IMG/VR virus record: IMGVR_UViG_3300035698_011322
Location: 10,658 to 74,657 of that record
Source of the DNA: a virus
Strand: one strand, 5' to 3'
Length of the DNA: 64,000 nt
Part shown: piece by piece, positions 1 through 64,000 of the stretch
How positions within the stretch are numbered: position 1 is the first letter of the stretch
Layout of the letters: each line of letters starts with the position of its first letter
The notes under the pieces: model-generated
Told to the model about the DNA's origin: nothing
Databases searched by the model: none
What the model saw: the letters and a program-made list of their open reading frames with translations, nothing else
Translations under genes and position numbers: made by a program

Positions 1-223
1 CATCACTAGTCCATGGCAGTTCAGACCAGAATGTTGCGCCCATCTCAGCAACCTTAGTCCAAACATCTTCTGACTTCTTTTTAGTAATCCATTTTTTCCA
101 ACCATCTTTTATGTTTGGATCGATTTTATCACTCATACCTTGTAGAAAGTCAACCAGCACACCATCAAGATCACAATAAATTTTATATTCAATTTCTTCT
201 TTTATGTAGTTAGACAGTCTCAT
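1..223 (-). CDS. 5'(3')-deoxyribonucleotidase-like HAD phosphatase (partial, runs off window start)
   Basis: Own translation MRLSNYIKEEIEYKIYCDLDGVLVDF; HAD motif I DxDGV; ATGA overlap with upstream gene. Confidence 0.75.
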   Translation of the reverse strand, partial: MRLSNYIKEEIEYKIYCDLDGVLVDFLQGMSDKIDPNIKDGWKKWITKKKSEDVWTKVAEMGATFWSELPWTSD

Positions 224-546
224 TTGAGTTTCCTTTTGATGGATCGTAGTCCTAGCTCCATCTTCTTTCTAGCGGATGGATTCGCTGTATGGATTTTTAT
301 TTTGGGGCATTTGAATTCTTTGTTCGTGAATACTTGTTTCTCTATCCATAACAATACATCATTTCCAGTTCCGATTTTACGATCATCACCTAAATCATGG
401 TCAAGACTTATCTCGATAACATCGCCTTTTTTCAATAAATCTATAGCTTGAGTCGGTGTCTTAACACCAATCCACCCACTAGGTGATGTTCTTTCATCAT
501 CCAGATATACCTTTATACCTTCATTTATATAATGAGTTAGTCTCAT
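220..546 (-). CDS. cyclic-phosphate-processing receiver-like domain protein
   Basis: VYLDDER...ISLDHDLG...GNDVLLWI...IHTANP pattern; likely start MRLTHYINEG at 546. Confidence 0.65.
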   Translation of the reverse strand: MRLTHYINEGIKVYLDDERTSPSGWIGVKTPTQAIDLLKKGDVIEISLDHDLGDDRKIGTGNDVLLWIEKQVFTNKEFKCPKIKIHTANPSARKKMELGLRSIKRKLK

Positions 547-654
547 TTGAATATTCCTCTTATACGATACCCACCTATATTTCGATCCCATTCAAATGCA
601 ACATCTCCAGCAAACACAGAACCACTTACCAAAAATATTAAAGCAACAACTGTA

Positions 655-1155
655 CTAAACAGTTTTAATTTCATCAAAGCCCTCTTCTTTAGTTGGTGGT
701 TGATACTTAGCCTTCATTGATTTTATAACATCATCTGGTATAACCTTGCCAGTGTCTTTTCCACGTTTGTCTAATCTCTTCTTTAACTCAGATCCACCAA
801 CTTTGAATATGATAGCTATTTTCTTATAGTCCTCTGAGGCACTCTTCATAAAATAACTTCTTTGTTTTACAGTCATATTAGTATTATCAACTATTATATT
901 TCTTCCTTTACTTAGGGCCTTGTCAAACTCTTTTCTAGTATTACCTAGAGTATTATCTCTACCCGCTTTAACAAATGCCTCTGAATATGTTATTTTATTC
1001 TTCTTCGCAATCTTCTCAACATATAAATCATTAGACACAATATTATATTTTCCCTTGAGCTTCGAGATATATGTGGACTTACCGGATGCTGGAAGGCCAA
1101 TCAGTAGTATTATTTCCTTCTGTGCCTCTTCGTTTATATAGTTGCTTAGTCTCAT
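655..1155 (-). CDS. P-loop kinase (AAA_33 / polynucleotide kinase-like)
   Basis: GLPASGKST Walker A, IIVDNTN, R..R lid, P..EEGFD C-terminus. Confidence 0.8.
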   Translation of the reverse strand: MRLSNYINEEAQKEIILLIGLPASGKSTYISKLKGKYNIVSNDLYVEKIAKKNKITYSEAFVKAGRDNTLGNTRKEFDKALSKGRNIIVDNTNMTVKQRSYFMKSASEDYKKIAIIFKVGGSELKKRLDKRGKDTGKVIPDDVIKSMKAKYQPPTKEEGFDEIKTV

Positions 1156-1808
1156 AATAATACGTCCTCTACGAACTTATTATACCTTTCTCGCATTGTT
1201 AGTCCGCCTTTTGGATGGTACATTTGATCCAAAAACGATCCTTGAATGATTATATACTTCTTACAATTTAGAACAATCTCGCCCATTGTATTTAAAGCAT
1301 TACATAAATCCTTATCAGTATACATCCTAGAAACCTTTTCTGACCATTTTTTTCTATAGTGAAGCTCTTCTTTTGAATTCTTTATTCCAGCTGGTTTATA
1401 ATTAGTGCTCTGCCATATAAAAAAATCTTCAATTCTTGATGACCATACATAATTGAAGTCACCTATAGGAAAAACTAAACCAGCACCAGTTCCATATCCA
1501 CTACCCAATATTTTAGGTGGGAAAGTAAACAGACCCCCGCTTCTTGGTTTCCATTTAAATTTCTTAAAGAACTCTATATCAACGGCTGCCTGTATTTCCC
1601 TTGGAGTATCAACCGGTACTCTGTTAGATCTGGTGCTCTTTATCTCTACCAAGTCTTTTGCTACATATCCTCTTCTTACATATTTGTTATTACAACTCTT
1701 TACAGCATTAAGCCATGGTTTGCAATTAGCTTTTGTATACTTGATAAAGAAATCGTACTTGATCTGTGGTTTTTTATTAGCTTCGTTCAAATATGAGTTG
1801 AGTTTCAT
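1152..1808 (-). CDS. hypothetical protein with capsid-targeting-like N-terminus
   Basis: 218-aa ORF in tight operon; starts MKLNSYLNEA. Confidence 0.6.
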   Translation of the reverse strand: MKLNSYLNEANKKPQIKYDFFIKYTKANCKPWLNAVKSCNNKYVRRGYVAKDLVEIKSTRSNRVPVDTPREIQAAVDIEFFKKFKWKPRSGGLFTFPPKILGSGYGTGAGLVFPIGDFNYVWSSRIEDFFIWQSTNYKPAGIKNSKEELHYRKKWSEKVSRMYTDKDLCNALNTMGEIVLNCKKYIIIQGSFLDQMYHPKGGLTMRERYNKFVEDVLL

Positions 1809-2624
1809 TTATTTGATTCCTTGAATTTGCTTTGATAGTCTACCCATAGTTCTCTTCATGGTTTTAGTCAAAAGCTTTTCTCTAATCATTCTCTTTATGA
1901 AGAAAGGGAAGAAATTATCCATGTGTCTAACCCACTTTCGAACATCTGGAATCTCTTTCATAAACTCATCCCATGTTAGTTTATTATACTCTTTATCACC
2001 AAGTTGCTTTCTAACTTCATCAACAGCATGTATTATTGCTTGTATTTCTGCTGTCATATGGAAACCCAATCCTTCTTTTTCTTGTCTTATATCATCTCGC
2101 TTAGGTTCAGAGAAATACATATTATGCTTTACATCATCAATCCAATGTGTCAATTCATGTCTTATGTTGGATTTTATATTAATCTCTGTTGATACACCAA
2201 AGAAAAAGTCAAATACATTCTTTTTATCAATATCCTCTAACTCTCCAGGTTTTACAAAATGATCAAATAAAGATATTGTTGGGCCAATGAATATAACATT
2301 TTTATCAGGATAGTAAAAACCCCCATGTGATGTAAAACCAACAAATATATTTACAGGCTTTTCTTTATTTATTTCTTTAATAATAGGCGATTTCAATGAA
2401 CTAGATTTGATTCTTTTGAAAACCCATATCTCATCACCACCAACCTTGACTTTCTTTCCGGCCTTTCGGACATCACTTAAAACTTTTTTGAGTGTTTTTA
2501 TATCACGTTTCTTAACACTATTGTTTATTTGTTTGACAAACTTATCTATAGGCTTGTAGATCAAGTCTATATCACTCTTATCAACATCAATAATACTATT
2601 TTTTATATATTTGTCAAATCTCAT
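1809..2624 (-). CDS. HEXXH metallopeptidase-like protein
   Basis: IRHELTHWID plus downstream E (AEIQA). Confidence 0.55.
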   Translation of the reverse strand: MRFDKYIKNSIIDVDKSDIDLIYKPIDKFVKQINNSVKKRDIKTLKKVLSDVRKAGKKVKVGGDEIWVFKRIKSSSLKSPIIKEINKEKPVNIFVGFTSHGGFYYPDKNVIFIGPTISLFDHFVKPGELEDIDKKNVFDFFFGVSTEINIKSNIRHELTHWIDDVKHNMYFSEPKRDDIRQEKEGLGFHMTAEIQAIIHAVDEVRKQLGDKEYNKLTWDEFMKEIPDVRKWVRHMDNFFPFFIKRMIREKLLTKTMKRTMGRLSKQIQGIK

Positions 2625-3307
2625 TAGAGTATTTTATCCAGCTTCATCGATTTCAGTTTGGATTTATATGATTCGAGTCTCTTCAAAAACTTCTTGTATT
2701 CTTTACCCTCACCCGAAAAAACCATTTTAAACCATTTATATATACCACCATGTTTACCATACTTCAGAAATTCTATTGCGGCTTGAAATGCAAAGGAATC
2801 AATCTCCACATCTGATCCAACATATTTCCAAGTATCTTCGGCTTCTAATTCCGATGGATCAATAAAAACAGCTTTAAGATCCGATACACTTATTTGAGTC
2901 AAGTGCTTAAATTCATGCGATAAAATATTCAAAAGATCTGAGAAGAATTGGTTCTTTCTTATATCCAAGAACATCTTATCTTTACCAGGTTTTGCAAATC
3001 TCTTAAAGAACTCTGAAAGACCTGTTTGTAAATGAACTGTTATTGATAGTTCTCCACCACCTATTTCCACTTCGGCACCTGACATATATCTATATATTTT
3101 ATGCTTCACTCTACCAATGTCAAATATAATAGGTAGATCTTTGTCCTTAAATAATATGTTTAGGATTTCTGTAATCTCTTTATCACTTGTTATCCATTTA
3201 TTGCTTTTCAGAAACTTATATAAGAGTTTAATTTTGGGTTTTATTATATACGCAACAAGTTTAATTTCTTCGGCTGTTGCTTCAACCATATATTGTTTTA
3301 ATCTCAT
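2624..3307 (-). CDS. HEXXH metallopeptidase-like protein
   Basis: LSHEFKHLTQ plus Y....EIDSFA. Confidence 0.55.
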   Translation of the reverse strand: MRLKQYMVEATAEEIKLVAYIIKPKIKLLYKFLKSNKWITSDKEITEILNILFKDKDLPIIFDIGRVKHKIYRYMSGAEVEIGGGELSITVHLQTGLSEFFKRFAKPGKDKMFLDIRKNQFFSDLLNILSHEFKHLTQISVSDLKAVFIDPSELEAEDTWKYVGSDVEIDSFAFQAAIEFLKYGKHGGIYKWFKMVFSGEGKEYKKFLKRLESYKSKLKSMKLDKIL

Positions 3308-4263
3308 TTATGCCATTCCCATGCTGTTTTTATAATTGTGTTTATGTCACTCTGTTTCGGCTCCCAGCCAAGCTCGTTTTTTAACTTCGATGGATCGGCA
3401 ATCAAAGTGTCAGGCTCGTTTTTTCTTCTACCAACCTCTATTATATTTATTCTTTTGCCTGAGATTTCTCTGACCTTATCGATTATTTCTCTTACAGAAT
3501 ATCCTCTATTATTTCCTATGTTATATACTGTGTATCCACTCTTCAAGGCATCAATTGCCAAAATATGAGCATTAGCAATATCATTAACATGGATGTAATC
3601 CCTTACCCCTGTTCCATCTGGTGTATCATAATCTGTTCCATATATTTTGAATTCTTTTGATATCATTAATAACGGTATAATATGTGTTTCGGGGGCATGT
3701 AACTCACCAATATTTCCACCAGATCCCGCCGCATTAAAATATCTCAAAATAACCGAATTCATGCCATCACAGTCTTTAAGAACATTTTCTATTATAAGCT
3801 TTGTCTTACCATAAACATTCTCTGGATTACAAGCTGTTTCTTCTTTTATAGGAATTTCTTTTGGATTACCATATACAGAGGCTGATGATGAGAAAATAAA
3901 ATTCTTGACCTTATTCTCCATCATAACATATAACAGATTAATTGTATTCGACACATTATTCTTGTAGTATTTTAAACTACTTGTATCAGATTCACTTACA
4001 ATCGAAAATGCCGCAAAATGCATAACAATATCAATACTATACTGTTTAAATAATCTTCTTAATAATCCAACATCACCGAAATCACCTATTATAGTTCTTG
4101 TGTCTTGTAGAAGATGATCACTACCTGTTGAAAAGTTATCTAATACAGTAACATCATAATCCTTTGTCTCCAATAACATCTTTACAACATGTGATCCAAT
4201 ATAACCAGCACCACCTATTACCAATATATTTTTATACTTCACCCTTTGCCCTTCTCTCTTCAT
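3304..4263 (-). CDS. galE: UDP-glucose 4-epimerase
   Basis: GGAGYIGSH, FSSSASVYG, YGKTK, LRYFNAAG, DGTGVRDYIHV. Confidence 0.93.
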   Translation of the reverse strand: MKREGQRVKYKNILVIGGAGYIGSHVVKMLLETKDYDVTVLDNFSTGSDHLLQDTRTIIGDFGDVGLLRRLFKQYSIDIVMHFAAFSIVSESDTSSLKYYKNNVSNTINLLYVMMENKVKNFIFSSSASVYGNPKEIPIKEETACNPENVYGKTKLIIENVLKDCDGMNSVILRYFNAAGSGGNIGELHAPETHIIPLLMISKEFKIYGTDYDTPDGTGVRDYIHVNDIANAHILAIDALKSGYTVYNIGNNRGYSVREIIDKVREISGKRINIIEVGRRKNEPDTLIADPSKLKNELGWEPKQSDINTIIKTAWEWHK

Positions 4264-4361
4264 AATTTACCCATTTAACATATAAATGACCACATTTATG
4301 GCATATGCCTTGACCACTTTTTTGTTTCCATTGGTGCTCACATTTCTGACACTTGAATGTA

Positions 4362-5069
4362 TTATACTGCATACCACGCATCGACTCCTTTATTAATTTT
4401 CTCAAGTGACAGAATAGTTGGAGATAGATACTTTTCTCCAGTTTCTATGAGTGTCTTCTTATGATCAATTCCAACTGGATTTTGTATTGGAGAGTTATAG
4501 AATCCAGCCATGAATTTATATGCGTTGACAATTACTTCATTTGTGAGCATGCCCTCATTATTATCTATCTCCATCCATGTTGAAAACTTCCCTCTATAGA
4601 AGTTCTTAGCAGCGTTGACATTCTTATGTATTTGTCTAATAAAATCAACATCGACTTGTCGCTCTCTCTTTGAGGCTCGCTCGATTGCTGTTTCCAATGA
4701 TGTGTTGATAAATATTATTGCAACATCATAGCCAAAGTATTCAAGTATTCCAACTCGCTTTAAAACTGCTGATGTTTTATTGGCAGTACCATCAACAGCT
4801 AATGGTAACATAGAATTTATATATAAGGTAAGTTGGTTCTTGTTTATTGTTTTAACTTTTAAACTTATCTTACCCCAATCCGTATTCCACCATTTCTTGA
4901 AAAGTGGAAATGATTTATCGGTGTTGACTATACGAGGTTCAATAGATCCAGATTTTACTTTTGATAATGTATATGATTTACCTGATCCACTACTACCACA
5001 CATAAAACAAGCTTTAAAAATTCCGCGATCCATAATCCCTTCAGTTATATAGTCTTCTAGTCTACTCAT
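4362..5069 (-). CDS. zeta-toxin-like P-loop kinase
   Basis: FKACFMCGSSGSGKS, VDGT, INTSLETAIERASKRER. Confidence 0.7.
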   Translation of the reverse strand: MSRLEDYITEGIMDRGIFKACFMCGSSGSGKSYTLSKVKSGSIEPRIVNTDKSFPLFKKWWNTDWGKISLKVKTINKNQLTLYINSMLPLAVDGTANKTSAVLKRVGILEYFGYDVAIIFINTSLETAIERASKRERQVDVDFIRQIHKNVNAAKNFYRGKFSTWMEIDNNEGMLTNEVIVNAYKFMAGFYNSPIQNPVGIDHKKTLIETGEKYLSPTILSLEKINKGVDAWYAV

Positions 5070-5389
5070 TTAATAACTCCGAATAATTGTTTTTTGTATG
5101 GGTGTTTTTTAGTATCTGTTTTGATTTCTTTTTTCGACTTCCCAGATCCTCTCCAATACGTGCTATTATATGATTGATCTTTAATTGAAGCACAGAACCC
5201 TTTGGCTTTCTGTGTATCGAAGCCTTCTTTACTACTCATTCTTAAGACACAGGCATCAAAGAAACCATGCTCAGTAGGATCTTTACCAATTGTCTTGGCA
5301 AACTTTGCTATGGAGTTCTCTGTCCATCCCTTAGAGGCAATTGGAGCCTCGTCTAATTCATCCACCATTAGCTTTTCAAAGAATTTCAT
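5066..5389 (-). CDS. hypothetical protein
   Basis: 107-aa ORF overlapping its neighbours in the operon. Confidence 0.6.
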   Translation of the reverse strand: MKFFEKLMVDELDEAPIASKGWTENSIAKFAKTIGKDPTEHGFFDACVLRMSSKEGFDTQKAKGFCASIKDQSYNSTYWRGSGKSKKEIKTDTKKHPYKKQLFGVIK

Positions 5390-5759
5390 TTATCTTTTTC
5401 TTATCCTCCTCTTCATCATCTTCTTCTGGTGGATCTTCTTCTGGTGGATCTTCTTCTGGTGGATCTTCTTCTGGTGGATCTTCTTCTGGTGGATCTTCTT
5501 CACCATCTTCTGGAAATGGCCCAACGGCCTCTATTTCCTTTTCAACATTATTCCACTTTTCGAGTTTATCTTCCAGATCAGATAATATAGCCTCTTCTGC
5601 ATCATCATTTGGATCACCAACCTTCGAAATGGCATTTTCTATAGATTTCTTATTCTGGCTGATCACTCTCTCAGAATACTTTTCACCAATCTCCGGCTCA
5701 TCAATATCAAGAGCTGATTGCACAGAATCCTCTTCTCTTATATATCTATTAAATCTCAT
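5376..5759 (-). CDS. acidic protein with EEDPP repeats (internal head/scaffold-like)
   Basis: MRFNRYIREE start, SD GGAG, five EEDPP repeats. Confidence 0.6.
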   Translation of the reverse strand: MRFNRYIREEDSVQSALDIDEPEIGEKYSERVISQNKKSIENAISKVGDPNDDAEEAILSDLEDKLEKWNNVEKEIEAVGPFPEDGEEDPPEEDPPEEDPPEEDPPEEDPPEEDDEEEDKKKINEIL

Positions 5760-5775
5760 AACTCACTCCTTCCCC

Positions 5776-6324
5776 TTATAGTGCCAGAATCAATAACAAT
5801 ATACTACCAATTGTTATTAAATACATTCCACCTCTATTTATCATATTATCTGTTTTATGTTCATATTTTTCATCTCGATACATATTTTCTGAATTGATCC
5901 ATAGCTCTCTATATGATATAACCTTCTCACGTTCTAGCATACTTAATTCTTTTAGAGCATTTATTTCATCTATATATGTATTTGTTATTGATTCATTAAC
6001 CAATAATATTTCTTTATATGTCTTCGCTAACTTAACCACAGCACCAACCTTAGCATATTCTTTAGGTGCTAGTAAGATATGAGTACCTTCTTCTATACTA
6101 CCAACAACTTCATAACTCAATTCACCTGTTTTCTTTATATATATGGGGAAAAGTTTATCTGGTTTTGGTAGATTATCTAAATCACTCTTTATATCATAAG
6201 AAGGTGTTTCATTAATTTGTAAATCTGGTGGTTTATATGGTGTAAATGACTTAGGGGCACAAGAAACAAACAAGAAAAGGAAGAGTATACACAATACTAT
6301 TCTTGATCTCATATATCTTCCCAA
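5776..6324 (-). CDS. lipoprotein with C-terminal TM helix (spanin-like)
   Basis: Lipobox LFVS-C after hydrophobic stretch; C-terminal GGMYLITIGSILLLILAL. Confidence 0.6.
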   Translation of the reverse strand: MGRYMRSRIVLCILFLFLFVSCAPKSFTPYKPPDLQINETPSYDIKSDLDNLPKPDKLFPIYIKKTGELSYEVVGSIEEGTHILLAPKEYAKVGAVVKLAKTYKEILLVNESITNTYIDEINALKELSMLEREKVISYRELWINSENMYRDEKYEHKTDNMINRGGMYLITIGSILLLILAL

Positions 6325-6656
6325 TCATCATTCATTTGTTTCTCTATTTCAGCAAGCTTATCTTCTTTTAAAACTACTTGTATGTCTCTTGAAGCCTCTT
6401 GAAGTATAACTTTTATCTTTCCTTTTGTTTCCTCTGAGGAAATTTCAGCAACTTCTATCTGTTTCATTATTATATCTTGCTCTTTGGTTTTAGCTGCAAT
6501 TTCTCCCTGTTTAGTTTTATTTAAAAACTTATTCTTAAACGCATCTATAATTTTTTCTTTCTTGTTTCTACCAAAGAACTTTGTTAATATTAAAGTTACT
6601 AAAGCAATTAAACACGCACCACCACCACCTATGAACAGAATACTTGATATATCCAT
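6309..6656 (-). CDS. N-terminal TM + coiled-coil protein (i-spanin-like)
   Basis: Single N-terminal hydrophobic helix, charged helical remainder, overlaps the lipoprotein gene. Confidence 0.5.
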   Translation of the reverse strand: MDISSILFIGGGGACLIALVTLILTKFFGRNKKEKIIDAFKNKFLNKTKQGEIAAKTKEQDIIMKQIEVAEISSEETKGKIKVILQEASRDIQVVLKEDKLAEIEKQMNDDWEDI

Positions 6657-6673
6657 TTTATTTCACACTCCTC

Positions 6674-7036
6674 TTATACATTTACATTTTCAATTTTTTT
6701 TGCTTTTTTATCATCTGATGCTTCGTTAATTTCTTTTAGTTTACGAACTTTATAAACCTCACGAACGGCTATAATCGAACCAGTTAAAGTAATATTAAAC
6801 GTACACCATGCTATAAAGGTATCTGTCAGAACCTTTATTTGACCCAATAATGCAGCAATTAATTCTGGTTTGACAGCCATCAAGCTTATTGCGATTTCCA
6901 TAAACCCAAATTGTGACATACAGATATATATAAAAATACCCGTTGACGCCAGAAATGGTAAAAGAAAAAACCAAACCTTTACTGATGCCAAATTTTGAAG
7001 AACCTTTTTACTAAACAATCTAAACATTTCTTTCAT
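6674..7036 (-). CDS. holin-like membrane protein
   Basis: 2-3 hydrophobic segments, charged C-terminus, first gene after a late promoter. Confidence 0.5.
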   Translation of the reverse strand: MKEMFRLFSKKVLQNLASVKVWFFLLPFLASTGIFIYICMSQFGFMEIAISLMAVKPELIAALLGQIKVLTDTFIAWCTFNITLTGSIIAVREVYKVRKLKEINEASDDKKAKKIENVNV

Positions 7037-7066
7037 TATCTTACCTCCACTATATATTTCTGATAC

Positions 7067-7074
7067 TATTTATA
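7067..7074 (-). promoter_or_regulatory. T4-type late promoter TATAAATA
   Basis: Exact match on minus strand ~30 nt upstream of the holin-like gene. Confidence 0.7.
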
Positions 7075-7086
7075 TAGTTTGGGCAT

Positions 7087-7124
7087 AAAAAAGAGAAATA
7101 CAAATAAATCATATTTCTCTTTTG
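7087..7124 (-). terminator. intrinsic terminator after the Ubl operon
   Basis: AAAAGAGAAATA / TATTTCTCTTTT hairpin followed by a U-run on the minus strand. Confidence 0.6.
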
Positions 7125-7154
7125 TCCTGTAGTGGTACATCGCTTATATATTTC

Positions 7155-8039
7155 TTATATAAGATTAACTTCCGGGCCTTCAAAGTCAGTACTAATTTTC
7201 TCCATCTCCGACATCAAATCCATTTCCTCTTCTAATGTCTGTTCTTTAGAAAAATCAAGTTCTTCGATTTCAGCATCAATCTCTTCAACTTCAGCCTCTG
7301 TTAAAACAGTAGGCAAACCTGTTTTTAGATTTATATTACGAGGCACTTGTTTACCCATAAAAACACCTGGTTTAGACCATAATTCATTCTTAGCACGTGT
7401 ATCCCATGACCCACCAGGATAGTTACTATAAACAACATTTGTATCATATGTTTTTTTCTTAATTTTCTCTTTAGCGGCTTTAATAAAATCTTCTTTGTCC
7501 AAAATACATTCAGTTCTAATCTTCACAATACTCTCAATGATTTTATAAGCACCACATGGAGTTGCCCATCTTACATGACCATTTATACCATCTTTTGAAA
7601 TACAAAGTGATATGTTATGATTCTGATTAATATACTTATCATCTGTCTGTGAAAATGAATTACCCATTGTATGGTGTGAATGTATAACACCAACTACTGG
7701 CAATTCATTAAACTCTTTACACATAATATTATCAACACTTCCAGTGCTTATCTCTTGATCTGGAATAAAGATATCAGTTATTTCAATAGTTTCACCAAAA
7801 TCACCAAGAAGATAAGCCAACCACTCAATGTTTGAATATTCTTCCATAAGTGCTTCAATCTTTTCTTTTACCAATGGTTGAATCCACACAATAAGATTCT
7901 CAGGTGCCTTACCACAATCTGTTAAACACTCTACCTCGGTTTCCCAATAATCTGGTTCTTTATCAGAGGCAATAACATTGATTTTATTTTGTACATGCAT
8001 ATTATTTTTCCCTTTCTTCTTTCTATTCCTTCTTGACAT
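7155..8039 (-). CDS. JAB/MPN metallo-isopeptidase with acidic tail
   Basis: E (IEWLAYLLG) ... VIHSHH....FSQTD JAMM motif; start MSRRNRKK with SD AAGGA. Confidence 0.85.
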   Translation of the reverse strand: MSRRNRKKKGKNNMHVQNKINVIASDKEPDYWETEVECLTDCGKAPENLIVWIQPLVKEKIEALMEEYSNIEWLAYLLGDFGETIEITDIFIPDQEISTGSVDNIMCKEFNELPVVGVIHSHHTMGNSFSQTDDKYINQNHNISLCISKDGINGHVRWATPCGAYKIIESIVKIRTECILDKEDFIKAAKEKIKKKTYDTNVVYSNYPGGSWDTRAKNELWSKPGVFMGKQVPRNINLKTGLPTVLTEAEVEEIDAEIEELDFSKEQTLEEEMDLMSEMEKISTDFEGPEVNLI

Positions 8040-8049
8040 TTTTATTCCT

Positions 8050-8628
8050 TTATATATACAATTCAATAAGATTTGTGCTAATTTCTTTATCATAGTATTT
8101 CATTATTTTATTATCAGTAAGAGCGGCTATAATACTAGCAGGAACAACCCATGATGAAATTTCAGTATATCCATCTTCAGCTTCTCCCCACTCGGCCACT
8201 CTATTATTGATAGAAATATGTTCACCATTATACCCCGCCTTAACATATTTCGCACCAATGTTGTCAGCAATTCCTTGATTTGTCATTTGTGATTTTATAT
8301 TATCAGTACAATCGACAACCCAATCTGTTTTCTCAGATGTCAATTCAGAATACTTAAACGGAAAACTATGAATTGTACAATCGGGTCTAATGGACTCAAC
8401 CATCATTCTTACAACATCCGTTTTATTTTTCCCAATAAACTTTAAAGGAATATCTATTCTATTAAGATTATGAGCCTCAAATATATCTGGGTCCCATACA
8501 CATATATTGTCTATACCTGATAAAACAGCAAACTTTGATACCCAGAACCCAATTCCACCAACGCCACATACGCTTATACTTATATTCTGATTTAATTTTA
8601 AACTTTCTTGACGATCATAAAATGACAT
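8050..8628 (-). CDS. ThiF/E1-like adenylyltransferase
   Basis: YDRQ, GVGGIG, D.D....NLNR, VVDCTDN. Confidence 0.9.
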   Translation of the reverse strand: MSFYDRQESLKLNQNISISVCGVGGIGFWVSKFAVLSGIDNICVWDPDIFEAHNLNRIDIPLKFIGKNKTDVVRMMVESIRPDCTIHSFPFKYSELTSEKTDWVVDCTDNIKSQMTNQGIADNIGAKYVKAGYNGEHISINNRVAEWGEAEDGYTEISSWVVPASIIAALTDNKIMKYYDKEISTNLIELYI

Positions 8629-8646
8629 TATTTACTTCCTTTCTAT

Positions 8647-9495
8647 TTAAGAGCCCCATACATCCAAATCTTCCCTTCTTGTATCCGCAGATATACCTGA
8701 TCTTCTAATTTGTTGATTCAAATTACCAAGTGTATCATCTTCACCATCCTTCGCAATATGTTTTAAAACTGTTGTTTTTCTTGGCAAGCCCCTTGGTGAA
8801 CTTGTAGCAATGGATCTTGTATTAATATTTTCTAAAACAGCCTCCGCATCTCTTGCTACTTTAATTATATCATCAGGTGATTTAAAACTTTTAGGATATG
8901 ACCAACGACCCCAGCAATCTGGATTGGATTGATGATAATGATCAAAATAACCAAGCCCAATAGGTTGTCTCGTTGATACACTAATAATCGTATCTCCATG
9001 AGTTTTTATCATAAAAACAACAGGTGATATCATTTTCTTTGAAAACTTCTTCTCAAGTAATTTACCATCTAGAGTCTTTGGCCAATAAACACCCTGAACC
9101 AACCAAATTGTTTCATGACCCGATCCCTTTAGAACAGACAAACCTCTTTCTGCATGACAAAATGTTACATTAGGCATGACACTAGAATTCTCAAGGGTTC
9201 TCTTTAATTCTTTTTCTTTACGTGAGTACTCTCTTTTCACTTGATTAAAATATTCAATCATCTCTGAGATCTTAGCATTTATCTTATCTCTGATTATCTT
9301 TTGCTGAGTATTAATCTTCTCTCTCAACTCATTGCGTATTTCATCTTCAACGGTTATAGGATTGTCTTCAACTGATTTGAACACAACCAATTTACCACCT
9401 ATACGCAGAGACATACCATCAGTCTTTATTTTATCTATATCAATTTCATTTAAATCATTCAAAACTGATTTAAATTGATCCATTTTTTGATCCAT
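8647..9495 (-). CDS. coiled-coil + prokaryotic E2-like protein
   Basis: HYH....DCWG resembles the E2 HPx..C active-site segment; lies between the Ubl and E1 genes. Confidence 0.55.
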   Translation of the reverse strand: MDQKMDQFKSVLNDLNEIDIDKIKTDGMSLRIGGKLVVFKSVEDNPITVEDEIRNELREKINTQQKIIRDKINAKISEMIEYFNQVKREYSRKEKELKRTLENSSVMPNVTFCHAERGLSVLKGSGHETIWLVQGVYWPKTLDGKLLEKKFSKKMISPVVFMIKTHGDTIISVSTRQPIGLGYFDHYHQSNPDCWGRWSYPKSFKSPDDIIKVARDAEAVLENINTRSIATSSPRGLPRKTTVLKHIAKDGEDDTLGNLNQQIRRSGISADTRREDLDVWGS

Positions 9496-9562
9496 TATTA
9501 TATCCTTTTACATTTGATTTTCACTCCCTAGTGCTCTTAAATACTAGGGAGTGAAGGTGTAA

Positions 9563-9835
9563 TCAAGTCCCAGCCACATCAAATGGTCTTATCTCAATAT
9601 TATCATTTTCTTCGATAAGTGCCGGTGCAGCTGAGGGTAACACTTCATCGCTATTATAAAAAACACGAAACTTTCCCATACCAGCGTCTGCAGCATAATC
9701 TCTTACTGTGTCTTTAAATGATACACCTGGATCCAATTCGATTTTAGAACCATTTACAACGATATAAGTTCCGCCATCCCTTGGTACTTCATTAACCTCT
9801 GCAGGATTTCCACCATCCCAATATTCATCATTCAT
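9563..9835 (-). CDS. ubiquitin-like beta-grasp protein
   Basis: 90 aa with beta-grasp-like pattern, ending IEIRPFDVAG-T; leads the E2-E1-JAB operon. Confidence 0.7.
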   Translation of the reverse strand: MNDEYWDGGNPAEVNEVPRDGGTYIVVNGSKIELDPGVSFKDTVRDYAADAGMGKFRVFYNSDEVLPSAAPALIEENDNIEIRPFDVAGT

Positions 9836-9905
9836 TTTTTAACTCCTCCTTTTCAATTTTTTATTATAATTTAATATAACAAATTTTTACAACAATGTAA
9901 ACCAA

Positions 9906-10646
9906 CTATATTTCTCTTGAAAACAAACAATATTGCTCGGACTCATCAGCAGACTTAACAAACAATATTCCCAAATCCTGCTCCTCTCTATATGCGAACC
10001 TTATAGAAAAGTTTTCAAAACTATCCTCAATCACAGCCATAATATTTACCACATCTTTATAGTCAAAGGACAATACAAGATCATCATGAACTACATCATC
10101 AATGCCGAATCTTAATCCATTTGAGAACTCATTTGATTTATCCGATGTTTCAATAAACAACTTATTTTCTTTCACTTCGAAATATATCTTCTGAAACCTT
10201 GAACCGATCTTCTTAATCTTCTTAAAGTGATCCATGAAATCATCATCAAGTTCTTTTTCATAAAACCATGTTACATCATTCCTTATTGATTCAGACCCAA
10301 ATTTATTTATAATAGTAGGTGAACAAAAATTAAGTATAGTCTTCTGCTTACCAGACTTTAATACAATCCTATTCTCAAAGATCTGGGTGTCGACCTCTTC
10401 CGAATCAAACAAATTCAAGAATGGAATGACATTACTTGATGGCTCCGAGAAATTAAGTTCAATTTCATCACCTGTATCAAAAACATCGTTATCCACATTC
10501 ACTATTGAAATACTACCATCATCGCTTGATATCATTCTTGATTTGGCCTTGCTGTCCGCAAATTTTATCTGAACATTATTAATTGAAAAATTTATTGTGG
10601 CCTTTTTTAACAACTCTTTTAGGTTGCTTACATTCGTTTTTATCAT
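9906..10646 (-). CDS. DNA sliding clamp (gp45/PCNA-like)
   Basis: 246 aa, acidic, two-domain clamp-like pattern, adjacent to clamp-loader genes. Confidence 0.7.
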   Translation of the reverse strand: MIKTNVSNLKELLKKATINFSINNVQIKFADSKAKSRMISSDDGSISIVNVDNDVFDTGDEIELNFSEPSSNVIPFLNLFDSEEVDTQIFENRIVLKSGKQKTILNFCSPTIINKFGSESIRNDVTWFYEKELDDDFMDHFKKIKKIGSRFQKIYFEVKENKLFIETSDKSNEFSNGLRFGIDDVVHDDLVLSFDYKDVVNIMAVIEDSFENFSIRFAYREEQDLGILFVKSADESEQYCLFSREI

Positions 10647-11028
10647 CTATCTTTAACTCCTTTTTAAATGTCACAAGCATCTTTGCTTCTCTTTTTGACA
10701 AATCTGTTTCTTCGACTACCTTTAAGACATCTTTCATAAACTGTTTTTCTTCAGTTGTCTTCTTGATCCACTTCACATATCTTCTGCCCTTTGGAACAAC
10801 AGCCATATAATAGTCATATATAGATTTATCAGGTATCTTAAACTGTAAGTGATTTATTTTCTCAACATATTGAATTAAATGTTTATCATGGCTCAACCAC
10901 ATTGATAACATATATGCAGATGCAAGTTTCTTGTCATATGAGTATTTTATTACCTTTGTATATATCTGATTCAAGAAGGTAAAGAGATTCGGTTCACTAC
11001 TTTTCTTCTTCTTAGCCATATTACACAA
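10579..11028 (-). CDS. clamp loader small subunit (gp62-like)
   Basis: LFTFLNQI...YMLSMWLS...YDYY...PKGRRYVKWIK. Confidence 0.75.
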   Translation of the reverse strand: MCNMAKKKKSSEPNLFTFLNQIYTKVIKYSYDKKLASAYMLSMWLSHDKHLIQYVEKINHLQFKIPDKSIYDYYMAVVPKGRRYVKWIKKTTEEKQFMKDVLKVVEETDLSKREAKMLVTFKKELKIDDKNECKQPKRVVKKGHNKFFN

Positions 11029-11127
11029 ACCCCATAATAAAAATAGTAGTCAAAATAACAATTACAATAGATATACTTATTTCTACAAACCACTCATTCA
11101 AAAAATCCATTAATTTATAAACCACTC

Positions 11128-12057
11128 TCATACTATTTTACCATATATCATATCAACAACCATGTGCATAAAATTTATTTCTTTTATATCTGATATAGCA
11201 TTTCTATGTAAATGCTCACCTATCATTAGAATAGCACCACCTGGTTCTTTGAACTCACCCGCGTTCTCAAATAGATAACTATATAGCTCTGTATAATCGA
11301 TATAATTTGATTTGAGAATTTGTCGTACAGTTTCAATATCCTTTAGTGTGATACCTCTTAATATCTTATCCCATACACCCTCTGACTTTGATAGTCTACT
11401 GCCAATCAAAACACCATCAATACAATTTTCTTGTAGAACATTAATAGTTTTTCGTATGTCTGGATAGCATTTCTCAACAATAGTTTTTATATGAGCAACA
11501 CTTTCCTTGGTAAGTTTTATCTTCTCACTCCTTAAGATCTTCAAACAAAACTTAGCTATATCAGGCTTAGGTGGGTTCTCTACCTTCAACACAGTGAAAC
11601 GTGATCTCAGTTCTGGAATAACATACCTATCATAATTACACAGAAGAACAAATCTAGTAATCTTTTGTACGTCTTCCATCATTTGTCTTAGCATCTTTTG
11701 GGCACCCTGTGGGCCTGAGGATAATGAGTCGCCCTCATTTAGAACAACAATTTTCATATCCCCATGAGAGGCCATAGATGTAGCAAACCGCCTAACCTTA
11801 TCTCTCATTGTATCTATACCTGTTTCATCAGAAGCATTAATCCACAGTTTAGGTAAGGCTGACTGCTCCAAAAGTATATGGGCAAAGGTACCTTTGCCAA
11901 TACCAGGACTACCATACAACATTATGTTTGGTAATTCTATAATAAACTTTCTAAACCTTTTTCTTATATCTTCATTTAGAACCATATCATCTATAGATTT
12001 TGGTTCATATCGAAATGACCAGATTGATTTACTATTCATTATATACACTCTATACAT
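11128..12057 (-). CDS. clamp loader AAA+ subunit (gp44/RFC-like)
   Basis: W..RYEPK, GSPGIGKGT, INASDETGID, LRSRF, YPDIRK. Confidence 0.9.
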   Translation of the reverse strand: MYRVYIMNSKSIWSFRYEPKSIDDMVLNEDIRKRFRKFIIELPNIMLYGSPGIGKGTFAHILLEQSALPKLWINASDETGIDTMRDKVRRFATSMASHGDMKIVVLNEGDSLSSGPQGAQKMLRQMMEDVQKITRFVLLCNYDRYVIPELRSRFTVLKVENPPKPDIAKFCLKILRSEKIKLTKESVAHIKTIVEKCYPDIRKTINVLQENCIDGVLIGSRLSKSEGVWDKILRGITLKDIETVRQILKSNYIDYTELYSYLFENAGEFKEPGGAILMIGEHLHRNAISDIKEINFMHMVVDMIYGKIV

Positions 12058-12512
12058 TTTATTTTATTTGGTTCTGTTTCTATACCATCATTACAACAAG
12101 GTCTTTCACAACTATCATCGTGTATATGTGACTTTATATGCATGCAATCCTGAAACTCACAATTTTCGGCCTCTATACATTTCACCACAGTTTTTTTTTC
12201 ATCTATTGTTTCTATTTTTACCGAATCAATTCCACCACTACCCATAACAACATTCACATCTGCTGTTCTCCGCACATCATCTTTTAGTTGAAGACTCATA
12301 TCATACTCAATATCATTCATAGCATCTTCAATAAGATTCTCAACTTGATTTAAAATATCTGATATGTTACCACCTATTTTCTTCTCCATCTTTTGTAAGA
12401 ATAATAAATACTCATCTTTGTCCATAGAAGATTCCAATTCTTTTTTGAACTCATAATTCTTAATGCCATACAAAAAATACTTACAAAATAACCTTTTGAG
12501 AATTTTTTTCAT
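12039..12512 (-). CDS. hypothetical protein, Cys/His-rich C-terminus
   Basis: ORF with SD and upstream early promoter. Confidence 0.5.
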   Translation of the reverse strand: MKKILKRLFCKYFLYGIKNYEFKKELESSMDKDEYLLFLQKMEKKIGGNISDILNQVENLIEDAMNDIEYDMSLQLKDDVRRTADVNVVMGSGGIDSVKIETIDEKKTVVKCIEAENCEFQDCMHIKSHIHDDSCERPCCNDGIETEPNKIKCIECI

Positions 12513-12580
12513 TTATCTATTTCCTTTTTATGTTTTATTATATTAATTATACAGCAAAATTATAGATAAGTAAATACAAT

Positions 12581-13036
12581 TTATAATCTTTCAAGGAGAA
12601 AGTTTTTAGATGAATATACTTGATTCCTTTTAGTATTAACAAAGGCATCAATTATCTTTTCATGTTGATCGGAGTTGGTTATTTTATCTGGTATACAAAT
12701 CACATTCATATCATATTTTTCGATTGCTCTTGTTACCATTAGTTCATTTATACAAACGACTGCTCTTGTATGTTTATTTCTGTTTGCCATAATAGATGAA
12801 TACATTGAATACTCTGATATAATAATTCCAAGATCATTATATTCAGACACAGCTTCAGAAAGCATTGATACAATAATAGAAAAATCTTTATTGTCAATAC
12901 TCAAGTTTATTATATTATGGAATTGGAATTTTTTGCTCAGATAAGTTGTTATTAGGTAGGATGTTTCAACACAATTTTTATCATTGCATATATATATTGT
13001 GGGTTTTTCACTTGACATTTTATTACTTCCTTTCAC
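12581..13036 (-). CDS. RpiB/LacA/LacB-like protein, degenerate active site
   Basis: GIIIS....SIMANRNKHTRAVVC...YDMNVICI pattern of the RpiB fold. Confidence 0.65.
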   Translation of the reverse strand: MKGSNKMSSEKPTIYICNDKNCVETSYLITTYLSKKFQFHNIINLSIDNKDFSIIVSMLSEAVSEYNDLGIIISEYSMYSSIMANRNKHTRAVVCINELMVTRAIEKYDMNVICIPDKITNSDQHEKIIDAFVNTKRNQVYSSKNFLLERL

Positions 13037-13046
13037 AAATTATTAT

Positions 13047-13136
13047 TGGCGGAAGAGGAGAGGATTGAACTCCCACCGGCTTTTACACCGTAGCGCCTTA
13101 GCAGGGCGTTCCAATACCAATTATGGTTACTCTTCC
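13047..13136 (-). tRNA. tRNA-Ser(GCT)
   Basis: Cloverleaf, loop CTGCTAA, long variable arm, G73-CCA. Confidence 0.85.
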
Positions 13137-13142
13137 ATTTTT

Positions 13143-13215
13143 TGGAGCGACTTGGGGATTTGAACCCTACCTTCCCGCTGGACGCAAGACGTGCTGCCAA
13201 TTACACCATCGCCGC
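13143..13215 (-). tRNA. tRNA-Gly(TCC), atypical
   Basis: GCG.. acceptor, loop CGTCCAG (G33), U73-CCA. Confidence 0.6.
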
Positions 13216-13641
13216 TTATACTATCCTTATTAGGTTTCCATCATAGTTCTTACCTAAATGTCGTTCTACTTTTCTTAAAGTATCTTCTGTACCACCTTTT
13301 CTATCAGGTGACACACAGGCTATAACTATTGTATTTGGCTCTGATTCTCTTGCAACAACTGTATTTCTTTCGTAGAACCATTGTGCCCATTTATGTCTTG
13401 GTGAATATTCTACTGGTTTCTTTTCTGGATCGGGTCTATGAATTATTAGCTTTCCATTTGATTCTGTTAGGTTCATCTTTCTAGCAATGATTTCAGCAAA
13501 CCGATCCCCACCCTTTGGGCAACCGCCAGAAATAATCACATCACCTTTATCATACCATTTCTTGAACTCATTATAAACTTGATGGTAATCGGAAGGATTG
13601 TTTCTTCTTCTAGATCCAATGATAATTATCTTCTTAGACAT
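13216..13641 (-). CDS. SLOG/DprA-like Rossmann protein
   Basis: IIGSR, IISGGCPKGGDRFAE, ERN, GGTEDT. Confidence 0.75.
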   Translation of the reverse strand: MSKKIIIIGSRRRNNPSDYHQVYNEFKKWYDKGDVIISGGCPKGGDRFAEIIARKMNLTESNGKLIIHRPDPEKKPVEYSPRHKWAQWFYERNTVVARESEPNTIVIACVSPDRKGGTEDTLRKVERHLGKNYDGNLIRIV

Positions 13642-13849
13642 AGATTATCCTTTGAGATAATTCTTCACCTATTTCCCAATCCTCTATAGTAACTTTTACT
13701 TTTGTCGCTTCGAAAATCGCATACCAAACAGATCCACAATCATCGCATACTCCTTCAAGACCTGCTGTTTGTGGATCTGTTTGTGGTATCAAATGAGGTT
13801 CTGATCTATAACTTATATTACCATTACATTCTGGGCATACATCTTTCAT
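13634..13849 (-). CDS. small Zn-ribbon protein
   Basis: CPEC...CDDC. Confidence 0.5.
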   Translation of the reverse strand: MKDVCPECNGNISYRSEPHLIPQTDPQTAGLEGVCDDCGSVWYAIFEATKVKVTIEDWEIGEELSQRIIYV

Positions 13850-13864
13850 TTAACTTTTACCTTT

Positions 13865-14002
13865 CTATTTCTTTACTGGGGTGTCTCTTCCACGACCTCG
13901 ACCTTTTCCACGACCTCGACCTCGACCATCTTTTTCTGGCCAACCCTTTTTATCTTTCTTTGGGCCTTTTCCATCTGGGCCCGTTCCATCACCTCTTGGC
14001 AT
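13865..14002 (-). CDS. small RG-rich protein, DUF5320-like
   Basis: Own translation MPRGDGTGPDGKGP...GRGRGRGKGRGRGR; SD AGGAG; below ORF-track cutoff. Confidence 0.7.
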   Translation of the reverse strand: MPRGDGTGPDGKGPKKDKKGWPEKDGRGRGRGKGRGRGRDTPVKK

Positions 14003-14017
14003 AATTACTCCTCCTTT

Positions 14018-14608
14018 TCAATTTTTTATTACTTCATTAACAAAATCATATAGTGGCAAATCTTCCATTTCCTCAATCTTAATAGACCACATATCACACT
14101 CTTTGCTTTCTTTTATATCACCAGCCAGTTTCTTTATATCAGAGGAAATTATCTTACCACTATCTTGTGATATCTTTACATCCATATATGAATCTTCTTC
14201 CTTATATTCTAACTTACCAGATAATACCATACTTGCCCACTTTTGTAAATAAGATTTTGATTTACTTGATAGGTTAGATAAATTGATACTCCAGAAGTTT
14301 CTATATCTTCTCAATCTCATCCACCCCTTCTTGAACAAAGACAACATTATTTGCTCTCTAGCTTTGCCTTCAATCCCCATTTTTTCATTATAAAAATCAT
14401 ATATATATTCTATGAATTCTTTATTCAGTCCGAACTTCTTAGGATACCTTATAATCGTTTGTATATGAGTTGTTGGAGCATAAACAATTTCACCCTTTGG
14501 TGAAATAAAGAATGCTGCCATAAACACACCTTCCTCAAGAATACTTTCAAAAACAAATGTTCTCTTACCTTTTATTGAAGTTTCTTTTAAATAATTTTCG
14601 AATTTCAT
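14018..14608 (-). CDS. hypothetical protein with capsid-targeting-like N-terminus
   Basis: Start MKFENYLKET; TATAAATA at 14643-14650 on minus strand. Confidence 0.65.
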   Translation of the reverse strand: MKFENYLKETSIKGKRTFVFESILEEGVFMAAFFISPKGEIVYAPTTHIQTIIRYPKKFGLNKEFIEYIYDFYNEKMGIEGKAREQIMLSLFKKGWMRLRRYRNFWSINLSNLSSKSKSYLQKWASMVLSGKLEYKEEDSYMDVKISQDSGKIISSDIKKLAGDIKESKECDMWSIKIEEMEDLPLYDFVNEVIKN

Positions 14609-14651
14609 TATTATTTTCTCTCTATGACTTTTAATTGACTCATATTTATAA

Positions 14652-15227
14652 TTATACACTATTATATAGTAAATGTAAACTCTCATATAAATCTTTAAAT
14701 TTTATTGGTGTATAGTTGATGTTCTCTACAGATATATTTATATAATAATTGTCATATAAGTTTCTAAAGAGCGGAGATTTATTGTGCAAATGGCCGTGAA
14801 TAGAGATGGCATTGTGTTTACAAGGTTTTGGTTTATGACTAAAAATAATTGGCACATCTCCATCATATATAGTGAATGGTTTCTTTGTAAGTGTTATTCC
14901 TATGTCTTTGAACCAACCAACACTATGTCCATCATGATTGCCTCTTATCATATATATTTCACCATTCAATTTACTTCTTATTTCAAATATTCTCTCTTGA
15001 CCACCAAAACCAAAGTCTCCAAGATGAAGAACTATATCATCATTACCAACAACATTGTTCCAGTTTCTTATTATAATATTTTGCCAATCATTTGGTCTGC
15101 TACAATACTCTCCTATTTTTTTATGGTTGAAATGTGTGTCTGATATAAGAAAAACATTTTGTATGCTTCCCATAGTAAAATATTTTGATTTATTTTTTAT
15201 CAAATCGTCGAATGTATTATTTGTCAT
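14652..15227 (-). CDS. calcineurin-like metallophosphoesterase
   Basis: SDTHF, HLGDF, GNHD, HGHLH. Confidence 0.9.
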   Translation of the reverse strand: MTNNTFDDLIKNKSKYFTMGSIQNVFLISDTHFNHKKIGEYCSRPNDWQNIIIRNWNNVVGNDDIVLHLGDFGFGGQERIFEIRSKLNGEIYMIRGNHDGHSVGWFKDIGITLTKKPFTIYDGDVPIIFSHKPKPCKHNAISIHGHLHNKSPLFRNLYDNYYINISVENINYTPIKFKDLYESLHLLYNSV

Positions 15228-15320
15228 ATATTCCCATTTATTTTATTTTTTATGTTTACAATTATTTTTTTTATGGTATACTAGAGCATGCTCGCGCGGC
15301 AGGAAGGTTTAAATTCTGAT

Positions 15321-15365
15321 AATATAAAAATATAGAATATAAAAATATAGAATATAAAAATATAT
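15321..15365. repeat. 15-bp tandem repeat x3 (AATATAAAAATATAG)
   Basis: Read directly. Confidence 0.8.
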
Positions 15366-15381
15366 AAAGAATAATATATAA

Positions 15382-15567
15382 TTATTTAATATACTTTTTA
15401 AGATTAAGTTTAGCCTTTTTCCTATCATATTTTCTATCATTCTTTTTTCCATGAATAACTTTTGTACCTTTTGTTGTGGGTATCCTTCCAATATTAAGAT
15501 CATTCATCCTAATTATAATATCCTTTTTCTTTTTCTTATCATTAACTGACTTCATTCTCTTAGGCAT
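15382..15567 (-). CDS. small basic protein
   Basis: SD GGAGG; TATAAATA at 15601-15608 on minus strand. Confidence 0.55.
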   Translation of the reverse strand: MPKRMKSVNDKKKKKDIIIRMNDLNIGRIPTTKGTKVIHGKKNDRKYDRKKAKLNLKKYIK

Positions 15568-15629
15568 AAAAATACCCTCCTATTTTACTACATTCAACAG
15601 TATTTATATAAGAGGGTATGGTTATTTTA

Positions 15630-16019
15630 TTATTTTTCTTTGATTAAGTTTCTTTGCTTATCCTTTTCTTGTTCGGATGCCATTCGTCGTCTACCCTCTA
15701 TAAATGCTGTAATAATATTATCAATGTGTTCCAAATCTTGTACAAGAAAAGATTCCTCTAGCTCGATATATCCTGTAAATAACATTTTTAAAGATCCTGT
15801 TATTCTTTTCCATATTCTTCTATACCAGTTGTCTTCCCAACCAGTACACCAACATACATTCTTATAAAAGGTCATTTCGAACATATTGATTTTTTTATCA
15901 TATTCGAATGATATCATTGCATTATGATCGGTACTACCACAATCACATGCTATTTGATATAGAACATAATTTTCCCATTCATCTACATTCATCACACCCT
16001 TTGATATTTCACTTTTCAT
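15630..16019 (-). CDS. hypothetical protein
   Basis: ORF with SD AGGAG. Confidence 0.55.
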   Translation of the reverse strand: MKSEISKGVMNVDEWENYVLYQIACDCGSTDHNAMISFEYDKKINMFEMTFYKNVCWCTGWEDNWYRRIWKRITGSLKMLFTGYIELEESFLVQDLEHIDNIITAFIEGRRRMASEQEKDKQRNLIKEK

Positions 16020-16035
16020 TAAACTTACTCCTTTA

Positions 16036-16335
16036 TTATTTCAAATACAATCCAAAATTGACATTAAGATGTTTGAATTTTGATAATGATTCATTCAAAC
16101 TATTTGGATGAGCAATTAATAGTTCGGCCATGGACCATCCACGATCTTTAAAGTCCGAGTTGATGAACTTATTCCGTGAACACAGGATAGCATTGTTTAA
16201 TAAGGCATTACGTGTTGCTTTTTCTGACACGGGATTCTGTTTGAATTCAAGCTCACAAAACTTATTAGTATTGATCAAGTTATGATCAATACAAAATTTA
16301 CAATTCTTACAATAGTTTCTCAATTTTTTAGCCAT
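16036..16335 (-). CDS. Cys-rich hypothetical protein
   Basis: CKNCKFC; coupled to neighbour. Confidence 0.5.
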   Translation of the reverse strand: MAKKLRNYCKNCKFCIDHNLINTNKFCELEFKQNPVSEKATRNALLNNAILCSRNKFINSDFKDRGWSMAELLIAHPNSLNESLSKFKHLNVNFGLYLK

Positions 16336-16667
16336 TATACTTTTTCCTTTCTTATCTCTGATTCTTTACGAGCATCAATATCTCTCTGATCAAACACCCT
16401 GCCATATATATCTTTTATCATATTATTTATTCTATCTTTTTTACCATAATACTGTGATATACACATAATAATTTTTGGTGCATATTGTTGGTTATCTTTT
16501 AAGAACATCATTACATCATAACCAGATTTCTTAAATTTTTCTAAATCATGATCTATATATAATAGATCCCATTTTTTTCTCGATAACTGTTTTATACCCT
16601 TTTCAAATGTAGTCGCTATATAATCACATTTTAGTATTTTATTATAACTAATAACTAATATTTCCAT
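16335..16667 (-). CDS. second cyclic-phosphate receiver-like protein
   Basis: WDLLYIDHDLE...SGYDVMMFL, similar to 220..546. Confidence 0.55.
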   Translation of the reverse strand: MEILVISYNKILKCDYIATTFEKGIKQLSRKKWDLLYIDHDLEKFKKSGYDVMMFLKDNQQYAPKIIMCISQYYGKKDRINNMIKDIYGRVFDQRDIDARKESEIRKEKV

Positions 16668-16686
16668 TCACTTTACTCCTTACCAT

Positions 16687-16914
16687 CTATTTCTTTTTTG
16701 TGGCAATAACTGTTTTCGCCGCGGCCTTAAAGGCATAGGCCGTGCCTCTTTTATTTCTCCATCTTGAGGCCATTCTGGTTGTATTATCAACACCTGCTTG
16801 TTTACAAGCCTCTACGAAAATCTCATTCTTCAAAGCAAACTCAGCGTTCTTTTGAGCATACTTGGGTTCAATCGGATCGGCCTGTATTCTATCCCACTTA
16901 AAATTTCTCCACAT
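16687..16914 (-). CDS. hypothetical protein
   Basis: SD GAGGAG. Confidence 0.55.
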   Translation of the reverse strand: MWRNFKWDRIQADPIEPKYAQKNAEFALKNEIFVEACKQAGVDNTTRMASRWRNKRGTAYAFKAAAKTVIATKKK

Positions 16915-16917
16915 GTT

Positions 16918-17478
16918 TTACTTACTCCTCTTCTTTATAATAGATTTTGGTTTATAAAGTTTAAGTTTTTTCTTTGGTTTCTTTGCTAATGTTAATTTCT
17001 TCTTTTTTGGTTTTTTATCACTCTCTTCGCCAACATCATCATATGATTCAGTTGCTGTTGGATCATCATTCCATATATCTGTTGGATCATCATAAGATAA
17101 CTTTAACATTTCCTCCAGTTTTTGTAAATGTTTACGTGGAAAATAACCATCTATTGTAAGCTCATCAAGGATTTTAATGAGAATATTCTCCGATATTTTT
17201 GTTATACTGAACCTTACATCTCTTGGTATGCCTGTTCTTTTATCACCCGATCCTCTTTTCAAATTCATATTAAGAACACAACTAATGTCCTCATGTATCT
17301 TCATATATTTTTTCTTTTTTGCTTTTGAACCAGATACACAAACACTACTTACTTGTTTGGATCTGAATACCATAAACTTGAAACCCTTATCTTGATGTTC
17401 AGTAGTTTTAGAAAAAATGAGCATACCATTACCAAAGTCTATATACGGCATGCCTGTTTCTGAGTATTTTAATTCCAA
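16918..17478 (-). CDS. hypothetical protein with Lys-rich tail
   Basis: 186-aa ORF. Confidence 0.55.
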   Translation of the reverse strand: MELKYSETGMPYIDFGNGMLIFSKTTEHQDKGFKFMVFRSKQVSSVCVSGSKAKKKKYMKIHEDISCVLNMNLKRGSGDKRTGIPRDVRFSITKISENILIKILDELTIDGYFPRKHLQKLEEMLKLSYDDPTDIWNDDPTATESYDDVGEESDKKPKKKKLTLAKKPKKKLKLYKPKSIIKKRSK

Positions 17479-18175
17479 AGTATTATTCCTTTTTATTTAA
17501 TTCTGGATGAATAAAAAATTCTCTTTCTCATTCATTATTTTATCCTTTATTATACTATACTTAGCTAAAAATGTAAACACATTCTCTTATATTAATCGTT
17601 TATTTGATATTTGATTATCAATACCTGCTTTAAAGGCAGCCTGACAAAATGATTCTTTGACTATAGGTTTTCTATATTCACCATCATATCCCGCAAAGTA
17701 AGCATCATGTAAAGATGAGCACCGCATTCTATCCGGTGGATGGTTTATGTAATGCTCATACATTTTCTGCAATTCTAGTATTTTAAATCGTTTTATCATC
17801 TACGTATTCATCCCCCCTCCGTGATGTAACACATAGACCCAGAATGAAAAATCCTGCAATCGTGCCTATGAAAATCCCTGTTATAAAGGCGATCCAAATC
17901 ATATTGTCTCCTATCCTCTTCTTAATTATTTTGATACATAATTATATCTCTAAAGCTAAAATATAGTGCATAATATTATACCATAATGGATATATTTCTG
18001 GCACTCCAATTGCGAATAAGAGTGTCCAAAATAAAATTACTACAAAATTAAACATTATTTTAATCATTATCGATATTCTCCTTTATATTTTAAAAGCGGT
18101 CAGGATTCCAACCTGAGATAACCGTGATTTGATCAGATCACCGACTGATAGCCACTTATATCCCCGCTTTAATGT

Positions 18176-19027
18176 TTACGCTGCCAAGAGCAGTTGATTT
18201 TCCTCATCACCATACAGATCCCCAGCCAGTCTACCCATAGTGCCGTAACGGGCTGAGAAAATATTGGAACCATTTCTAGCCTTGGTTTCGTGGGTCATAA
18301 GGTAAGTAAGGATATTAAAGGCACCCCATTTGGTGTCAGCCAATTTTTGTTCGTTCAAAAGAGGCTCATAAGATTCACCAATAGTATTTGCCATTTTTTC
18401 GGACAAGTACTGAGTTGCCTTAGATTTACCAGTGGTAGGTTTTGTATGAAGACTAAGAAAATCATCGAAAGCCTTTTGATCAAAGGATTCTTTAGTCCAT
18501 TTTTCCCACACCTTCGCGTTTTTGTGAAACATGTTGAACTTGAAGGCGAAGGATTCTCTCAGCCTATCAACATTACCATCATAGTGAGCGAATGACTCTG
18601 AGAACAAGTTTTTCTTACCCATGATCATACCATTAGAGCACATCCAACGAAAACCCATAAGATTGTAACCGAAAGCGGTTCTACCATCATAACCATTATA
18701 CACTTCAAGGCACACACCGACCACATCGGAAGGCAAGATCTCAGCGTTCAAACGACTATCATCGAAAAGGAACTGACGCTTCCACCTTTTGGTAGTCGAA
18801 TCCATATGATCCTTGACCTTGGCAACACCAAACTCGCTGACTGCTTCTTCAAACAAATTACTGACAGCCTGATTTTCAACAATATCATAACCAGGTGAAA
18901 CAAAACCAATCACAGTATTCAGTTCATCATTAACGAGTGCTACTTTGTTAGGTATCTCAACACCCGAAGCCGTATGAACGGTTTCTTTCTTTACATTGAA
19001 AAACGGATTTCTTGGTTCGATATACAT
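18176..19027 (-). CDS. DUF932-like protein
   Basis: VSPGYDIVEN, NGYDG..AF, FRWMCSNGM, TKWGAFN..T...TH. Confidence 0.75.
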   Translation of the reverse strand: MYIEPRNPFFNVKKETVHTASGVEIPNKVALVNDELNTVIGFVSPGYDIVENQAVSNLFEEAVSEFGVAKVKDHMDSTTKRWKRQFLFDDSRLNAEILPSDVVGVCLEVYNGYDGRTAFGYNLMGFRWMCSNGMIMGKKNLFSESFAHYDGNVDRLRESFAFKFNMFHKNAKVWEKWTKESFDQKAFDDFLSLHTKPTTGKSKATQYLSEKMANTIGESYEPLLNEQKLADTKWGAFNILTYLMTHETKARNGSNIFSARYGTMGRLAGDLYGDEENQLLLAA

Positions 19028-19030
19028 ATT

Positions 19031-19104
19031 TCACACTCCTTTTTGATTTCTAAGAACATTGTAACACAAAATAAAGTTTGTGTAAATCACTTTTTAATTT
19101 CTTT
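19031..19104 (-). promoter_or_regulatory. repeated early promoter + stem-loop + SD cassette (copy 1)
   Basis: TTTACA-N17-TACAAT with internal ACACAAA/TTTGTGT inverted repeat and AGGAG; near-identical copy at 23431-23505. Confidence 0.8.
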
Positions 19105-19125
19105 TACTCTCCTCTATATATTGTT

Positions 19126-19377
19126 TTAGTTTATTCCCCCTTTATACGAAAAAAACATATCTGCTGATTTAAACATGACACTGCAATTTTTGCAGATACA
19201 ATATTCTATCCAGCTGCTCCCCCCAGGCCCTAATATCCCATTGTTTGATACGATTTCAGTGTATCCTTTATCTGAAAGACATACTGGGCATATACAGTCG
19301 TCCGTTATGTCAGTTGCTTCTATCTTGCTGTGTCTATCACACACGGCATCTTGTTCAAACGGTACATCTCTTAACAT
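19126..19377 (-). CDS. small Cys-rich protein
   Basis: CPVC...CKNC; SD AAGGAGG. Confidence 0.55.
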   Translation of the reverse strand: MLRDVPFEQDAVCDRHSKIEATDITDDCICPVCLSDKGYTEIVSNNGILGPGGSSWIEYCICKNCSVMFKSADMFFSYKGGIN

Positions 19378-19502
19378 AATACCTCCTTAGTTTGTCGCTC
19401 CCTGATTGGTTTCATTTTTCTTTTGTATCGGGATTAATATATTCAGTACACTTGCCTTCTTTGTCAACATAAATCCCCATTTAATCATGCTTTGGATTGT
19501 GT

Positions 19503-20372
19503 TCATGCGGCCTTGTCTTTGACGGCGGTTTCAATTTCGTACAGCGCCTTGCAATACTCATAAGCCATGCAACATTTCTCGTAGTCGTCACCAGGCTCGA
19601 CTTGGCTTCTATATTTGTCTGTGGCAACGATCTTGTCCCACTCAGCCATGGTATGAAGGTTGCATCCAATTTGCAGAAATTTGTCGTAAAGTGTGACATT
19701 AAAGCTACACGTACCGATTAAATTAATGACAGTTTTAGTGATTTTCGCATCGCCGGAGACCCTCGCATCGCCGGAGACTATCGCATCACCACAGACCTTC
19801 GCATCACCACAGACCCACGCATTGCTGGAGACCCCCGCATTGCCGTAGACCCATGCATTGCCGTAAACCTTCGTATCACCACAGACCCTCGCCTTGCCGT
19901 AGACCCATGCATTGCCGTAAACCTTCGTATCACCACAGACCCACGCATTGCCGTAAACCTTCGTATTACCATAGACCCTCGCATTGCCGTAGACCCATGC
20001 ATTACCATAGACCCTCGCATTGCCGTAGACCCATGCATTGCCGTAAACCTTCGCATCACCACAGACCCACGCATTGCCGGAGACATCCACATCGCCGTAG
20101 ACCATCGCATCACCGCAGACCTCCGCATCGCCGGAGACCTTCGCATTGCCGGAGACCTTCGCATTGCCGGAGACCCTCGCATTGCCGGAGACCCACGCAT
20201 CGCCGAAGACCCACGCATCGCCGAAGACATCCAGGTTTTTACCAGATTCCACAAACCCACCCTTTTCTCTTTTTTCCACGTCTCCAAACGAGATTAGCGC
20301 CTCAATGCGGAATAAGGTTCGGCCAAGAAATGTTTTTGTTTCTTTGGTGAGTTTGTACTTTTTGTTTTTCAT
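19503..20372 (-). CDS. hexapeptide (G[ND]AxVx) repeat beta-helix protein
   Basis: About 26 hexapeptide repeats after KYKLT..LFRIEAL..GG.VES..NL; SD GAGG before ATG 20372. Confidence 0.8.
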   Translation of the reverse strand: MKNKKYKLTKETKTFLGRTLFRIEALISFGDVEKREKGGFVESGKNLDVFGDAWVFGDAWVSGNARVSGNAKVSGNAKVSGDAEVCGDAMVYGDVDVSGNAWVCGDAKVYGNAWVYGNARVYGNAWVYGNARVYGNTKVYGNAWVCGDTKVYGNAWVYGKARVCGDTKVYGNAWVYGNAGVSSNAWVCGDAKVCGDAIVSGDARVSGDAKITKTVINLIGTCSFNVTLYDKFLQIGCNLHTMAEWDKIVATDKYRSQVEPGDDYEKCCMAYEYCKALYEIETAVKDKAA

Positions 20373-20497
20373 GTTTTCCTCCTTTAAGTTAGGCAGCGAG
20401 GCTTTACCAGGGCTTGTCTCCCTGGCGTCACCCGTTGTGACTTGCCCCACCGTTGTTGCCGAAGTGCGTAAGCATTGAAGGTGGCTTCGGCAAAACA

Positions 20498-21208
20498 TTA
20501 AATCTTAATTCCAATGTTGTAAAAAACCAGTGCGAATATTGCCGCGAATGCCGCTATTTCTATTAGTATTTTTTTCATGTTCCCCCCCCTTTTCTTTACA
20601 ATCATTGATGTTAATCTACGATTATATTTATCTAATATTTTTTCGTTTATGTTAGGATCCCAATCACCCTTGGTAATGTCCCTAGTAGCATCCCAGGCAG
20701 CGTTCCAGGCAGCGGCTATGGCAGTGCCCCCGGCAGTGCCCCCGGCAGCTGCCCTGGCAGCGGCCCCGGCAGCGGCCCTGGCAGCAAGAGTGGCAGAGTA
20801 CCAGGCAGCATCCCAAGCAGCGGTCCAGGCAGCGACTCTTAATAAGTCATTGCCTGTTTTTAAATATTCGGTGACAATAGCAGGTGCCTCCCATAAGTGT
20901 ATAACGTCAAGAGCACAGCGACGAGTAAAGTCATTGAGTACATCTGTTGCATCATATCCCCACAGATATTTTCGTTTAGTAGCTGCGATTTTATCAGCAC
21001 CAATATCAAATTTTCCAGAAAGTTCTACTCGCCAGATTATCGGCCCGGGAGAATATAACAGCGCATCAATTATTCTTTGAGATCCGTGTAGCCCTTGAAG
21101 GCAAAGTCGTGGTATACAATTAACTTTGTGCATTCGGTTTTTCCGAATTTGTCGGCAATCACCATATTTAAGCTTTCTATCAAGTTGAGAAAACCACCAT
21201 ACTTTCAT
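20498..21208 (-). CDS. Ala/Trp-rich phage protein
   Basis: LC..GLHGS, AAWDAAW repeats; SD GGAGGAG before 21208. Confidence 0.65.
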   Translation of the reverse strand: MKVWWFSQLDRKLKYGDCRQIRKNRMHKVNCIPRLCLQGLHGSQRIIDALLYSPGPIIWRVELSGKFDIGADKIAATKRKYLWGYDATDVLNDFTRRCALDVIHLWEAPAIVTEYLKTGNDLLRVAAWTAAWDAAWYSATLAARAAAGAAARAAAGGTAGGTAIAAAWNAAWDATRDITKGDWDPNINEKILDKYNRRLTSMIVKKRGGNMKKILIEIAAFAAIFALVFYNIGIKI

Positions 21209-21209
21209 T

Positions 21210-21407
21210 TTATTCTCCTCCTTTAGTTGGCTCGGGTATCGGGCCAGCCCATTTGCTATTATCTGATAATCCCCAGCCGATAGTACATACATCGCCATTC
21301 AAAATCTTGACAAAAACTACCCGTGGACTGTTATTGCCTGGGTGAGATTTTGGTGGTTTTTCCCAATACCAACCCATCGTTGTTGGTTTTTCTTTTGTCC
21401 ATTTCAT
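21210..21407 (-). CDS. hypothetical protein
   Basis: MKWTKEKPT..GWYW...WAGPIPEP pattern. Confidence 0.6.
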   Translation of the reverse strand: MKWTKEKPTTMGWYWEKPPKSHPGNNSPRVVFVKILNGDVCTIGWGLSDNSKWAGPIPEPTKGGE

Positions 21408-21417
21408 TTTGTATTCC

Positions 21418-21630
21418 TTATTCTACCGTTACGGCGTCCATTACAGTTGTTAGTAAATGGGTATAGTCGCCCGTGGTGGCCTCGTCGATTACTGATGTTA
21501 TATAATCCTGATCCGCCCCGGCTGCTTTGAGTGCTCGTTTCATGGTTCCAATTATCGCAAAAGCATTTCCAGATTTTCCTTCTAAAGAAATTGTCGGTTT
21601 TGTTTTTGGTATTTCCATGTTTTCCTCCAT
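21418..21630 (-). CDS. hypothetical protein
   Basis: GNAFAIIG...GDY.HLL pattern. Confidence 0.6.
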   Translation of the reverse strand: MEENMEIPKTKPTISLEGKSGNAFAIIGTMKRALKAAGADQDYITSVIDEATTGDYTHLLTTVMDAVTVE

Positions 21631-21678
21631 TTCCCAAAAATGTTGTTCTTAATCCCTTAGTGTCAAACTTACTTGTTC

Positions 21679-21984
21679 CTAATATCCTCCATCAAACGGT
21701 TGGGTTCTCCTTGACGCCATAATCTCCGCTCTACTCTTACCTTTTTTCGGAACAGAATCCCCTCCTGTACATCCTGCAGAAAATCTATATACATCCTGCA
21801 GAACATTTAACTCTTCTTTCAAAGTTGTAATCTCGTTTGATAAAATCTTCTCTTTGAGCAAGAGCCATCTATCGGGCCATGTATCCCTGGCATCTGATTC
21901 ATATTCACTACTCAATGGTTTTTGAGCAATTATTTCATTCATCAATTCTATGATCTTTGAACTTTTCATAACCCGTCTATCCAA
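21679..21984 (-). CDS. hypothetical protein
   Basis: Co-oriented ORF. Confidence 0.45.
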   Translation of the reverse strand: MDRRVMKSSKIIELMNEIIAQKPLSSEYESDARDTWPDRWLLLKEKILSNEITTLKEELNVLQDVYRFSAGCTGGDSVPKKGKSRAEIMASRRTQPFDGGY

Positions 21985-22205
21985 GATATAGATTTTAATT
22001 CGTTATTATCATTAAGCTGAAAAGATATTTTCCCATCTTTAGGAACCTCAGGATAAAGCACCCTTATAGCATCCCAAAAGTTGTCTGAAGTTCTTTTGAC
22101 AAGAATTGCACTTTCCTGAAATGCTACTCGCGCCGCATCATGTGATTCTCTTAGTGTTTCTAAATGATCTACGTGGTCTTCTTCCACTTCAATTCTGTTT
22201 AACAT
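21966..22205 (-). CDS. hypothetical protein (MLNRIEVEE start)
   Basis: SD AGGAG; N-terminus duplicated in 22251..22487. Confidence 0.55.
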   Translation of the reverse strand: MLNRIEVEEDHVDHLETLRESHDAARVAFQESAILVKRTSDNFWDAIRVLYPEVPKDGKISFQLNDNNELKSISWIDGL

Positions 22206-22250
22206 TTTTTCTCCTTTTTTGCGAATGGGATTTGTTACGAAGCGCCCTCA

Positions 22251-22487
22251 TTATTCGTTTTCTTCTCCACCATATTTTTTGAAACAGCGAATGGCATATC
22301 CTAAAGACATAAAATAACGTGACGGTCTTACCGGATCTTTCATTAATTCCATATATACCTCTAGCAATGCTTTAAGAACCTTCTCTTTTGCCATTGCTCT
22401 TATTTGAGGTTCATCTACCCACTCGATAGTGCTATTGTCAGACCGTCCACTATGTTGGCCTTCTTCCACTTCAATTCTGTTTAACAT
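22251..22487 (-). CDS. hypothetical protein (MLNRIEVEE start)
   Basis: SD AGGAG. Confidence 0.5.
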   Translation of the reverse strand: MLNRIEVEEGQHSGRSDNSTIEWVDEPQIRAMAKEKVLKALLEVYMELMKDPVRPSRYFMSLGYAIRCFKKYGGEENE

Positions 22488-22515
22488 TTTCTACTCCTTC
22501 TTAAATTTTCAAGTA

Positions 22516-22761
22516 CTATGATAATTCCCAAAAGTGTTTATCAATTAACGCGCTAATTTTTGGTGGTAAATCTTTTTGGTTTCTGATAATATTTTCAAAT
22601 ACTTCAACGTGTGCCGCACAAAGAGCCACAACCTCCATGTCGTCCTCGTCAAATTTACAGCAGCATCCACTTCTATTTTTTCGCAGAGCAGAATCTTTCC
22701 CTGCTTGCCATCTTTTTGCAAAATCTTTAGCCATAATTTTTCTCCTCCTTAGCGCCACCAT
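22516..22761 (-). CDS. hypothetical protein
   Basis: ORF in operon. Confidence 0.5.
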   Translation of the reverse strand: MVALRRRKIMAKDFAKRWQAGKDSALRKNRSGCCCKFDEDDMEVVALCAAHVEVFENIIRNQKDLPPKISALIDKHFWELS

Positions 22762-23141
22762 TGCATAAGTTCTGGATTCTCATATATATTGCCCACTATT
22801 TGCATTTCTGGGTATGAATATCCACCTAGTGATGTAACTGGGCCAGAAAAGAAGCCAAATCCCATGTAGCATTCGTCCCACTGGCAGACATAAATAGTGC
22901 CATTTACATCAACAATATCCCCCTCGTAAATCTCTATACCTGATTTATCTTTTAGCCATATGTATTGCATGAGTGTCCAGCCGTCATCAGTCCACGGCGC
23001 AGTAAATGGGTATCCAATATCAGGATCTTTCTCACATATAAACCACACGTCTAGATCGATAATTTCTTGATAAAACATTAGATAACCATCTTTAGTATCT
23101 TTGAATGGTTCATAAATTGCTCTAAATTTAATCTTTTGCAT
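22749..23141 (-). CDS. YopX-family protein
   Basis: IKFRA...LMQY..LKDK.G.EIYEGDIV...VGNIYENPEL. Confidence 0.9.
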   Translation of the reverse strand: MQKIKFRAIYEPFKDTKDGYLMFYQEIIDLDVWFICEKDPDIGYPFTAPWTDDGWTLMQYIWLKDKSGIEIYEGDIVDVNGTIYVCQWDECYMGFGFFSGPVTSLGGYSYPEMQIVGNIYENPELMQWWR

Positions 23142-23191
23142 TTTGTGCCCTCCTTCTTTACAGGCGCAATCACAGTAAGTTTCTGCTTTTA

Positions 23192-23434
23192 TTATATTTT
23201 TCTCCGTTTGAACTTACGTTTCACCGAGTATTTCGGTTTTTCATAGTCCACAATTTTATTCGTTTTGAGAGCACACCCACCAAGTCTAGCGAATACGGAA
23301 GGATCAATATAGGCTTTACAAATAGAGTCCTCATAAACCTTATCGCATCCCGTACACATTTTTTCGTCAATAGGTTTTCTTGTCACATTCTCATTTGGAA
23401 GTACATCAATATATTTTCTTTTAGACATTTTCAC
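23192..23434 (-). CDS. small Cys-containing protein
   Basis: Directly downstream of the repeated promoter cassette. Confidence 0.55.
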   Translation of the reverse strand: MKMSKRKYIDVLPNENVTRKPIDEKMCTGCDKVYEDSICKAYIDPSVFARLGGCALKTNKIVDYEKPKYSVKRKFKRRKI

Positions 23435-23505
23435 ACTCCTTTTTGATTTCTAAGAACATTGTAACACAAAATAAAGTTTGTGTAAACCACTTTTTTAATT
23501 TCTTT
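23431..23505 (-). promoter_or_regulatory. repeated early promoter cassette (copy 2)
   Basis: Near-identical to 19031-19104; diverged third copy at ~25070-25122. Confidence 0.8.
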
Positions 23506-23524
23506 CATCTTTATTACTGTTTAA

Positions 23525-23601
23525 TGGCATGCCTGGTAGGATCAAAACCCACGACAATCTGATTAGAAGTCAGATGCTCTATTCCCTGAGATACAGCGCA
23601 T
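23525..23601 (-). tRNA. tRNA-Arg(TCT), degenerate T-loop
   Basis: TCTGA-CTTCTAA-TCAGA anticodon arm, CCA end. Confidence 0.6.
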
Positions 23602-23864
23602 TATTTATTATTTCTTTACGTAACCCTTTCCCTCACATGTTCTACAGTATTCAGTGACATCATGACCACAGAATATAGTAATTTCTCCATCGCCAAGACA
23701 ATCTTCGCATACTTTTATCGGTAAATTAAATTCTTTTTTAAGTTCCTCAATTTGTTCTACACCCATTGGTTAACCTCCAGTCAATTCAATATCTACAATG
23801 ATATCACTAATTTGCTCTAAATTATGCCTTATTACTCTTTTGTCAATTACTTCATTTAACATAG

Positions 23865-24611
23865 TCAAAAGTGCATCCTATTCATTTTATCAACACTATG
23901 AATGTTTATACGCCTTTCATCATTTTTATAACCATTACAAAGAATATAAGCAGATTTAGGTGTAGTTCTAGTAAGTCGTTCCCACTTTAGGCCATTCTTA
24001 TATCTCACAAGAACTTTAACACCCTCATAATGTTTATTCTTTCTCAGACCAAGTTTTTCAAACTGAACATCTGCAATAGTTTGTTTAACTTTGGCAATTG
24101 ATTTTCTCTGATTCTTATTAAATTCAAGTTTTTGCTGGCCTTCGTTTACTATGAATTCGTCAGCCATACCAACGATATCAAACACAACCGCATTGGTAAC
24201 AACTTTCCATAACTCATTGTTTTTAAAGTCATATATACTGAATTCGCGTTTGCCTCTATTATATCCCTTTTTTATTTCACGGATTGCAATGATAACACCA
24301 TGAAGGGTTTTTTCTTTTTTCTTGAAAATAAATCTATGGCGAATGATAGCACCGACAACGGCCTCGAATACTGAATTAGCGAAAGAACTAGCTTTCTGAT
24401 CAAAAGCAGATGTATTGAATGAACCGTCAAGAGCCAATCCCCATTTTCTGGCAAGAGTCAAAAGTGCATAAGGTCGGTCTTTATTAGCAATGACTTCACG
24501 CATTTTAGCACCTGATGCAAATTCCGAATTGGTCATATCGGGGTGAACTTGTTTAGATATTTCTCTGAATAGTGATTTATCATTCATTATACAATCTCCC
24601 CTTCCCCCCAA
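23865..24611 (-). CDS. protein with N-terminal J-domain-like HPD segment
   Basis: LFREISKQVHPDM. Confidence 0.55.
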   Translation of the reverse strand: MGGRGDCIMNDKSLFREISKQVHPDMTNSEFASGAKMREVIANKDRPYALLTLARKWGLALDGSFNTSAFDQKASSFANSVFEAVVGAIIRHRFIFKKKEKTLHGVIIAIREIKKGYNRGKREFSIYDFKNNELWKVVTNAVVFDIVGMADEFIVNEGQQKLEFNKNQRKSIAKVKQTIADVQFEKLGLRKNKHYEGVKVLVRYKNGLKWERLTRTTPKSAYILCNGYKNDERRINIHSVDKMNRMHF

Positions 24612-24802
24612 CCGCCTGACCTTACTTTAATTTTTTCGATATTACCCTCGTTACGCGGGCACAATATATTATTCATATGTTCCTTAACAAGTTTTTCGCA
24701 CTTTTCTGCCAATTTCCAACCAAGATCATATGTCCCTGTTCCATCATCCTCAATTGATGCTTCAAAAGACATATCTATATATACTGTAAATTTCTTTTTC
24801 AT
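24587..24802 (-). CDS. hypothetical protein
   Basis: Coupled ORF. Confidence 0.5.
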   Translation of the reverse strand: MKKKFTVYIDMSFEASIEDDGTGTYDLGWKLAEKCEKLVKEHMNNILCPRNEGNIEKIKVRSGGWGEGEIV

Positions 24803-25048
24803 TTAGGCCACCACCTTTGTGAGCAATCTATCAATTCTTTCATGTGTAACAGATTTACCGAAAACAGCACGACTTTGGCTGGATATTCTGCCAGACCGAA
24901 AAGCACCACCTTTACCAATAAAAATTTTAGGGTCAATGCCATCTTTTTCAAAGGTTCTGTACTTTCTGGATTTAGTCAAAATTTCCTCATATCCTCGAAG
25001 GGTTACGAATTCCACAAGTTTTTCAGATACCGTTTTTCTTTTAGCCAT
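24803..25048 (-). CDS. hypothetical basic protein
   Basis: Follows promoter cassette copy 3. Confidence 0.55.
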   Translation of the reverse strand: MAKRKTVSEKLVEFVTLRGYEEILTKSRKYRTFEKDGIDPKIFIGKGGAFRSGRISSQSRAVFGKSVTHERIDRLLTKVVA

Positions 25049-25189
25049 GATTTTCGATTCCTTTCAATTTTTTCTTGATTATAAAAATATTGTAACACAG
25101 AAAATGTTTTATGTAAACCACTTATTCTAGAGCATAAAAAATGGGGATTCTAAGGATATCCCCAAAGCCTGTCGGGTCACAGCAGACAA

Positions 25190-25317
25190 CACTGGGTGAT
25201 TTCGGTTCTAGCTTGATTTAAGTGAGTGAACCTGGCATGACCTACAATGCTCACTGGGTGATTTCGGTTCTAGCTTGATTTAAGTGAGTGAACCTGGCAT
25301 GACCTACAATGCTCACT
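25190..25317. repeat. exact 62-bp tandem duplication
   Basis: 25190-25251 is identical to 25252-25313. Confidence 0.9.
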
Positions 25318-25344
25318 ATCCGAATCCAATAATTAGGGGGTTCA

Positions 25345-25518
25345 TTACCCTATGGTAATGAACTCAAAGTCATTGAATTTCAGGTTATCGCTCATGCGAA
25401 TCATATTGCGGACGAACTTTTCAGCCTTGAAACGAGCGGAGAAAACGCGGGCTTTGGAAGTGGATTTGGAAGCTACAAGAACACGACCTTCTTTAATAAC
25501 AATAGTGGATTTTGCCAT
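25345..25518 (-). CDS. small basic early protein (57 aa)
   Basis: Own translation MAKSTIVIKEGRVLVASK...; SD AAGGAG; early promoter upstream. Confidence 0.65.
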   Translation of the reverse strand: MAKSTIVIKEGRVLVASKSTSKARVFSARFKAEKFVRNMIRMSDNLKFNDFEFITIG

Positions 25519-25599
25519 GATATAATCTCCTTTGATTTTTTATTGAACTGTTTTAATATAACCCATTGTATCGCCAATGTAAATGCCTAATGTTTTAAT

Positions 25600-25842
25600 T
25601 CATATAAAAAACAACTCTTCTTCTAATTCAAACTCATTATATAATTGAAACCTATCATCCATATATCCTTGACCAGTGCAATCCCCTTCTAATGTAATAC
25701 TATGAGGTCTAGTAGATTTAACAACTACATATGTATACTCAGAAAAAAGCCAATCCAGATGTTTAATAAAATCATCAATCCATGCCGGTCCGGTAAAACA
25801 GATATTCTGTACTACTTTATCTCCAACTTCAAATTTACTCAT
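25600..25842 (-). CDS. hypothetical protein
   Basis: MSKFEVGDKV; SD GAGG. Confidence 0.55.
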   Translation of the reverse strand: MSKFEVGDKVVQNICFTGPAWIDDFIKHLDWLFSEYTYVVVKSTRPHSITLEGDCTGQGYMDDRFQLYNEFELEEELFFI

Positions 25843-26494
25843 ATCAACCCCTCATGTAACGTTTTAATTTTGTTTTTCTCTCGACTGAAACCATACTAAC
25901 AACCTTGAACCGACTTGTAAATCATAAATAAAATTTTAAGAATAATTAAAAAATATGGCTAAATGAATGTATAACTTCTCACCTTATTTAATTCGCTTCT
26001 GAAACCATACTTTCCAATTGAAATTGGTTGTAACGTTTTGATTTTGTTTCGTTTTTGACCGTACCAACGTTGGAGTTTGTTTAAATTGTTTTTGTTTTAT
26101 TTTCCGAAGAAAATTTGGTAGGAAAATCAAGGGTTTACTAAACGTCTTAAGCCGTTTTTCAACTCTTCCAATGTTTTATGACATCGGCTACCCGAACTGT
26201 TTTAATATAATTCATTGTATCGCCAATGTAAACGCCTATGGTTTTTTCTTTAATTAACTCATAGGGTAAAAATTTAGATTCTTAAATGAAATCGGTGGTT
26301 TATATAACCAAAGTTTCGGGCAGAATCGACATCTTTGTAAAATGTTTTTAATATAATTTATTTTTCCTCTCGACTGAAACTATAATACCAAATTCCACCC
26401 ACAATGTAAATCATAAAATTATCTCCAATAAAATCAGATCCTTATATAATCCTATGGGTTTTCAAGAGAAAATCGAATCAGGATTTTACTCAAA

Positions 26495-27000
26495 ATATCG
26501 ATTCTGGGCAACTCAGGTGACGCTGGTTGGGTCAAAAAACATTTCGAATGTTATGGGTCGCGTTATGGAATCAAATATTTTCTGTGGTCTAATATCAATA
26601 TCCTTAATGATGTCAGGGTGTTATCCTATATAATTATATGCCGCAACAGTATCCTCAATGATTTCTGGGGTTTATGTGTGCAGTGTTTTACCACAGTGAC
26701 CTACCCGATGCATGCCTCATATTAGGGGCACTTATGCTCTACCTGAGGCACAGTGCCCAACTTGAGGCACAGTGCCACCTACCTGAGGCACAAAATGTGC
26801 AGTGAAATCCTGCACCTTTTATCCAATGATCTCAGGGAATTATAACGTGTCATATAATTATACATGGCAAGGCCCTGATTTTATTGGAGATATTGATAAT
26901 GGATCGATTTTCTGGTCGTGATTCCATAACGGCCCATTATATCTCTTTTGGATTTTAACCCACCAGAATTGACCTGAGTTGCTCTGAGGGTATATTTTGA
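26495..27000. repeat. degenerate inverted repeat (axis ~26745) with central TGAGGCACA direct repeats; origin/packaging-site candidate
   Basis: Four anchor pairs share one axis; gene orientation switches here. Confidence 0.75.
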
Positions 27001-27060
27001 ATGTACTTTCAGGAGGTTATGGTGATCCAAATATGCCCCAAAATTTTTAATATGAGGCGG

Positions 27061-27278
27061 TTTACATCTGAGTCAAAAATTGGTAGAATGGTTTTGTGGT
27101 TGGGAGATTTACCCCGACCCATGTGTCTCAAAAAACAAATTAATATGAGACAGTTTACAATCGAGTTAAAAATTGTTATAGTGTACGTGTTGTTCGGAAA
27201 TTGTTTTTAAAAACGGAAATGGTTTTAAAAATTGTTTGAAAATTGTTCGTTTACAAGTTAGTTCAAAGTTGTTAGAAT
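27061..27278 (+). promoter_or_regulatory. three tandem sigma70-like promoters
   Basis: TTTACA-N17-TAGAAT (27061), -TATAGT (27154), -TAGAAT (27250). Confidence 0.8.
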
Positions 27279-27284
27279 GTGTTT

Positions 27285-27945
27285 ATTGAGTGAGTAAATT
27301 GTTAAAGAAATTGTTAACTAAATAGTCTTGTAATCTTGGCCGATTGGCGGTTAATAGTCCTGTGAAGAAAAACACCTAGCGCTGGGTGCAAAGTAACAGG
27401 TTAAATTGGGATGGCTAGTTCTTCAAACCTTTAAAAACCCTTGAGTCGCGACTCAAGGAACCGATTGAAATTCAAAACAAATTGATATACTCGACAGCAA
27501 ACGTGATGGTTAGTCGCAACAAGTACTAGCTAGGCTAATAGCGGACTATATTGATCTTTGGGTTAACATTATCGGATATTAAAATCCCAAGTGGGGATAT
27601 TGTTTAGGGAATTAACCTGGTTAGATATTCCTTCTTGTAAGGTCGGTGGCGTGGCATCGAATAATAAAATAATCCACGACGCTTTAATAATGATACCCCA
27701 GTCCTACAGATAATGCTTCTGAAATAAGAGTATATGGCCGCATGGTGAAACAATATCGCTGGGGGATTTACAATTTTATTGGTTCCAGTGGATTAAATGC
27801 AACGGATTCAGACCGTTCAGCCAATAATGAATTAAACATATGATCTAAAACCCTGTATCACCTATCACCTAATAGGTGGGAAACCTACAAGCAAGAGGTA
27901 TAGAAAAGGGTATTCGTCTGTTAAAATCAGAAGAGATCATATAAA
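27285..27945 (+). ncRNA. putative large structured ncRNA (~650 nt)
   Basis: No ORF of 60 aa or more; many nested helices read by eye; begins at the predicted start site of a strong promoter. Confidence 0.6.
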
Positions 27946-28019
27946 TTTTTATTCGTGTACAATGGTAAATGATTGTGTTATTCTTAATATTATTAACTAC
28001 AGAAGGGAGTAACTCTCAA

Positions 28020-28268
28020 ATGGCAAGATATGACCGTAGTAAAGACATTGCGGTTTTTGAAAGAACGATAGGTGATGAAATCAACAAATCGCTTAAAGTG
28101 TCCGTAATGTCCTATAATGATGGAGAAAGAAAACTCCAGATTGGCCCCCGTACTTATATTAAACGCAATAGGTCCACTGGTTACGGCAAAGCAGGTCGCA
28201 TGACCCTTGATGAAGTAAAGTCAATCACAGACCTTATGCCTGAAATCGAAGGTGCAATGAACGCTTAA
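28020..28268 (+). CDS. PC4-like ssDNA/RNA-binding protein
   Basis: LKVSVMSYNDGERKLQIG.R...GRMTLDE; SD GGGAG. Confidence 0.55.
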   Translation: MARYDRSKDIAVFERTIGDEINKSLKVSVMSYNDGERKLQIGPRTYIKRNRSTGYGKAGRMTLDEVKSITDLMPEIEGAMNA

Positions 28269-28353
28269 TAATCAACAGGGCGGTGTTTTTCTGGGGACCA
28301 CAGTAGGTCCCAGCCGCCCATTAACAAGATTGTAAGAAAAAAGGGAACATGAA

Positions 28354-28722
28354 ATGAAAATAACACATGATAGATTTAATAGGACAGTGTGGGCTATTAA
28401 GAAAGACTTTACAGGAGCGCTGGCTAAGTACTTAGTAATACAATCACCGTATACCGTGCCAGAGAACCTATCAACGTGCATAGAGAAATTCGACCAGAAG
28501 CTTGACAAACTGGCATCATTTGACACCAATGGAATGGCTGAAATCTCTTTGTTGGGGTTAACCGCTAATGTAAATTCAATCCTTGAAAGCATCCCCGAAA
28601 TAATGGCTTTGAACGAGCCAAACGATGATTTTATAGACATCCTGGCGGTAGCTCAAAACATAACCTGTGCATTCGCAGAGGAAGCAGAGTCTCAATGTTA
28701 TCGGGAACACTGCATGGGCTGA
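28354..28722 (+). CDS. hypothetical protein
   Basis: 122-aa ORF with SD. Confidence 0.55.
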   Translation: MKITHDRFNRTVWAIKKDFTGALAKYLVIQSPYTVPENLSTCIEKFDQKLDKLASFDTNGMAEISLLGLTANVNSILESIPEIMALNEPNDDFIDILAVAQNITCAFAEEAESQCYREHCMG

Positions 28723-28817
28723 TCCTATTATTAACATGGGATCATATCTGGTGTAAGGCATTACCCAGTGATAACATGGGTTTAAAAGATATTATTGACT
28801 ACAATATAACAAAAGCA

Positions 28818-28868
28818 CTCGCATAGAGATCATTCTCGCATAGAGATCGTTCTCGCATAGAGATCGTT
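28818..28868. repeat. 17-bp tandem repeat x3 (CTCGCATAGAGATCRTT)
   Basis: Read directly; intergenic. Confidence 0.85.
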
Positions 28869-29077
28869 TAGTTTGAATAGTTCAGATATCTTCTTAACCA
28901 ATCCGCAAAAATCCTTGTGGTTTACATCATATCGATCATTTATTATGGTGATAATAACGCAAAAACTATAATAAGCTTGATCGAGTGTAAAGTAGAAATA
29001 AGTCGTGTTCATTTTAGCGTTATGGATAAAAGCACACTTAAAGTAAACCGGGTATGAATTTAAAAAAGGAGTGTACA

Positions 29078-29281
29078 ATGATTAAACAAGATGATATATT
29101 AGAAATTAAGTTCAGGATCAAAGAAGTTCAAGAATCATTACTTAATCTTACATGTTCTTTAGAAGAAATTGGTTTTAGAGAAAGCGATTTAGAAATAATA
29201 AATTTATCGAATACAATTGATTCACATTTTGATAGTATTAACGAAGTAATGAAGTTGAGTTTGTTTAAAAGGAAAGTTTAG
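29078..29281 (+). CDS. hypothetical protein
   Basis: SD AGGAG before MIKQDD. Confidence 0.5.
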   Translation: MIKQDDILEIKFRIKEVQESLLNLTCSLEEIGFRESDLEIINLSNTIDSHFDSINEVMKLSLFKRKV

Positions 29282-29384
29282 AAAAGTGATTTACATATTA
29301 TCTTAATTTTGAGATAATAAATCCAACTGTTAGAAAAATCTTCTTCAAGGTTTTGAAAAAACAGTAAAAATCAAAGGAGGCAAC

Positions 29385-29681
29385 ATGAATAAGAAAGGAT
29401 TGACGAATTTCGTAGCAGAGGAAGCAGGGATTACTAAAAAGGACGCTAACGCACTGATCGGTGTGGTTCTGGATGGTGTCACCAGCGGTATTACTACCGA
29501 TGGTAAAGTGACCCTGGTTGGTTTCGGGACATTTTCAGTAGTGACCAGGAACGCCCGTATGGCTCGGAACCCACGGACTGGGGAAGCGATTTCGGTTCCT
29601 GAGAAAACGGTTCCGAAGTTCAAACCGTCCAAGAAACTGAAGGAAGCTACCCTCGGTTTCGAGGCACCTGCCGCAGAGTAA
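29385..29681 (+). CDS. hup: HU/IHF-family DNA-binding protein
   Basis: MNKKGL...VTLVGFGTF...ARNPRTGE...PKFKPSK.LK. Confidence 0.95.
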   Translation: MNKKGLTNFVAEEAGITKKDANALIGVVLDGVTSGITTDGKVTLVGFGTFSVVTRNARMARNPRTGEAISVPEKTVPKFKPSKKLKEATLGFEAPAAE

Positions 29682-29701
29682 TAATACTCGGTAGGATTGA
29701 C

Positions 29702-29738
29702 AAAAAAGGGATGATGGCGAGTTCATCATCCCTTTTTT
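29702..29738 (+). terminator. intrinsic terminator
   Basis: GGGATGATG / CATCATCCC stem followed by T7. Confidence 0.85.
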
Positions 29739-29811
29739 GTTTACATTTTGAATTGTGTGTGGTACACTTCTTATGAATGAGGGCAAATCAAATGAAAAAA
29801 GGATAAATCAA

Positions 29812-30078
29812 ATGAAAAAAGAAAAAATAATAGTTTTTGATTATACTGATGCTATTCATGGTTCCGCGCCTTGGCATTATAAAGATGATCACTCGCCTGT
29901 AAAATATGAAGTTGAGGCATGGTGCCTTCAAGGTGATACAGGGTTTAGAGCGTTTTTTTATTTAGGCGACAAAATATGTGAAGCTCATGGCGATGATGGT
30001 CATTGGTGGTTGATAGGGTGCATGCATAAAAACTGGATTAAAGACTTCAAAAATGTTGTTAATTCTATTGAAGAGTAA
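29812..30078 (+). CDS. hypothetical protein
   Basis: ORF after early promoter; start MKKEKII. Confidence 0.5.
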   Translation: MKKEKIIVFDYTDAIHGSAPWHYKDDHSPVKYEVEAWCLQGDTGFRAFFYLGDKICEAHGDDGHWWLIGCMHKNWIKDFKNVVNSIEE

Positions 30079-30091
30079 AGGGTGATCAAAA

Positions 30092-30445
30092 ATGGCAAAG
30101 ATCACAACTCATTGTGAGGACTGCGTAAGATTATTAGGAAAACCATATAAAGAAGTCCATGTGTGGTTGGATCATTATGCCAAGAAGTTCAATCCTTTTA
30201 TCTATCTTGAATATCATAGACAATTCAGGCACACAGAGGTGGCACTTAATAAAAAATTCAAGGAATGGGGTTTCTATAGACAACAAGCCGCTAAAATCCA
30301 TATCATAAGAGACAATGAAGATTTTGTTCTCAGTAAACTATTTTGTCAAGTAGAAGTTGAGGAAATAGATGCTCTGTATGAAAAAGCAAAACAGTGTTTA
30401 CATCCTGGTGAAATCGATTATAATGTAGATAACTATAAATTTTAA
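30092..30445 (+). CDS. His-rich conserved phage protein
   Basis: H......G....VH.WLD...HR..RH...A..HI..D pattern. Confidence 0.6.
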   Translation: MAKITTHCEDCVRLLGKPYKEVHVWLDHYAKKFNPFIYLEYHRQFRHTEVALNKKFKEWGFYRQQAAKIHIIRDNEDFVLSKLFCQVEVEEIDALYEKAKQCLHPGEIDYNVDNYKF

Positions 30446-30465
30446 GGTGGGGGTGGGGGGTTAAA

Positions 30466-30708
30466 ATGGTAAAAATTTGTGTTAAATGTAATGTGTGCCA
30501 TGATCGATATCCAAAGATAATAGAAGTAGATGCTCGAGAAGTCAATGAGCAAATGCGGGAACTGTTGGGAATTGTAGAACAAGATAATTGGATAGTTGAT
30601 TGGCAGTCCGGTGACGCGACTTGTACAGACTGTTTGGGTGAAATAGGTATAGAGGTTGAAATTGACCCCAAAACCGGTGATTACAAAACACTGTCATTTA
30701 AGGAGTAA
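30466..30708 (+). CDS. Zn-ribbon protein
   Basis: CNVC...CTDC. Confidence 0.5.
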   Translation: MVKICVKCNVCHDRYPKIIEVDAREVNEQMRELLGIVEQDNWIVDWQSGDATCTDCLGEIGIEVEIDPKTGDYKTLSFKE

Positions 30709-30770
30709 ATACACAGAAATACTCATGATAAATATAGAAGCAAAGAAAAATATTTTTTTCAAATAACTAG

Positions 30771-30833
30771 TTTACATTTTATCTCAAAAAAGTTATAATA
30801 AATCTTAGTCAAAGTAAGAAAGTTATATAAATA
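30771..30833 (+). promoter_or_regulatory. dual early (TTTACA-N17-TATAAT) + late (TATAAATA) promoter of tRNA array 1
   Basis: 30771-30799 and 30826-30833; paralogous to 34487-34549. Confidence 0.8.
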
Positions 30834-30941
30834 GAATTGAGGATAACGTTGAAGAATATTTTAGTCAAATATTGCAAAATCTGGATAAAGTGGACTATAA
30901 AACAAACTCCAGTATATTCTCTTCAATAAAAGGAAAATATT

Positions 30942-31064
30942 ATGTCAAGAACAACTAAAAAAACTACTACAAGGGGCAATGATTATCGATATATAGTCGA
31001 ACATCATATTTATGCAATCGTACCGACAACGCATATTATCCCAACAGAGGAACATAATATGTAA
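30942..31064 (+). CDS. attenuator leader peptide 1 (40 aa)
   Basis: MSRTTKKTTTRGNDYRYIVEHHIYAIVPTTHIIPTEEHNM; SD AAGGA; stop 3 nt before antiterminator arm. Confidence 0.75.
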   Translation: MSRTTKKTTTRGNDYRYIVEHHIYAIVPTTHIIPTEEHNM

Positions 31065-31067
31065 GTA

Positions 31068-31136
31068 TTAGCTGAAATATAAGTAATAACCTAAAGGGTT
31101 TCAGCTAAGTTAAAAGTTGAAATCCTTTTTTAGTTT
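31068..31136 (+). terminator. alternative antiterminator/terminator switch 1
   Basis: 31068-78 pairs with 31098-108; 31093-106 pairs with 31115-128, followed by a U-run. Confidence 0.8.
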
Positions 31137-31138
31137 AT

Positions 31139-31212
31139 GGTTCCATCGTCTAATGGTAGGACACCAGACTTTCGATCTGAGAATCGGGGTTCGATCCCCC
31201 GTGGAATCGCCA
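31139..31212 (+). tRNA. tRNA-Glu(TTC)
   Basis: Cloverleaf, loop CTTTCGA, GTTCGA, CCA. Confidence 0.85.
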
Positions 31213-31261
31213 AATTCACCCCGCGAAGAGGGTGTTGAAATAATATCTTCGACAAACATAT

Positions 31262-31336
31262 CGCCGAGAAGGCTTGGGGTAAGCCCCTGGTTTTGGGTAC
31301 CAGTAGCTGTGAGTTCAACTCTCACCTCGGCGACCA
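31262..31336 (+). tRNA. tRNA-Pro(TGG)
   Basis: C1-G72, loop TTTGGGT, CCA. Confidence 0.8.
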
Positions 31337-31344
31337 ATTTTTAT

Positions 31345-31421
31345 GGTGGTTGTGGCGAATTGGTAAACGCGATCGGTTGTGGCCCGATTATTAGTGGGAT
31401 CGTTACCCACCAATCACCCCA
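31345..31421 (+). tRNA. tRNA-His(GTG)
   Basis: G-1/C73, loop TTGTGGC, CCA. Confidence 0.85.
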
Positions 31422-31497
31422 TTTTATGATCCATATATGAGGCATGTTTACAAAATAATTTGATAGTGTTATAATATAATCTTGAAAGGAAAGAATA

Positions 31498-31812
31498 ATG
31501 AATGAAAATTATGAAAAACAAATGAAAGTTAATGAATCCTTTGAAGAGTGTCTTTATAAATTAAAAGATAAAATACAAGTCACCAAATATAGTTATGAAA
31601 TGTATAATGCCTTGAGTAATATACAATGGCAGAATATAAAAGATCCAGAAAATATTTATTCATGTTCATGGCGATATGCAGGTGGTATGATTGCAGAAAT
31701 AAAAGGATATGGTGAAAACTATTTAGATTTTTATTGTTCTGGCAATGAAGGTATGGTAACAGAAGAGATTGAGAATGATCTTAATGAATTAGGTTGGAAA
31801 TCATTAGAATGA
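31498..31812 (+). CDS. conserved phage hypothetical protein
   Basis: YSCSWRYAGG.IA...YLDFYCSG.EG.VT.EI..DL..LGW. Confidence 0.7.
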   Translation: MNENYEKQMKVNESFEECLYKLKDKIQVTKYSYEMYNALSNIQWQNIKDPENIYSCSWRYAGGMIAEIKGYGENYLDFYCSGNEGMVTEEIENDLNELGWKSLE

Positions 31813-31839
31813 AATTTTGATATAATATGAAGTAAATGA

Positions 31840-31929
31840 GCGTCGGCCAATAGTGTAAGTGGAGAACACAAGTGGCTGTAACCCACCCGCTGAAAAGCTT
31901 TGGGGGTTCGACTCCCTCCCGGCGCACCA
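31840..31929 (+). tRNA. tRNA-Tyr(GTA)
   Basis: Loop CTGTAAC, variable arm, T arm, CCA; extra nucleotides before the D arm. Confidence 0.75.
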
Positions 31930-32158
31930 TTTATGATTCGTATATAGACCATAAGACACCTTTATGATCCATGTACGAATCACGTTTACAAAATAAAATA
32001 TCTATGTTATAGTGGGGTATATTAAATGGAATATTGTATTTTGAGAGAATCATTAAATGAGTGGACAACAGATACAATTTGTTCAAGTAAGAAATATAGA
32101 CCAATCAAGGGAATTAAGTATAAGTACACTTGTGATAACTATAAATTGGAGATAATAA

Positions 32159-32347
32159 ATGGAATACAATGATCTAGTAAAAAATGTTTCAAAGGATGCC
32201 GGTATTGATGAAGAAGAAGCAGAAAAATGTACGGAATCTTTCTTTAAATATTTTGAAGGTAAACCAGAAAGTGTACTGGAAGAATTCTTTGGTTATAATC
32301 TGATAGAAATAGATTTTAAATATGATGATATGAGATACAAATGGTAA
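32159..32347 (+). CDS. small acidic protein
   Basis: SD GGAG. Confidence 0.5.
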   Translation: MEYNDLVKNVSKDAGIDEEEAEKCTESFFKYFEGKPESVLEEFFGYNLIEIDFKYDDMRYKW

Positions 32348-32784
32348 TAGAAAATTATAAACCTTTTAGTGAACAGTTTACAGAGTGTCAAGAGAATGGT
32401 AATCTGATAAAGATCGATACATCGATGATGAAAGGATTATATGGTCATGATGTTGGTGAGATAAATGTCTGTATAAAATATAAATCAATTTGTCATTCTG
32501 GAGTATGTAGAGAAGAAAGGACAAAGATGAGAATTAAATGTACCGCAATACGATATGAAGGTAAAATATATGAAGGCAAACGTCATGCTGTAATTGGTTT
32601 AAAAATGGTACATGATGATATTTGTTCCGCACCTTATCCATTCGGTGATGATCAGGGTTTTGTAACAGAATGTGGAAAGTATGTTCACAGAGCACCGGCA
32701 CTTATGATTGCACTTAGATCAGGTCAAGTGAAAGAAGGCGAACATATACGACCAAATGAATTATATAGTGAAGATTTAAAGTAA
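32341..32784 (+). CDS. hypothetical protein
   Basis: C-terminal G.RH...QGFVT..G.YV.R..A...LYSEDL pattern. Confidence 0.6.
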   Translation: MVIENYKPFSEQFTECQENGNLIKIDTSMMKGLYGHDVGEINVCIKYKSICHSGVCREERTKMRIKCTAIRYEGKIYEGKRHAVIGLKMVHDDICSAPYPFGDDQGFVTECGKYVHRAPALMIALRSGQVKEGEHIRPNELYSEDLK

Positions 32785-32790
32785 GTAATA

Positions 32791-32885
32791 GAGGGGGATG
32801 TTCCGGTGAGCGGACTGTAAATTCGTTGCACGTTAAAATTTCATCGGCGGCTGTGTGAGTGGTTCGATTCCTCCATCCCTCACCA
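32791..32885 (+). tRNA. tRNA-Tyr(GTA)-like, D-armless
   Basis: Anticodon arm GCGGA-CTGTAAA-TTCGT, GTTCGATT loop, CCA; no D arm. Confidence 0.55.
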
Positions 32886-32895
32886 AAAAATATAA

Positions 32896-32982
32896 GCTCT
32901 TGTCGCATAGTGATCGATTGCACTGGTTTCGTAATCCAGCGGAATAATTCCCACGTAGGTTTAAATCCTATCAAGGGCTCCA
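32896..32982 (+). tRNA. tRNA-Thr(CGT) with long variable arm
   Basis: GCTCTTG/CAAGGGC acceptor, loop TTCGTAA, CCA. Confidence 0.75.
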
Positions 32983-33025
32983 GAAACAATAATAAAGATA
33001 AAGATAAAGGATTAAGGGTAATCAA

Positions 33026-33727
33026 ATGAAAATTATAATAGCAGGCGATGTTCATGGTCGATTCGGTGAACTAAACACACTTATCAGTAAACAAAAACCA
33101 AATCTTGTGATCTGTTGTGGTGACTTTGGTTACTGGCCTCACTTTGGTAAAGATGAGTTTAATAAAATCAAACCACAAGGCTCAAAGATACTGTGGTGTG
33201 ATGGGAACCATGAAGATCATTGGTCTTTGAGAGACAGAAAAACCGATGAATTCGTGAAAGACGTTCATTATATGCCAAGAGGATCAACATTTACATTAAG
33301 CGATGGTCGTGTCTTACTCTTTATGGGTGGCGGAGATTCAATTGATAAAAATTCTAGAACAACTGGTGTTGATTGGTTTCCAGAAGAAGTGATTGGACAA
33401 AAAGATATTGAGAACCTTCCTGACAAGAAAATTGATATTGTTATATCTCATACTTGCCCACTTGAGCTATTAGGTGAAATGAGAGGATATCGAGAAAAAA
33501 AAGTAGAACCTTCTAATCACGCTCTTAGCTACATTTTAGAAAAATATAATCCTCGCCAATGGTTTTATGGTCACTGGCATTCATATAAAGAAGTGTTACT
33601 GAGAAGCACAAAGTTTACTGCTCTATCATGTTTGCCTACTTACATGGGTCATGGTAGATGGTGGATTGAGTTAGATGAGAAAATATCGAGTAAAATATCA
33701 ACATTTAGTTTTAATGATAATTTTTAA
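33026..33727 (+). CDS. metallophosphoesterase
   Basis: GDVHG, GDFG, DGNHE, ISHTCP, YGHWH. Confidence 0.9.
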   Translation: MKIIIAGDVHGRFGELNTLISKQKPNLVICCGDFGYWPHFGKDEFNKIKPQGSKILWCDGNHEDHWSLRDRKTDEFVKDVHYMPRGSTFTLSDGRVLLFMGGGDSIDKNSRTTGVDWFPEEVIGQKDIENLPDKKIDIVISHTCPLELLGEMRGYREKKVEPSNHALSYILEKYNPRQWFYGHWHSYKEVLLRSTKFTALSCLPTYMGHGRWWIELDEKISSKISTFSFNDNF

Positions 33728-33943
33728 ATTTGGTTCGTAGTCGGAATTCTAACCAATAGAAGACGATGTTTCCAAGGGTGAAATTGATCAAAACAGGGAA
33801 GGGTGGTTCCTTTCAATGTCGTGATAAAGTAACCCAAAAACATAATATTGTAACATAAAAAGTTAATGTTGACCAGAGCGCGCACTAAATCAGTTAGTGC
33901 GCGCTGTGGTTTACATTAAGTATATAGAAAGGAGAAAGTAACA

Positions 33944-33990
33944 ATGATTTATCTATCCAATACCTTCTGATGTAACTTAACATTAGGAGG
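33944..33990 (+). promoter_or_regulatory. uORF MIYLSNTF overlapping an SD-sequestering hairpin
   Basis: 33963-73 pairs with 33980-90, which contains AGGAGG. Confidence 0.6.
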
Positions 33991-33997
33991 CATACAA

Positions 33998-34330
33998 ATG
34001 AAACATGGCGATATTATTCAAGAAGCAGATTGGCTACATTGGTGGCCTAAGTGGAAAAGATATCCACGTTTACAATACAGATTTAGATACGATCCTGTAC
34101 CATTATATATCAATAACTATCATAGAGGTTGTTGGTGTAAAAGACCACATCACATGAATGAAGAAAAACAATTCTATGCATGTGATCCAAAACTAGTAAG
34201 AGGAAAAAGACATCCAAGACACCTTCCAGATCCTTGGGATGATCACAAAAGAAGTGATCTAAGAGACAAAAGATCATGGAAAAAAGGATATAGAGTTCGT
34301 AAACAATGGATGAAACATATAGCCAGTTAG
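33998..34330 (+). CDS. basic Arg/Trp-rich protein (LPDPWDD...SWK...KQW)
   Basis: Strong SD; stop codon overlaps tRNA-Ile. Confidence 0.7.
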   Translation: MKHGDIIQEADWLHWWPKWKRYPRLQYRFRYDPVPLYINNYHRGCWCKRPHHMNEEKQFYACDPKLVRGKRHPRHLPDPWDDHKRSDLRDKRSWKKGYRVRKQWMKHIAS

Positions 34331-34394
34331 CTCAACGGAAGAGCCCGCGATCGATAATCGCGTGATAAAAGTTCAATTCTTTTACTGGCTACCA
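34321..34394 (+). tRNA. tRNA-Ile(GAT)
   Basis: Cloverleaf, loop TCGATAA, CCA. Confidence 0.8.
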
Positions 34395-34399
34395 AATTT

Positions 34400-34473
34400 A
34401 GCCCTATAATAGAATGGTAGAATATTTCTTTTACAAGGAAATTAACTTGGTTCGATTCCAAGTGGGGCTACCA
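34400..34473 (+). tRNA. tRNA-Val(TAC)
   Basis: Loop TTTACAA, GGTTCGATTCC, CCA. Confidence 0.75.
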
Positions 34474-34486
34474 AAATAAAAAGTAG

Positions 34487-34549
34487 TTTACAATTATTTC
34501 AAAAAAAGTTATAATAAATGTAATTGAAGTTGAGAAAGTTATATAAATA
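34487..34549 (+). promoter_or_regulatory. dual early + late promoter of tRNA array 2
   Basis: TTTACA 34487-92, TATAAT 34510-15, TATAAATA 34542-49. Confidence 0.8.
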
Positions 34550-34563
34550 GAAAGTAGGAGTAA

Positions 34564-34677
34564 ATGATGATGGCGAGAAAAATTAATAGGCAAAAACAGA
34601 ATAATAGATGTTTATCGACAGGCATACTTGCGTTCTCCTCATCATTTTTGAATTGGGCAGGAGATAAGTGCCTATGA
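34564..34677 (+). CDS. attenuator leader peptide 2 (up to 37 aa)
   Basis: MMMARKINRQKQNNRCLSTGILAFSSSFLNWAGDKCL; SD AGGAG; stop 2 nt before antiterminator arm. Confidence 0.75.
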   Translation: MMMARKINRQKQNNRCLSTGILAFSSSFLNWAGDKCL

Positions 34678-34679
34678 TC

Positions 34680-34751
34680 TAGCTGAAACATAAAGTAATA
34701 TTTTAAGGGGGTTTCAGCTAAAAAGTTAAAGTTGTAACCCCTTTTTAGTTT
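34680..34751 (+). terminator. alternative antiterminator/terminator switch 2
   Basis: 34680-89 pairs with 34711-20; 34705-19 pairs with 34730-44, followed by a U-run. Confidence 0.8.
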
Positions 34752-34755
34752 ATTC

Positions 34756-34830
34756 GGATATGTCGTATAAAGGGAATTATACTTGACTCTTAATCAAGAT
34801 GATGTTGGTTCAAATCAAATCGTACCATCA
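34756..34830 (+). tRNA. tRNA-Lys(CTT)-like, degenerate acceptor stem
   Basis: CTTGA-CTCTTAA-TCAAG arm and GGTTCAAATC loop; poor acceptor pairing. Confidence 0.5.
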
Positions 34831-34854
34831 AACAATAGAAAGGAAAATATTAAA

Positions 34855-35496
34855 ATGAACACATATCATAAAATCCAAACGGTATTTTTAAGAGATCCTA
34901 AAACTAAGTTCAAAACACTTTTAGAAGGTCAGTTTGCTAAATTTGAGTTTGAATATCTCGCAGAACTTATGTGGGCATGGACAGAAAAAGTTGATGGTAC
35001 TAATATTCGCGTACAGTATGATAGTGATGAAAAGAGCCTTAACTTTAATGGCAAGACAGATAGGGCTCAGTTACAGGCAACTCTTTTCGAGTACCTAACA
35101 GAAACCTTTACACCAAAGAAACAACTTTTTATGGATACATTTGATAAAGAGAATGTTAAAGTATGTTTATACGGTGAGGGTTATGGCCCCAGAATTCAAA
35201 AAGGTGGTGGCCTGTATCGTAAAGATCAGAGTTTTGTATTGTTCGATGTAAAGATCAATGATTGGTGGTTAAAACGTGGTGATGTAGAAAATATCGGACA
35301 TAAGTTTGGTATTGATGTTGTACCAATCATTCGCCATGGTAATCTTTATGAAATGGTCGAGTTTGTTAGAAATGGTTTTAATTCACAATGGGGAGATTTT
35401 CTAGCAGAAGGTATTGTTGCAAGACCATTCGTGGATTTGAGAGCAAGAAGTGGTGAAAGAATCATTACTAAACTAAAATGTAAAGATTTTGTATAA
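34855..35496 (+). CDS. RNA ligase (Rnl2-like nucleotidyltransferase)
   Basis: YHKI, TEKVDGTN, LYGEGYG, LFDV, AEGIV.RP, ITKLK. Confidence 0.85.
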   Translation: MNTYHKIQTVFLRDPKTKFKTLLEGQFAKFEFEYLAELMWAWTEKVDGTNIRVQYDSDEKSLNFNGKTDRAQLQATLFEYLTETFTPKKQLFMDTFDKENVKVCLYGEGYGPRIQKGGGLYRKDQSFVLFDVKINDWWLKRGDVENIGHKFGIDVVPIIRHGNLYEMVEFVRNGFNSQWGDFLAEGIVARPFVDLRARSGERIITKLKCKDFV

Positions 35497-35588
35497 AATG
35501 AATATTGTGGATTAGAGAAGTGGCCTATATAGGAGGGTTCGAATCCTTCAGATAGGTGGGGGTGATCGATTTCCAACCCGCCATATAA

Positions 35589-35661
35589 GGGTTTGTAGTT
35601 CAATGGTAGAACATTCGGTTCTTACCCGAAAAATTAGGTTTCGATACCTACGAACCCACCA
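35589..35661 (+). tRNA. tRNA-Lys(CTT)
   Basis: Cloverleaf, loop TTCTTAC, CCA. Confidence 0.7.
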
Positions 35662-35683
35662 TACAATAGAAAGGAGTATTAAA

Positions 35684-36382
35684 ATGGAAAAGTTAACTAA
35701 TTACCCAAAAACATATTGCCCCTTTATAAGAAAAACATTTGATGTTAATAAAGATCAATGGAAAAAATATGGTCGAAAACTTCAACTACGTGAGCCTAAT
35801 GTTTATCTTGCAGTGAATGAGATTAATCCTGGTTATGAATGGGTTCTTGATGATCCTGATACGTTTGCAGTTGAAAAACTTGATGGTACAAATGTTAAAC
35901 TCAAAACAGAAAATGGTAGATTAATTGCTCTTCAAAATAGATTGAATATCATTGATCCACTTCAAATAGTAAAAGGTAAGGCATTTATTCTCGAAGGCGT
36001 TTTTCAAGCAATTGGGAAGGGTTATGTTGAGAAAGATGGGGAACAATCAGGCGAAGTTATTGGAACAAAACTTCAAGGCAATCCATATGAACTCAATAAT
36101 ACACATCTATGGTATCCTTTTGAAAAGTCTATAAAGCATTTAAAATACAAGTCTTTTTTTAATCATGATAGAACTTTTGATAATTGGAGTTCATGGTTCA
36201 AAGATTACTTATTTTCCCTCTTTGCAATGAAAAGAGGTAACAAGGATATTATGGCAGAAGGTGTAATATTTTATAATCTAAAAAGAAAAGCCGAAGGTAA
36301 AATATATAGAGCAAAACTTAGAAGAGACATGTTTGAATGGTATTATAGTGATAAGATTGATATTTACAATTATCATGGGTAA
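35684..36382 (+). CDS. second RNA-ligase-like nucleotidyltransferase
   Basis: EKLDGTN, GEVIG.K.QGNPY, AEGVIF, AKLRRDMF. Confidence 0.75.
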   Translation: MEKLTNYPKTYCPFIRKTFDVNKDQWKKYGRKLQLREPNVYLAVNEINPGYEWVLDDPDTFAVEKLDGTNVKLKTENGRLIALQNRLNIIDPLQIVKGKAFILEGVFQAIGKGYVEKDGEQSGEVIGTKLQGNPYELNNTHLWYPFEKSIKHLKYKSFFNHDRTFDNWSSWFKDYLFSLFAMKRGNKDIMAEGVIFYNLKRKAEGKIYRAKLRRDMFEWYYSDKIDIYNYHG

Positions 36383-36402
36383 TGATATTATAAAATAAAT
36401 GA

Positions 36403-36491
36403 TGCGGGTTAGAGTAGCCAGGTCAACTCACTAGTCTCATAAGCTAGAGCTCTTAACGAGCACGGGGGTTCGAGTCCCCCACCCGCTACCA
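36403..36491 (+). tRNA. tRNA-Met(CAT), 1:72 mismatch, long variable arm
   Basis: Loop CTCATAA, T arm, CCA. Confidence 0.75.
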
Positions 36492-36724
36492 AAAAAGATA
36501 AACGAGTTTGACTCATGTTTATAGTGTTCTAGACACCATTTAAAAATAGTTGGTTTGTGCTCAAAGAATATCAATTATGGCATATTCATTGTAGTATACT
36601 GAGTGAAAGCCTCAGGACTCGTTTGTTGATAAAAAAGTAGTGAGAATGTATAATAAAGATTACGTTGTGAACACGAACGTTATGTGGTAAAACATGGTTT
36701 TGTATAGGTCCTGGAGTGCCCTAA

Positions 36725-36801
36725 GCCCTTGTAGCTGAACTGGATCAGCACGAAACTTCTAATTTCGTTCTATGTGGGTTCGAATCCCATCAAGGGTTCC
36801 A
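36725..36801 (+). tRNA. tRNA-Arg(TCT)
   Basis: Loop CTTCTAA, cloverleaf, CCA. Confidence 0.85.
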
Positions 36802-36809
36802 AAAAATAC

Positions 36810-36887
36810 GGTCTGTTGGAAGTAGGTGGTGAACTTCGTGAGACTGTCAATCTCAAGTAGCGGGTTCGATTCCCGTACAGACCGCCA
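36810..36887 (+). tRNA. tRNA-Asp(GTC)
   Basis: Loop CTGTCAA, G73-CCA. Confidence 0.9.
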
Positions 36888-37063
36888 AAGAAATGGTATC
36901 ATAAGTTAATACCATAGAAGAAGATTATAAGTTAAAATCTATTCCAGAATGGTGTCCTTTAGAAAATGCAGAAGAGTATCATTTACATGGACGTATAGAT
37001 CATCCATTTTAATAGAATGAGGAAGGCGCCGTCAACAGTGACAAACAATATAAATTAATCTTA

Positions 37064-37149
37064 GGAAGAAATCCGGTTGGATGAGGACGCAGTCTTGAAA
37101 ACTGTTGGGTGTAAAAGCTTTGGGGGTTCGAATCCCTCTTCTTCCGCCA
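37064..37149 (+). tRNA. tRNA-Ser(TGA)
   Basis: Loop CTTGAAA, variable arm, G73-CCA. Confidence 0.85.
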
Positions 37150-37196
37150 TTAAAGAGTTTTGATGATTTTTATACATTTTGAACTAAATTATTATT

Positions 37197-37262
37197 GCGG
37201 CCTGAGCTAGTGTGGTCATATCGTTCGGTTTAAACCCGGAAGAATTCAGAGAGGTCGCGCCA
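37197..37262 (+). pseudogene. tRNA remnant lacking a T arm (loop TTTAAAC)
   Basis: Acceptor GCGGCCT/AGGTCGC + CCA; anticodon arm present; T arm missing. Confidence 0.55.
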
Positions 37263-37448
37263 AAATTAAAGGAGTATGATAGTGAGTAAAACAATAATAA
37301 TGGCAGAAGAATTTGGTATTTATTGGTCTAAAGATGATCTAAAGAACCTAAGAGAACTGTTATACATAGGTTTGGGTGGTAATATTGGCGATGAAAGAAT
37401 AAATTATATAGGAATCGCGGTTATAGACAGAATAGAGGAGAGATTAAA

Positions 37449-37880
37449 ATGAACTTAATACCACTTGAAAAATGTGTAAAGGGCAGAGTATATAAACTCG
37501 ATTGCCGTAATTTTAATTATGGTGTGTATAATGGTAAATATGGCTTCATTGGTATTCGCCGCAAGTTCAATGATAGATTTCTATTTACTGAATATCACAA
37601 AGATATAGATCCCCACTATGGTACTGTTATAAGAATGGAAGACATGGGTATCGATGTTCCGGATGATATAGAACTAAAAGAAGACGAGCCAACCATTGAT
37701 AGAAATACTGGCAGACACGTGTGGTTCGATAAACCAGTTGTTGATGGTGGTCGAGGCTGGGTATACAAAGATACTGATGAAAATAGTTATGATATAAAAC
37801 CAGTCTCTCATGTGAATAGAAAATTGTTTAAATTCTTGGATGATATGTGGGAGGATTTTAATTATACAGAAGTAGAGTAA
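37449..37880 (+). CDS. hypothetical protein
   Basis: SD GAGGAG; 143 aa. Confidence 0.65.
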   Translation: MNLIPLEKCVKGRVYKLDCRNFNYGVYNGKYGFIGIRRKFNDRFLFTEYHKDIDPHYGTVIRMEDMGIDVPDDIELKEDEPTIDRNTGRHVWFDKPVVDGGRGWVYKDTDENSYDIKPVSHVNRKLFKFLDDMWEDFNYTEVE

Positions 37881-37885
37881 TATAA

Positions 37886-37970
37886 GCACCCAGCCCTTAA
37901 TCTGAGAGGGACTCAGGCAAGTCTCCAAAGCTTGTGGCATAAAGGCGTTCAACTCGTCCTGGGTGTGCCA
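37886..37970 (+). tRNA. tRNA-Trp(CCA), atypical D region
   Basis: Loop CTCCAAA, G73-CCA. Confidence 0.65.
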
Positions 37971-37980
37971 AAATAAATAT

Positions 37981-38056
37981 GGGGGCGTAGCCAAATCGGG
38001 AAGGCACTTGGTTTGCAACCAAGAGATTGAGGGATCGTTCCCCTCCGCCTCCACCA
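37981..38056 (+). tRNA. tRNA-Ala(TGC)
   Basis: G3:U70, loop TTTGCAA, CCA. Confidence 0.85.
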
Positions 38057-38133
38057 AATGATTTAATAGATAAAAAAACATCAATACTTTATGGTTGGAA
38101 AAGAGGTAGATCAAAAGGTAATTTTAATCCTAT

Positions 38134-38212
38134 ACCCTAGTATACCCTCTGGCTACGAACCAGTTGAAAGGTTAACGAACACATGTGGGTTTGAATCCCA
38201 TCTAGGGTTCCA
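38134..38212 (+). tRNA. tRNA-Arg(ACG)-like, D-armless
   Basis: ACCCTAG/CTAGGGT acceptor, CTGG-CTACGAA-CCAG arm, T arm, CCA; no D arm. Confidence 0.6.
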
Positions 38213-38216
38213 CTAA

Positions 38217-38293
38217 GGGCTGTGTTATCAGATGGTTTTCTGGTGACTGGTTGCAATCCAGTTTTTGAGGTTCAATTCCTCCGCGGCCCTCCA
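38217..38293 (+). tRNA. tRNA-Cys(GCA)
   Basis: Loop TTGCAAT, U73-CCA. Confidence 0.7.
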
Positions 38294-38345
38294 ACTTTAA
38301 AAAAAAGTAGTTTACAATAAATATGATTTGAGATATAATAGTTAA

Positions 38346-38575
38346 ATATGACATAGATAGTTCCTATAAAAATATTAATAAATAAGAAATACTATCCGTC
38401 ATATAATTAGTTATCAAGTGACATAAATGGTTCCTCTATAAAAACTGGAACCGGATGCTGGCGAGCCTTTGGTTCGTACCAGACCGGTTATTAAATTACC
38501 ATTCGTCATTTAAAATATTGGGCAAATGAAAGTTCCTATAAAACACACTTGATATGTATAATTACTTTCCGCCCA
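38346..38575 (+). ncRNA. array of three covarying bulged hairpins in the leader of the TerD-like gene
   Basis: Units at 38346-404, 38416-511 and 38519-575; promoter TTTACA-N17-TATAAT at 38311-39. Confidence 0.7.
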
Positions 38576-38591
38576 TAACAAATTAAAAGGA

Positions 38592-40502
38592 GTGAAAATG
38601 AAACGATCATTGTTAAGATTATTTAAAGCTGTTGAGATCGAATCCACACCTAAACATAAAGATGCCGAAGTTAGCCGTTATATCAATGGTATAACATTAA
38701 AGAGTGGTTTCGTTTTCTCTCCAGAGATTCATTATAATTGTCCTCAAAGCAAAATGATAGAGATGGCCAATGTAATAACTAATGAATTGGGTATCACTTC
38801 AGAACAAATGAATAATGCTTTCCATAAGTCATGGGATAAGGTTGCCAATGCTGATCTGTTATTGCTTCAATTAGAACAAGCAATTCATTATGCAACAACC
38901 TATGGTTATGAATCAATCGGTATATTCAAGAACAGTACTGTATTCATTCCAGATGAACAATTGGATGTACCTGGTTTAGAAAATGGTATTAAGTTAACTG
39001 TTATCAAAGGTATGACAAAGTATGATATGAGAGTTGCCTTGATGGACTTGCTTGATACGGGCATTGCATTGAAAGAAGATACAGTTGTTGATTGTGTTGT
39101 ATTGGGTAAATATCTTGAACTGTCAAATGATGAAATCAATAGTATCAATAATAAAGAAGTAAAGACTGCTCTTTTTGATGAACTAGGTGGTGTTCCAAAG
39201 AATCCAATTGAGTTCCTGAGATATGTTGTTTATAGAGTTACTGGTAAAACATTATTGATCAAAAATCAAGCACTTATTGCTCAAATCAAAGAAGGTAATT
39301 TGGATAGAGCACTTGATCCATTTAAAATGTATGATATTGGATATGGTATGAATCATTTGTCAGGAATCTTCAATAGATTCAAACCATTGTTCTTGGCTTT
39401 CAAGGCTCATAGGGAATTGAAGCCTGTTATAAACAAGTTGAGTAAACTTTCTAAGAAATATCATGAACCAATGAAGAGTGATTATTTAAATGATATTACA
39501 GCTATGATTAAGAATAGTATACACATTGATGTTCGTACTCTTCGAGACAAACTTAACAAAGCAAACGCTTTCAGAAAAATCAGATTGGCTTATGCTTTAA
39601 ACTATAGAACCAATGATGTTAGTTCAATCCTTTATAGAGTCAGAAATGGCAAGGGGTTTTCAACTGAATTTTCGTTTGATAATAAGAGAGTTGCCAAGAG
39701 AGCACTGAACATTGTATTGGATTCGATTGCCAAAGATCTTAAAAGAAATGTGGAAGGCAAGAAAATATATGTTCCATCTAATATTAGATATGCTCTGCCT
39801 GCAACTGAGAAACAATTTACAGGCAACTTCCCAACTGGCACAAGTGTAGTGGTTGATAGTGATATGATCTTTGGTATTCATTGGAATGATATTGGTGGAT
39901 ATAGAATTGATTTGGATCTATCATTAATTGATGTAACTGGATATAAATATGGCTGGGATAGCAATTATCGTAATGAAGATAAGAGTATTTTGTTTTCTGG
40001 TGATATGACTTCCGCTCCTGGGCCAATGGGTGCAACGGAGTTGTTCTATGTTAGAAATAATGTTGTTGGATCAAACATCTTGTCAGTTAATTATTACAAC
40101 TATATGGATGATGTTCCTGTTCCATTCAAGATCATTGTTGGTAAAGATAAAACAGATAAGTTCAGAAATAACTATGTACTCGATCCTAATAATGTAGTAA
40201 TGACGTCTTCATCAAAAATGAATGTTAAACAAAAGGTATTGGGTCTACTGAACACTACTAAAGATGAATGTAGATTTTACTTCACAGAGGTTGATATGGG
40301 TAACTCTATAACATCATCTTCTACGTATGATTATGTTACTCATGCTAGAAAGTATATGTTCGACTTCTATAAAAACAACATAGACCTTGATGTGATGCTA
40401 CTAATGGCGGGTGCTGAGTTTGTAGAAAATGTAGAAGATTGTGACATTGATCTTTCACCTGAGAATATTAAAAAGGATGATATAATTAATATGTTAGTGT
40501 AA
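38592..40502 (+). CDS. large helical protein with C-terminal TerD-like domain
   Basis: FGIHW...IDLDLS...W...FSGDMTSAP...GATE pattern. Confidence 0.65.
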   Translation: MKMKRSLLRLFKAVEIESTPKHKDAEVSRYINGITLKSGFVFSPEIHYNCPQSKMIEMANVITNELGITSEQMNNAFHKSWDKVANADLLLLQLEQAIHYATTYGYESIGIFKNSTVFIPDEQLDVPGLENGIKLTVIKGMTKYDMRVALMDLLDTGIALKEDTVVDCVVLGKYLELSNDEINSINNKEVKTALFDELGGVPKNPIEFLRYVVYRVTGKTLLIKNQALIAQIKEGNLDRALDPFKMYDIGYGMNHLSGIFNRFKPLFLAFKAHRELKPVINKLSKLSKKYHEPMKSDYLNDITAMIKNSIHIDVRTLRDKLNKANAFRKIRLAYALNYRTNDVSSILYRVRNGKGFSTEFSFDNKRVAKRALNIVLDSIAKDLKRNVEGKKIYVPSNIRYALPATEKQFTGNFPTGTSVVVDSDMIFGIHWNDIGGYRIDLDLSLIDVTGYKYGWDSNYRNEDKSILFSGDMTSAPGPMGATELFYVRNNVVGSNILSVNYYNYMDDVPVPFKIIVGKDKTDKFRNNYVLDPNNVVMTSSSKMNVKQKVLGLLNTTKDECRFYFTEVDMGNSITSSSTYDYVTHARKYMFDFYKNNIDLDVMLLMAGAEFVENVEDCDIDLSPENIKKDDIINMLV

Positions 40503-40511
40503 GGGAATCAA

Positions 40512-40595
40512 GCCACCATAGAGGAAATGGTCTACTCAACAGGTTTAGGCCCTGTGCCTTCGGGCGTCTCGGTTCGAATCCGAGTGGTGGTACCA
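40512..40595 (+). tRNA. tRNA-Leu(TAG)
   Basis: Loop TTTAGGC, variable arm, CCA. Confidence 0.9.
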
Positions 40596-40607
40596 GTTAA
40601 TAATTAA

Positions 40608-40694
40608 GCGGTTGTAGACTAATTGATAAGTCACCAGTCTTCCAAGCTGGCGTCAGAAATGACATTGTGAGTTTGAATCTCACCAGCCGCTCCA
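40608..40694 (+). tRNA. tRNA-Gly(TCC) with long variable arm
   Basis: GCGGTTG/CAGCCGC acceptor, loop CTTCCAA, U73-CCA. Confidence 0.8.
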
Positions 40695-40930
40695 ATAAAG
40701 GATTGGTGATTATGATGGACACAATAAAAGATAGAGCTAAAGAATTATTGAGACTAAGTAGAATAGAACTGAAAAGAAGATCAGAGTTACTTAAACTAAA
40801 GAATATAGAAGGGGCTGGTAAAATAAAACTAGCTGTTATGATCGCTGTGAAAGAATATATTGATGATCCAGACTAGTTTACATTTTATATACTATCTGAT
40901 ATACTATATACAAGTTAAAGAATTGTGTAT

Positions 40931-41123
40931 TTATAGGGAGAGAGTTGAGATTGGGGATGATAAACTCAACAGAGATATGGGCAAATCCGGATAAGCCCCA
41001 TATAGCATAAAGGTTAATTGCGAGAAAGAACTGTTCAATTCGAATATCGCGACATCCTGTAAAAAGTTATGCTTGTCTCAATAGAGGCAAGTATAACAAC
41101 AATATGTAACTCTCCCGCTATAA
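40931..41123 (+). ncRNA. putative ~190-nt multibranch RNA
   Basis: Closing stem GGGAGAGTT/AACTCTCCC plus internal hairpins; promoter at ~40877. Confidence 0.45.
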
Positions 41124-41134
41124 GTACATAATTT

Positions 41135-41212
41135 GCCGGAGTGGTGTAAATGGTAGCCACGCGAGGTTTAAGCCTTCGTGCCTGAGATGGTGTAGGGGGG
41201 TTTCCGGTATCA
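41135..41212 (+). pseudogene. tRNA-Leu(TAA) with damaged T arm
   Basis: D arm, loop TTTAAGC and variable arm intact; T loop missing. Confidence 0.6.
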
Positions 41213-41217
41213 TATAT

Positions 41218-41292
41218 CGCGGAGAGGATGCTGGTTTCCAACTAGGGCTCATATCCCTGGTCGCGTCGGTTCGATTCCGATCTCCGCTCCCA
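41218..41292 (+). tRNA. initiator-type tRNA-Met(CAT)
   Basis: C1 mismatch, GGG/CCC anticodon stem, loop CTCATAT. Confidence 0.75.
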
Positions 41293-41299
41293 AAAATAA

Positions 41300-41376
41300 T
41301 GGGGTATCGTCCAATTGGCAGGACAGCGGACTTTGAATCCGCTAATGATCTGGTTCGAATCCATCTACCCCAGCCA
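41300..41376 (+). tRNA. tRNA-Gln(TTG)
   Basis: U1-A72, loop CTTTGAA, CCA. Confidence 0.85.
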
Positions 41377-41387
41377 TAATACAGCAT

Positions 41388-41473
41388 GCCCGCATAGACG
41401 AAATGTGGCATAGTCACTAGTTTCAAACACTAGGCCCTCGGGCGTGTAGGTTCGACCCCTACTGCGGGTACCA
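41388..41473 (+). tRNA. tRNA-Leu(CAA)
   Basis: Loop TTCAAAC, variable arm, CCA. Confidence 0.85.
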
Positions 41474-41487
41474 GAAAGGAAAAACAA

Positions 41488-41718
41488 ATGAAACTATGTA
41501 TAGATTGTAGATATTATGATAGTGTTAAAGGTATATCTTTATTCTTTAAAACAAAGGCATGCATACATCCAAAGAATATTGAAATAAATCCAGTCACTGG
41601 TGATATAGAGTATGGATCCACACCAAGTCATTTAAGAAAATTTGTTGATGCTTATTGTGATAAAGATGCTTATTGTGATAAAGATGGTAAGTGGTTTAAG
41701 AAAAGAGTGAAGAAATAA
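41488..41718 (+). CDS. small Cys-rich protein
   Basis: MKLCIDC..Y; short internal duplication DAYCDK. Confidence 0.6.
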   Translation: MKLCIDCRYYDSVKGISLFFKTKACIHPKNIEINPVTGDIEYGSTPSHLRKFVDAYCDKDAYCDKDGKWFKKRVKK

Positions 41719-41721
41719 TAT

Positions 41722-41796
41722 AGTCTAGTAGCTCAATGGTAGAGCATTCAACTTATAATTGAAAAACGTAAGGTTCGATTCCTTTCTAGACTACCA
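41722..41796 (+). tRNA. tRNA-Ile(TAT)
   Basis: Cloverleaf, loop CTTATAA, A73-CCA. Confidence 0.8.
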
Positions 41797-41888
41797 AATA
41801 ATTTTTATAGTTCAAAGTACTACAATGTTGCTCAAAAAAGAATTAGAGAGTATGTAAAGACACAGAATAGCAAAGGGGAATTTTTCAA

Positions 41889-42071
41889 ATGAAAATATTA
41901 CAAAAAGTTTTAATATTGGTTGGTCTTAGTGGGTTTCTATTAAGTGTTCTAGTTGCCATATTATTACCATCAGCCATTTCTCTCGCAGTGATTATATGGT
42001 TTTGTTCATCTTGTATTATGGCAATAATAGGTCTTGTATGGTATTATAGAAATCCAATTAAAATGTATTAG
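41889..42071 (+). CDS. small 2-TM membrane protein
   Basis: Two hydrophobic helices. Confidence 0.5.
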   Translation: MKILQKVLILVGLSGFLLSVLVAILLPSAISLAVIIWFCSSCIMAIIGLVWYYRNPIKMY

Positions 42072-42089
42072 GAGGAGGGGGGGGGGTTT

Positions 42090-42299
42090 ATGACAGATAT
42101 GAAATTTAAGCATTATATTTTATCACCGGATTTAGACGAAGCAGCATATATGGGTAACATAGGCTTTGAAGAACTTGTAAGCTACTATAAAAAAGCATCT
42201 AAAAAAGAAATTAAAATTATAGAAGATATAATTAAAAAAGAAGATTGGGAAGAATTTAAGAATCAAATCTTTAAGGTATTGGGTAAAAAACTAAAATAA
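42090..42299 (+). CDS. hypothetical protein
   Basis: MKFKHYI...LDEA...GNIGFEELV. Confidence 0.6.
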   Translation: MTDMKFKHYILSPDLDEAAYMGNIGFEELVSYYKKASKKEIKIIEDIIKKEDWEEFKNQIFKVLGKKLK

Positions 42300-42320
42300 G
42301 ATAATTCACAACTAAACACT

Positions 42321-42358
42321 AAATCGGCATAGGATTTTCATTCTATGCTGATTTTTTT
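42321..42358 (+). terminator. intrinsic terminator
   Basis: AAATCGGCATAG / CTATGCTGATTT followed by a T-run. Confidence 0.75.
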
Positions 42359-42560
42359 GTTTACATTTTTTACATAATTTAGTATAATATATGTAATGTT
42401 CTACACAATAAATTAAATTATGTAATTTATTTCATAGTAATTAATATTTTATAATGCTTTGTTTTCATATGTTTTGAAGTATTTTTTAAAATATTGGGAT
42501 ATTGGCATAATTATTGTATATAACATGTAGTAAAATAATAATAAAAAGGAGAATGAGAAA

Positions 42561-43283
42561 ATGAGAAAAATTTTAATGAGTTTAACGATTTTAATGTTAG
42601 GAATGTTTTTAGTAGTTGGGAATGTGTCAGCGTTAGCAATTAATTCCGATTCAACAATGTCTACAGAAGGTGTGATATATAATGAATCAAATGCTGAGAC
42701 ATTGGTTTTGAATGATGTTGATCAAGCTGATATGCATGCTTATTTTATATTAGAGCTAGCAGGTTGGTCTGGTCAAAATGTATTTGGGATTTATGGTATT
42801 TCAGAAGATGGTAATGGTAATGCTCTTGCACCTAGTTCAAATCAAATGCTTTCTTTATTTGATGGCGTGGAGGGTACATATTCAGTTAGTATTAAATTTG
42901 ATCTAGTTAATGATCAAGCATGGAGAGTGGATAATCCAACAGATGTTAAAGATATAGGAATGGAATTTGGTTTGTATCTTGATTCATCAGCTACAATAAG
43001 TAATCTATCAGGTATTTTCTTTTCACAGAATGATCTTAATATTAATTCACATGACTATTTTTGGATCTATGATGTGTCTAATGGTATTTCAACAGAGATC
43101 GGTGGATATGAGACTGTTGTAGCAATGGAAGATCAATTGTTTGGTGGTGGGGATAATGATCATAATGACTTGGTTGTTGGTATTACTGATGCGTCGCCAG
43201 TACCCGAGCCAGCAACAATGCTACTATTAGGAACAGGATTGCTTGGATTTGTATCTATAGGTAGAAGAAAATTTAAAAAATAA
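42561..43283 (+). CDS. PEP-CTERM sorting-domain surface protein (DUF4114-like C-terminus)
   Basis: Signal peptide; EDQ..GGDNDHNDLVV; PVPEPATMLLLGTGLLG...RRKFKK. Confidence 0.92.
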   Translation: MRKILMSLTILMLGMFLVVGNVSALAINSDSTMSTEGVIYNESNAETLVLNDVDQADMHAYFILELAGWSGQNVFGIYGISEDGNGNALAPSSNQMLSLFDGVEGTYSVSIKFDLVNDQAWRVDNPTDVKDIGMEFGLYLDSSATISNLSGIFFSQNDLNINSHDYFWIYDVSNGISTEIGGYETVVAMEDQLFGGGDNDHNDLVVGITDASPVPEPATMLLLGTGLLGFVSIGRRKFKK

Positions 43284-43308
43284 TATAAATAAAATATAAT
43301 AGAATATT

Positions 43309-43347
43309 TAATCGATATAGGCATTACGCCTATATCGATTTTTTTTG
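43309..43347 (+). terminator. intrinsic terminator
   Basis: AATCGATATAGGC / GCCTATATCGATT followed by a T-run. Confidence 0.8.
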
Positions 43348-43397
43348 TTTACATTTTGTATTATGTATAGTATAATATAATATAAAGGAGAAATAAA

Positions 43398-44165
43398 ATG
43401 AATGATGAAAATATGGATAGTATTGGTGAGCCATTTGATTTTAAAAAGTACTTAGACTCGAAATATCCTTTACTGGAAGTGTTTAGAGAAAAAACACCAG
43501 GAACACATAAGCATTCACAAAATGTTGCTTTGCTGTGTGAGGCTGTTGCATTAGGTCTTGATTTGAATGTTGATGAAATGAAGGTAATTGGGTTGTATCA
43601 TGATATTGGTAAAATGAACTTCCCAGAAAATTTCTCAGAAAATCAGAATGGAACTAATGTGCATGATGGTTATGATTCTTTTGTATCATATCATCTAATA
43701 ACAAGACATATTGGTGATTCGGCTGTTATTTTATTGAATAAAACAAATTTACCTAGAGATACTATTTCAAAAATAACAGAGCATCATGGCAATACTGTTC
43801 TTCAATATTTTTATGAAAAATCTGAATCAAGTACAGAAGAATCATATAGATATAAATGTTCATCACCAAGTACCATTGAGTCAACTGTTTTAATGCTCTG
43901 TGATTCTATTGATGCTACCGCTAGAGCACTTTCTGCTGCGGGTAAATTGGGTTCAATAGAAGATAGAAAGGCTGTTGTTAGTAGTACTATAAATAGATTG
44001 ATGGATGATGATCAACTTGATGGAATGACGGTTGGTTCTATTAAAGTTATAAGAAGAGTTCTGTTACGAGAGTTAGAAACGATTTATCATAAACGTGAAG
44101 TATATGGTAACGAAAAAAAAGAAGTTAAAAATGATGATTCTGTAAGGATAGAAGATAAGGAGTAA
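43398..44165 (+). CDS. stand-alone HD phosphohydrolase (PgpH/7TM-HD-type HD domain)
   Basis: PGT.KHS.NVA, YHDIGK..P..F.ENQ, EHHG.T...YFY, LML.DS. Confidence 0.85.
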   Translation: MNDENMDSIGEPFDFKKYLDSKYPLLEVFREKTPGTHKHSQNVALLCEAVALGLDLNVDEMKVIGLYHDIGKMNFPENFSENQNGTNVHDGYDSFVSYHLITRHIGDSAVILLNKTNLPRDTISKITEHHGNTVLQYFYEKSESSTEESYRYKCSSPSTIESTVLMLCDSIDATARALSAAGKLGSIEDRKAVVSSTINRLMDDDQLDGMTVGSIKVIRRVLLRELETIYHKREVYGNEKKEVKNDDSVRIEDKE

Positions 44166-44178
44166 AGGGGGGTGTGTT

Positions 44179-44610
44179 GTGGTCGTAAGGGGTTATAAAG
44201 TTAAAGTATGGCAAGTTGTAGTCGGTGTGGGTGTTGTATTAAGTGTGCTTGGTGGTTTCTTTACAGCAGAAGATAGATGGAATCAAATGGATGAAGTCAT
44301 GGCGGCTGAAAAGGAAGCTGATTATAAGATAGTAACAGCCGGAAAGGATTATGATAATAAGTTGTTACTTGTGTCTCAGGAGATCATTCAAACCTTTGAG
44401 TCATATCAAAAAAAACAAGATGTTCAAACCAAAGGTCAGGCATTAGAAATATTGGATATGCAGTATGAAACTCTTACAAGACAATATTATGAGGTTCGTA
44501 AACAATTAAAAGCTAATCCAGGTGATGTTGAGTTAAGAGAAGAACTAGATAGAATAAAAAGAGATAGAGAAAGAGTTCTGAACAGAAAAAATAAAATAAT
44601 GGGTGAATAA
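44179..44610 (+). CDS. membrane-anchored coiled-coil protein
   Basis: N-terminal hydrophobic helix. Confidence 0.55.
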   Translation: MVVRGYKVKVWQVVVGVGVVLSVLGGFFTAEDRWNQMDEVMAAEKEADYKIVTAGKDYDNKLLLVSQEIIQTFESYQKKQDVQTKGQALEILDMQYETLTRQYYEVRKQLKANPGDVELREELDRIKRDRERVLNRKNKIMGE

Positions 44611-44625
44611 AAATAAGGATATCTA

Positions 44626-46476
44626 ATGAGTGAACTGAATAAACTGATCGAATATGATAATTTGTATTATAATGAAGGAACGTCGCCTCTTGATGATGGC
44701 GAGTATGATAATCTAAAGAAAGAACTCAAATTAAAGTTTCCTGACGATCTATATTTTACTGAGGTAGGAAGTCAGGTAAAAAATAATGGAAAGGTGAAAC
44801 TCAAGTATACACTAGGTTCGCTCAATAAAGTCAAACTTGATACATTACAGAAATGGCTTGATAAGCAGACATCTGATATTTTTATCATAAGTGAAAAAAT
44901 GGATGGTGTGTCTTTTTATGTGAACTATAAAAATAAAGAAGTGGTGTCTGCATCAACAAGGGGTGATGGTAGTTATGGTCAAGATATAACTGATAAAGCT
45001 AAGGTTTTTTGTGGCCCTATAAAAACAAATAAAGATTCATGGTTTCGATGTGAGGCAATGCTTGTTGGATCAAAAATCAATGAACAACTTGGTTTCAAAA
45101 CAAGAAGAAATGGCGTTGCTGGTATTATAAATCGTGATGGTTTAAAAAATGTAGAACACATTACACCATTTTTCTATGAACTACTAAATTATGATGAAAT
45201 ACTTCCAGACTCAGATGAAATAGGAAGATTTGATTTTATGAATGAAGTTGTGGATATGGGTAGCTCTAAAAATTTCATACCTTTGTTTTTTATATACAAC
45301 AAGAATAATCACACAACAGCAGATATCATAACATTTTATGATAAAATGAAAGAAAAGAATGCATATGATATAGATGGTCTTGTTATAACACCAATTGACT
45401 ATAAAAGAGAGAATGTCCTCTACCCTAAGAATAAAGTAGCATTTAAAATCAATGAAAAACCCATTAATGTCGTTGTGAAAGAAGTAATGTGGAGTGTTAC
45501 AAGAACAAGTAGAGTGGTTCCATTAATTAATATCGAGCCTACTGAAATTCAAGGTGTTACTATTTCTAAGGCAACGGGATTTAATGCAAAATATATTGTT
45601 GACAATAATATAGGTAAAGGATCTATTGTAAAAATTATTAGATCGGGGGATGTTATACCCACAATAGTTGGTGTTCAGAAGGAATCCAATCCTTATTTAC
45701 CAACAAAATGCCCAGCCTGTGGTGCTGATCTGGTATGGGAAAGTGTTGATCTAAAATGTACCAATGATGATTGTTGGCGAAAATCATATAAAGAACTTGA
45801 GCACTTTCTCAGAGCAATGGGCGCCGAGAACATAACAGAGAAAACACTCATGAAGCTCGGTGTGTCTCACATTGAAATGTTATATGAGATCGATGAGTGG
45901 AGTATTTCAACTATGGAAGGATTCGGTGTAAAGAGAGCACAACAAATAATAGACGAGATACAAGGAACATTGTTTTCAACACCCGAAACACTACTAAGAT
46001 CATTTGGTATAAAGAATATTGGCAAATCATTATCAAGAGATATAACAAAACATTTGTACAGAATATCCGATGATGATAATACAGTAATGGAATATATATT
46101 TTCATTGCCATATGAAGAACTAATAAAAATTGAAGGAATCGGAGAAAAAATTGCTGAAGTATTTGTTTCGGAGATAAATAAACATAGATGGAAGTATGAT
46201 TTTCTTAAAAGTGTTGGTTTGGTCTTTTCAAACGAAAACGAAACAGGAAAGTTTGATGGAATGAAATTTACTTTAACAGGGAAGGGGAGTTTGGGAAGAA
46301 ATGAAATTCGGACTCTTATTGAACGTAAGGGTGGTTTGGTCAAGGGTATTAGTAAAACTACTAACTATCTTGTTGTTGGTGATATAAATACAACAACTAG
46401 TAAGGCTAAAAAGGCTAGAGAATATGGTGTAGAAATTATCATATATGAAGATCTGATGAAAATGTTAGGAGTATAA
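44626..46476 (+). CDS. ligA: NAD-dependent DNA ligase
   Basis: YY...DGEYD, SEKMDG, STRGDG, DGLVI, AFK, RSGDVIP, Zn finger, HhH, BRCT. Confidence 0.95.
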   Translation: MSELNKLIEYDNLYYNEGTSPLDDGEYDNLKKELKLKFPDDLYFTEVGSQVKNNGKVKLKYTLGSLNKVKLDTLQKWLDKQTSDIFIISEKMDGVSFYVNYKNKEVVSASTRGDGSYGQDITDKAKVFCGPIKTNKDSWFRCEAMLVGSKINEQLGFKTRRNGVAGIINRDGLKNVEHITPFFYELLNYDEILPDSDEIGRFDFMNEVVDMGSSKNFIPLFFIYNKNNHTTADIITFYDKMKEKNAYDIDGLVITPIDYKRENVLYPKNKVAFKINEKPINVVVKEVMWSVTRTSRVVPLINIEPTEIQGVTISKATGFNAKYIVDNNIGKGSIVKIIRSGDVIPTIVGVQKESNPYLPTKCPACGADLVWESVDLKCTNDDCWRKSYKELEHFLRAMGAENITEKTLMKLGVSHIEMLYEIDEWSISTMEGFGVKRAQQIIDEIQGTLFSTPETLLRSFGIKNIGKSLSRDITKHLYRISDDDNTVMEYIFSLPYEELIKIEGIGEKIAEVFVSEINKHRWKYDFLKSVGLVFSNENETGKFDGMKFTLTGKGSLGRNEIRTLIERKGGLVKGISKTTNYLVVGDINTTTSKAKKAREYGVEIIIYEDLMKMLGV

Positions 46477-46477
46477 T

Positions 46478-46702
46478 ATGTTAGAAAACATTAAAAAGTA
46501 TATAAGAATTAATGAAAGTTACTTTGAAACCGAATCATTCTTTTCATTTATAATATTTAGAGTCGTCCCTAGTGATAGTGATACTTATAAAGTTAAATTT
46601 TCTTCGAAATATGGTAAAGAACATGATATAATTATAGGTTTGAAAGCCAAAAATAAATTAGATGCAAGAAAAGAATTTGAAAAAAATATAAGAGAGGTAT
46701 AG
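46478..46702 (+). CDS. hypothetical protein
   Basis: Coupled ORF. Confidence 0.45.
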   Translation: MLENIKKYIRINESYFETESFFSFIIFRVVPSDSDTYKVKFSSKYGKEHDIIIGLKAKNKLDARKEFEKNIREV

Positions 46703-46703
46703 T

Positions 46704-46949
46704 ATGGGAAAGTGTATGCGGTGTTATTCAGTATACCCACCACAATATATGCGAGATATTGAAGGATCTGAAGATGGTGATCAGCAATGTGTATATTGTA
46801 AGAGGGGAAACGATTTTGTAATGTTAGTAAAAGAGGGTGCTATGGATGAAAAATATACAAAAAAGCAATGTATAAGTGATTACAAAGTATTTCTAAATGA
46901 ACTAAAAAACATGCCAAATATTGCGAATAAATTGGCAAAGCCAAAATAG
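46704..46949 (+). CDS. small Zn-finger protein
   Basis: CMRC...CVYC. Confidence 0.55.
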   Translation: MGKCMRCYSVYPPQYMRDIEGSEDGDQQCVYCKRGNDFVMLVKEGAMDEKYTKKQCISDYKVFLNELKNMPNIANKLAKPK

Positions 46950-46966
46950 AGAAGGAAAGTGATGTC

Positions 46967-47488
46967 ATGAATACAATAATAAGAGGCAATCCTGTAATAC
47001 TATTAAATGCGGATTATAGTTATCTGAATACAATCAAATGGAAAAAAGCATTAACTCTTGTTACAAAAGATAAGGTTAGTGTTGTTAAATACAGTAAGAA
47101 TGTAATAAGATCAGCATCTGGTATTATAATCAAAATACCTTTAATAATGAAATTGATAAAATTCATTAGAACTGTATACAGAACCCGTGTGCCTTTTTCA
47201 AAGAAAAATATTATGATTCGTGATGGTATGAAGTGTGTTTACTGTGGTGCTACAAATGTTAGACTAACAATAGACCATATTCTCCCAAAGGCTAAAGGTG
47301 GTAAATCGACCTTTGAAAATACTGTTGCTGCATGTAAACCATGTAACAATAAAAAAGGTAGTAAGCTTTGCTCAGAGGTTAAAATGTATCCAAAGAGCAG
47401 AGCGAACTCACCTACGATTTCTGAGTTTTTGATGATCAAAATGAAGATACTCGGAATAGATAAGATAATAAGTGATTTGTTTAAATAA
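46967..47488 (+). CDS. HNH endonuclease
   Basis: RDG..CVYCG...TIDHILPK..GG...N.VAAC..CN.KKG. Confidence 0.9.
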   Translation: MNTIIRGNPVILLNADYSYLNTIKWKKALTLVTKDKVSVVKYSKNVIRSASGIIIKIPLIMKLIKFIRTVYRTRVPFSKKNIMIRDGMKCVYCGATNVRLTIDHILPKAKGGKSTFENTVAACKPCNNKKGSKLCSEVKMYPKSRANSPTISEFLMIKMKILGIDKIISDLFK

Positions 47489-47557
47489 AAGTGAACATAG
47501 ATAGTAGATCGTTAGTGTTTTACTATCTATGTTTGAAAGGTTTGGAGAATATGTTAA

Positions 47558-48676
47558 ATGACAAAAAAGAAAAAAGATGTACTAAATCGTATAAAAAAAC
47601 CCGCACAAATAAATTTCCTCAGTTATATAGCAGATAATCAAGGATGTGGTACAATAAGAGTAATGTATCCATTTATATTACTTCCACACTCAACAGATAA
47701 AGATAACAAATATATAACACAATATCAATCACAATATGTATCCAATCCAGATTATTATCAAGGGTATACTTTTACCCAATTTCAGAGATCAGCAACAAAA
47801 GAACATTTGAGTCTATTTTTACATTATAAAAAGAAGATTCAAAAGAGATTCAAAATACCATTGATATATGAAATTGATGATATGTTGATTAATATTCCTA
47901 AGTTCAATTATGCTTCATTATATTATGTTAAAAACGAGGAATATATAAAAAAAATGATTGCAATGGCTGATGGTGTTATCACATCAACACAAAAATTAAA
48001 AGAAGTATATAGTAAATATAATAATAATATAGAAGTAATACCAAATCATCTTCCAAAATTTGTATGGGGCGATGTATTTCCGGCTCATGAATATAAAAAT
48101 GAAAAGGAGAAAATAAAAATCTTATGGGCTGGTTCTATGAATCACTTTCCATTGCCAGAAATGAAGCAAGCGGGTATAAAGGGTGGTGATTTTAGTGATA
48201 TACTCATAGACTTTATGAAAAAGACTACTGATAAATATGAGTGGATATTTATGGGCGCTCTTCCACAAGAATTAAAACAACAAGTCAAATTTAATAAAAT
48301 TAAGTATATTAAGTGGGTAAACATTTTTCAATACCCATCGGTAGTAAAGAAATTAGAGCCTGATATATGTATAGCTCCGTTATTTCCAGATAAATTCAAT
48401 GAGTGTAAATCAAATATAAAATGTCTTGAGTACTCGGCTTTAGGAGCACCTGGTGTCTATACAAATATAAGACCTTATCAAGATATGACACTTACTGCTA
48501 ACCTTGAAGAAGAAATGATATCACACATTGAAAAATTAGCTAGTGATATTAATTTTAGAGCAAAAGTATGGAAGAAGGATTATAAGACAGTTGAAGAAAA
48601 TTTATATTGGGAAGAGAATAATAATCTAATAAAGTATGTCAATTCTTATTTAAAGTTGTTTGGTAAGCGTTTATAG
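47558..48676 (+). CDS. glycosyltransferase (GT-B-like)
   Basis: GCG..R, YEIDD, VIPNH, WAGS..H, APL...FNECKSNIK.LEY. Confidence 0.85.
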   Translation: MTKKKKDVLNRIKKPAQINFLSYIADNQGCGTIRVMYPFILLPHSTDKDNKYITQYQSQYVSNPDYYQGYTFTQFQRSATKEHLSLFLHYKKKIQKRFKIPLIYEIDDMLINIPKFNYASLYYVKNEEYIKKMIAMADGVITSTQKLKEVYSKYNNNIEVIPNHLPKFVWGDVFPAHEYKNEKEKIKILWAGSMNHFPLPEMKQAGIKGGDFSDILIDFMKKTTDKYEWIFMGALPQELKQQVKFNKIKYIKWVNIFQYPSVVKKLEPDICIAPLFPDKFNECKSNIKCLEYSALGAPGVYTNIRPYQDMTLTANLEEEMISHIEKLASDINFRAKVWKKDYKTVEENLYWEENNNLIKYVNSYLKLFGKRL

Positions 48677-48722
48677 AATGTTTACAAAGTTTATATAATT
48701 TGTTATAATATATTAAAATGAA

Positions 48723-48950
48723 ATGAAAGGAAAAAGTATAATGGTAAACATAAGAGTTGAAAAATTATGCAAGAAGGATCATAAGAAAGAAGATTCGTGG
48801 ATATTATCTCATGTAAAATTTTGTAGAGAGGGTGATATTGTTCGTATCAATGGAAAGAAGGATAAGTTCTTTCAATCTGTTTCTGATCCTATATGGTCTA
48901 CGGCACATAAGGATTATGATATGAAGTTTACCATGTGGGTACCAGAATAG
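48723..48950 (+). CDS. hypothetical protein
   Basis: Follows an early promoter. Confidence 0.5.
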   Translation: MKGKSIMVNIRVEKLCKKDHKKEDSWILSHVKFCREGDIVRINGKKDKFFQSVSDPIWSTAHKDYDMKFTMWVPE

Positions 48951-49553
48951 ATGGACGCTGAAAACATATACTACTTCTTTCGAAAGGCTCAGTCTGAATC
49001 AAAGAATAGAGGGTTTAGATTACCCAAGGACTGGGAATCTCACTTACAAAATAGATTCACTGCAAAGAATAGAGAATCGCTCTTAATGGCAACTGGTTTC
49101 TTCAATACGAAATGGGAGAACGTTGATCCATATAGATACTTTCAATGTGGTTTTGAAATACTAAAGACATTCTCTTATATTAATTTTTTCGATCCAAGAG
49201 TATTGAGATTGTATATTCAAAGAGATAAGAATATAAAAAGAGAGCTGAGTAACTGTAAGAAAGAAATAATAAACTCGATTGTCTTTATTAAAAAGTATAT
49301 GAAGAAACATAACATCATTATGTTTAGTGATTACATACAAATAACAGATGGAAATAGAAGTATTGTAATAAAGCACTATACACAGAATAAAGTAAGTAAG
49401 TTTTTTATTGTATGGTTGATGATGTTGGGTAAAATATCTCTGAGTGATAGTGATTTGGCTTTCATGCCATATCTTCAAGATCAGTATAGAGAAATAAGAG
49501 TCAAATTAGATGATATTGGGCCATTCTTGAGAAAAATAATAAGGAAACTATAA
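48951..49553 (+). CDS. hypothetical protein in the replication region
   Basis: 200-aa coupled ORF. Confidence 0.6.
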   Translation: MDAENIYYFFRKAQSESKNRGFRLPKDWESHLQNRFTAKNRESLLMATGFFNTKWENVDPYRYFQCGFEILKTFSYINFFDPRVLRLYIQRDKNIKRELSNCKKEIINSIVFIKKYMKKHNIIMFSDYIQITDGNRSIVIKHYTQNKVSKFFIVWLMMLGKISLSDSDLAFMPYLQDQYREIRVKLDDIGPFLRKIIRKL

Positions 49554-49564
49554 AGGAAAAACAA

Positions 49565-50017
49565 ATGATTAATTGGACAAGAAATATATATTATGGTGTT
49601 AGAAATATAATCAAATGGGTTCCTTTGATCTATAAAGATAGAGACTGGGATCATACATATCTTATGGGGATTATGCAATTCAAACTGAAAAATATGGAAG
49701 AAAATTTCAGAAAATATGGACACCATGTTAATTCAGATAGAGATGCAAGAGAGATTCGTAAATGCATTTTATTACTTGATAGAATTATAAAAGACGATTA
49801 TATTAAAAAAGACTGGGATAAGTTTGAAAAAAGATGGGGCGAATTAGGGTTTGAATCACATAGGTTGGTTCGTTCTAATGTTGTAACCGAAGATGATAAA
49901 GAACAAGAAAAAAAAGGCTTTAAGAGATTGATTGAAAAAGAAGATTCTATAAAAAGTCAAGATATGGATCTTTTGTTTAATATAATGAGAAAGCAAATAC
50001 TTGGATGGTGGGACTAA
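49565..50017 (+). CDS. conserved phage hypothetical protein
   Basis: W.P.I.KDRDWD...KL..M...C..LLDR...WWD. Confidence 0.7.
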   Translation: MINWTRNIYYGVRNIIKWVPLIYKDRDWDHTYLMGIMQFKLKNMEENFRKYGHHVNSDRDAREIRKCILLLDRIIKDDYIKKDWDKFEKRWGELGFESHRLVRSNVVTEDDKEQEKKGFKRLIEKEDSIKSQDMDLLFNIMRKQILGWWD

Positions 50018-50018
50018 T

Positions 50019-50552
50019 ATGTTAAAATCTAGTAAAACAAAAAAGCGTAAGATATTATTAGATTCGATTCTGAAAGTCATATCAAATAAGGATATATATA
50101 ATACTATAAACTATAAAAAGAAGAACGAAGAGTATATAAAACAGTTTATGTATCAGCCATTACTACAAAGCCTTATTAAAAGATATAGTGATGAAGGGTT
50201 CAGGGACAAAACTTGTGTTAAGAAATCCAAAGAGTCATTAATTTGGGAATCTAATAAACAAACAGTATTACATAATATGATGTTGTTTGGAACACAACAT
50301 AGACCAGATATGGAAATTAATACAGATAATATTTCTATAGCAATCGAGGTCAAGAGAGGTAGTTGTGGTTGTGATATTCGACAAGGCATAGGTCAATGTA
50401 TTGTTTATTCTACAAAGTATGATTTTGTAGTATTTCTTTTTATTGATACATCGGATGATAAAAGAATATTCAATAGCATGTGTTCCAAGAAAGAACTTGA
50501 GATCAGAGCAAACTTATGGAAGAACTATAATATAATGTTCGATGCTGTATAA
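50019..50552 (+). CDS. PD-(D/E)xK nuclease-like protein
   Basis: RPD......IAIEVK...GQC..Y. Confidence 0.6.
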   Translation: MLKSSKTKKRKILLDSILKVISNKDIYNTINYKKKNEEYIKQFMYQPLLQSLIKRYSDEGFRDKTCVKKSKESLIWESNKQTVLHNMMLFGTQHRPDMEINTDNISIAIEVKRGSCGCDIRQGIGQCIVYSTKYDFVVFLFIDTSDDKRIFNSMCSKKELEIRANLWKNYNIMFDAV

Positions 50553-50616
50553 AGGAATGACAAAGACTGTGGATTTTTATAACAAAGAAGAAGAAGAAGA
50601 AGAAGAGGAAGAGTAG

Positions 50617-50793
50617 ATGAGTAAAGAATATGATAAAGAAAAGTACTTGAAAGACAAAAAGAAGAAAGATCTTTTGAAAAAAAGCTTGCCAGAAGGTAAG
50701 ATATTAAAACCTAAGTCACCAGAAGGTAGACCATTATGGGTTTATGATAAACTAAACGAAGAAAAGAAGAAGAAGAAAAAGCTCAATGAGTAA
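50617..50793 (+). CDS. small Lys-rich protein
   Basis: Own translation MSKEYDKEKYLKDKKKK...; 58 aa. Confidence 0.4.
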   Translation: MSKEYDKEKYLKDKKKKDLLKKSLPEGKILKPKSPEGRPLWVYDKLNEEKKKKKKLNE

Positions 50794-50872
50794 AATTTTA
50801 TGTTTACTTTTATAATATAATTGTGTATAATTATATTATAGTAAATAAAAAAGTATATAAAGGAGTAAGAAT

Positions 50873-51832
50873 ATGTCCAAATGGATTTCAAAAGATTTGT
50901 TTAACGACTTTCAGAAAGAAAAGAAAGCCGAGGCTGACAAGCCAAATGATTATGGTATGCGAAGAAGTGAAATTATATGGGAAACACCAGTAAAAGGTAC
51001 ACAAGAAAAACCTAAAACTTATGAGGGCCGATTTTTACCAGATATAGATGGTGGTTTTTATAAAAAGTACTCATACCATATGTTCAAAAGTGGTGAAAAA
51101 TGGATGTTTATACTATGTCCGAAAACATATAATTTTGAAAATTATTGTCCACTATGCTCCGCTACTTCTCAATTGTACCAAGGAACAGCAGCTGATAAGA
51201 AAATGGCATACAGTTATAAGAGAAAAGAAAAGTTCGTTAGTAATTTCTTTCTTGTAAATGATCCCAGGGATGCTGAAAGAGAAGCAGAGAACAAAGTAAA
51301 TGGTAAGGTCAAATTGTATGAGTTTCCTGGTAAAGTAGAAATGAAACTCAAGAACGAAATAACCGATACTAAAGAAGGGTATGGTTATTTGATATTTGAT
51401 CCAGGTGAAGAAGGTCACAATTTCATTCTAAAAGTATTGGCAACAAAGCAAGATACAAATGGAAACATATGGCCTGATTATGCTTCATCATTATTTTCAA
51501 GAAGTTCGGAGCCAATAGGCACAGAAGGCGATATTGATAAAATAATGGAATCAAGAATCAATATTACTGAGTATATCAAGACACTTGAAAAGACAGATGA
51601 TGAAATTGTTCAAATTTTAAAAGCTGAAATGTTATGGGATTTGGTCGAAGATGAGTGGAACAGATATAAGAACGTTCAAGAAAAGACAACAGTAAAAGTA
51701 GAAGAGGATGATATTGATGATTCACAATGGAGTGATGACACTACTCCAGAAGAGAAAGATCAAGGAACTGAGAAAGAAACTGATCAGGAATTAGATGATG
51801 AAGAATTATTACGAGAATTAGAGGATATGTAG
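50873..51832 (+). CDS. single-stranded DNA-binding protein (gp32-like)
   Basis: RFLP, H.F, CP.T...CPLC, V.DP..ENK.NGKV.LY, FDP..G.NF.LK, acidic tail. Confidence 0.9.
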   Translation: MSKWISKDLFNDFQKEKKAEADKPNDYGMRRSEIIWETPVKGTQEKPKTYEGRFLPDIDGGFYKKYSYHMFKSGEKWMFILCPKTYNFENYCPLCSATSQLYQGTAADKKMAYSYKRKEKFVSNFFLVNDPRDAEREAENKVNGKVKLYEFPGKVEMKLKNEITDTKEGYGYLIFDPGEEGHNFILKVLATKQDTNGNIWPDYASSLFSRSSEPIGTEGDIDKIMESRINITEYIKTLEKTDDEIVQILKAEMLWDLVEDEWNRYKNVQEKTTVKVEEDDIDDSQWSDDTTPEEKDQGTEKETDQELDDEELLRELEDM

Positions 51833-51977
51833 TAATAACAAGGGTTTACACTTTTTGTTGAAAGAATTGGAAAAATATGTAATATTGTTGAAAAAGAAAT
51901 TCATTTGATATTCATTAAAAAGTGATTATATTATGTATAGGAAAAAATATTAATTATAAAAAAGGAGTAAATGTTAT

Positions 51978-52442
51978 ATGAATTTATGGTCCACAAGTAA
52001 ATTTGGAAATCGAATGTATAAGACTATGTTCGATGAAAGTGATCCATTGGAAAATCTTTGGAATGATTTTAATTATATGTTTCATCGTGATAGTGATTGT
52101 GATTGTTGTAAAGAAGAAGAAGATGAGGAAGGTAGTTTGCTTCTTACCTTGGATGTTCCTGGATTTAATAAGGATAATCTAAAAGTAGACATATCTGATG
52201 GTATTTTAACTATAAGCGGCGAAAGTGAGGTGAGAAAACAAACTGAATATGGTCGCAATAAGATTATGAAAAGATATCAAATTGGTGATGTGGAAGATGT
52301 AGAGGCTGCTATAAAAGATGGTATTTTAACTATTAATATAAAATATCCTAGCAAAGAAGTAAAAACAAAACGGATTAAAATTAGTGATGGAATATGTGGA
52401 TGTGGATGTGGATGTAATGATGTTGATTGTGCTGTATCTTAG
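51978..52442 (+). CDS. Hsp20 small heat-shock protein
   Basis: DVPGF.K....V....GILTISGE; A..KDGILTI. Confidence 0.9.
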   Translation: MNLWSTSKFGNRMYKTMFDESDPLENLWNDFNYMFHRDSDCDCCKEEEDEEGSLLLTLDVPGFNKDNLKVDISDGILTISGESEVRKQTEYGRNKIMKRYQIGDVEDVEAAIKDGILTINIKYPSKEVKTKRIKISDGICGCGCGCNDVDCAVS

Positions 52443-52694
52443 TAATGGTAAGAGTTATTAAAAATAATAGATCGGCGAGAAAAGCGGAACTATTAACCAT
52501 AACTTTTAATACTTGAACATAATACTAAACTAATTATAAATTATGATGAAAAAATCCTTCAGTTAAAATTTAACAACTGGGGGATTTTTTTGCCTTTTTT
52601 ATTGAAAAACCCAATTCATAACATAAATATAAAATGAATTAGTAGTTTTAAACAAGAAAATTTTGTAAAAAAGGTTGGAAAATAGAGGTAAATA

Positions 52695-53249
52695 ATGAGT
52701 AAATCTAGTAAGGGCAGTGCATTTGAAAGGGAGGTATCTAAATATCTTACTGAATGGATTAGTGGAAAAAAGGCCCCTCTTTTGTTTTGGCGAACCCCTC
52801 TTAGTGGTGGACTTGCAACAATAAATGAATTAAATAAAAATATATCTGGTGATGTTTTTCCAATTGACGAATCAGTAATGAAATGGTGGCCGTTTTCGGT
52901 CGAATGTAAAAATGGGTATCCATCTACTTCCTTTTGGCAACACTTTAAAAACATAAAGACATTCAATCTGAAAAGTTTTTGGAAACAATGTTGTGGTGAT
53001 GCTAGCAAATCTAGTAAATATCCGATGCTAATATATAGGAAAAAGGGTAGAAAACCTATAGTTGGTATAGATATGACTGTATTTTCGATCATTGATACAA
53101 TTATTCCTATTTCTAGATTGAGTAGTGTTATATTGAATTGGAATAATGGATTGGATAGTTTGTTACCAAGTGTTATATTTTTTGACTGCAATGATTTTTT
53201 TGAAATGATAAAACCAGATGACATAAAGGAGATTTTTACTAATGGCTAA
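52695..53249 (+). CDS. Holliday junction resolvase (Hjc-like)
   Basis: KGSAFERE...R.PLSGG...GD...SVECK. Confidence 0.85.
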   Translation: MSKSSKGSAFEREVSKYLTEWISGKKAPLLFWRTPLSGGLATINELNKNISGDVFPIDESVMKWWPFSVECKNGYPSTSFWQHFKNIKTFNLKSFWKQCCGDASKSSKYPMLIYRKKGRKPIVGIDMTVFSIIDTIIPISRLSSVILNWNNGLDSLLPSVIFFDCNDFFEMIKPDDIKEIFTNG

Positions 53250-53655
53250 ATTAGATCTAACACCCAGCCAATTTGCTGATTATATATCAGCTCTTATGCT
53301 TGATAAAATGATCAATGACAAGGTTATGCATAAAAATAAAGAATTCACAGAACTTATGAATGATTTCAAAGGCATGGGTGGTAAGAGCAAACTTATGAAA
53401 TATTATCTGGATATGTCGTCTGAAATGAGGATGAAATATAAATGGACTAAGAAAACACTTACAGGTGAATCAAATGCTATCCAAACTATAAGAATAATAT
53501 CAGAGGATAAAATAGAACCTGATAAAGAGAAGGAAGGATTGATCAAAAGGGCTATAAGAAAAATAAAGAAGCTCGTGATTGGCGATTCTGTAAATCTCAC
53601 ACAACAAGAAGCTAAAATAATACAGGAAATAATAGGAGATGATGAAAATGGGTGA
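53242..53655 (+). CDS. hypothetical protein
   Basis: Coupled ORF. Confidence 0.55.
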   Translation: MAKLDLTPSQFADYISALMLDKMINDKVMHKNKEFTELMNDFKGMGGKSKLMKYYLDMSSEMRMKYKWTKKTLTGESNAIQTIRIISEDKIEPDKEKEGLIKRAIRKIKKLVIGDSVNLTQQEAKIIQEIIGDDENG

Positions 53656-53956
53656 AATTTCAGGAAATTTTCAAGACTCACCGGAAGGAATAGCAGCAAA
53701 AGATATTTCTGCTACAACACCGGGAGAGGGAAAAATAAAAACAGATGTTACTGATGTGTTTGCTGATGGTGAATATAAAGGAACACCTGTATTCGATGTA
53801 ACCAAAAATGAATTTTATAATAATATGAAACAAGATAGAAAAAGACTAAGGTTTAAAACTGGTTCACCAGCGGGTACTTATATGAGAAAAACTAGATACA
53901 ATATACCATTTTATATTAGAAATGCAGAAGATGGATATTTAAGAAAGATTAAATAG
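53639..53956 (+). CDS. hypothetical protein
   Basis: Coupled ORF. Confidence 0.55.
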   Translation: MMKMGEISGNFQDSPEGIAAKDISATTPGEGKIKTDVTDVFADGEYKGTPVFDVTKNEFYNNMKQDRKRLRFKTGSPAGTYMRKTRYNIPFYIRNAEDGYLRKIK

Positions 53957-54025
53957 AAGGTTTACATTCATAGTGTAATTTGATATAATTAAACAAAATG
54001 TGAGTTAGAAGAAGGAGATATTTAT

Positions 54026-54937
54026 ATGAATAATAAAGTTGTTTTGTTTGATTTTAATAATCTGGTTTTTAGGAATTTTTTCATAAAAGAAGTTGAGCCA
54101 CATACAGAAAAACCAAATTTCATGTTATGGAGATATAATATATTTAACTCCATATATCAATCGTTGTGGAAAGAAAAAGATATAGTTGAAGTTGTTATTG
54201 CTGTTGATGATAAAAATTCATGGAGAAAGTCATATTTTCCAAGATATAAGGAGTCAAGGAAAAAACAACGAGACAAATCTGATGTAAAATGGGATCTTTT
54301 ATTTGGTAACTTGGACAAATTAGTTGCTGACCTTAAACATTATATGCCATTCAAGGTTATAAAATTACGATCCGCTGAGGCTGATGATATTATAGCAGTG
54401 ATTGCTAAGAACATTGAAGAGGAAGTTGTAGTAATATCTAATGATGAAGATTATTTGCAATTGTCCTCGGATAGAGTAAAGTTATATAATCCACAAAAGA
54501 AAGACTATGTTAAATGTAATAGTAAAAAGTTTCTGTTAGAAAAAATAATGTTGGGACAAAAGAAAGATGATATATTCAACATTATTACACCCGATGATTG
54601 GGGTCAGACTAAAGAAACAAAGGATAAAAGAAAACCAGGATTTGGCCCAGCGGCACTGAAAAAAGTTTTAAATGAAGGTATTGATGGGTGGTTGGAGAAG
54701 AAGAATATTAATAAACTATACGGTGAAGTAGATGTTAAAAAGAATTATAAACGAAATCAAGTTCTTATAGACTTTGATAAAATACCAGTGACAATAACTA
54801 ACCGCATTCTTGATCAATATGATAACTATTCTTTTCCACCACCTTCAAATATATTTCAGTTCTTCAAGAGATACAAGATGCGTGGATTCTTAGAAAATTT
54901 TAATAGTGTAGAGAATAAATTAATGGAATTATATTAG
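54026..54937 (+). CDS. T4-type RNase H / 5'-3' exonuclease
   Basis: LFD.NN, SWRK..FP.YK..R, EADDII, S.D.D..QL, RN..LIDF..IP. Confidence 0.9.
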   Translation: MNNKVVLFDFNNLVFRNFFIKEVEPHTEKPNFMLWRYNIFNSIYQSLWKEKDIVEVVIAVDDKNSWRKSYFPRYKESRKKQRDKSDVKWDLLFGNLDKLVADLKHYMPFKVIKLRSAEADDIIAVIAKNIEEEVVVISNDEDYLQLSSDRVKLYNPQKKDYVKCNSKKFLLEKIMLGQKKDDIFNIITPDDWGQTKETKDKRKPGFGPAALKKVLNEGIDGWLEKKNINKLYGEVDVKKNYKRNQVLIDFDKIPVTITNRILDQYDNYSFPPPSNIFQFFKRYKMRGFLENFNSVENKLMELY

Positions 54938-54938
54938 T

Positions 54939-55142
54939 ATGAAGGTTTTGATAGAATATCATTCTGAAACAGATACAATAACAGTAAAATCAGAATTCAG
55001 AGATGTCAATGACACTCTAAAATTAATAGCTATAGGTTATGATAAATGGCTAAAGGAAAAGATTGGTTTGAAATGTGATAAATGTGGTGAATATCTTGAT
55101 GTGGATTGGGAATATTGTGCTAAATGTGGAGGGGATGTCTAA
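54939..55142 (+). CDS. Zn-ribbon protein
   Basis: CDKCG...CAKCG. Confidence 0.55.
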   Translation: MKVLIEYHSETDTITVKSEFRDVNDTLKLIAIGYDKWLKEKIGLKCDKCGEYLDVDWEYCAKCGGDV

Positions 55143-55417
55143 TGTCTAAAACGAAAGTAGTAAATGTTCTTCATTATGAAGGCGAATACATACCTATACA
55201 TAGAGGAACCATATGGGGAAACCCCTATAAGATAGGTATTGATGGTAACAGAGATCAAATAATAGAAAAGTATGAGAAACATATAAGATCTAATCCTATA
55301 TTGATGACTGAATTACCAAAACTAGAAGATGAAGCACTAGGGTGCTTCTGTTCTCCCCAAAAATGTCATGGCGACGTAATAATTAAATTGTTGAAAGAAA
55401 TAAGAGGTGTTAAATGA
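55142..55417 (+). CDS. DUF4326-like protein
   Basis: RG..WGNPY...LGCFC.P..CHGDV. Confidence 0.85.
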   Translation: MSKTKVVNVLHYEGEYIPIHRGTIWGNPYKIGIDGNRDQIIEKYEKHIRSNPILMTELPKLEDEALGCFCSPQKCHGDVIIKLLKEIRGVK

Positions 55418-55620
55418 TTCCAAGATTTGCGATAGTTAATATTAGTGAGAGGAATGAGTTCGAAAAAATGTATCAAATCCCTTATGGTTATGGTGATTGT
55501 AGTATATTTGATAACATAGATGATGCTATTAGAGAAATAAAATCAGTTCCAGAAATATATAGTGGATGCTCTGTTGAGAAGATCGATGATAATGGTAGGG
55601 ATGTAGTATATAAACGATGA
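55414..55620 (+). CDS. hypothetical protein
   Basis: ATGA overlaps on both sides. Confidence 0.5.
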   Translation: MIPRFAIVNISERNEFEKMYQIPYGYGDCSIFDNIDDAIREIKSVPEIYSGCSVEKIDDNGRDVVYKR

Positions 55621-56393
55621 GCAAAAATTGTTTTGTAGAAGGATATTCTATTGATGATGTTTATTTTCAGCTACTTAGTAATCTGTATAAGTATGGTAGA
55701 AAGAATCCAATAGATTATGGTAGCTTTGCTGGATCATCAAGATTGGAGTTTGATTTCGCGGCTGGAACTATACTTAATCCCACCGTTAGACCACTTGCTC
55801 CGATCATGCCAGATGGTGTGCCACCTGTTACCACCGATGATGAGATACAAAAGTATTTTATCAACTATATAATGGATGGACATAACCTTGCTGAGAATGA
55901 ACATTATCGATATTCTACATTTATTTCTGGTGGTCTTTATACATTACCACATGCGGAAATCGCTTCATGGTTTACTGGCACTTCGGCTGAAGTGCCAATA
56001 ACGATGTGTGTTCCCAACCAAGTTGAATGGGTTATCAAACATTATAAAGAAAAGGGGTTCGGTAATAATCATTGTTATATTCAAGTTGGTTATCCAGAGA
56101 GTTCTTTTGCATACGATGTGCCATGGAAAGATGAATCAGAAAGACAAACTAGCCCATGCCTGAGAGGTATAGATACACATATAAAAGATAATAAACTACA
56201 TATGTCTGTAACTTTTAGATCATGGGATTTGTTTGCTGGTTTTCCGGAGAACATGGGTGGTATCACTATGTTGGGTGAGTATATTTCTAATGAACTCGAT
56301 ATTACTATGGGGCCTTTATCTTTTAGTTGTCTAAAGTTACATTGTTATGATTCACAATTGGATGCAGTAAAAGCAAGATTACACATTGAATAA
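55617..56393 (+). CDS. thymidylate synthase-family protein
   Basis: SPCLR, FRSWD...FPEN, LH.Y. Confidence 0.85.
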   Translation: MSKNCFVEGYSIDDVYFQLLSNLYKYGRKNPIDYGSFAGSSRLEFDFAAGTILNPTVRPLAPIMPDGVPPVTTDDEIQKYFINYIMDGHNLAENEHYRYSTFISGGLYTLPHAEIASWFTGTSAEVPITMCVPNQVEWVIKHYKEKGFGNNHCYIQVGYPESSFAYDVPWKDESERQTSPCLRGIDTHIKDNKLHMSVTFRSWDLFAGFPENMGGITMLGEYISNELDITMGPLSFSCLKLHCYDSQLDAVKARLHIE

Positions 56394-56404
56394 AGAGGGT
56401 TAAA

Positions 56405-57073
56405 ATGAAATTTGAAAACTATATAAACAGAGAAACATCTTGGGATGATTATGGCCCTAATAGTGATAATGTAAATCTGATAACTGAGGCTGGTTTTAGT
56501 AGAGTCTTGAGTAGAATAGAAAAAAGTGATAGCTTTGCAATAATAACAGCATATAGAGATGCATATAATAAAAAGGAAAATATAAGTAAAAACAGGCAGT
56601 TACGGGGAGAGTTTAACAAGAGAAAAATGGGTGTATATCAGCTTGTTGGACATTGGAGAGAATGCCAAGATGATAAAATTCGTTATGAAGATTGTCCAGA
56701 AAATCAATTAAAAGATGTGATTGAAAGATCATATCTAGTTATAAAACCAGATAGTATTGTGGATAAAGAGTTTGAGAAATTTATTGTTGATTTAGTTAAA
56801 AAATTTAATCAGGACACCGCATTAATCAAATTAGAGGATGCTTATTATGTTATAGATAAAAATGGTGGAAAATATATTGTTGGTAAGAAATTAACATCCA
56901 ATAAGATATCACAGGCATATTCCCAATTCATTAAGAAAACTAATATACCTTTTGTATTTGAAGGTGTTGAGATTCCATCATCAAATAGTGGTAGAATGAT
57001 GGCATTAGGTGTTGGAATATTTTATCCTGTGGGGAAATTTGATGATATGAGAGATTGGGATGAAATATGTTAG
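56405..57073 (+). CDS. hypothetical protein with capsid-targeting-like N-terminus
   Basis: MKFENYINRE...LITEA; IITAYR...N..L...G.W.E...E.S..V...FNQD. Confidence 0.65.
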   Translation: MKFENYINRETSWDDYGPNSDNVNLITEAGFSRVLSRIEKSDSFAIITAYRDAYNKKENISKNRQLRGEFNKRKMGVYQLVGHWRECQDDKIRYEDCPENQLKDVIERSYLVIKPDSIVDKEFEKFIVDLVKKFNQDTALIKLEDAYYVIDKNGGKYIVGKKLTSNKISQAYSQFIKKTNIPFVFEGVEIPSSNSGRMMALGVGIFYPVGKFDDMRDWDEIC

Positions 57074-57108
57074 ATGATATAGAAAAACTAAAAGAGGTTA
57101 ATTGATAT

Positions 57109-60100
57109 ATGAAGGAAAATAACAATTATGGTTTAAGTGAAAATGCAGTAAAAATCTTTAATGATCTTTATTGTTTTCAACATGAATCGATAGAAGATGC
57201 GTTTAAAAGAGTTGCAAAAGAATTTGTAGCAAAGGAAGAAGATTTTGATATAGCGTTTAATTTGTTATCTAGTGGATATTGGCGACCCAATACACCAACA
57301 TGGCTTAATGCAGGAACTAGTCATAAGATATTTTCAGGGTGTTTTGTAACTGGTCTTCGTGATTCAATGAATTCGATATATGAAGTGGCTGATACTGCTC
57401 GTAAGATTTTTCAACATGGCGCTGGTATTGGTATACCGATTGGAAACCTAAGAGAACAAGAGGCATGGATATATGAAAGTAATGCTGACATGCTCCCAAG
57501 AGGTAAAAGTTGTTTAACTGGTGATACCATTTTATTGAATGATAATGGATCTACGTCAATAGAATCACAAAAAATAACTATAAAATGGTTATATGATTTT
57601 TATCAAAATGTAAAAAATCCAAAATATATGGTTAGATCTATGCTAGATGATTTTGGAATTGGTAAAAATATAATTACAGATGTTATTTATAATGGGAAAA
57701 GACCAGTTTATAAAATTGAAACAAAAGATGGTTATAAAATAAAGGCAACATTAAATCACAGATTTTTATCAGAGAATGGTGAATGGAAAAGATTGGAAGA
57801 CTTTTCTTTAAAAGAAAAGATTGGTGTAAATGGAAAAACAAGACCAATTTCTGAATGTAAAAGATGTGGCAAGGTTAGATTATTAAGAGGGAATAGAAGT
57901 AAATATTCTGAATTATGTGAAAATTGTGTTGTTTCTACATTTTATGGCTGTTCTTTAAAAGGATCAAAAGAAGAATTTGAGAAAAGAAGTACGGCCAGAA
58001 AAGAATATAGAAATAGAGTAGAAATTAGGGAGTATTATTCTGAAATAAATTCTGGTGAAAATAATCCTATGTGGCGTGGTGATTTTGCTAATGAAACCAC
58101 AGCACGAAGTAGAAATAAAAATATTTATTTATGGAATAGAGAAAACAATATATGTGAGAGATGCAATGAAAATAAAAAAAGAATAGAAGTACATCATAAA
58201 GATGGTAATCCATATAATAATGAAATTAATAATTTAGAAGTTTTATGTATTCAATGTCATAATGATGAGCATAGAGAAAGAAGAGCAAAAGGTAACTATA
58301 GATTAACAAAAGAAGTATATTTTGATGAAATAATAAATATAGAATACATTGGTATTGATGATGTTTATGATATTAAAATGAAAGAACCTTATCATAATTT
58401 TATTGCTAATGGTTTTGTTTCTCATAATAGTGGGCCTATAACATTCATGAAATTATATGATGCTGTAGGTGAAACAACTAAAAGTGGTGGAAGAGTAAGG
58501 CGAGCCGCCATTCTTTGTTCTATGCCTATATGGCATCCAGATGTACTTGATTTTATTAAATGTAAAGAAGAGGATGGTAGGTTGTCAAGCATGAATATAT
58601 CTGTTTCTGTAACCGATAAGTTCATAGAGGCACTTGAAAGTAATATACCATTTGATCTTGTGACTCCTTATAATGGGAAAAAGGCTAGTGAAGTAAACCC
58701 ACAAGAAGTATGGGATATGATTTCTCTAATGTCATGGAAGACCGCTGATCCTGGTATATTCTTTATTGATACAGTCAATAAGTATAATCCACTATCATCT
58801 GATATTCTTATAGAGACAAGTAATCCATGTATTGTTGGTGATACAAAAATTATGACTGACAAGGGTGAAATTGAGATAAAAAGTCTTTTGATGGATATAT
58901 TTGATTATAAAATAGCAACATATAACATTGAAAGTAATGAAATAGAATGGGAAAATATCGTGTGGGGTGAAAAAACAAGAGAACATACTGATATTATAAG
59001 AATTGAGTTTGATGATGATAGTTTTATAGAATTGACACCAGATCATATGGTATATACTGAGAACAGAGGATATGTGAAAGCAGTTGAACTTAACAATGAA
59101 GATATCTTATATAAAAGCGCCACAATGGGAATGGAGATCTTGCAGATTGGAAAAAAAAGAATAAAAAGAGTTAAGGTAATAAAGAACCAAGATGTGTATG
59201 ATATAAAAACAGAAAGCAATCATAATTTTTTTGCTAACAGAACGTTAGTACATAATTGTGGTGAACAGTTCTTGATACCTAATAATTGTTGTAACTTATC
59301 AGCTATTAATATTAGTAAGTTTATTAAAGATGATGATTATGATTGGGAAAGTTTGTATAAATGTGCTTTTGATATAATGGGTTTAATGGATAACGTTATT
59401 GATGTGATGGATTATCCGGATGATAAGTTCAAAGAGAATTCTATAAAATATAGACCCGTGGGTATAGGTATCATGAGCCTTGCTGATTCACTTTTTGAAC
59501 TTGGATATCGATATGATGGGCCTGAGGGTAGAAAATTTGCTGGTAAGATTATGAGAACAATAACAACTGCATGTGTTCATAAAAGCACTTTATTAGCAAA
59601 AGAGCGTGGTACATTCCATAACTATGACAAGTACAGAGAAAAAGTAGAAGGAATAATAGAACAACATATAGGTCTGAATGATTCTGATGTAACACCTTCC
59701 ACAGAAGTAGTGTGGGATTTGGTTAAAGAGTATGGTCTTAGAAATGTTCAGTTTACTACTTGTATGCCTACGGGTTGTTTAACAGAAAACACAATGATAT
59801 CATCTAAAAATTCTGGTGTTAATTATATAAAGAATGGTGATAGATGTATAGATGAAAAAACAAAATCCGATAATGGCGATTATACATATAAAAATCATTA
59901 TGATCAAGGTATACAGCCAGTAAAGAAAATAGTTACAAAAAAAGGATATGAAATAGAAGGTACATATCATCATAAATTAAGAGTTTTAGAAAATCATGAA
60001 TATATATGGAAAAGAATAGATGATATTGAAATTGGTGATAATATTATTATGAGGAAAAATTTTATTCATAGTGATGTTTTATCAAATGAATTTTTTAATG

Positions 60101-61869
60101 ATGTATGTGAAGTTATTGGTTTTTTTATGGCTGATGGTTGGATGGCAAAAGTAAAAGATAAAAATACTGGTAGATTATATTTTGCTGTAAATAATAATAA
60201 TGAATGTTATGTTAATTCTAATATAATAACAACATTAAAAAGAATAGATAATGATATAAATCCGGTATATAGAGATCATGGTGAAAATTGTAAGAAGTTA
60301 GATATATGTTCCAAAAAAATATATGATTATTTCAATAACATGGGAATACAAAAACATGGATCACATAATGCTAATATACCAGAATATGTTATGAATCATG
60401 GTAGATCGGCTTTAAGAAGATTTTTAAGAGGATATTTTAAAGGTGATGGTTGTATTGTTGAAAGAACACAAAATGTTAATTTTACAACTGTTTCAGAAAA
60501 AATGAGATATCAACTGCATCATATTCTTTTGGGATTGGGTTTTCCATCTACTGTTACTAAATATAAAAAAACAGTAGATAAAATTAAAATTGGCGGCAGA
60601 GAAGTAAATCAAAATTATGATGTCTATAAGATAAATCTAAATAATTTTTATTCTTGTGAATTTTGTAAATTTATAGATGTTGAGGATGTAAAAAGAATCC
60701 ATAGAAATATATATGAAAAGATTTTTGTTGAAAATATAGATACAGTGGATCATAGAAATTGGAGATATAATAAAAATTTTAATTGGATAAGCCATGATAA
60801 ATGTAAATTTGATAATTGGTTTACCGATAATGAACTTTTTATTGATGTTGTTAAAGAATTAAAATACAATGGTAATCAGCAAGTATATGATATGGAGATT
60901 GCTGAAGATGGTCATACATATATTGCAAATGGATTTGTAACACATAATACAACAGCATTATCTTGTGATTCTTCATATGGTATGGAACCATCATTTGGTC
61001 TTGCATTTCAAAAGAACCTGACTTCTGGAGAAAAGATGATAGTTGTCAACTCTATATTCCATAAGAAGTATGAGAATGAAGATTGGTTTACAGATAACCT
61101 AACTGATAGAATACTAAAGAATGGTGGTTCACTAAAGGGTCTTCGTGGTATACCAAAAGAAGTAAGAGAGGTATTTGTTACAGCTCATGATATAAAATAT
61201 CGTGACCGCATAGATATGCAATCTGAAATTCAGAGGTTTACAAGTAATGCGATTTCTAGTACAATAAACTTACCTAGAGAAACTACAAAAGAAGAAATTT
61301 CTGAGATATTTTTGTATGCGTATAAAAAGGGGCTGAAAGGAATAACCATATATCGCGATGGTTCGAAACAAAATCAACCTGTAACATTCTCAACAATTGA
61401 AGAGTCCAAAGAATTCAAAAGACCGAATGTAATGGATTCAAAAACTTACATAGTTGAAACGGGTAATGGTAAGATGTATATAACTATCTCAGAGCATGAA
61501 GGAAAACCACTTGAGATTTTTGTGAACATAGGCAAGAGTGGTCAAATATTAAACACATTGACAGAAGCATTAGGTAGATCAGTATCTATAGCTCTACAGA
61601 GAGGTGTTCCTGTAGAAGAAATTATTAAAACATTAATAAATATAAATAGTGATAAGATAGCATGGCATAAATTTGAAGAAACGGATAAAAGACCTGTTCA
61701 AATTTTGAGTATTCCAGATGGCATAGCCAAACTGTTATCTAAGTATTATGCTGGAATTGTTTATGAGGGTGAGTTGTCTGGAGAATTATGTGAGAAGTGT
61801 GGAAATTCAATGACCGCAGTTGAAGGATGTTTTAGCTGCTCCGCGTGTGGTCATTCGAGGTGCTCATAA
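57109..61869 (+). CDS. nrdJ: class II (B12-dependent) ribonucleotide reductase with three inteins
   Basis: PNTPT..NAG, C, RRAA, NP/CGEQ, PTG/T, KG.T.YRDGS, C-terminal TSCPD-like domain and Zn ribbon. Confidence 0.92.
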   Translation: MKENNNYGLSENAVKIFNDLYCFQHESIEDAFKRVAKEFVAKEEDFDIAFNLLSSGYWRPNTPTWLNAGTSHKIFSGCFVTGLRDSMNSIYEVADTARKIFQHGAGIGIPIGNLREQEAWIYESNADMLPRGKSCLTGDTILLNDNGSTSIESQKITIKWLYDFYQNVKNPKYMVRSMLDDFGIGKNIITDVIYNGKRPVYKIETKDGYKIKATLNHRFLSENGEWKRLEDFSLKEKIGVNGKTRPISECKRCGKVRLLRGNRSKYSELCENCVVSTFYGCSLKGSKEEFEKRSTARKEYRNRVEIREYYSEINSGENNPMWRGDFANETTARSRNKNIYLWNRENNICERCNENKKRIEVHHKDGNPYNNEINNLEVLCIQCHNDEHRERRAKGNYRLTKEVYFDEIINIEYIGIDDVYDIKMKEPYHNFIANGFVSHNSGPITFMKLYDAVGETTKSGGRVRRAAILCSMPIWHPDVLDFIKCKEEDGRLSSMNISVSVTDKFIEALESNIPFDLVTPYNGKKASEVNPQEVWDMISLMSWKTADPGIFFIDTVNKYNPLSSDILIETSNPCIVGDTKIMTDKGEIEIKSLLMDIFDYKIATYNIESNEIEWENIVWGEKTREHTDIIRIEFDDDSFIELTPDHMVYTENRGYVKAVELNNEDILYKSATMGMEILQIGKKRIKRVKVIKNQDVYDIKTESNHNFFANRTLVHNCGEQFLIPNNCCNLSAINISKFIKDDDYDWESLYKCAFDIMGLMDNVIDVMDYPDDKFKENSIKYRPVGIGIMSLADSLFELGYRYDGPEGRKFAGKIMRTITTACVHKSTLLAKERGTFHNYDKYREKVEGIIEQHIGLNDSDVTPSTEVVWDLVKEYGLRNVQFTTCMPTGCLTENTMISSKNSGVNYIKNGDRCIDEKTKSDNGDYTYKNHYDQGIQPVKKIVTKKGYEIEGTYHHKLRVLENHEYIWKRIDDIEIGDNIIMRKNFIHSDVLSNEFFNDVCEVIGFFMADGWMAKVKDKNTGRLYFAVNNNNECYVNSNIITTLKRIDNDINPVYRDHGENCKKLDICSKKIYDYFNNMGIQKHGSHNANIPEYVMNHGRSALRRFLRGYFKGDGCIVERTQNVNFTTVSEKMRYQLHHILLGLGFPSTVTKYKKTVDKIKIGGREVNQNYDVYKINLNNFYSCEFCKFIDVEDVKRIHRNIYEKIFVENIDTVDHRNWRYNKNFNWISHDKCKFDNWFTDNELFIDVVKELKYNGNQQVYDMEIAEDGHTYIANGFVTHNTTALSCDSSYGMEPSFGLAFQKNLTSGEKMIVVNSIFHKKYENEDWFTDNLTDRILKNGGSLKGLRGIPKEVREVFVTAHDIKYRDRIDMQSEIQRFTSNAISSTINLPRETTKEEISEIFLYAYKKGLKGITIYRDGSKQNQPVTFSTIEESKEFKRPNVMDSKTYIVETGNGKMYITISEHEGKPLEIFVNIGKSGQILNTLTEALGRSVSIALQRGVPVEEIIKTLININSDKIAWHKFEETDKRPVQILSIPDGIAKLLSKYYAGIVYEGELSGELCEKCGNSMTAVEGCFSCSACGHSRCS
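57511..58428 (+). mobile_element. intein 1 with HNH endonuclease (306 aa)
   Basis: CLTGDT...TLNH...VHHKDGN..NN...NL..LC..CH...FVSHN/S. Confidence 0.9.
58828..59256 (+). mobile_element. mini-intein 2 (143 aa), immediately before the catalytic Cys
   Basis: NP/CIVGDT...TPDH...LVHN/CGEQ. Confidence 0.9.
59776..60948 (+). mobile_element. intein 3 with LAGLIDADG endonuclease (391 aa)
   Basis: PTG/CLTENT...IGFFMADG...FLRGYFKGDG...FVTHN/T. Confidence 0.9.
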
Positions 61870-61992
61870 TTATGAAATGTGAACAGTGTGGATCTGTTAT
61901 GAAGAAAATAAATTTACGAATGACAACTTTTGTTGGAAGTTATAAGTATGCTTATATCTGTCCAAAGAAATGTAACACGAAGGGAGATAAAA

Positions 61993-62346
61993 ATGAGTAT
62001 AAGAAAACATTTTAGAGAAGCTGAAGTTGAGGAAATGACTATGGATATACTGTTTGAGCAAACAAATCCAATGACAGGATCTCAAATAGCTAAAGAAGTA
62101 GGAATAACAAGACAAGCTGTATCAAATACTCTGAAAAGAGCTATGGATAAAGTGTTCGCTGAAGTTAAGAAACTAGAAAAAGGAATGGATAACTTTGAAG
62201 TCGCCGTTATAATGTCTCAAATATTTGGTGTTGATCAGGATAGTGAAGAAGAATTAAAGAAATTCTTCAAGTTGTTCAAACCAGCGACAAGGAAAAAGAT
62301 TGAACAAGATGGTGCAAAATATTTGTCTAAATTCCAACAAAAATAA
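61993..62346 (+). CDS. HTH DNA-binding protein
   Basis: MTGSQIAKEVGITRQAVSNTLKRA; SD GGAG. Confidence 0.75.
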   Translation: MSIRKHFREAEVEEMTMDILFEQTNPMTGSQIAKEVGITRQAVSNTLKRAMDKVFAEVKKLEKGMDNFEVAVIMSQIFGVDQDSEEELKKFFKLFKPATRKKIEQDGAKYLSKFQQK

Positions 62347-62500
62347 ACACTTTCTGTGTATTGAGTGTATAAACTGTAAAACCAAAAATGGATTGGTATA
62401 CTGTAAGAATAAGTATTTTAATGAAAAAAATAAAAACTCGTTAACGTATATGCCTATAGATTTTGATTGTTATGAATGGGAAGAGGCATGAAAGTAATTT

Positions 62501-63559
62501 GTGGTAAAAATGATAGATCTACAATCTGTTAGTGAATTAGTATATAGACATTTTGAGAAAGTTAATGTTTCCTCTAATGGATCGCATTTCCTTGCTCGTT
62601 GTTCTCTATGTGGTGATAGTACTAAAAGTAAAGCAAAAAGAAGATTTAATTTAGATTATAACAACGGAAACCCGATTTGGCATTGTTTTAACTGTGGCGA
62701 ATCGGGTTCTTTTTTGGAATTATTTTGCAGACTTGAAGGACTAACAATAGATGAAGCTAAGAAAGAATTATTTGGATTTGATCCCAACTATCTAATTCAA
62801 AAGCTATCTGAAAGAAAAAGAAAAAGGATTGTAAAAGAAATAAAACATGAAAATCATAATTGGTTACTAAATGATTGTATAGGATTAAAACTAGAACCAG
62901 GCGAATCAATTTTATATAAACAGTATTTGAATATATTATTGAATTTTTATGAGAGCCGAAAGATCAATAAGGCTTTCAATATATTCATTGCTTATAAGGG
63001 TGATTATAAAGGTAGAATTATAATTCCTGTATATGATGAGAATAATGATATATCATACTTTCAAGCTAGAAGATTACCAAAGTCTGATATGATACCAAAG
63101 TATAGGAATCCAACACTAGCAAAGGGTGGCATAGTTCTTAATAAAAATAAGTTTGATCGAGAAAAATATATTATAGTTGTTGAAGGTATTATTGATGCAT
63201 ACACAATTGGGAATCAAGGTACGTGTCCATTTGGTGCTAGTATATCAGAGAGTTTTCTCAAAGAAATACTACCACTAACAGATAAAGGAGTTATTGTTGC
63301 CTTGGATAACGACAAGGCTGGATATGATTTCTTAAAGAAATTCATGTTAGGACATAAGAAAAGAGGTAGGATAACAAAAAGAAATAAATATTCCAATAGA
63401 GTAAGATATTTTCTCTTCCCGGAGAAATATAAAGACTGTAAAGATATAAATATGATTAAGACTATTCATGAAGTAGATAATGTTTATAAAATGATGGTGG
63501 ACAACTTACATGAATACTCTAGTACATTAGTTAATCTAAAAATAAACAACTTGTTTTAA
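62501..63559 (+). CDS. DNA primase (gp61-like)
   Basis: RC..CGDS, HCFNCG, RIIIP, FQAR, VEG.ID, LDND.AG, KDIN. Confidence 0.92.
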   Translation: MVKMIDLQSVSELVYRHFEKVNVSSNGSHFLARCSLCGDSTKSKAKRRFNLDYNNGNPIWHCFNCGESGSFLELFCRLEGLTIDEAKKELFGFDPNYLIQKLSERKRKRIVKEIKHENHNWLLNDCIGLKLEPGESILYKQYLNILLNFYESRKINKAFNIFIAYKGDYKGRIIIPVYDENNDISYFQARRLPKSDMIPKYRNPTLAKGGIVLNKNKFDREKYIIVVEGIIDAYTIGNQGTCPFGASISESFLKEILPLTDKGVIVALDNDKAGYDFLKKFMLGHKKRGRITKRNKYSNRVRYFLFPEKYKDCKDINMIKTIHEVDNVYKMMVDNLHEYSSTLVNLKINNLF

Positions 63560-63577
63560 AGTAGGGGAGAGTGAAAT

Positions 63578-64000
63578 ATGATAATTACTTCTGTTGGAAC
63601 TGATTATATAGAGATAAATGAAAATAATCTATATAATAAAGATTTACAAGAAATACCAAGGGTTCATTTAATAAAACTAAACTTCAATGACCCAACCGAA
63701 AATAAAGTAAAAAAAGTTTTGAATTTGTTTCCTAAAACAAATAGATTTGTTATTGAAAAGGACATCAAGATCTATAATTTTATTTTAAGAGGAACGAGCA
63801 AAAAATATTATGTATCGAATGTTGTTAATACTAATATGATTTCGTTTTTTAGAAAGAATAATAAAATCTTAGTAAACTTTAATTATTTTGATTCTATCAA
63901 TCTTATGTACTATCTACAGGATTATATTTTTGAAGATCTATTAAAAAATGTCGAAGTTATAGATATAAATAACAATATTTTTAATGAAAAGGAAAATATT
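63578..64000 (+). CDS. hypothetical protein (partial)
   Basis: MIITSVGTDYIEINEN... continuing toward the window end; SD GGAG. Confidence 0.55.
   Translation, partial: MIITSVGTDYIEINENNLYNKDLQEIPRVHLIKLNFNDPTENKVKKVLNLFPKTNRFVIEKDIKIYNFILRGTSKKYYVSNVVNTNMISFFRKNNKILVNFNYFDSINLMYYLQDYIFEDLLKNVEVIDINNNIFNEKENI

Follow-up and report, generated by a model that had tools for sequence, protein, structure and literature searches.

We found that an uncultured T4-like jumbo phage, together with a whole clade of its relatives, carries a module of four genes, for a ubiquitin-like protein (Ubl), an E2-like protein, an E1 and a JAB metallopeptidase, and we read this module as a pathway with which the phage conjugates its own Ubl, similar in operation to Bil or CBASS Cap2/Cap3 yet a member of neither system. 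We put the probability of this reading at roughly 65%, and there are no biochemical data for it. It rests on gene content, motifs, fold similarity, synteny and conservation, all of which we observed, and three of the four parts of the pathway are highly reduced or divergent. A first reading of the DNA made without database searches (the sequence-only reading) had proposed that the phage owns conjugation machinery, and this is supported by the significant Pfam matches of the E1 and JAB, the C-terminal Gly of the Ubl and the UBC-like fold of the E2-like protein.

The window, which is the whole 64,000-nucleotide stretch of DNA that was analysed (IMGVR_UViG_3300035698_011322:10658-74657), contains all four genes as co-oriented ORFs, at the same coordinates that the sequence-only reading gave (Table 1). 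The E2, E1 and JAB genes are tightly packed, with gaps of 18 nt from the E2 stop to the E1 start and 10 nt from the E1 stop to the JAB start. The module had also been placed directly downstream of the clamp and clamp-loader genes, and we could confirm this, since gp44, gp62 and gp45 lie upstream in that order. The neighbours that we scanned are replication genes or unassigned ORFs. The module sits among genes of nucleotide and DNA metabolism, in the replication block and not in the tail block. No match to a CD-NTase or effector family was found among the scanned neighbour genes.

Table 1. Coordinates of the module, its upstream neighbours and candidate expression signals, counted from the first letter of the window.
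Feature	Position	Strand	Remarks
Probable terminator of E2-E1-JAB unit	7084..7122	-	A/U-rich 14-bp hairpin, then UUUUUU; z -3.4
JAB/JAMM metallopeptidase	7155..8039	-	294 aa from MSRRN start; Prok-JAB 5e-7
JAB ORF with the less likely start at 8093	7155..8093	-	
E1 (ThiF/MoeB-type)	8050..8628	-	192 aa; Pfam ThiF, NCBIfam and PADLOC Cap2-type matches
E2-like protein	8647..9495	-	282 aa ORF
Hairpin directly 3' of Ubl stop	9520..9555	-	13-bp perfect stem, without U-run in this phage
Ubl	9563..9835	-	90 aa ORF
Sigma-70-like promoter match	9873..9901	-	TTTACA-17-TATATT with TG; between clamp gene and Ubl; weak evidence
gp45-like sliding clamp	9906-10646	-	Named by position and synteny alone; Pfam gave no family
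gp62 clamp-loader small subunit	10579-11028	-	Pfam Phage_clamp_A
gp44 clamp-loader ATPase	11128-12057	-	Pfam AAA and Gp44_lid

The earlier identification of the E1 holds, with a match to Pfam ThiF (PF00899) at E 2.3e-20 and 73.2 bits against a cut-off of 28.1, and the protein meets the criteria of the ThiF/MoeB/E1 adenylation superfamily. Its best NCBIfam matches are ThiF and MoeB, which it resembles in size and type, and its best PADLOC matches are the Cap2-type E1-E2 models (8e-12, a generic match). Across 18 sequences, R6-Q7, G22xGGxG27, D46xD48, N54xxR57, K69 and D106xTD109 are invariant, and the ATP- and Mg-binding residues are invariant in all 18. No catalytic Cys is conserved in these sequences (the only conserved Cys sits in DCTD), and the canonical or Bil-type IAD-AAD-CYS architecture is not met, as the protein is a single adenylation domain without a Cys domain. 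A canonical E1~Ubl thioester is therefore unlikely. Downstream of the ThiF core there is an invariant Asp-Gly-Tyr (Y154). No smaller E1 has been seen in a system of this kind.

The Ubl has a variable N-terminal extension with a YWD motif, a beta-grasp-like core at about residues 21-89 and the end RPFDVAG-T, so the AG-T ending noted from the sequence alone is correct (...FDVAGT). Among 24 homologues, the ...RPYDVAG C-terminus is conserved, with A88 invariant and G89 present in 23. Nine of the 24 end exactly at the Gly, and the rest carry 1-4 unrelated residues beyond it; going by these alignments, a variable 0-4-residue tail after a conserved AG is the classic signature of a processed Ubl, and the protein has the conserved Gly, either last in the chain or uncovered by processing, that is expected of Ubl modifiers. 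There is no Pfam family match for the Ubl, and the best two matches in a PDB profile search, SUMO and a ubiquitin design, are not significant (E 0.4-0.5). The ESM Atlas model (pLDDT 0.68) has a TM of 0.50-0.64 to ThiS-type beta-grasp clusters over residues 21-89, which makes a beta-grasp fold a lead from modelling.

In the JAB protein the core is preceded by a basic N-terminus and followed by an acidic C-terminal extension that varies, and the earlier assignment of the protein is upheld by a Prok-JAB match of 30 bits against the Pfam cut-off of 25. Judging from the AAAGGAA 7 nt upstream of MSRRN..., a start at 8039 is more likely than one at 8093. The JAMM motif (the Glu of EWLAYL plus HSHx7SxxD) is intact in all 18 sequences checked, and the JAB of the window, with EWLAYL plus HSHHTMGNSFSQTD, meets the JAB/JAMM (PF14464 / PF01398) zinc-site criterion E ... 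HxHx7Sx2D. Membership in PRTRC, a cassette of ParB-related and ThiF-related proteins (TIGR03734-03742), is not met, with only a 12-bit PRTRC_A trace against a cut-off of 101.8. Phages in which the Ubl is encoded with Gly as its last residue keep the JAB too, which argues that it has a deconjugating role besides maturation.

Proteins of these kinds are not confined to conjugation. Ubl-like proteins with an E1 and a JAB are also known in sulfur-carrier pathways, and JAMM peptidases act with sulfur carriers (CysO/Mec+, QbsE/QbsD). The module could thus be a sulfur-carrier or acyl-adenylate module, where the Ubl would be a ThiS/MoaD-type carrier, adenylated by the E1 and leading to thiocarboxylate or small-molecule activation (for example for a nucleotide or DNA modification that the phage makes), the JAB would only mature or recycle the carrier, and the 282-aa Cys protein would be a persulfide or acyl relay and not an E2. 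The E1 fits this in its ThiF/MoeB size, type and NCBIfam matches and in its lack of a catalytic Cys, as do the ThiS annotation of the structural clusters nearest to the Ubl and the location of the module among nucleotide- and DNA-metabolism genes. However, we identified no sulfurtransferase, rhodanese, cysteine desulfurase, ThiG/MoaE-type acceptor or radical-SAM gene among the window ORFs scanned beside the module or at two loci with a split module, the Ubl ends in Ala-Gly and not in the usual Gly-Gly of ThiS/MoaD, and its best profile matches, weak as they are, are SUMO and ubiquitin and not ThiS. The fourth protein also counts against it, because a partner with a UBC-like fold and a Cys in what looks like the E2 position is absent from sulfur-carrier systems. 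We consider this explanation improbable.

That fold was recovered in the predicted structures. The domain-only AF2 model of the E2-like protein (pLDDT 92, pTM 0.85) was compared with 48,161 PDB representative chains, and the top 24 neighbours were all UBC E2 or RWD proteins (Z 4.6-6.4, 108-121 residues aligned), the best being UbcH10 at Z 6.4 (115 residues, 4.3 Å); the full-length model gave the same outcome. The UBC fold (helix, four-stranded antiparallel sheet, active-site loop, helix) is thus met with modest Z, and the absence of such a fold, which would have refuted the conjugation proposal, was not what we found. Foldseek against the PDB returned no match at E <= 0.001 for either model; Cap2 was among its weak rows, and CdnG-E2 was found at Z 3.6. 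The best neighbours are eukaryotic UBC E2s (UbcH10, Ube2K, Ubc13, UbcH5 and UbcH7, about 115-121 residues, Z 5.2-6.4), with which the protein shares a four-stranded sheet followed by a loop with His...Cys and a helix. It differs from them in having an identity of only 6-12% and no detectable sequence homology, HYH in place of HPN, an insertion between strands 2 and 3 (145-154), an extra N-terminal region of about 100 residues and a conserved C-terminal tail. In the model, H186-Y-H188 ... C194 comes after strand 4 (169-176) and before the helix at 207-220, the same layout as the HPN...Cys of E2s, although no residue-level superposition was available.

Along the sequence, the E2-like protein begins with a conserved segment (R31, G33) and a helix of about 55 residues (49-103), followed by the UBC-like domain (~105-248) with the invariant F184-x-H186-Y187-H188 ... 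C194-W195-G196 and by a flexible tail whose end carries the conserved motif RRSGI ... D-V-W-x-x. The Cys pointed out earlier in DCWG is C194, and it is invariant in 46 homologues. Even remote relatives of 320-615 aa (E 1e-6 to 1e-18) keep the motif HYH-x3-4-[DN]-C-x-G. Pfam, NCBIfam, PHROGs and PADLOC gave nothing for the 282-aa protein beyond coiled-coil noise (e.g. Syntaxin_2). For the Pfam families UQ_con and Prok-E2_A-E there was no match at E <= 1 for the protein of the window and, among the families listed, none at E <= 0.1 in the 45 other homologues and none at E <= 0.01 in 10 remote relatives. PDB profile searches with full-length and domain alignments retrieved no E2, only chance matches (SIR3, influenza HA2), and on the sequence side all that remains is a lead from ESM features (0.87) pointing to a Prok-E2_D cluster. 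The family comprises about 214 representative clusters, all metagenomic and none annotated, and a look-up says only "hypothetical protein". We conclude that this is a new family. Its E2 assignment, previously based on motif and context, has gained support from the UBC/RWD neighbours and the invariant Cys but still lacks a sequence-family match, and on the predicted models the protein can be called E2-like at the level of fold and motif only, with modest scores.

We also considered the tail of this protein as a clamp-docking motif and rejected the idea. The tail, [DE]-x-[VIF]-W-x-x-COOH, does not resemble the C-terminal ends that the DNA polymerases have in related phages (...DSIFG, ...LNLFFN, ...FNFFFGG and ...GLFFS), so a clamp-binding role of the tail is not supported. 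Only polymerases of related phages could be compared, as the polymerase of the window phage is cut by the contig end.

The arrangement of the module is strongly conserved. In 20 of 24 IMG/VR loci the order clamp-Ubl-E2-E1-JAB is contiguous, with E2 identities of 36-77%. In all 24 the pair Ubl-E2 adjoins the clamp gene gp45, even where E1-JAB has moved, and the order gp44-gp62-gp45 precedes the Ubl (in two loci the gp44 match is cut off or outside the locus). Only one record with a split module was long enough to test (47% complete); in it E1 and JAB remain side by side, about 20 kb away. Searching 50,697 deposited phages by tblastn with the E2-like protein and the E1 gave no match, nor did blastn of the locus or tblastn of the module against plasmids. 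No relative was found in the 185,579 GTDB species genomes, for which one narrow degenerate peptide pattern only was used, and a related-locus search with P0226 and P0219 found nothing. Our literature search turned up no account of a Ubl-E2-E1-JAB module encoded by a phage.

As far as searched, then, the module is confined to phages, and this would suit a counter-defence function, in which its main task would be to disable those immune systems of the host that use Ubls (Bil, type II CBASS/Pycsar Cap2-Cap3, Bub). The JAB could, for example, free phage proteins of host Ubl or detach cGAS-like enzymes from what they modify, and the phage Ubl, E2 and E1 could titrate or mis-tag host components. Bacterial E1/E2/JAB systems do serve phage defence (PMC10557695, PMC10097602, PMC11601596), the E1 matches Cap2-type models, and the placement of the module is early-gene-like, with a promoter-like site. 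The JAB alone, however, would suffice for stripping host tags, and Ubl, E2 and E1 are strictly co-conserved down to 36-40% identity, which indicates that a conjugation reaction of the phage's own is under selection. Counter-defence genes are usually sporadic and not syntenic and core-like. We think this purpose unlikely without dismissing it. It is compatible with a conjugation pathway, with host defence proteins as the targets, and differs from it in purpose only.

Among known systems, BilABCD (types I and II) is a bacterial ISG15-like anti-phage system, in which one residue after the Ubl Gly is removed by the Bil JAB and conjugation requires both E1 and E2 (Chambers et al., PMC10557695). Like Bil, the phage module has a free Ubl, a UBC-fold E2-like protein with a Cys, an adenylating E1 and a JAB, and no E3, and the one Ala after Gly97 of BilA has its parallel in the one Thr after Gly89 of the phage Ubl. 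The E1s differ: BilD, of about 500 aa, combines an IAD-AAD-CYS architecture with the catalytic Cys417 and a Zn site (PMC10557695), whereas the phage E1 is a single domain. The phage E2-like protein also differs from the Bil E2, being a new family with a long N-terminal helix, HYH..C.G and no PADLOC or Pfam match, and the owner here is a lytic-type T4-like phage and not a bacterial defence island. PADLOC gave no Bil-type match for the Ubl, E2-like protein or JAB, so Bil membership is not met. A 2024 study by Hor et al. reportedly deals with Bil as well.

Type II CBASS resembles the module in the ThiF-type adenylation domain of Cap2 and its JAB partner Cap3, and both have a non-canonical E2 without C-terminal helices. 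CBASS, however, joins E1 and E2 in one protein and uses the CD-NTase C-terminus as its "Ubl", whereas the phage has separate genes and a dedicated Ubl; with no E1-E2 fusion and no CD-NTase or effector match among the scanned neighbours, membership is not met. Bub (6E/DUF6527; Ye et al., PMC11601596) has a working conjugation pathway even though its E1 lacks a catalytic Cys, BubB is structurally near the E2-like domain (Z 4.3, 96 residues, 3.3 Å), and Y154 of the phage E1 recalls the Bub crossover-loop Tyr, a position without structural support. The Bub E2, however, uses Ser (oxyester) where the phage protein has an invariant Cys, and the serine protease BubE/DUF6527, always in Bub, is absent from the phage module. 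No DUF6527 match was found in the four proteins, so Bub membership is not met either.

The only phage Ubl systems described before are Ubl and JAB pairs without conjugation, as in tail assembly protein I and the protein K JAB of lambda/T1, where the phage Ubl has a C-terminal Gly (Iyer et al. 2006, PMC1779556). By analogy the module could be a non-conjugating assembly or chaperone system, with the Ubl cleaved or serving as a scaffold and the 282-aa protein as a structural partner. We regard this as very improbable: lambda/T1 have no E1 or E2, whereas an active-looking adenylating E1 is strictly conserved here, their pair lies in a tail module whereas ours lies in the replication block, and their Ubl is fused to another domain whereas the phage Ubl is free-standing, without fusion to a tail protein.

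Expression of the module could only be judged from DNA signals, as the sequencing runs for this stretch gave only partial DNA matches (share <= 0.24) and no RNA run is listed. The early-type promoter suggested at ~9875-9901 has a matching site (9901-9873), but this AT-rich region shows no enrichment of such sites (21 observed against 16.3 +/- 4.4 in shuffles). The strong hairpin suggested between Ubl and E2 (~9519-9555) is well supported, its 13-bp perfect stem folding at -23.1 kcal/mol (z -4.55), which none of 200 shuffles equalled. A hairpin of unrelated sequence occurs at the same place in almost all related loci, with a T-run after many of them, so the Ubl is set apart from the tight E2-E1-JAB unit. 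The proposed single four-gene operon is therefore right as to co-orientation but is divided by a conserved hairpin or terminator, which would make the tag more abundant than the enzymes. This fits an earlier idea about stoichiometry, for which there are no expression data. The terminator claimed for the module has in its favour the hairpin and U-run after the JAB but fails the G+C criterion of a G+C-dependent consensus terminator scan, which found none.

The chemical steps of a conjugation pathway can only be inferred, as none has been demonstrated. In our proposal the JAB would trim off whatever follows the conserved Ala-Gly in the Ubl, and the E1, presumably as a ThiF/MoeB-like homodimer, would adenylate the exposed Gly. 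As a catalytic Cys is not conserved in the E1, the Ubl-adenylate would then be attacked directly by the invariant Cys194 of the E2-like protein, or there would be a non-Cys E1 intermediate. The resulting E2~Ubl thioester would donate the Ubl to lysines on target proteins with no dedicated E3. Recognition of the partner or target may fall to the E2-like protein itself, through its N-terminal segment, its long helix and the conserved tail at its C-terminus. The JAB may reverse conjugation as well.

No target is known. The leading, speculative class is the replisome or other early phage or host proteins, because the module lies in the replication block and Ubl-E2 is always beside the clamp gene. 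A more specific form, which we hold to be improbable, is an unprecedented minimal chemistry in which a Cys-less, adenylation-only E1 would pass the Ubl directly to a coiled-coil-bearing E2/E3 hybrid that targets the replisome (e.g. the sliding clamp), as a viral analogue, in the prokaryotic world, of PCNA ubiquitination or SUMOylation. Any pointer to the clamp as the target is genomic only, namely the position of Ubl-E2 beside gp45 in 24/24 loci.

To our knowledge, this chemistry has been characterised in cells only, for the most part as defence against phages, and in prokaryotes the experimental evidence for E1/E2/JAB Ubl conjugation comes solely from anti-phage systems of bacteria (CBASS Cap2/Cap3, Bil and Bub). 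A phage holding a complete and strongly conserved set would reverse the known direction of this arms race, or would reveal tagging as a regulator of phage replication. The new E2-like family and the smallest E1 could show what a minimal machinery for Ubl transfer looks like, and since the four proteins are small, reconstitution should be easy. The module could also show how transfer from E1 to E2 proceeds without an E1 cysteine.

The four genes lie on a viral IMG/VR contig of 74.7 kb that CheckV scores as ~31% complete, implying a genome of ~200 kb or larger. The genes around them are those of T4-type replication and nucleotide metabolism. The neighbours are the clamp-loader ATPase gp44, the clamp-loader small subunit gp62 (Phage_clamp_A), and a gp45-like sliding clamp that matches no Pfam family and is named from position and synteny alone. 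Further genes in the window encode a gp32-like SSB, an NAD-dependent ligase, a primase, an exonuclease and a ribonucleotide reductase with probable inteins. PHROG matches to the large subunit of the reductase are broken by HNH-endonuclease and recombinase-like segments, so the gene probably has at least one intein or homing-endonuclease insertion. As the sequence-only reading had described, four co-oriented ORFs (Ubl, E2-like, E1 and JAB) directly follow the clamp gene on the minus strand. The E2/E1 and E1/JAB gaps are just 18 and 10 nt, the Ubl-E2 spacer is 67 nt, and an A/U-rich hairpin with a U-run lies downstream of JAB. The promoter-like site of that reading does have a match, at 9901-9873, but it is statistically unremarkable in AT-rich DNA. 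We took the JAB start at MSRRN, which has a Shine-Dalgarno-like AAAGGAA; a longer ORF from 8093 would overlap E1.

Module genes and other features of the window
Feature	Position	Strand	Description
Ubl	9563-9835	-	90 aa
E2-like	8647-9495	-	282 aa
E1	8050-8628	-	192 aa
JAB	7155-8039	-	294 aa, counted from MSRRN start
Lipoprotein-like ORF and two small membrane proteins, downstream of JAB	5776-6324; 6309-7036	-	lipoprotein-like signal peptide ends LFVSC
Acidic protein	5376-5759	-	127 aa; perfect five-fold PPEED repeat (EEDPPEEDPPEED...), from a tandem DNA repeat
NAD-dependent epimerase/dehydratase (E 5e-50) adjoining a Zeta-toxin/AAA_33-like P-loop kinase	3304-5069	-	
G+C-rich island	18000-22000		G+C 0.41-0.45, against 0.28-0.35 elsewhere
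Island ORFs	19503-20498; 20498-21298		match only PHROGs of unknown function (phrog_5070/7964)
Switch in GC skew and coding strand	~26000		sign change; minus-strand genes to the left, plus-strand to the right
Ribonucleotide reductase large subunit	57109-61869	+	1586 aa

Among the other features, the G+C-rich island may be a recent acquisition, the switch in skew and coding strand marks a boundary where transcription or replication diverges, and the epimerase and kinase genes may serve auxiliary functions in sugar-nucleotide or cell-wall-precursor metabolism.

The E2-like protein belongs to a sizeable family without annotation, whose cluster names are "hypothetical protein" from metagenomes. A word-indexed database returned 143 homologues of ~280-300 aa, and a domain-profile HMM search, exhaustive over 1.84 billion cluster representatives, gave 214 matches, 76 of them at E <= 1e-30. 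Invariant residues concentrate in F184-x-H186-Y187-H188-x5-C194-W195-G196. In the full-length AF2 model, a conserved yet poorly predicted N-terminal segment precedes a ~55-residue helix (49-103) and a confident alpha/beta domain (105-248), which reached pLDDT 92 and pTM 0.85 when modelled alone. Foldseek gave no significant match for the E2-like models, and its weak rows include Cap2 and Bil E2 (8tz0_C, 8tyz_C). Independently of Foldseek, we compared the domain model with 48,161 PDB representatives. Ranks 1-24 were exclusively UBC E2 enzymes or RWD domains, among them UbcH10 (Z 6.4, 115 residues, 4.3 A), 1yrv (Z 5.9) and Ube2K (Z 5.7); lower ranks held UEV domains, then BubB (Z 4.3) and CBASS CdnG-E2 (Z 3.6), and the list obtained with the full-length model was the same. 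The Z scores are modest. We therefore rely on the uniformity of this list, on coverage of ~115-120 residues out of 150, and on the motif. Its invariant His and Cys sit in a loop that joins strand 4 (169-176) to the following helix (207-220), and in fold layout the HPN...Cys of E2s occupies the equivalent position. On these grounds we accept a UBC-like fold with a catalytic-type Cys, a call previously made from motif and context. We do not accept the protein as a member of a described E2 sequence family.

Remote relatives (320-615 aa, E 1e-6 to 1e-18) keep HYH-x3-4-[DN]-C-x-G and the following "IN..S" helix, and some carry extra SH3-like domains, a hint that these are variable targeting modules. 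The disordered tail (window 8647-8730) has two conserved short motifs, LNQxxRRSG[IV] and, at the very C-terminus, [DE]-x-[VIF]-W-x-x-COOH, both kept in 437-452-aa relatives with added N-terminal SH3-like repeats. It is probably a docking peptide whose partner is unidentified; a clamp-binding role is not supported, since the tail is unlike the clamp-binding tails of related phages' polymerases.

E1 falls in the ThiF family of adenylation domains (E 2.3e-20) and also matches ThiF/MoeB equivalogs and Cap2-type E1-E2 defence models. All ATP/Mg-site residues (R6-Q7, GxGGxG, DxD, NxxR, K69, DxTD) are invariant across 18 aligned phage homologues. The sole conserved Cys in this alignment is that within DCTD, and the length leaves no space for a Cys domain or Zn site, so we infer a minimal, adenylation-only E1. 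After the ThiF core, residues 147-160 form an invariant block without a conserved Cys (W147...G153-Y154...S159-W160), which places an invariant Asp-Gly-Tyr (Y154) C-terminal to the core. In the E1s of Bub, a bacterial anti-phage system, a crossover-loop Tyr forms a Ubl oxyester (PMC11601596). Y154 recalls this Tyr and, by analogy and without structural placement, is a candidate for a similar oxyester site.

No library searched gave a match naming the Ubl. In an alignment of 24 sequences the N-terminal extension is variable and sometimes missing, and the conserved core of ~68 residues ends ...RPYDVAG. The AG-T ending noted earlier holds: the window protein ends Ala88-Gly89 plus one Thr, and the Ala-Gly pair is kept in homologues (Ala88 in 24/24, Gly89 in 23/24). 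Nine sequences stop exactly at Gly, and the remaining tails are 1-4 unrelated extra residues (T, K, R, A, I, F, M, SK, RAN-R, NVVLV). Judged from sequence, such a pattern is classic for a modifier that reacts through its Gly carboxylate and has its tail trimmed. A beta-grasp fold is likely, though it rests only on an ESM Atlas model that overlaps ThiS-annotated clusters (TM 0.50-0.64, residues 21-89) and on weak profile matches, the best two in the PDB being SUMO and a ubiquitin design (E ~0.4-0.5), in register across the "KFRVFLNGEEI" strand-turn. A sulfur-carrier role for the module is disfavoured because no sulfur-transfer or acceptor enzyme was found among the scanned ORFs near the module or in two split-module loci, and because the partner is UBC-like; the conserved E1 makes a lambda-type assembly Ubl unlikely.

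The JAB protein scores above the Prok-JAB cut-off, with a complete E...HxHx7SxxD site in the window and in 17/17 homologues examined. It is retained in phages whose Ubl is already Gly-terminated, which argues that JAB also deconjugates. Of the lipoprotein-like and membrane ORFs downstream, just the 120-aa one (6674-7036) is common to the closest relative, locus L002; these ORFs are outside the conserved module.

The Ubl-E2 spacer contains a hairpin with a 13-bp perfect stem (-23.1 kcal/mol, z -4.55). When we folded this spacer in 20 related loci, almost all had a long perfect or near-perfect hairpin right after the Ubl stop; it was not seen in L013 only and was weaker in a few. The hairpin sequences are unrelated between loci, so we infer function from structure and position being kept while sequence turns over. 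About half of the loci have a T-run after the hairpin, making it terminator-like, and several have a TTGACA...TATAAT-like pair, judged by eye. This indicates that the Ubl gene closes a transcription unit or attenuated segment, while E2-E1-JAB form a separate, tightly coupled unit. The earlier proposal of a single four-gene operon is corrected accordingly, and its suggestion of a tag more abundant than the enzymes gains support from the conserved hairpin at a conserved position.

We found 24 IMG/VR loci with an E2-like relative (36-77% identity). All have the order gp44-gp62-gp45-Ubl-E2, with the gp44 match cut off or outside the locus in two. E1 follows E2 in 20 of them, and JAB comes next as well in 19; in the twentieth, L007, the contig end falls inside the E2 gene. 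In four loci (L010, L014, L015, L017), a glycosyltransferase-like gene and gp32 stand in place of E1; within a sub-clade, at L010 5889-7630 and L014 5838-7635, three genes take the place of E1-JAB after E2, namely a glycosyltransferase-like one of 364 aa, an unknown one of 217-233 aa, and then gp32. The longest split-module record (97 kb) has E1 and JAB adjacent to each other ~20 kb from Ubl-E2, so the four genes co-occur while Ubl-E2 stays at the clamp, on the basis of one adequate record. Two other split records searched, both fragments (8% and 34% complete), gave no match. Searches for the E2-like protein and E1 in 50,697 deposited phage genomes (tblastn) and for the E2-like domain in 72,556 plasmids found nothing, and 185,579 species genomes, scanned with one pattern only, gave no relative. 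Among sequencing runs, salt-lake and marine metagenomes gave partial DNA matches with low word share, and no RNA run was listed.

From these features we propose a pathway, each step of which is inferred. JAB would cut the Ubl tail, and the minimal E1 would adenylate Gly89. This E1 is presumably homodimeric, its N-terminal RQ working in trans as it does in MoeB/ThiF. Since E1 has no available Cys, Ubl would pass from the adenylate straight to E2 Cys194, or via a non-Cys E1 intermediate. The E2-like protein, which also bears the conserved N-terminal segment, long helix and C-terminal tail (RRSGI...D-V-W-x-x), would then transfer Ubl to targets without an E3, and JAB would undo the modification. 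The constant place beside gp45 suggests replisome proteins as targets, although synteny among related phages is weak evidence. A role in counter-defence only is possible, but this concerns purpose and not mechanism.

As read here, the module would work similarly to bacterial Bil, with a free Ubl bearing a one-residue tail, an E2 Cys and a JAB, but its E1 lacks the IAD-AAD-CYS architecture. It has the ThiF-JAB core in common with CBASS Cap2/Cap3, without the E1-E2 fusion or a CD-NTase, and differs from Bub in lacking DUF6527. Our literature search found no paper on such a phage-owned module. The chemistry is already known; what is new is the E2-like family, the minimal E1 and the viral owner.

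What the first reader, a model, noticed from the sequence alone, without database searches (positions are those of the whole stretch)
30771..41796. Codon-matched ribosome attenuators gating two phage tRNA arrays (candidate tRNA-depletion sensor)
Seen: two paralogous leaders (30771-31136 and 34487-34751), each with an early plus late promoter, an SD-led peptide ORF, and mutually exclusive antiterminator/terminator helices ending 2-4 nt before the first tRNA. The peptides are unrelated but partition the code: leader 1 lacks C,F,L,Q,W and leader 2 lacks E,H,P,V,Y. Array 1 holds Glu, Pro, His, Tyr, Thr, Ile(GAT) and Val. Array 2 holds Lys, Met, Arg, Asp, Ser, Trp, Ala, Cys, Leu, Gly, Gln and Ile(TAT). 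Established: in trp/his/ilv-type attenuation a ribosome reaching the leader stop masks the antiterminator arm, and anti-phage anticodon nucleases such as PrrC destroy host tRNAs. Inference: the phage samples most of the host tRNA pool and transcribes the matching replacement set only when ribosomes stall. I know of no description of attenuator-controlled phage tRNA arrays. Caveats: internal early promoters (31447, ~31986, 38311, ~40877) could bypass the control for distal tRNAs, and no intact Asn or Phe tRNA was found although leader 2 has N and F codons.
Basis: partly seen in the sequence, partly recalled or inferred. Interest (0 to 1): 0.95.

Follow-up and report, generated by a model that had tools for sequence, protein, structure and literature searches.

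The report
Leader-peptide attenuators before phage tRNA clusters
A T4-like phage from a salt lake places two trp-operon-style switches (short peptide gene plus competing RNA hairpins) in front of its two tRNA gene clusters, and each peptide uses the codons that its own cluster's tRNAs read, which suggests the phage makes tRNAs on demand; this control has not been described for tRNA genes.

Summary
Both leaders have a TTTACA-17-TATAAT promoter, a TATAAATAG box and a ribosome-binding site before a 40- or 37-codon ORF. Each ORF stops 2-3 nt before a 10-bp hairpin. The 3' arm of that hairpin is also the 5' arm of a 14-bp intrinsic terminator abutting the first tRNA.

- **Conservation:** a metagenome relative (L066) carries an orthologous leader. 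One base changes in all three competing arms (G>A, C>T, G>A), so both helices are kept.
- **Codon match:** of 77,520 ways to split the 20 tRNA species 7/13, the real split is the single best match to the two peptides. The signal vanishes out of frame, inverts when the leaders are swapped, and is absent from ordinary ORFs inside the arrays.
- **Asn and Phe:** L066's array holds the Asn and Phe tRNAs that the window lacks, which explains those codons in leader 2.

Best reading (about 0.62): ribosome-mediated attenuation giving demand-driven read-through into tRNA and RNA-repair genes.

Weak points: no RNA data and only three or four family members. Six internal promoters bypass the control. Thr and Lys match only at amino-acid level. 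No pause hairpin was found. The anti-defence "depletion sensor" idea remains speculative.

The parts
30771..30799 (+). Leader 1 early-type promoter (TTTACA-17-TATAAT)
   Evidence: 11 of 12 consensus matches. The block is near-identical in leader 2 and in L066.
30826..30833 (+). Leader 1 TATAAATA box (T4-late-promoter-like)
   Evidence: It lies in a 20-nt block shared with leader 2 and is also present in L066. Its function is inferred.
30942..31064 (+). Leader ORF 1, 40 codons, preceded by AAGGA. 26 of 40 residues belong to the array-1 amino acids E, P, H, Y, T, V, I(ATY).
31068..31077 (+). Arm 1 (5' arm of the antiterminator), starting 3 nt after the stop codon
31099..31108 (+). Arm 2, shared by the antiterminator (3' arm) and the terminator (5' arm)
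31093..31138 (+). Intrinsic terminator 1: 14-bp stem at 31093-31128 plus a U-rich tail reaching the tRNA
31139..31421 (+). tRNA-Glu(TTC), Pro(TGG), His(GTG): the genes gated directly by leader 1
31447..31475 (+). Internal early-type promoter that bypasses attenuator 1. Another lies at 31985-32013.
31842..32979 (+). Weak Tyr(GTA)-like tRNAs (31842-31928 and 32792-32882) and tRNA-Thr(CGT) at 32896-32979 with a long variable arm
33026..33727 (+). Calcineurin-like metallophosphoesterase gene inside array 1
   Evidence: PF00149, E=1.1e-18.
34321..34473 (+). tRNA-Ile(GAT) and tRNA-Val(TAC), the end of array 1
34487..34549 (+). Leader 2 early-type promoter (34487-34515) and TATAAATA box (34542-34549)
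34564..34677 (+). Leader ORF 2, 37 codons, preceded by AGGAG. 29 of 37 residues belong to array-2 amino acids and only 2 to array-1. Homologues: L066:428-538 and P0122.
34680..34689 (+). Arm 1 of leader 2, starting 2 nt after the stop codon
34706..34755 (+). Terminator 2 (stem 34706-34743, which includes arm 2 at 34711-34720) plus a U-rich tail
34756..34827 (+). Degenerate tRNA-Lys(CTT)-like gene directly after terminator 2
   Evidence: 38.7 bits; imperfect acceptor stem.
34855..35496 (+). RNA ligase gene (PF09414), the first protein gene behind attenuator 2
35589..41796 (+). Rest of array 2: Lys, Met, Arg, Asp, Ser, (Trp), Ala, Cys, Leu, Gly, (Met), Gln, Leu, Ile(TAT). ORFs are interspersed, and internal promoters lie at 36363, 36626, 38311 and 40877.
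42321..42354 (+). Strong terminator closing the tRNA region. It is the only other terminator between 30.7 and 42.4 kb.

Best explanation
Each leader is a ribosome-mediated transcription attenuator of the trp/his/thr/ilv type, placed in front of tRNA genes.

Proposed steps:
- Transcripts start at the early-type promoter, and probably also at the late-type one.
- They carry a short ORF whose stop codon lies 2-3 nt before arm 1 (6-7 nt in L066).
- If the ORF is translated smoothly, the ribosome reaches the stop codon and covers arm 1. Arm 2 then pairs with arm 3, the 14-bp terminator forms, and transcription ends just before the first tRNA.
- If the ribosome stalls at a hungry codon inside the ORF, arm 1 stays free and pairs with arm 2 as soon as arm 2 is made. 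The terminator cannot form. RNA polymerase reads on into the tRNA genes and, behind leader 2, into the RNA ligase gene.

Because each ORF is built from the codons that its own array's tRNAs read, the pair would work as two complementary supply-and-demand sensors with negative feedback.

Shown here: the sequence anatomy, the alternative helices and their conservation with coordinated changes, and the frame-specific codon/tRNA match.

Inferred: that the ORFs are translated, that termination and read-through occur, and the direction of the response.
For: 1. Geometry. There is a ribosome-binding site and an ORF, and the stop codon sits 2-3 nt before arm 1 in two leaders whose peptides are unrelated.

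2. Competing helices. Arm 2 pairs perfectly with arm 1, and with arm 3 through one G-U pair. The nascent antiterminator folds at -9.4 to -12.5 kcal/mol. The terminator folds at -11.7 to -16.7 kcal/mol once arm 1 is masked.

3. Relative L066 (60% identity in the neighbouring 636-aa protein) has the same promoter, ORF and hairpin layout. Its arms read AGCTAAAA / TTTTAGCT / AGTTAAAA, against AGCTGAAA / TTTCAGCT / AGTTGAAA in the window. All three arms changed together. The antiterminator is 97% paired with 1 two-sided change, and the terminator 97.5% paired with 3 two-sided changes.

4. Partition tests. The real 7/12 or 7/13 split of tRNA species is the unique optimum among 50,388 splits at amino-acid level and 77,520 at strict-wobble codon level. 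With firm tRNAs only it is 1 of 18,564.

5. Controls.
- With both ORFs shifted out of frame the rank falls to 41,572-75,830 of 77,520, and swapping the leaders gives the worst rank.
- Ten ordinary ORFs inside the arrays show background composition (set 1 at 0.26-0.36), against 0.65 and 0.05 for the two leaders.
- Proteome windows as extreme as the leaders number 19 of 15,198 and 6 of 15,459.

6. L066's array begins with Asn(GTT) and Lys(TTT) and also holds Phe(GAA). This accounts for the N, F and AAA codons of the leader-2 family. The L066 peptide has 1 set-1 residue in 36, although its N-terminal half has diverged.

7. The L1, L2 and closing terminators are the only ones the scan and folding found between 30.7 and 42.4 kb. 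L2's stem has a U-U mismatch and was not flagged by the scan itself.

8. No Rfam family matches either leader.
Against: - There are no transcript or ribosome data.
- The family is tiny: two paralogues, one orthologue with DNA, and one peptide-only homologue. The covariation therefore rests on few events.
- The strict-wobble match is partial. The Thr tRNA (CGT) reads 1 of the 8 Thr codons in leader 1. Lys(CTT) reads 1 of the 3 Lys codons in leader 2. Overall, 18 of 40 and 23 of 37 codons are read by the leader's own array.
- Six internal early-type promoters mean that only Glu-Pro-His, and Lys-RNA ligase-Lys, depend strictly on read-through.
- No conserved pause or anti-antiterminator (1:2) hairpin was found. 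Untranslated transcripts would therefore read through, and it is unclear how the ribosome and polymerase stay in step.
- In L066 arm 1 starts 6-7 nt after the stop codon, at the edge of a ribosome's reach.
- The base of the terminator (AAAGG / CCUUU) lies in the antiterminator loop and could still pair.
- The C-terminal CLSxG...FLNWAG block is conserved at amino-acid level with synonymous changes. This hints at selection on the peptide itself.
- Homologue P0122 contains two Glu residues.
- More distant relatives with tRNA arrays lack the element.
Confidence: 0.62

Rival explanations
1. The ORFs are ordinary small phage protein genes, each ending in a compound intrinsic terminator. Leader 2 would be a basic, hydrophobic micro-protein. 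The tRNAs would be expressed from internal promoters or by leaky read-through. The codon match would be incidental or have some unrelated cause.
For: - The CLSxG...FLNWAG block is conserved at amino-acid level, with synonymous changes, across three homologues.
- P0122 contains Glu.
- Internal promoters exist.
- Strict-wobble matching is incomplete.
Against: - The real tRNA split is the unique optimum of 77,520, and the signal is frame-specific.
- Ordinary ORFs in the arrays show no such bias.
- Arm 1 co-varies with arm 2 although a plain terminator does not need it.
- The stop-to-arm-1 spacing is kept in leaders with unrelated peptides.
- There is no room for a promoter between the terminator and the first tRNA.
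Confidence: 0.15
2. The alternative hairpins form a switch that does not depend on ribosome position. A phage or host protein, or a tRNA, would bind the conserved antiterminator loop. Alternatively the hairpins guide RNase P or RNase E processing, or stabilise the leader mRNA after the tRNA is cut off. The ORF would be a passenger.
For: - The loop sequence AUAAGUAAUA...UAAAGG is fairly conserved.
- No pause hairpin was found.
- The terminator abuts an RNase P site.
- The terminator base could pair with the antiterminator loop as a pseudoknot (own reading).
Against: - There is no Rfam or T-box match.
- It does not explain the frame-specific codon/tRNA partition.
- It does not explain the conserved position of the stop codon.
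Confidence: 0.13
3. The terminators only insulate the tRNA arrays from upstream transcription. The similarity of the two leaders reflects a recent duplication of a promoter-terminator cassette and carries no regulatory meaning.
For: - The promoter and hairpin blocks of the two leaders are about 85-100% identical.
- Another phage (G003) also has a short ORF and a terminator right before its first tRNA.
Against: - The cassette is conserved in L066 with coordinated changes in all three arms.
- A duplication would not give two unrelated ORFs that split the code in the same way as the tRNA arrays.
Confidence: 0.07

Closest known systems
Leader-peptide transcription attenuators of amino-acid operons (trpL, hisL, thrL, ilvL/ivbL, leuL, pheL) and of pheST (pheM)
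   Same: A short ORF rich in codons tied to the regulated product, a stop codon a few nt before the antiterminator's 5' arm, a strand shared between antiterminator and intrinsic terminator, and multivalent sensing as in thrL and ilvL (textbook knowledge; anatomy).
   Different: - The regulated genes are tRNAs and RNA-repair enzymes in a phage, not biosynthetic or synthetase genes.
- There are no runs of one regulatory codon. Instead 13-15 amino acids are sampled.
- Two leaders split the code between them.
- No 1:2 pause or protector hairpin was found.
T-box riboswitches
   Same: They sense tRNA status and act through competing terminator and antiterminator helices.
   Different: T-boxes bind uncharged tRNA directly, have no leader ORF, and control synthetase, transport or biosynthetic genes. 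No T-box or other Rfam match was found here.
Phage tRNA clusters and tRNA repair (T4 tRNA region with Pnkp/Rnl1 against PrrC; T5-type tRNA arrays)
   Same: Many tRNA genes interspersed with small ORFs, promoters and RNA-repair genes. An RNA ligase and a phosphoesterase are present here.
   Different: Five full-text literature searches found no leader-peptide attenuator described for these clusters. No kinase was identified here. The comparison with T4 and T5 comes from my own knowledge and was not tested.

Membership tests
Ribosome-mediated (leader-peptide) transcription attenuator | Short ORF with a ribosome-binding site on the same transcript, upstream of the regulated genes | tested here: met
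   ORFs 30942-31064 and 34564-34677, preceded by AAGGA and AGGAG, lie downstream of TTTACA-17-TATAAT promoters. L066:428-538 has the same layout, though its AAGGA lies 11 nt from the ATG, longer than ideal.
Ribosome-mediated (leader-peptide) transcription attenuator | Intrinsic terminator between the leader ORF and the regulated genes | tested here: met
   14-bp stems followed by U tracts at 31093-31138 and 34706-34755. They are 97.5% paired with 3 two-sided changes across 3 sequences.
Ribosome-mediated (leader-peptide) transcription attenuator | An antiterminator helix that shares a strand with the terminator | tested here: met
   Arm 2 pairs with arm 1 or with arm 3. One column changes together with both of its partners in L066.
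Ribosome-mediated (leader-peptide) transcription attenuator | Leader enriched in codons cognate to the regulated product | tested here: met
   The real tRNA split is the unique best of 50,388 and of 77,520 partitions. The signal is frame-specific and absent from neighbouring ORFs. The strict-wobble match is incomplete for Thr and Lys.
Ribosome-mediated (leader-peptide) transcription attenuator | ORF end placed so that a terminating ribosome masks the antiterminator's 5' arm | tested here: inconclusive
   The gap is 3 nt in L1 and 2 nt in L2, which is trpL-like. It is 6-7 nt in L066, at the limit of a ribosome's footprint.
Ribosome-mediated (leader-peptide) transcription attenuator | A pause or anti-antiterminator (1:2) hairpin that keeps ribosome and polymerase in step | tested here: not met
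   The consensus fold of L2 and L066 from ORF to terminator gives no conserved helix that pairs the coding region with arm 1. This feature is typical of the family but not universal.
Ribosome-mediated (leader-peptide) transcription attenuator | Read-through rises when the cognate charged tRNA is scarce | not testable with these tools
   No RNA run holds the sequence. This needs experiments.
T-box riboswitch | Specifier loop, T-box motif, match to RF00230 | tested here: not met
   No Rfam hit in either leader at E<=1.
Phage tRNA-repair module (Pnkp + RNA ligase) | A 5'-kinase/3'-phosphatase together with an RNA ligase | tested here: inconclusive
   A PF09414 RNA ligase and a PF00149 metallophosphoesterase are present. 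No kinase domain was found and there are no PDB sequence matches.

The most novel reading that the evidence does not exclude
The two leaders form a split, whole-pool tRNA sensor used in the arms race with host defences. When a host anticodon nuclease or tRNA-depleting system stalls ribosomes on either leader, the phage switches on the matching replacement tRNAs. Behind leader 2 it also switches on an RNA ligase next to tRNA-Lys for repair. This would be an inducible counter-defence triggered by translation itself.
Probability: 0.25. Interest if true: 0.95.

Novelty: new variant of a known kind. Interest (0 to 1): 0.85.

Why it matters
Phage tRNA genes are usually treated as constitutive add-ons for codon usage or, more recently, as replacements for tRNAs destroyed by host defences. 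How their expression is controlled is essentially unknown.

A leader-peptide attenuator in front of tRNA genes would be the first case, as far as five literature searches and my own knowledge go, of tRNA transcription being fed back from decoding speed. It would extend classical attenuation from single-amino-acid sensing to sampling of most of the code by two complementary leaders.

The idea is directly testable with small reporter constructs. If it holds, it gives a compact natural sensor of tRNA availability. It also gives a way to ask whether phages detect anticodon-nuclease attack.

Tried and rejected
- **Exact and degenerate motif scans of IMG/VR**, and a peptide-profile scan, returned only chance hits and no further family member.
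- **RNA ligase as a synteny marker** failed. It is a widespread gene and its viral relatives have no nearby tRNAs.
- **Distant relatives** found through the 636-aa protein and ORF259 (L054-L065, L067-L145, L158, L159) carry tRNA arrays, but none except L066 has the leader.
- **Leader 1 peptide** has no homologue in the 5.8-billion-protein set. Leader 2 was too short for that tool. A profile search found one peptide homologue, P0122, but its DNA could not be fetched.
- **Sequencing runs:** no RNA holder is listed. Six salt-lake DNA runs hold parts of the stretch. Laying four of them gave only short identical contigs and no informative variants in the leaders.
- **The search of earlier findings** (relatives) returned nothing.
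- **PHROGs and Pfam** have no family for the leader peptides.
- **PDB sequence searches** for the RNA ligase, the phosphatase and ORF259 were empty.
- **A conserved 1:2 pause hairpin** was looked for and not found.
- **G003's short ORF plus terminator** before its tRNA array shows no clear alternative pairing (fold z-score -0.49).

Full report
**Context**

The window is part of a 74.7-kb IMG/VR viral contig that CheckV rates about 31% complete. It encodes a clamp loader, a gp32-like single-strand-binding protein, a primase, an NAD-dependent DNA ligase and an intein-bearing ribonucleotide reductase. Its promoters look like T4 early (GTTTACA-17-TATAAT) and T4 late (TATAAATA) promoters. The only sequencing runs that hold it are salt-lake metagenomes. 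No close relative exists in the phage GenBank set.

**Observation**

ARAGORN and Rfam find tRNAs on the + strand from 31139 to 41796.

- Behind leader 1: Glu(TTC), Pro(TGG), His(GTG), two weak Tyr(GTA)-like genes, Thr(CGT), Ile(GAT), Val(TAC).
- Behind leader 2: a degenerate Lys(CTT), then Lys(CTT), Met, Arg(TCT), Asp, Ser(TGA), a weak Trp, Ala, Cys, Leu(TAG), Gly(TCC), a weak Met, Gln, Leu(CAA), Ile(TAT).

The arrays are not compact. They are interspersed with ORFs, including a metallophosphoesterase (33026-33727) and an RNA ligase (34855-35496).

The two leaders align almost perfectly over the promoter block and the 3' hairpin block, but their ORFs are unrelated.

- Leader 1's ORF (30942-31064) stops 3 nt before TTAGCTGAAA (31068-31077).
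- Leader 2's ORF (34564-34677) stops 2 nt before TAGCTGAAAC (34680-34689).

In both, this arm 1 is complementary to arm 2 (TTTCAGCTAA at 31099-31108; GTTTCAGCTA at 34711-34720). Arm 2 is also the upper 5' half of a 14-bp terminator whose 3' half starts with AGTTGAAA or AGTTGTAA (arm 3). A U-rich tail follows and runs up to the first tRNA.

The nascent antiterminator folds at -9.9 and -12.5 kcal/mol in the two window leaders (L066: -9.4). With arm 1 masked, the terminators fold at -16.6 and -16.7 kcal/mol. Neither leader matches any Rfam family at E<=1.

The promoter/terminator scan flags L1's terminator and the strong one at 42321-42354 in the tRNA region; the other six terminator-like hits lie inside or beside tRNA genes. 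L2's terminator has a U-U mismatch and was identified by folding and alignment instead. Six further TTTACA-17-TATAAT-like promoters lie inside the arrays.

**Comparative evidence**

Motif scans of IMG/VR gave only chance matches.

Searching with the 636-aa protein that sits inside array 2 found about 100 metagenome and 12 viral relatives. The closest is L066, at 60% identity. It carries an orthologue of leader 2 at L066:361-612 with:

- the same early-type and TATAAATAG promoter elements;
- a 36-codon ORF homologous to leader 2 (41% identity, with a shared CLSxG...FLNWAG block);
- a stop codon 6-7 nt before arm 1;
- arms reading AGCTAAAA / TTTTAGCT / AGTTAAAA.

Against the window's AGCTGAAA / TTTCAGCT / AGTTGAAA, one position has changed in all three arms. 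Both the antiterminator pair and the terminator pair are therefore kept.

On the three-sequence alignment the antiterminator is 97% paired with one two-sided change. The terminator is 97.5% paired with three two-sided changes. With three sequences this is qualitative, but it is the pattern expected if both helices are used.

More distant relatives (45-50% identity) have tRNA arrays without this element, so the element is young or narrowly distributed. A profile search of 1.8 billion proteins found one more leader-2 homologue, P0122, at 75% identity.

**Codon match**

Leader 1 has 26 of 40 residues from the array-1 set (E, P, H, Y, T, V, Ile-ATY). Leader 2 has 2 of 37. The phage proteome background is 31%. 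Windows of the phage proteome as extreme as the leaders occur 19 times in 15,198 and 6 times in 15,459.

The cleaner test conditions on the peptides and permutes the tRNAs. Among all 50,388 splits at amino-acid level, and all 77,520 at strict-wobble codon level, the real split is the single best match. With only firmly called tRNAs it is 1 of 18,564.

Every array-1 tRNA reads more codons in leader 1 than in leader 2. Every array-2 tRNA reads at least as many in leader 2 as in leader 1.

Three controls support this.

- Shifting both ORFs out of frame removes the signal. Ranks fall to 41,572-75,830 of 77,520.
- Swapping the leaders gives the worst possible rank.
- Ten ordinary ORFs inside the two arrays have background composition.

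The signal therefore belongs to these two reading frames. It does not come from local base composition or from array-wide codon usage.

Its array starts with Asn(GTT) and Lys(TTT) and also contains Phe(GAA) and Arg(ACG). Its leader contains AAT, TTT, AAA and one CGC codon, and only one array-1-type codon. The window phage seems to have lost or degraded some tRNAs while the leader kept their codons.

**Mechanism**

The anatomy is that of a leader-peptide attenuator. A ribosome at the stop codon covers arm 1, so the terminator forms. A ribosome stalled earlier leaves arm 1 free, and arm 1 captures arm 2 before arm 3 is transcribed.

Because almost any codon of the ORF can cause the stall, each leader would report on its whole codon set. 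The output is negative feedback: more tRNA gives faster leader translation, which gives more termination.

This much is inference from sequence. I put it at about 0.62.

**Weaknesses**

- There are no RNA data.
- The family is very small.
- Internal promoters mean that only Glu-Pro-His, and Lys-RNA ligase-Lys, depend strictly on read-through.
- Thr(CGT) and Lys(CTT) read only 1 of 8 and 1 of 3 of their amino acids' codons in the leaders.
- No conserved pause or protector hairpin was found.
- The wider stop-to-arm-1 gap in L066 is marginal for ribosome masking.
- The terminator base could still pair with the antiterminator loop.
- The C-terminal block of the leader-2 family is conserved at amino-acid level with synonymous changes. 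The peptide itself may therefore matter.
- P0122 has two Glu residues.

**Anti-defence reading**

The RNA ligase directly behind leader 2, flanked by Lys tRNAs, and the metallophosphoesterase in array 1 recall the T4 Pnkp/Rnl1 repair of PrrC-cut tRNA-Lys (my own knowledge). They make a depletion-sensor role attractive, but nothing here tests it. I give it about 0.25.

**Novelty**

Five full-text searches found no description of attenuator-controlled tRNA genes, in phages or in cells. The mechanism class is classical. The new elements are the target (tRNA genes), the broad codon sampling and the two-leader partition. I rate it a new variant of a known kind, of high interest, resting on strong but purely computational evidence.

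Noticed in passing
window 36403-36491, 40608-40694, 32896-32979: tRNA-Met(CAT), tRNA-Gly(TCC) and tRNA-Thr(CGT) carry long, type-II-like variable arms (87-89 nt in total), which is unusual for these identities. The Met tRNA also has a 1:72 mismatch, as bacterial initiator tRNAs do.
   Followed up: partly
window 31842-31928, 32792-32882, 34756-34827, 37893-37970: Several tRNA-like genes are degenerate, with imperfect acceptor or anticodon stems and scores at or below threshold. No Asn or Phe tRNA is present, although the relative L066 has both. The tRNA set looks to be partly decaying.
   Followed up: partly
window 38592-40502: A 636-aa protein with no Pfam or PHROG family is conserved (40-60% identity) next to tRNA arrays in more than 100 metagenome and viral contigs. 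The ESM Atlas places it only among viral hypothetical proteins.
   Followed up: partly
window 33026-33727, 34855-35496, 35603-36382: A metallophosphoesterase, a PF09414 RNA ligase and a weakly RNA-ligase-like ORF lie among the tRNAs. Together they could be a tRNA-repair module. No kinase was seen.
   Followed up: partly
L051:4501-4670 (- strand; phage record G003, 115 kb): A distant relative with a compact 26-tRNA array has a 21-codon ORF and an AU-rich hairpin with a U tract directly before its first tRNA. No clear alternative pairing was seen. Short ORF plus terminator before phage tRNA arrays may be a wider theme.
   Followed up: partly
window 57109-61869: The ribonucleotide reductase large subunit ORF is 1,586 aa long and has HNH-endonuclease and recombinase-like insertions, most likely inteins.
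   Followed up: no
window 30849-30929: Leader 1 has about 90 extra nt between the TATAAATA box and the leader ORF. This stretch contains a possible 26-codon ORF with a TTG start after GAGGA. It has no counterpart in leader 2 or L066.
   Followed up: no
L052:1500-1660 (phage record G005): Upstream of G005's tRNA array the sequence shows a Bacteroidota-type promoter motif (TTTG...TAnnTTTG-like) rather than a sigma-70 type. This suggests that RNA-ligase relative infects a different host phylum.
   Followed up: no

Follow-up and report, generated by a model that had tools for sequence, protein, structure and literature searches.

What governs the expression of a long array of phage tRNA genes, and could a short open reading frame (ORF) with a terminator, placed just before the first of these genes, act as the switch? 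To our knowledge, essentially nothing is known about how phages control the expression of the tRNA genes that they carry. The very reason why phages carry tRNAs is still debated, codon compensation being set against escape from tRNA-targeting defences (PMC10264068). The DNA analyzed here, called the window throughout, is a 64 kb stretch of a 74.6-kb IMG/VR virus contig with a completeness estimate of 31% and a GC content that runs from 29 to 40%. Its source is an uncultured salt-lake phage, present in three salt-lake metagenome DNA runs as identical low-depth pieces without variants, and represented by DNA contigs only. Between about 31.1 and 41.8 kb the plus strand carries at least 22 tRNA or tRNA-like genes with small genes in between, including an RNA ligase (Pfam RNA_ligase, 34855-35496) and a metallophosphoesterase (33026-33727). 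The cassette ahead of this region (leader 1) had been interpreted, in an original prediction made from the sequence alone, as a leader-peptide attenuator. Our analysis supports this interpretation computationally because a paralogous cassette (leader 2), a composition that is extreme genome-wide and a 35-aa homologue all agree with it; the anatomy is complete and the regulation is inferred. We consider it probable, although not settled, that leader 1 is a ribosome-mediated (leader-peptide) transcription attenuator standing before phage tRNA genes.

The promoter, Shine-Dalgarno (SD) sequence, ORF, stop codon, arm A, terminator and first tRNA of leader 1 are all contained within 370 nt (Table 1). 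The ORF, SD, TAA, arm A and terminator were each recovered at the positions predicted, and both sequence and folding agree with the claims that the TAA lies 3 nt 5' of arm A and that an 11-bp pairing of arm A rivals the 14-bp terminator stem. This pairing joins arm A to strand B (31098-31108) through 11 bp, one of them G-U, giving a computed antiterminator of dG -11.4 kcal/mol (z -2.6). Strand B lies inside the 5' arm of the terminator and is common to both helices, which are thus mutually exclusive. Only 10 nt separate the predicted terminator, whose termination activity is inferred, from tRNA-Glu (31139). Regarding initiation, an SD-like 4-mer precedes 49 of the 83 long ORFs in comparison with 13% of all ATGs, and promoter-like sites of the TTTACA-N17-TATAAT type are frequent in the window. 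An extra hairpin that had been proposed ahead of the SD did not hold up, as the 30837-30930 segment folds no better than its shuffles (z -0.63) and corresponds to the 88-nt insertion that leader 2 lacks. Upstream of it, the 19-nt block shared by both leaders could be a late promoter or a binding site, its function being unknown; the shorter TATAAATA was ruled out as a 'late promoter', as it is not over-represented in the window (17 seen against 14.5 expected).

Table 1. Positions, within the window, of the elements of both leaders and of the tRNA genes that lie between them.
Feature	Position	Strand	Basis and remarks
Leader 1 promoter, sigma-70 type, TTTACA-N17-TATAAT	30771-30799	+	11/12 consensus positions; aligns with leader 2 promoter
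19-nt block GAAAGTTATATAAATAGAA, contains TATAAATA, same in both leaders	30818-30836	+	Exactly two copies in window against 0.16 expected
88-nt 5' UTR insertion, absent from leader 2	30837-30924	+	Alignment gap; fold z -0.63
Shine-Dalgarno AAGGA, 7 nt 5' of ATG	30930-30934	+	Read from sequence
Leader ORF 1, 40 codons plus TAA (31062-31064), MSRTTKKTTTRGNDYRYIVEHHIYAIVPTTHIIPTEEHNM	30942-31064	+	Composition statistics; homologue P0051 49-59% identical
Regulatory run, codons 17-38	30990-31055	+	21/22 residues E/P/H/Y/T/I/V; 17/22 codons decodable by array 1
Hairpin across last ten codons and stop codon	31031-31063	+	dG -8.1 kcal/mol; z -4.0; 0/200 shuffles equally stable
Arm A TTAGCTGAAAT, antiterminator 5' strand, begins 3 nt past stop	31068-31078	+	Kept in leader 2
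Predicted intrinsic terminator, 14-bp stem 31093-31106/31115-31128 (two G-U) plus T6	31093-31134	+	Terminator scan; dG -16.6 kcal/mol; z -4.7
tRNA-Glu (TTC), first gated gene in the proposal	31139-31212	+	ARAGORN; Rfam 58.2 bits
Spacer matching complete tRNA-Met (CAT) of L049	31213-31261	+	Alignment
tRNA-Pro (TGG)	31262-31336	+	ARAGORN
tRNA-His (GTG)	31346-31421	+	ARAGORN
Atypical tRNA-like gene, GUA (Tyr), long variable arm, encoded CCA	31840-31929	+	Rfam 23.7 bits, under gathering score; 7-bp acceptor stem
Second GUA (Tyr) tRNA-like gene	32792-32882	+	32.7 bits
tRNA-Thr (CGT), long variable arm	32896-32979	+	43.9 bits; Thr-CGT also in L049
tRNA-Ile (GAT) and tRNA-Val (TAC), final tRNAs 5' of leader 2	34321-34473	+	ARAGORN
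Paralogous leader 2 cassette	34487-34755	+	Whole-contig search with leader 1
Leader 2 promoter	34487-34515	+	Aligns with leader 1 promoter
Leader 2 copy of 19-nt block	34534-34552	+	100% identical
Leader 2 ORF, 37 codons, AGGAG SD, stop TGA	34564-34677	+	Sequence
Leader 2 arm A; strand B	34680-34689; 34711-34720	+	Pairing; fold -13.4, z -3.75
Leader 2 terminator and T-tract	34705-34744	+	Folding
tRNA-Lys (CTT), immediately after leader 2	starts 34756	+	

Taken against the anatomical criteria for an attenuator, leader 1 has a promoter-proximal short ORF with a ribosome-binding site, a coding sequence enriched in pathway-reporting codons (27/40 residues overall; 21/22 residues and 17/22 codons in the run), a predicted intrinsic terminator that separates the ORF from the tRNA genes, an antiterminator that excludes the terminator, as in leader 2, and a stop codon close enough to the antiterminator strand (3 nt in leader 1 and 2 nt in leader 2) for a ribosome terminating there to mask it. 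The one anatomical element that is lacking is a trp-type 1:2 protector helix sequestering arm A; the hairpin at the end of the ORF adjoins arm A without including it, and in the full-length fold arm A remains unpaired with the coding region. The missing helix defines the trp-type subclass and not attenuation as a whole. Because no strand sequesters arm A, unlike in trp, an untranslated ORF is predicted to give read-through, that is, an ON state.

From these elements the following sequence of events may be proposed. Transcription from the leader 1 promoter would yield an RNA with a well-initiated 40-codon ORF, whose translation is inferred and whose final 24 codons are nearly all Glu, Pro, His, Tyr, Thr, Ile or Val. 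The footprint of a ribosome extends about 12-13 nt 3' of the A site. With this inferred geometry, an unhindered ribosome reaching the TAA would cover arm A, leaving strand B to pair only with strand C, so that the terminator would form and transcription would stop 5-10 nt before tRNA-Glu, with an efficiency that is likewise inferred. Slow decoding of any one of these codons would instead make the ribosome lag or stall at least three codons upstream, A:B would form as soon as B is made, and the polymerase would read through into Glu-Pro-His and onward. The expected outcome, in which the direction of the response is also an inference, would be negative feedback on the supply of array-1 tRNAs, with induction as well whenever the host tRNAs for the leader codons are scarce, poorly matched or destroyed. 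The hairpin across the last ten codons is a plausible RNA-polymerase pause site that the translating ribosome would melt, coupling polymerase to ribosome; this pause role is inferred.

The folding calculations are consistent with the two computed alternative states. When arm A was masked, as by a ribosome at the stop codon, the terminator was the only stable fold, and when the ribosome was held at His38 or Pro34, A:B had formed before C was transcribed. After C has been transcribed, the terminator becomes the thermodynamically preferred fold, and the direct path from A:B to the terminator crosses a barrier of about 14-15 kcal/mol in both leaders; because of this barrier the antiterminator can be described as a kinetic trap of the classical kind.

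The composition of the leader peptide is what connects this switch to the tRNA genes. The amino acids E, P, H, Y, T, I and V are exactly the isotypes of the tRNAs that lie between the leader 1 terminator and the next one, where ARAGORN called Glu-TTC, Pro-TGG, His-GTG, Ile-GAT and Val-TAC, and Infernal alone called Thr-CGT, at 43.9 bits, together with a pair of atypical GUA (Tyr) genes that scored 23.7 and 32.7 bits. The counts of 27 of 40 residues, and of 21 of 22 in codons 17-38, were reproduced. This seven-amino-acid set makes up 35.5% of the residues in the long ORFs of the phage, and a binomial comparison with this background (0.355) gave p 4e-5 for the whole peptide and p 5e-9 for the run. 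In shuffles of the ORF's own letters, 27 was reached in 3 of 300,000 and 21/22 in none of 300,000. Furthermore, among 47,757 22-residue windows taken from the six frames of the 74.6-kb contig, scores of 19 or more occurred in leader ORF 1 alone. Out of the 77,520 possible sets of seven amino acids, 39 reach 27 or more over the full peptide, and the score of 21 in codons 17-38 is obtained by the true set alone.

How much of array 1 leader 1 could gate is a separate matter. Only Glu-Pro-His depend solely on the leader 1 promoter. The array itself contains strong promoter-like sites (31447 and 31985) as well as strong hairpins (31934-31981, z -6.5, and 33861-33921, -37.7 kcal/mol, z -9.1), and because of them the extent of leader 1 control over Tyr, Thr, Ile and Val, which account for 12 of the 22 run residues, is unclear. 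Both Tyr genes are atypical and low-scoring. Elsewhere in the window, the minus-strand Gly and Ser tRNAs (13047-13216) lie directly behind a 141-aa gene, with no leader there.

A second cassette within the same contig served as an internal replicate. The promoter, 19-nt block and switch are about 80-100% identical between the two leaders (about 80% over the 70-nt switch), and in both copies strand B pairs perfectly with A and imperfectly with C, through G-U pairs or a mismatch. The leader 2 ORF cannot be aligned to that of leader 1, and where the DNA does align it is read in another frame; the TGA still falls 2 nt 5' of arm A. Such conservation of the switch, which includes the loop ATAAGTAATA, together with the complete identity of the 19-nt block, would also be compatible with a binding site, and the A/B/C helices might then be switched by a factor other than the ribosome, for instance an RNA-binding protein of phage or host origin, a tRNA or a small RNA, in which case the ORF would be incidental or would serve only to deliver ribosomes. 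We regard this as improbable, since it leaves the SD, the ORF length, the stop placement and the composition match unaccounted for, and no Rfam family, T-box included, matched the leader in a cmscan search of 28000-44000 at E values up to 1, which returned only tRNA-type matches in the leader region.

In its composition, leader 2 avoids the residues of the leader 1 set and favours those of its own array. E, P, H, Y and V are missing from its peptide and T occurs once, so that residues of the leader 1 set amount to 3/37 (p 1.4e-4), and 29 of its 37 residues correspond to its own downstream isotypes (K, M, R, D, S, A, C, L, G, Q and I). Asn, Phe or Trp tRNAs that could explain the unmatched leader 2 residues were searched for and none was found, the tRNA-like genes without an assignment being Lys-CTT and a D-arm-less Arg-ACG. 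By itself, the positive match of leader 2 is modest (p about 0.01-0.02). When only exclusive residues were considered, the 2x2 table (22/11 versus 1/27) gave p 1.6e-7 in Fisher's exact test. In addition, the actual split was the single best of the 8008 ways in which the 16 exclusive isotypes can be divided 6:10, and when the boundary was moved step by step through the tRNA genes as they lie on the contig, the best position coincided exactly with leader 2. Among the final nine codons of the leader 2 ORF are TTG, GCA, GGA, AAG, TGC and CTA, exact cognates of array-2 anticodons and several of them minor codons.

The codons of leader 1 gave a less uniform picture. The original prediction had stated that 21 of 22 consecutive codons are read by array-1 tRNAs; this figure stands for amino acids, but array-1 anticodons can decode only 17 of the 22 codons in the run (background 0.23), and 18 of 40 in the whole ORF. 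The exact cognates it had named (ACG, GTA, CCA, GAA and ATC) are all present. Seven of the eight Thr codons are ACA or ACT, which Thr-CGT cannot read, and one ATA and one GTC in the run are also unread by array-1 anticodons. The match of leader 1 is therefore stronger for amino acids than for codons and anticodons, and classical leaders sense charged tRNA; both points would suit the same ribosome switch responding to host amino-acid supply or tRNA charging, that is, a starvation sensor without a phage tRNA feedback loop, and not to the abundance of tRNA species. This seems to us a poor fit, because extra tRNA cannot relieve amino-acid starvation, so that the output would miss the signal. Exact cognate minor codons are used in both leaders (ACG, CCG and ATC in leader 1; TTG, AAG, CTA, TGC and GGA in the last nine of leader 2), and the two leaders partition according to which tRNA genes come behind them; both observations also speak against such a sensor.

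Neither the exact switch nor the tRNA-Glu core was found in IMG/VR or GTDB genomes, and the 33 IMG/VR loci that matched the switch motif were rejected as chance matches, all in coding DNA. Relatives were then sought through the downstream 104-aa gene in viral, metagenome and genome contigs. Among the relatives found in this way, only L049, a 1985-bp metagenome contig, has a terminator and a Glu array like those of the window; it carries Glu-Met-Pro-His, a relative of the 104-aa gene, and then Thr-CGT and Thr-TGT. The contig ends 33 nt 5' of tRNA-Glu, with its leader outside, and these 33 nt comprise the last part of strand B followed by the loop, the 3' arm of the terminator and its T-tract, from which we conclude that the terminator before tRNA-Glu is conserved. 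Three other relatives with tRNAs (L089, L101 and L102) have ordinary genes and no terminator upstream, and relatives found through the RNA ligase have no tRNAs nearby. At the protein level, a phmmer search with leader 1 against 1.84 billion proteins recovered one 35-aa ORF (P0051), 49-59% identical to leader 1 and with IYA..PTTH..PTEEHNM kept. Beyond P0051 there was no Pfam match or other homologue of the peptide; tblastn of the leader peptide against phage records gave nothing meaningful, a word-based protein search with leader 1 alone gave nothing, and tblastn and blastn of both leaders against the collected relative loci gave no matches.

P0051 is a JGI sequence whose longest contig measures 5638 bp. 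P0004, a protein that is absent from IMG/VR, also comes from a contig of 5638 bp and shares 92% identity with L049's neighbour gene. The shared contig size and this identity lead us to assign P0051, by inference, as the leader of an L049-like phage; that P0051 has a switch and is linked to an L049-like array is inferred as well. Between this phage and that of the window, the neighbour protein has an identity of only about 60%, a divergence at which a neutral 120-nt stretch would lose its ORF, so leader ORF 1 appears, from these sequence comparisons, to be under selection. Several replacements between leader 1 and P0051 (H to V, H to Y, V to E) are chemically radical, yet none of these leaves the tRNA set. 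Additionally, P0051 has Met-Glu at the position of Ile-Val in leader 1, and L049 has a tRNA-Met between Glu and Pro where the window has only a spacer, which we read as a decayed tRNA-Met remnant because it aligns with the tRNA-Met (CAT) of L049. On sequence grounds this is suggestive, not proof, that leader and array may have changed together, the Met codon with the tRNA-Met; it is a single case.

P0051 keeps a specific C-terminal sequence (PTTH..PTEEHNM) and not composition alone, which would also fit a functional micro-protein. The ORF could then encode a small functional protein and the hairpin could be an ordinary leaky terminator, or a 3'-end stabiliser left by an RNase P cut at the 5' end of tRNA-Glu, with the composition match as a coincidence. 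The end of the terminator U-tract and the RNase P site are indeed only about 5 nt apart, and T5-like phages mix tRNAs with many small ORFs and no attenuator. We nevertheless find this explanation unlikely, as arm A, conserved in both cassettes with perfect B pairing, would have no role in it, and it gives no reason why two differently framed ORFs should both stop 2-3 nt 5' of this strand. It also leaves unexplained a composition that is unique in 47,757 windows and a split that ranks 1/8008; the radical replacements stay inside the tRNA set; and the peptide has no Pfam match and no homologue besides P0051.

It may also be asked whether the leader is simply non-functional, a duplicated promoter-terminator cassette with accidental ORFs, given that just two cassettes and one partial relative are available and that the hypothesis was formed after seeing the data. 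Chance of this kind is very hard to maintain: an open frame of 37-40 codons at 33% GC would arise with a frequency of about 6% each (our own rough estimate), both ORFs have an SD, the ORF is kept in a relative even though the neighbour protein there has only about 60% identity, and the set, split, six-frame, boundary and shuffle statistics all oppose it.

If leader 1 is an attenuator, the further proposal can be made that both cassettes are depletion sensors within a phage counter-defence module, an idea that remains speculative and that we hold with little confidence. Anticodon nucleases of the host, other tRNA-targeting defences or codon mismatch would remove the tRNAs for a certain group of codons, the matching leader would stall, and replacement tRNAs would be switched on, together with the RNA-repair enzymes embedded in the arrays, the RNA ligase and the metallophosphoesterase. 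Each leader might then act as a programmable gauge for many codons, evolving together with the tRNA genes of its array, of which the Met codon and tRNA-Met could be a hint. If the attenuator reading itself is true, the leader peptide is a direct, codon-specific gauge of decoding capacity with feedback, and attenuation of the trp/his type extends from amino-acid biosynthesis to the tRNA pool. In that case leader composition predicts array content, a signature that is searchable across phage genomes and testable with reporters.

Our literature searches brought up no paper in which tRNA genes are controlled by leader-peptide attenuation. The trn operon of Anabaena sp. PCC 7120 is a long tRNA array induced under translational stress, and its control is exerted at the promoter, where direct repeats are bound by the RHH repressor TrcR, with a signal that is not codon-specific (PMC8421152; PMC10272220). 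As proposed here for the phage, that accessory array is on when translation is impaired, and an RNA ligase is associated with it (rtcB there, RNA_ligase here). The two differ in that repression by TrcR acts on the promoter in Anabaena, and the TrcR paper does not contain 'attenuat', 'leader' or 'terminator' (PMC8421152; PMC10272220). T5-like phages (Demerecviridae) resemble the window in their tRNA-Glu, about 81% identical, and in the small ORFs among their tRNAs, whereas Salmonella phage beppo has a 181-aa gene overlapping the start of tRNA-Glu and no short leader/terminator cassette annotated. T-box riboswitches also use antitermination to report tRNA status for translation-related genes; they bind uncharged tRNA directly, without a ribosome or an ORF, and we know of none controlling tRNA genes, nor did the T-box model match here. 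The pheM leader of pheST attenuates an aminoacyl-tRNA synthetase operon and is thus, like leader 1, a case of leader-peptide attenuation of a translation component with feedback on decoding capacity, although pheM is host-encoded, controls a synthetase and senses a single amino acid, Phe. Lastly, multivalent enterobacterial leaders are known for thr (Thr and Ile) and ilvGMEDA (Ile, Leu and Val), next to those of his, trp, leu and pheA. Leader 1 shares with the thr and ilvGMEDA leaders a short SD-preceded ORF in which more than one kind of regulatory codon is frequent, a strand common to the antiterminator and terminator helices, and a stop codon positioned so that a terminating ribosome would block the antiterminator; stalling, as proposed here, would lead to read-through as it does in those leaders. 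Unlike them, it is phage-encoded, its targets are tRNAs instead of biosynthetic enzymes, it addresses seven amino acids and not one to three, and without a 1:2-type helix its untranslated state is predicted to read through where theirs super-attenuates.

The tRNA arrays contained five atypical tRNA-like genes that are missed by ARAGORN, and whose peculiarities are listed below. The interval that separates the RNA ligase gene from tRNA-Lys (35497-35588) did not match any tRNA model; a T-arm-like sequence, GGTTCGAATCC, is present in it.

Atypical tRNA-like genes and their features (L049, 1985-bp metagenome contig of a related phage)
Gene	Coordinates	Features
tRNA-like, GUA (Tyr) anticodon	31840-31929 and 32792-32882	D arms aberrant or missing
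Thr-CGT	32896-32979	long variable arm; likewise in L049
Lys-CTT (second one)	34756-34827	low score
Arg-ACG	38134-38209	without D arm, with long variable arm

Two enzyme genes, for a calcineurin-like metallophosphoesterase (33026-33727) and an RNA ligase (34855-35496; Pfam RNA_ligase, KxDG motif), were found embedded in the tRNA arrays, and this location suggests a tRNA-repair function next to the tRNAs. Between the phosphoesterase gene and the following one lies a very stable hairpin (33861-33921; -37.7 kcal/mol, z -9.1) with a GC-rich core of 12 bp. This hairpin, possibly a site of processing or regulation, lacks a U-tract and overlaps a TTTACA box with its 3' side.

Leader 1 and leader 2, the paralogous cassettes ahead of tRNA-Glu and the second tRNA-Lys, share a 19-nt block, GAAAGTTATATAAATAGAA (30818-30836 and 34534-34552, respectively), that is 100% identical in a context of flanks with about 80% identity. 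This block contains TATAAATA, a motif with 17 copies in the window, 14 of them co-oriented with transcription. Elsewhere in the window, a phage-encoded NAD-dependent DNA ligase (44626-46476) carries OB, zinc-finger, HhH and BRCT domains, and the 1586-aa large subunit of ribonucleotide reductase is encoded by a gene (57109-61869) that intein splicing domains and a LAGLIDADG endonuclease domain interrupt.

Lastly, the first Tyr-like gene is followed by a hairpin element (31934-31981; -19.2 kcal/mol, z -6.5), a half copy of which is located after tRNA-His (31427-31446), and the same element is found in reverse orientation after the tRNA-His of L049 (355-410). Additionally, the complete tRNA-Met (CAT) gene of L049 aligns to the spacer separating tRNA-Glu and tRNA-Pro (31213-31261). 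Judged from this sequence alignment, the spacer is a decayed remnant of a tRNA gene that remains complete in the related phage.
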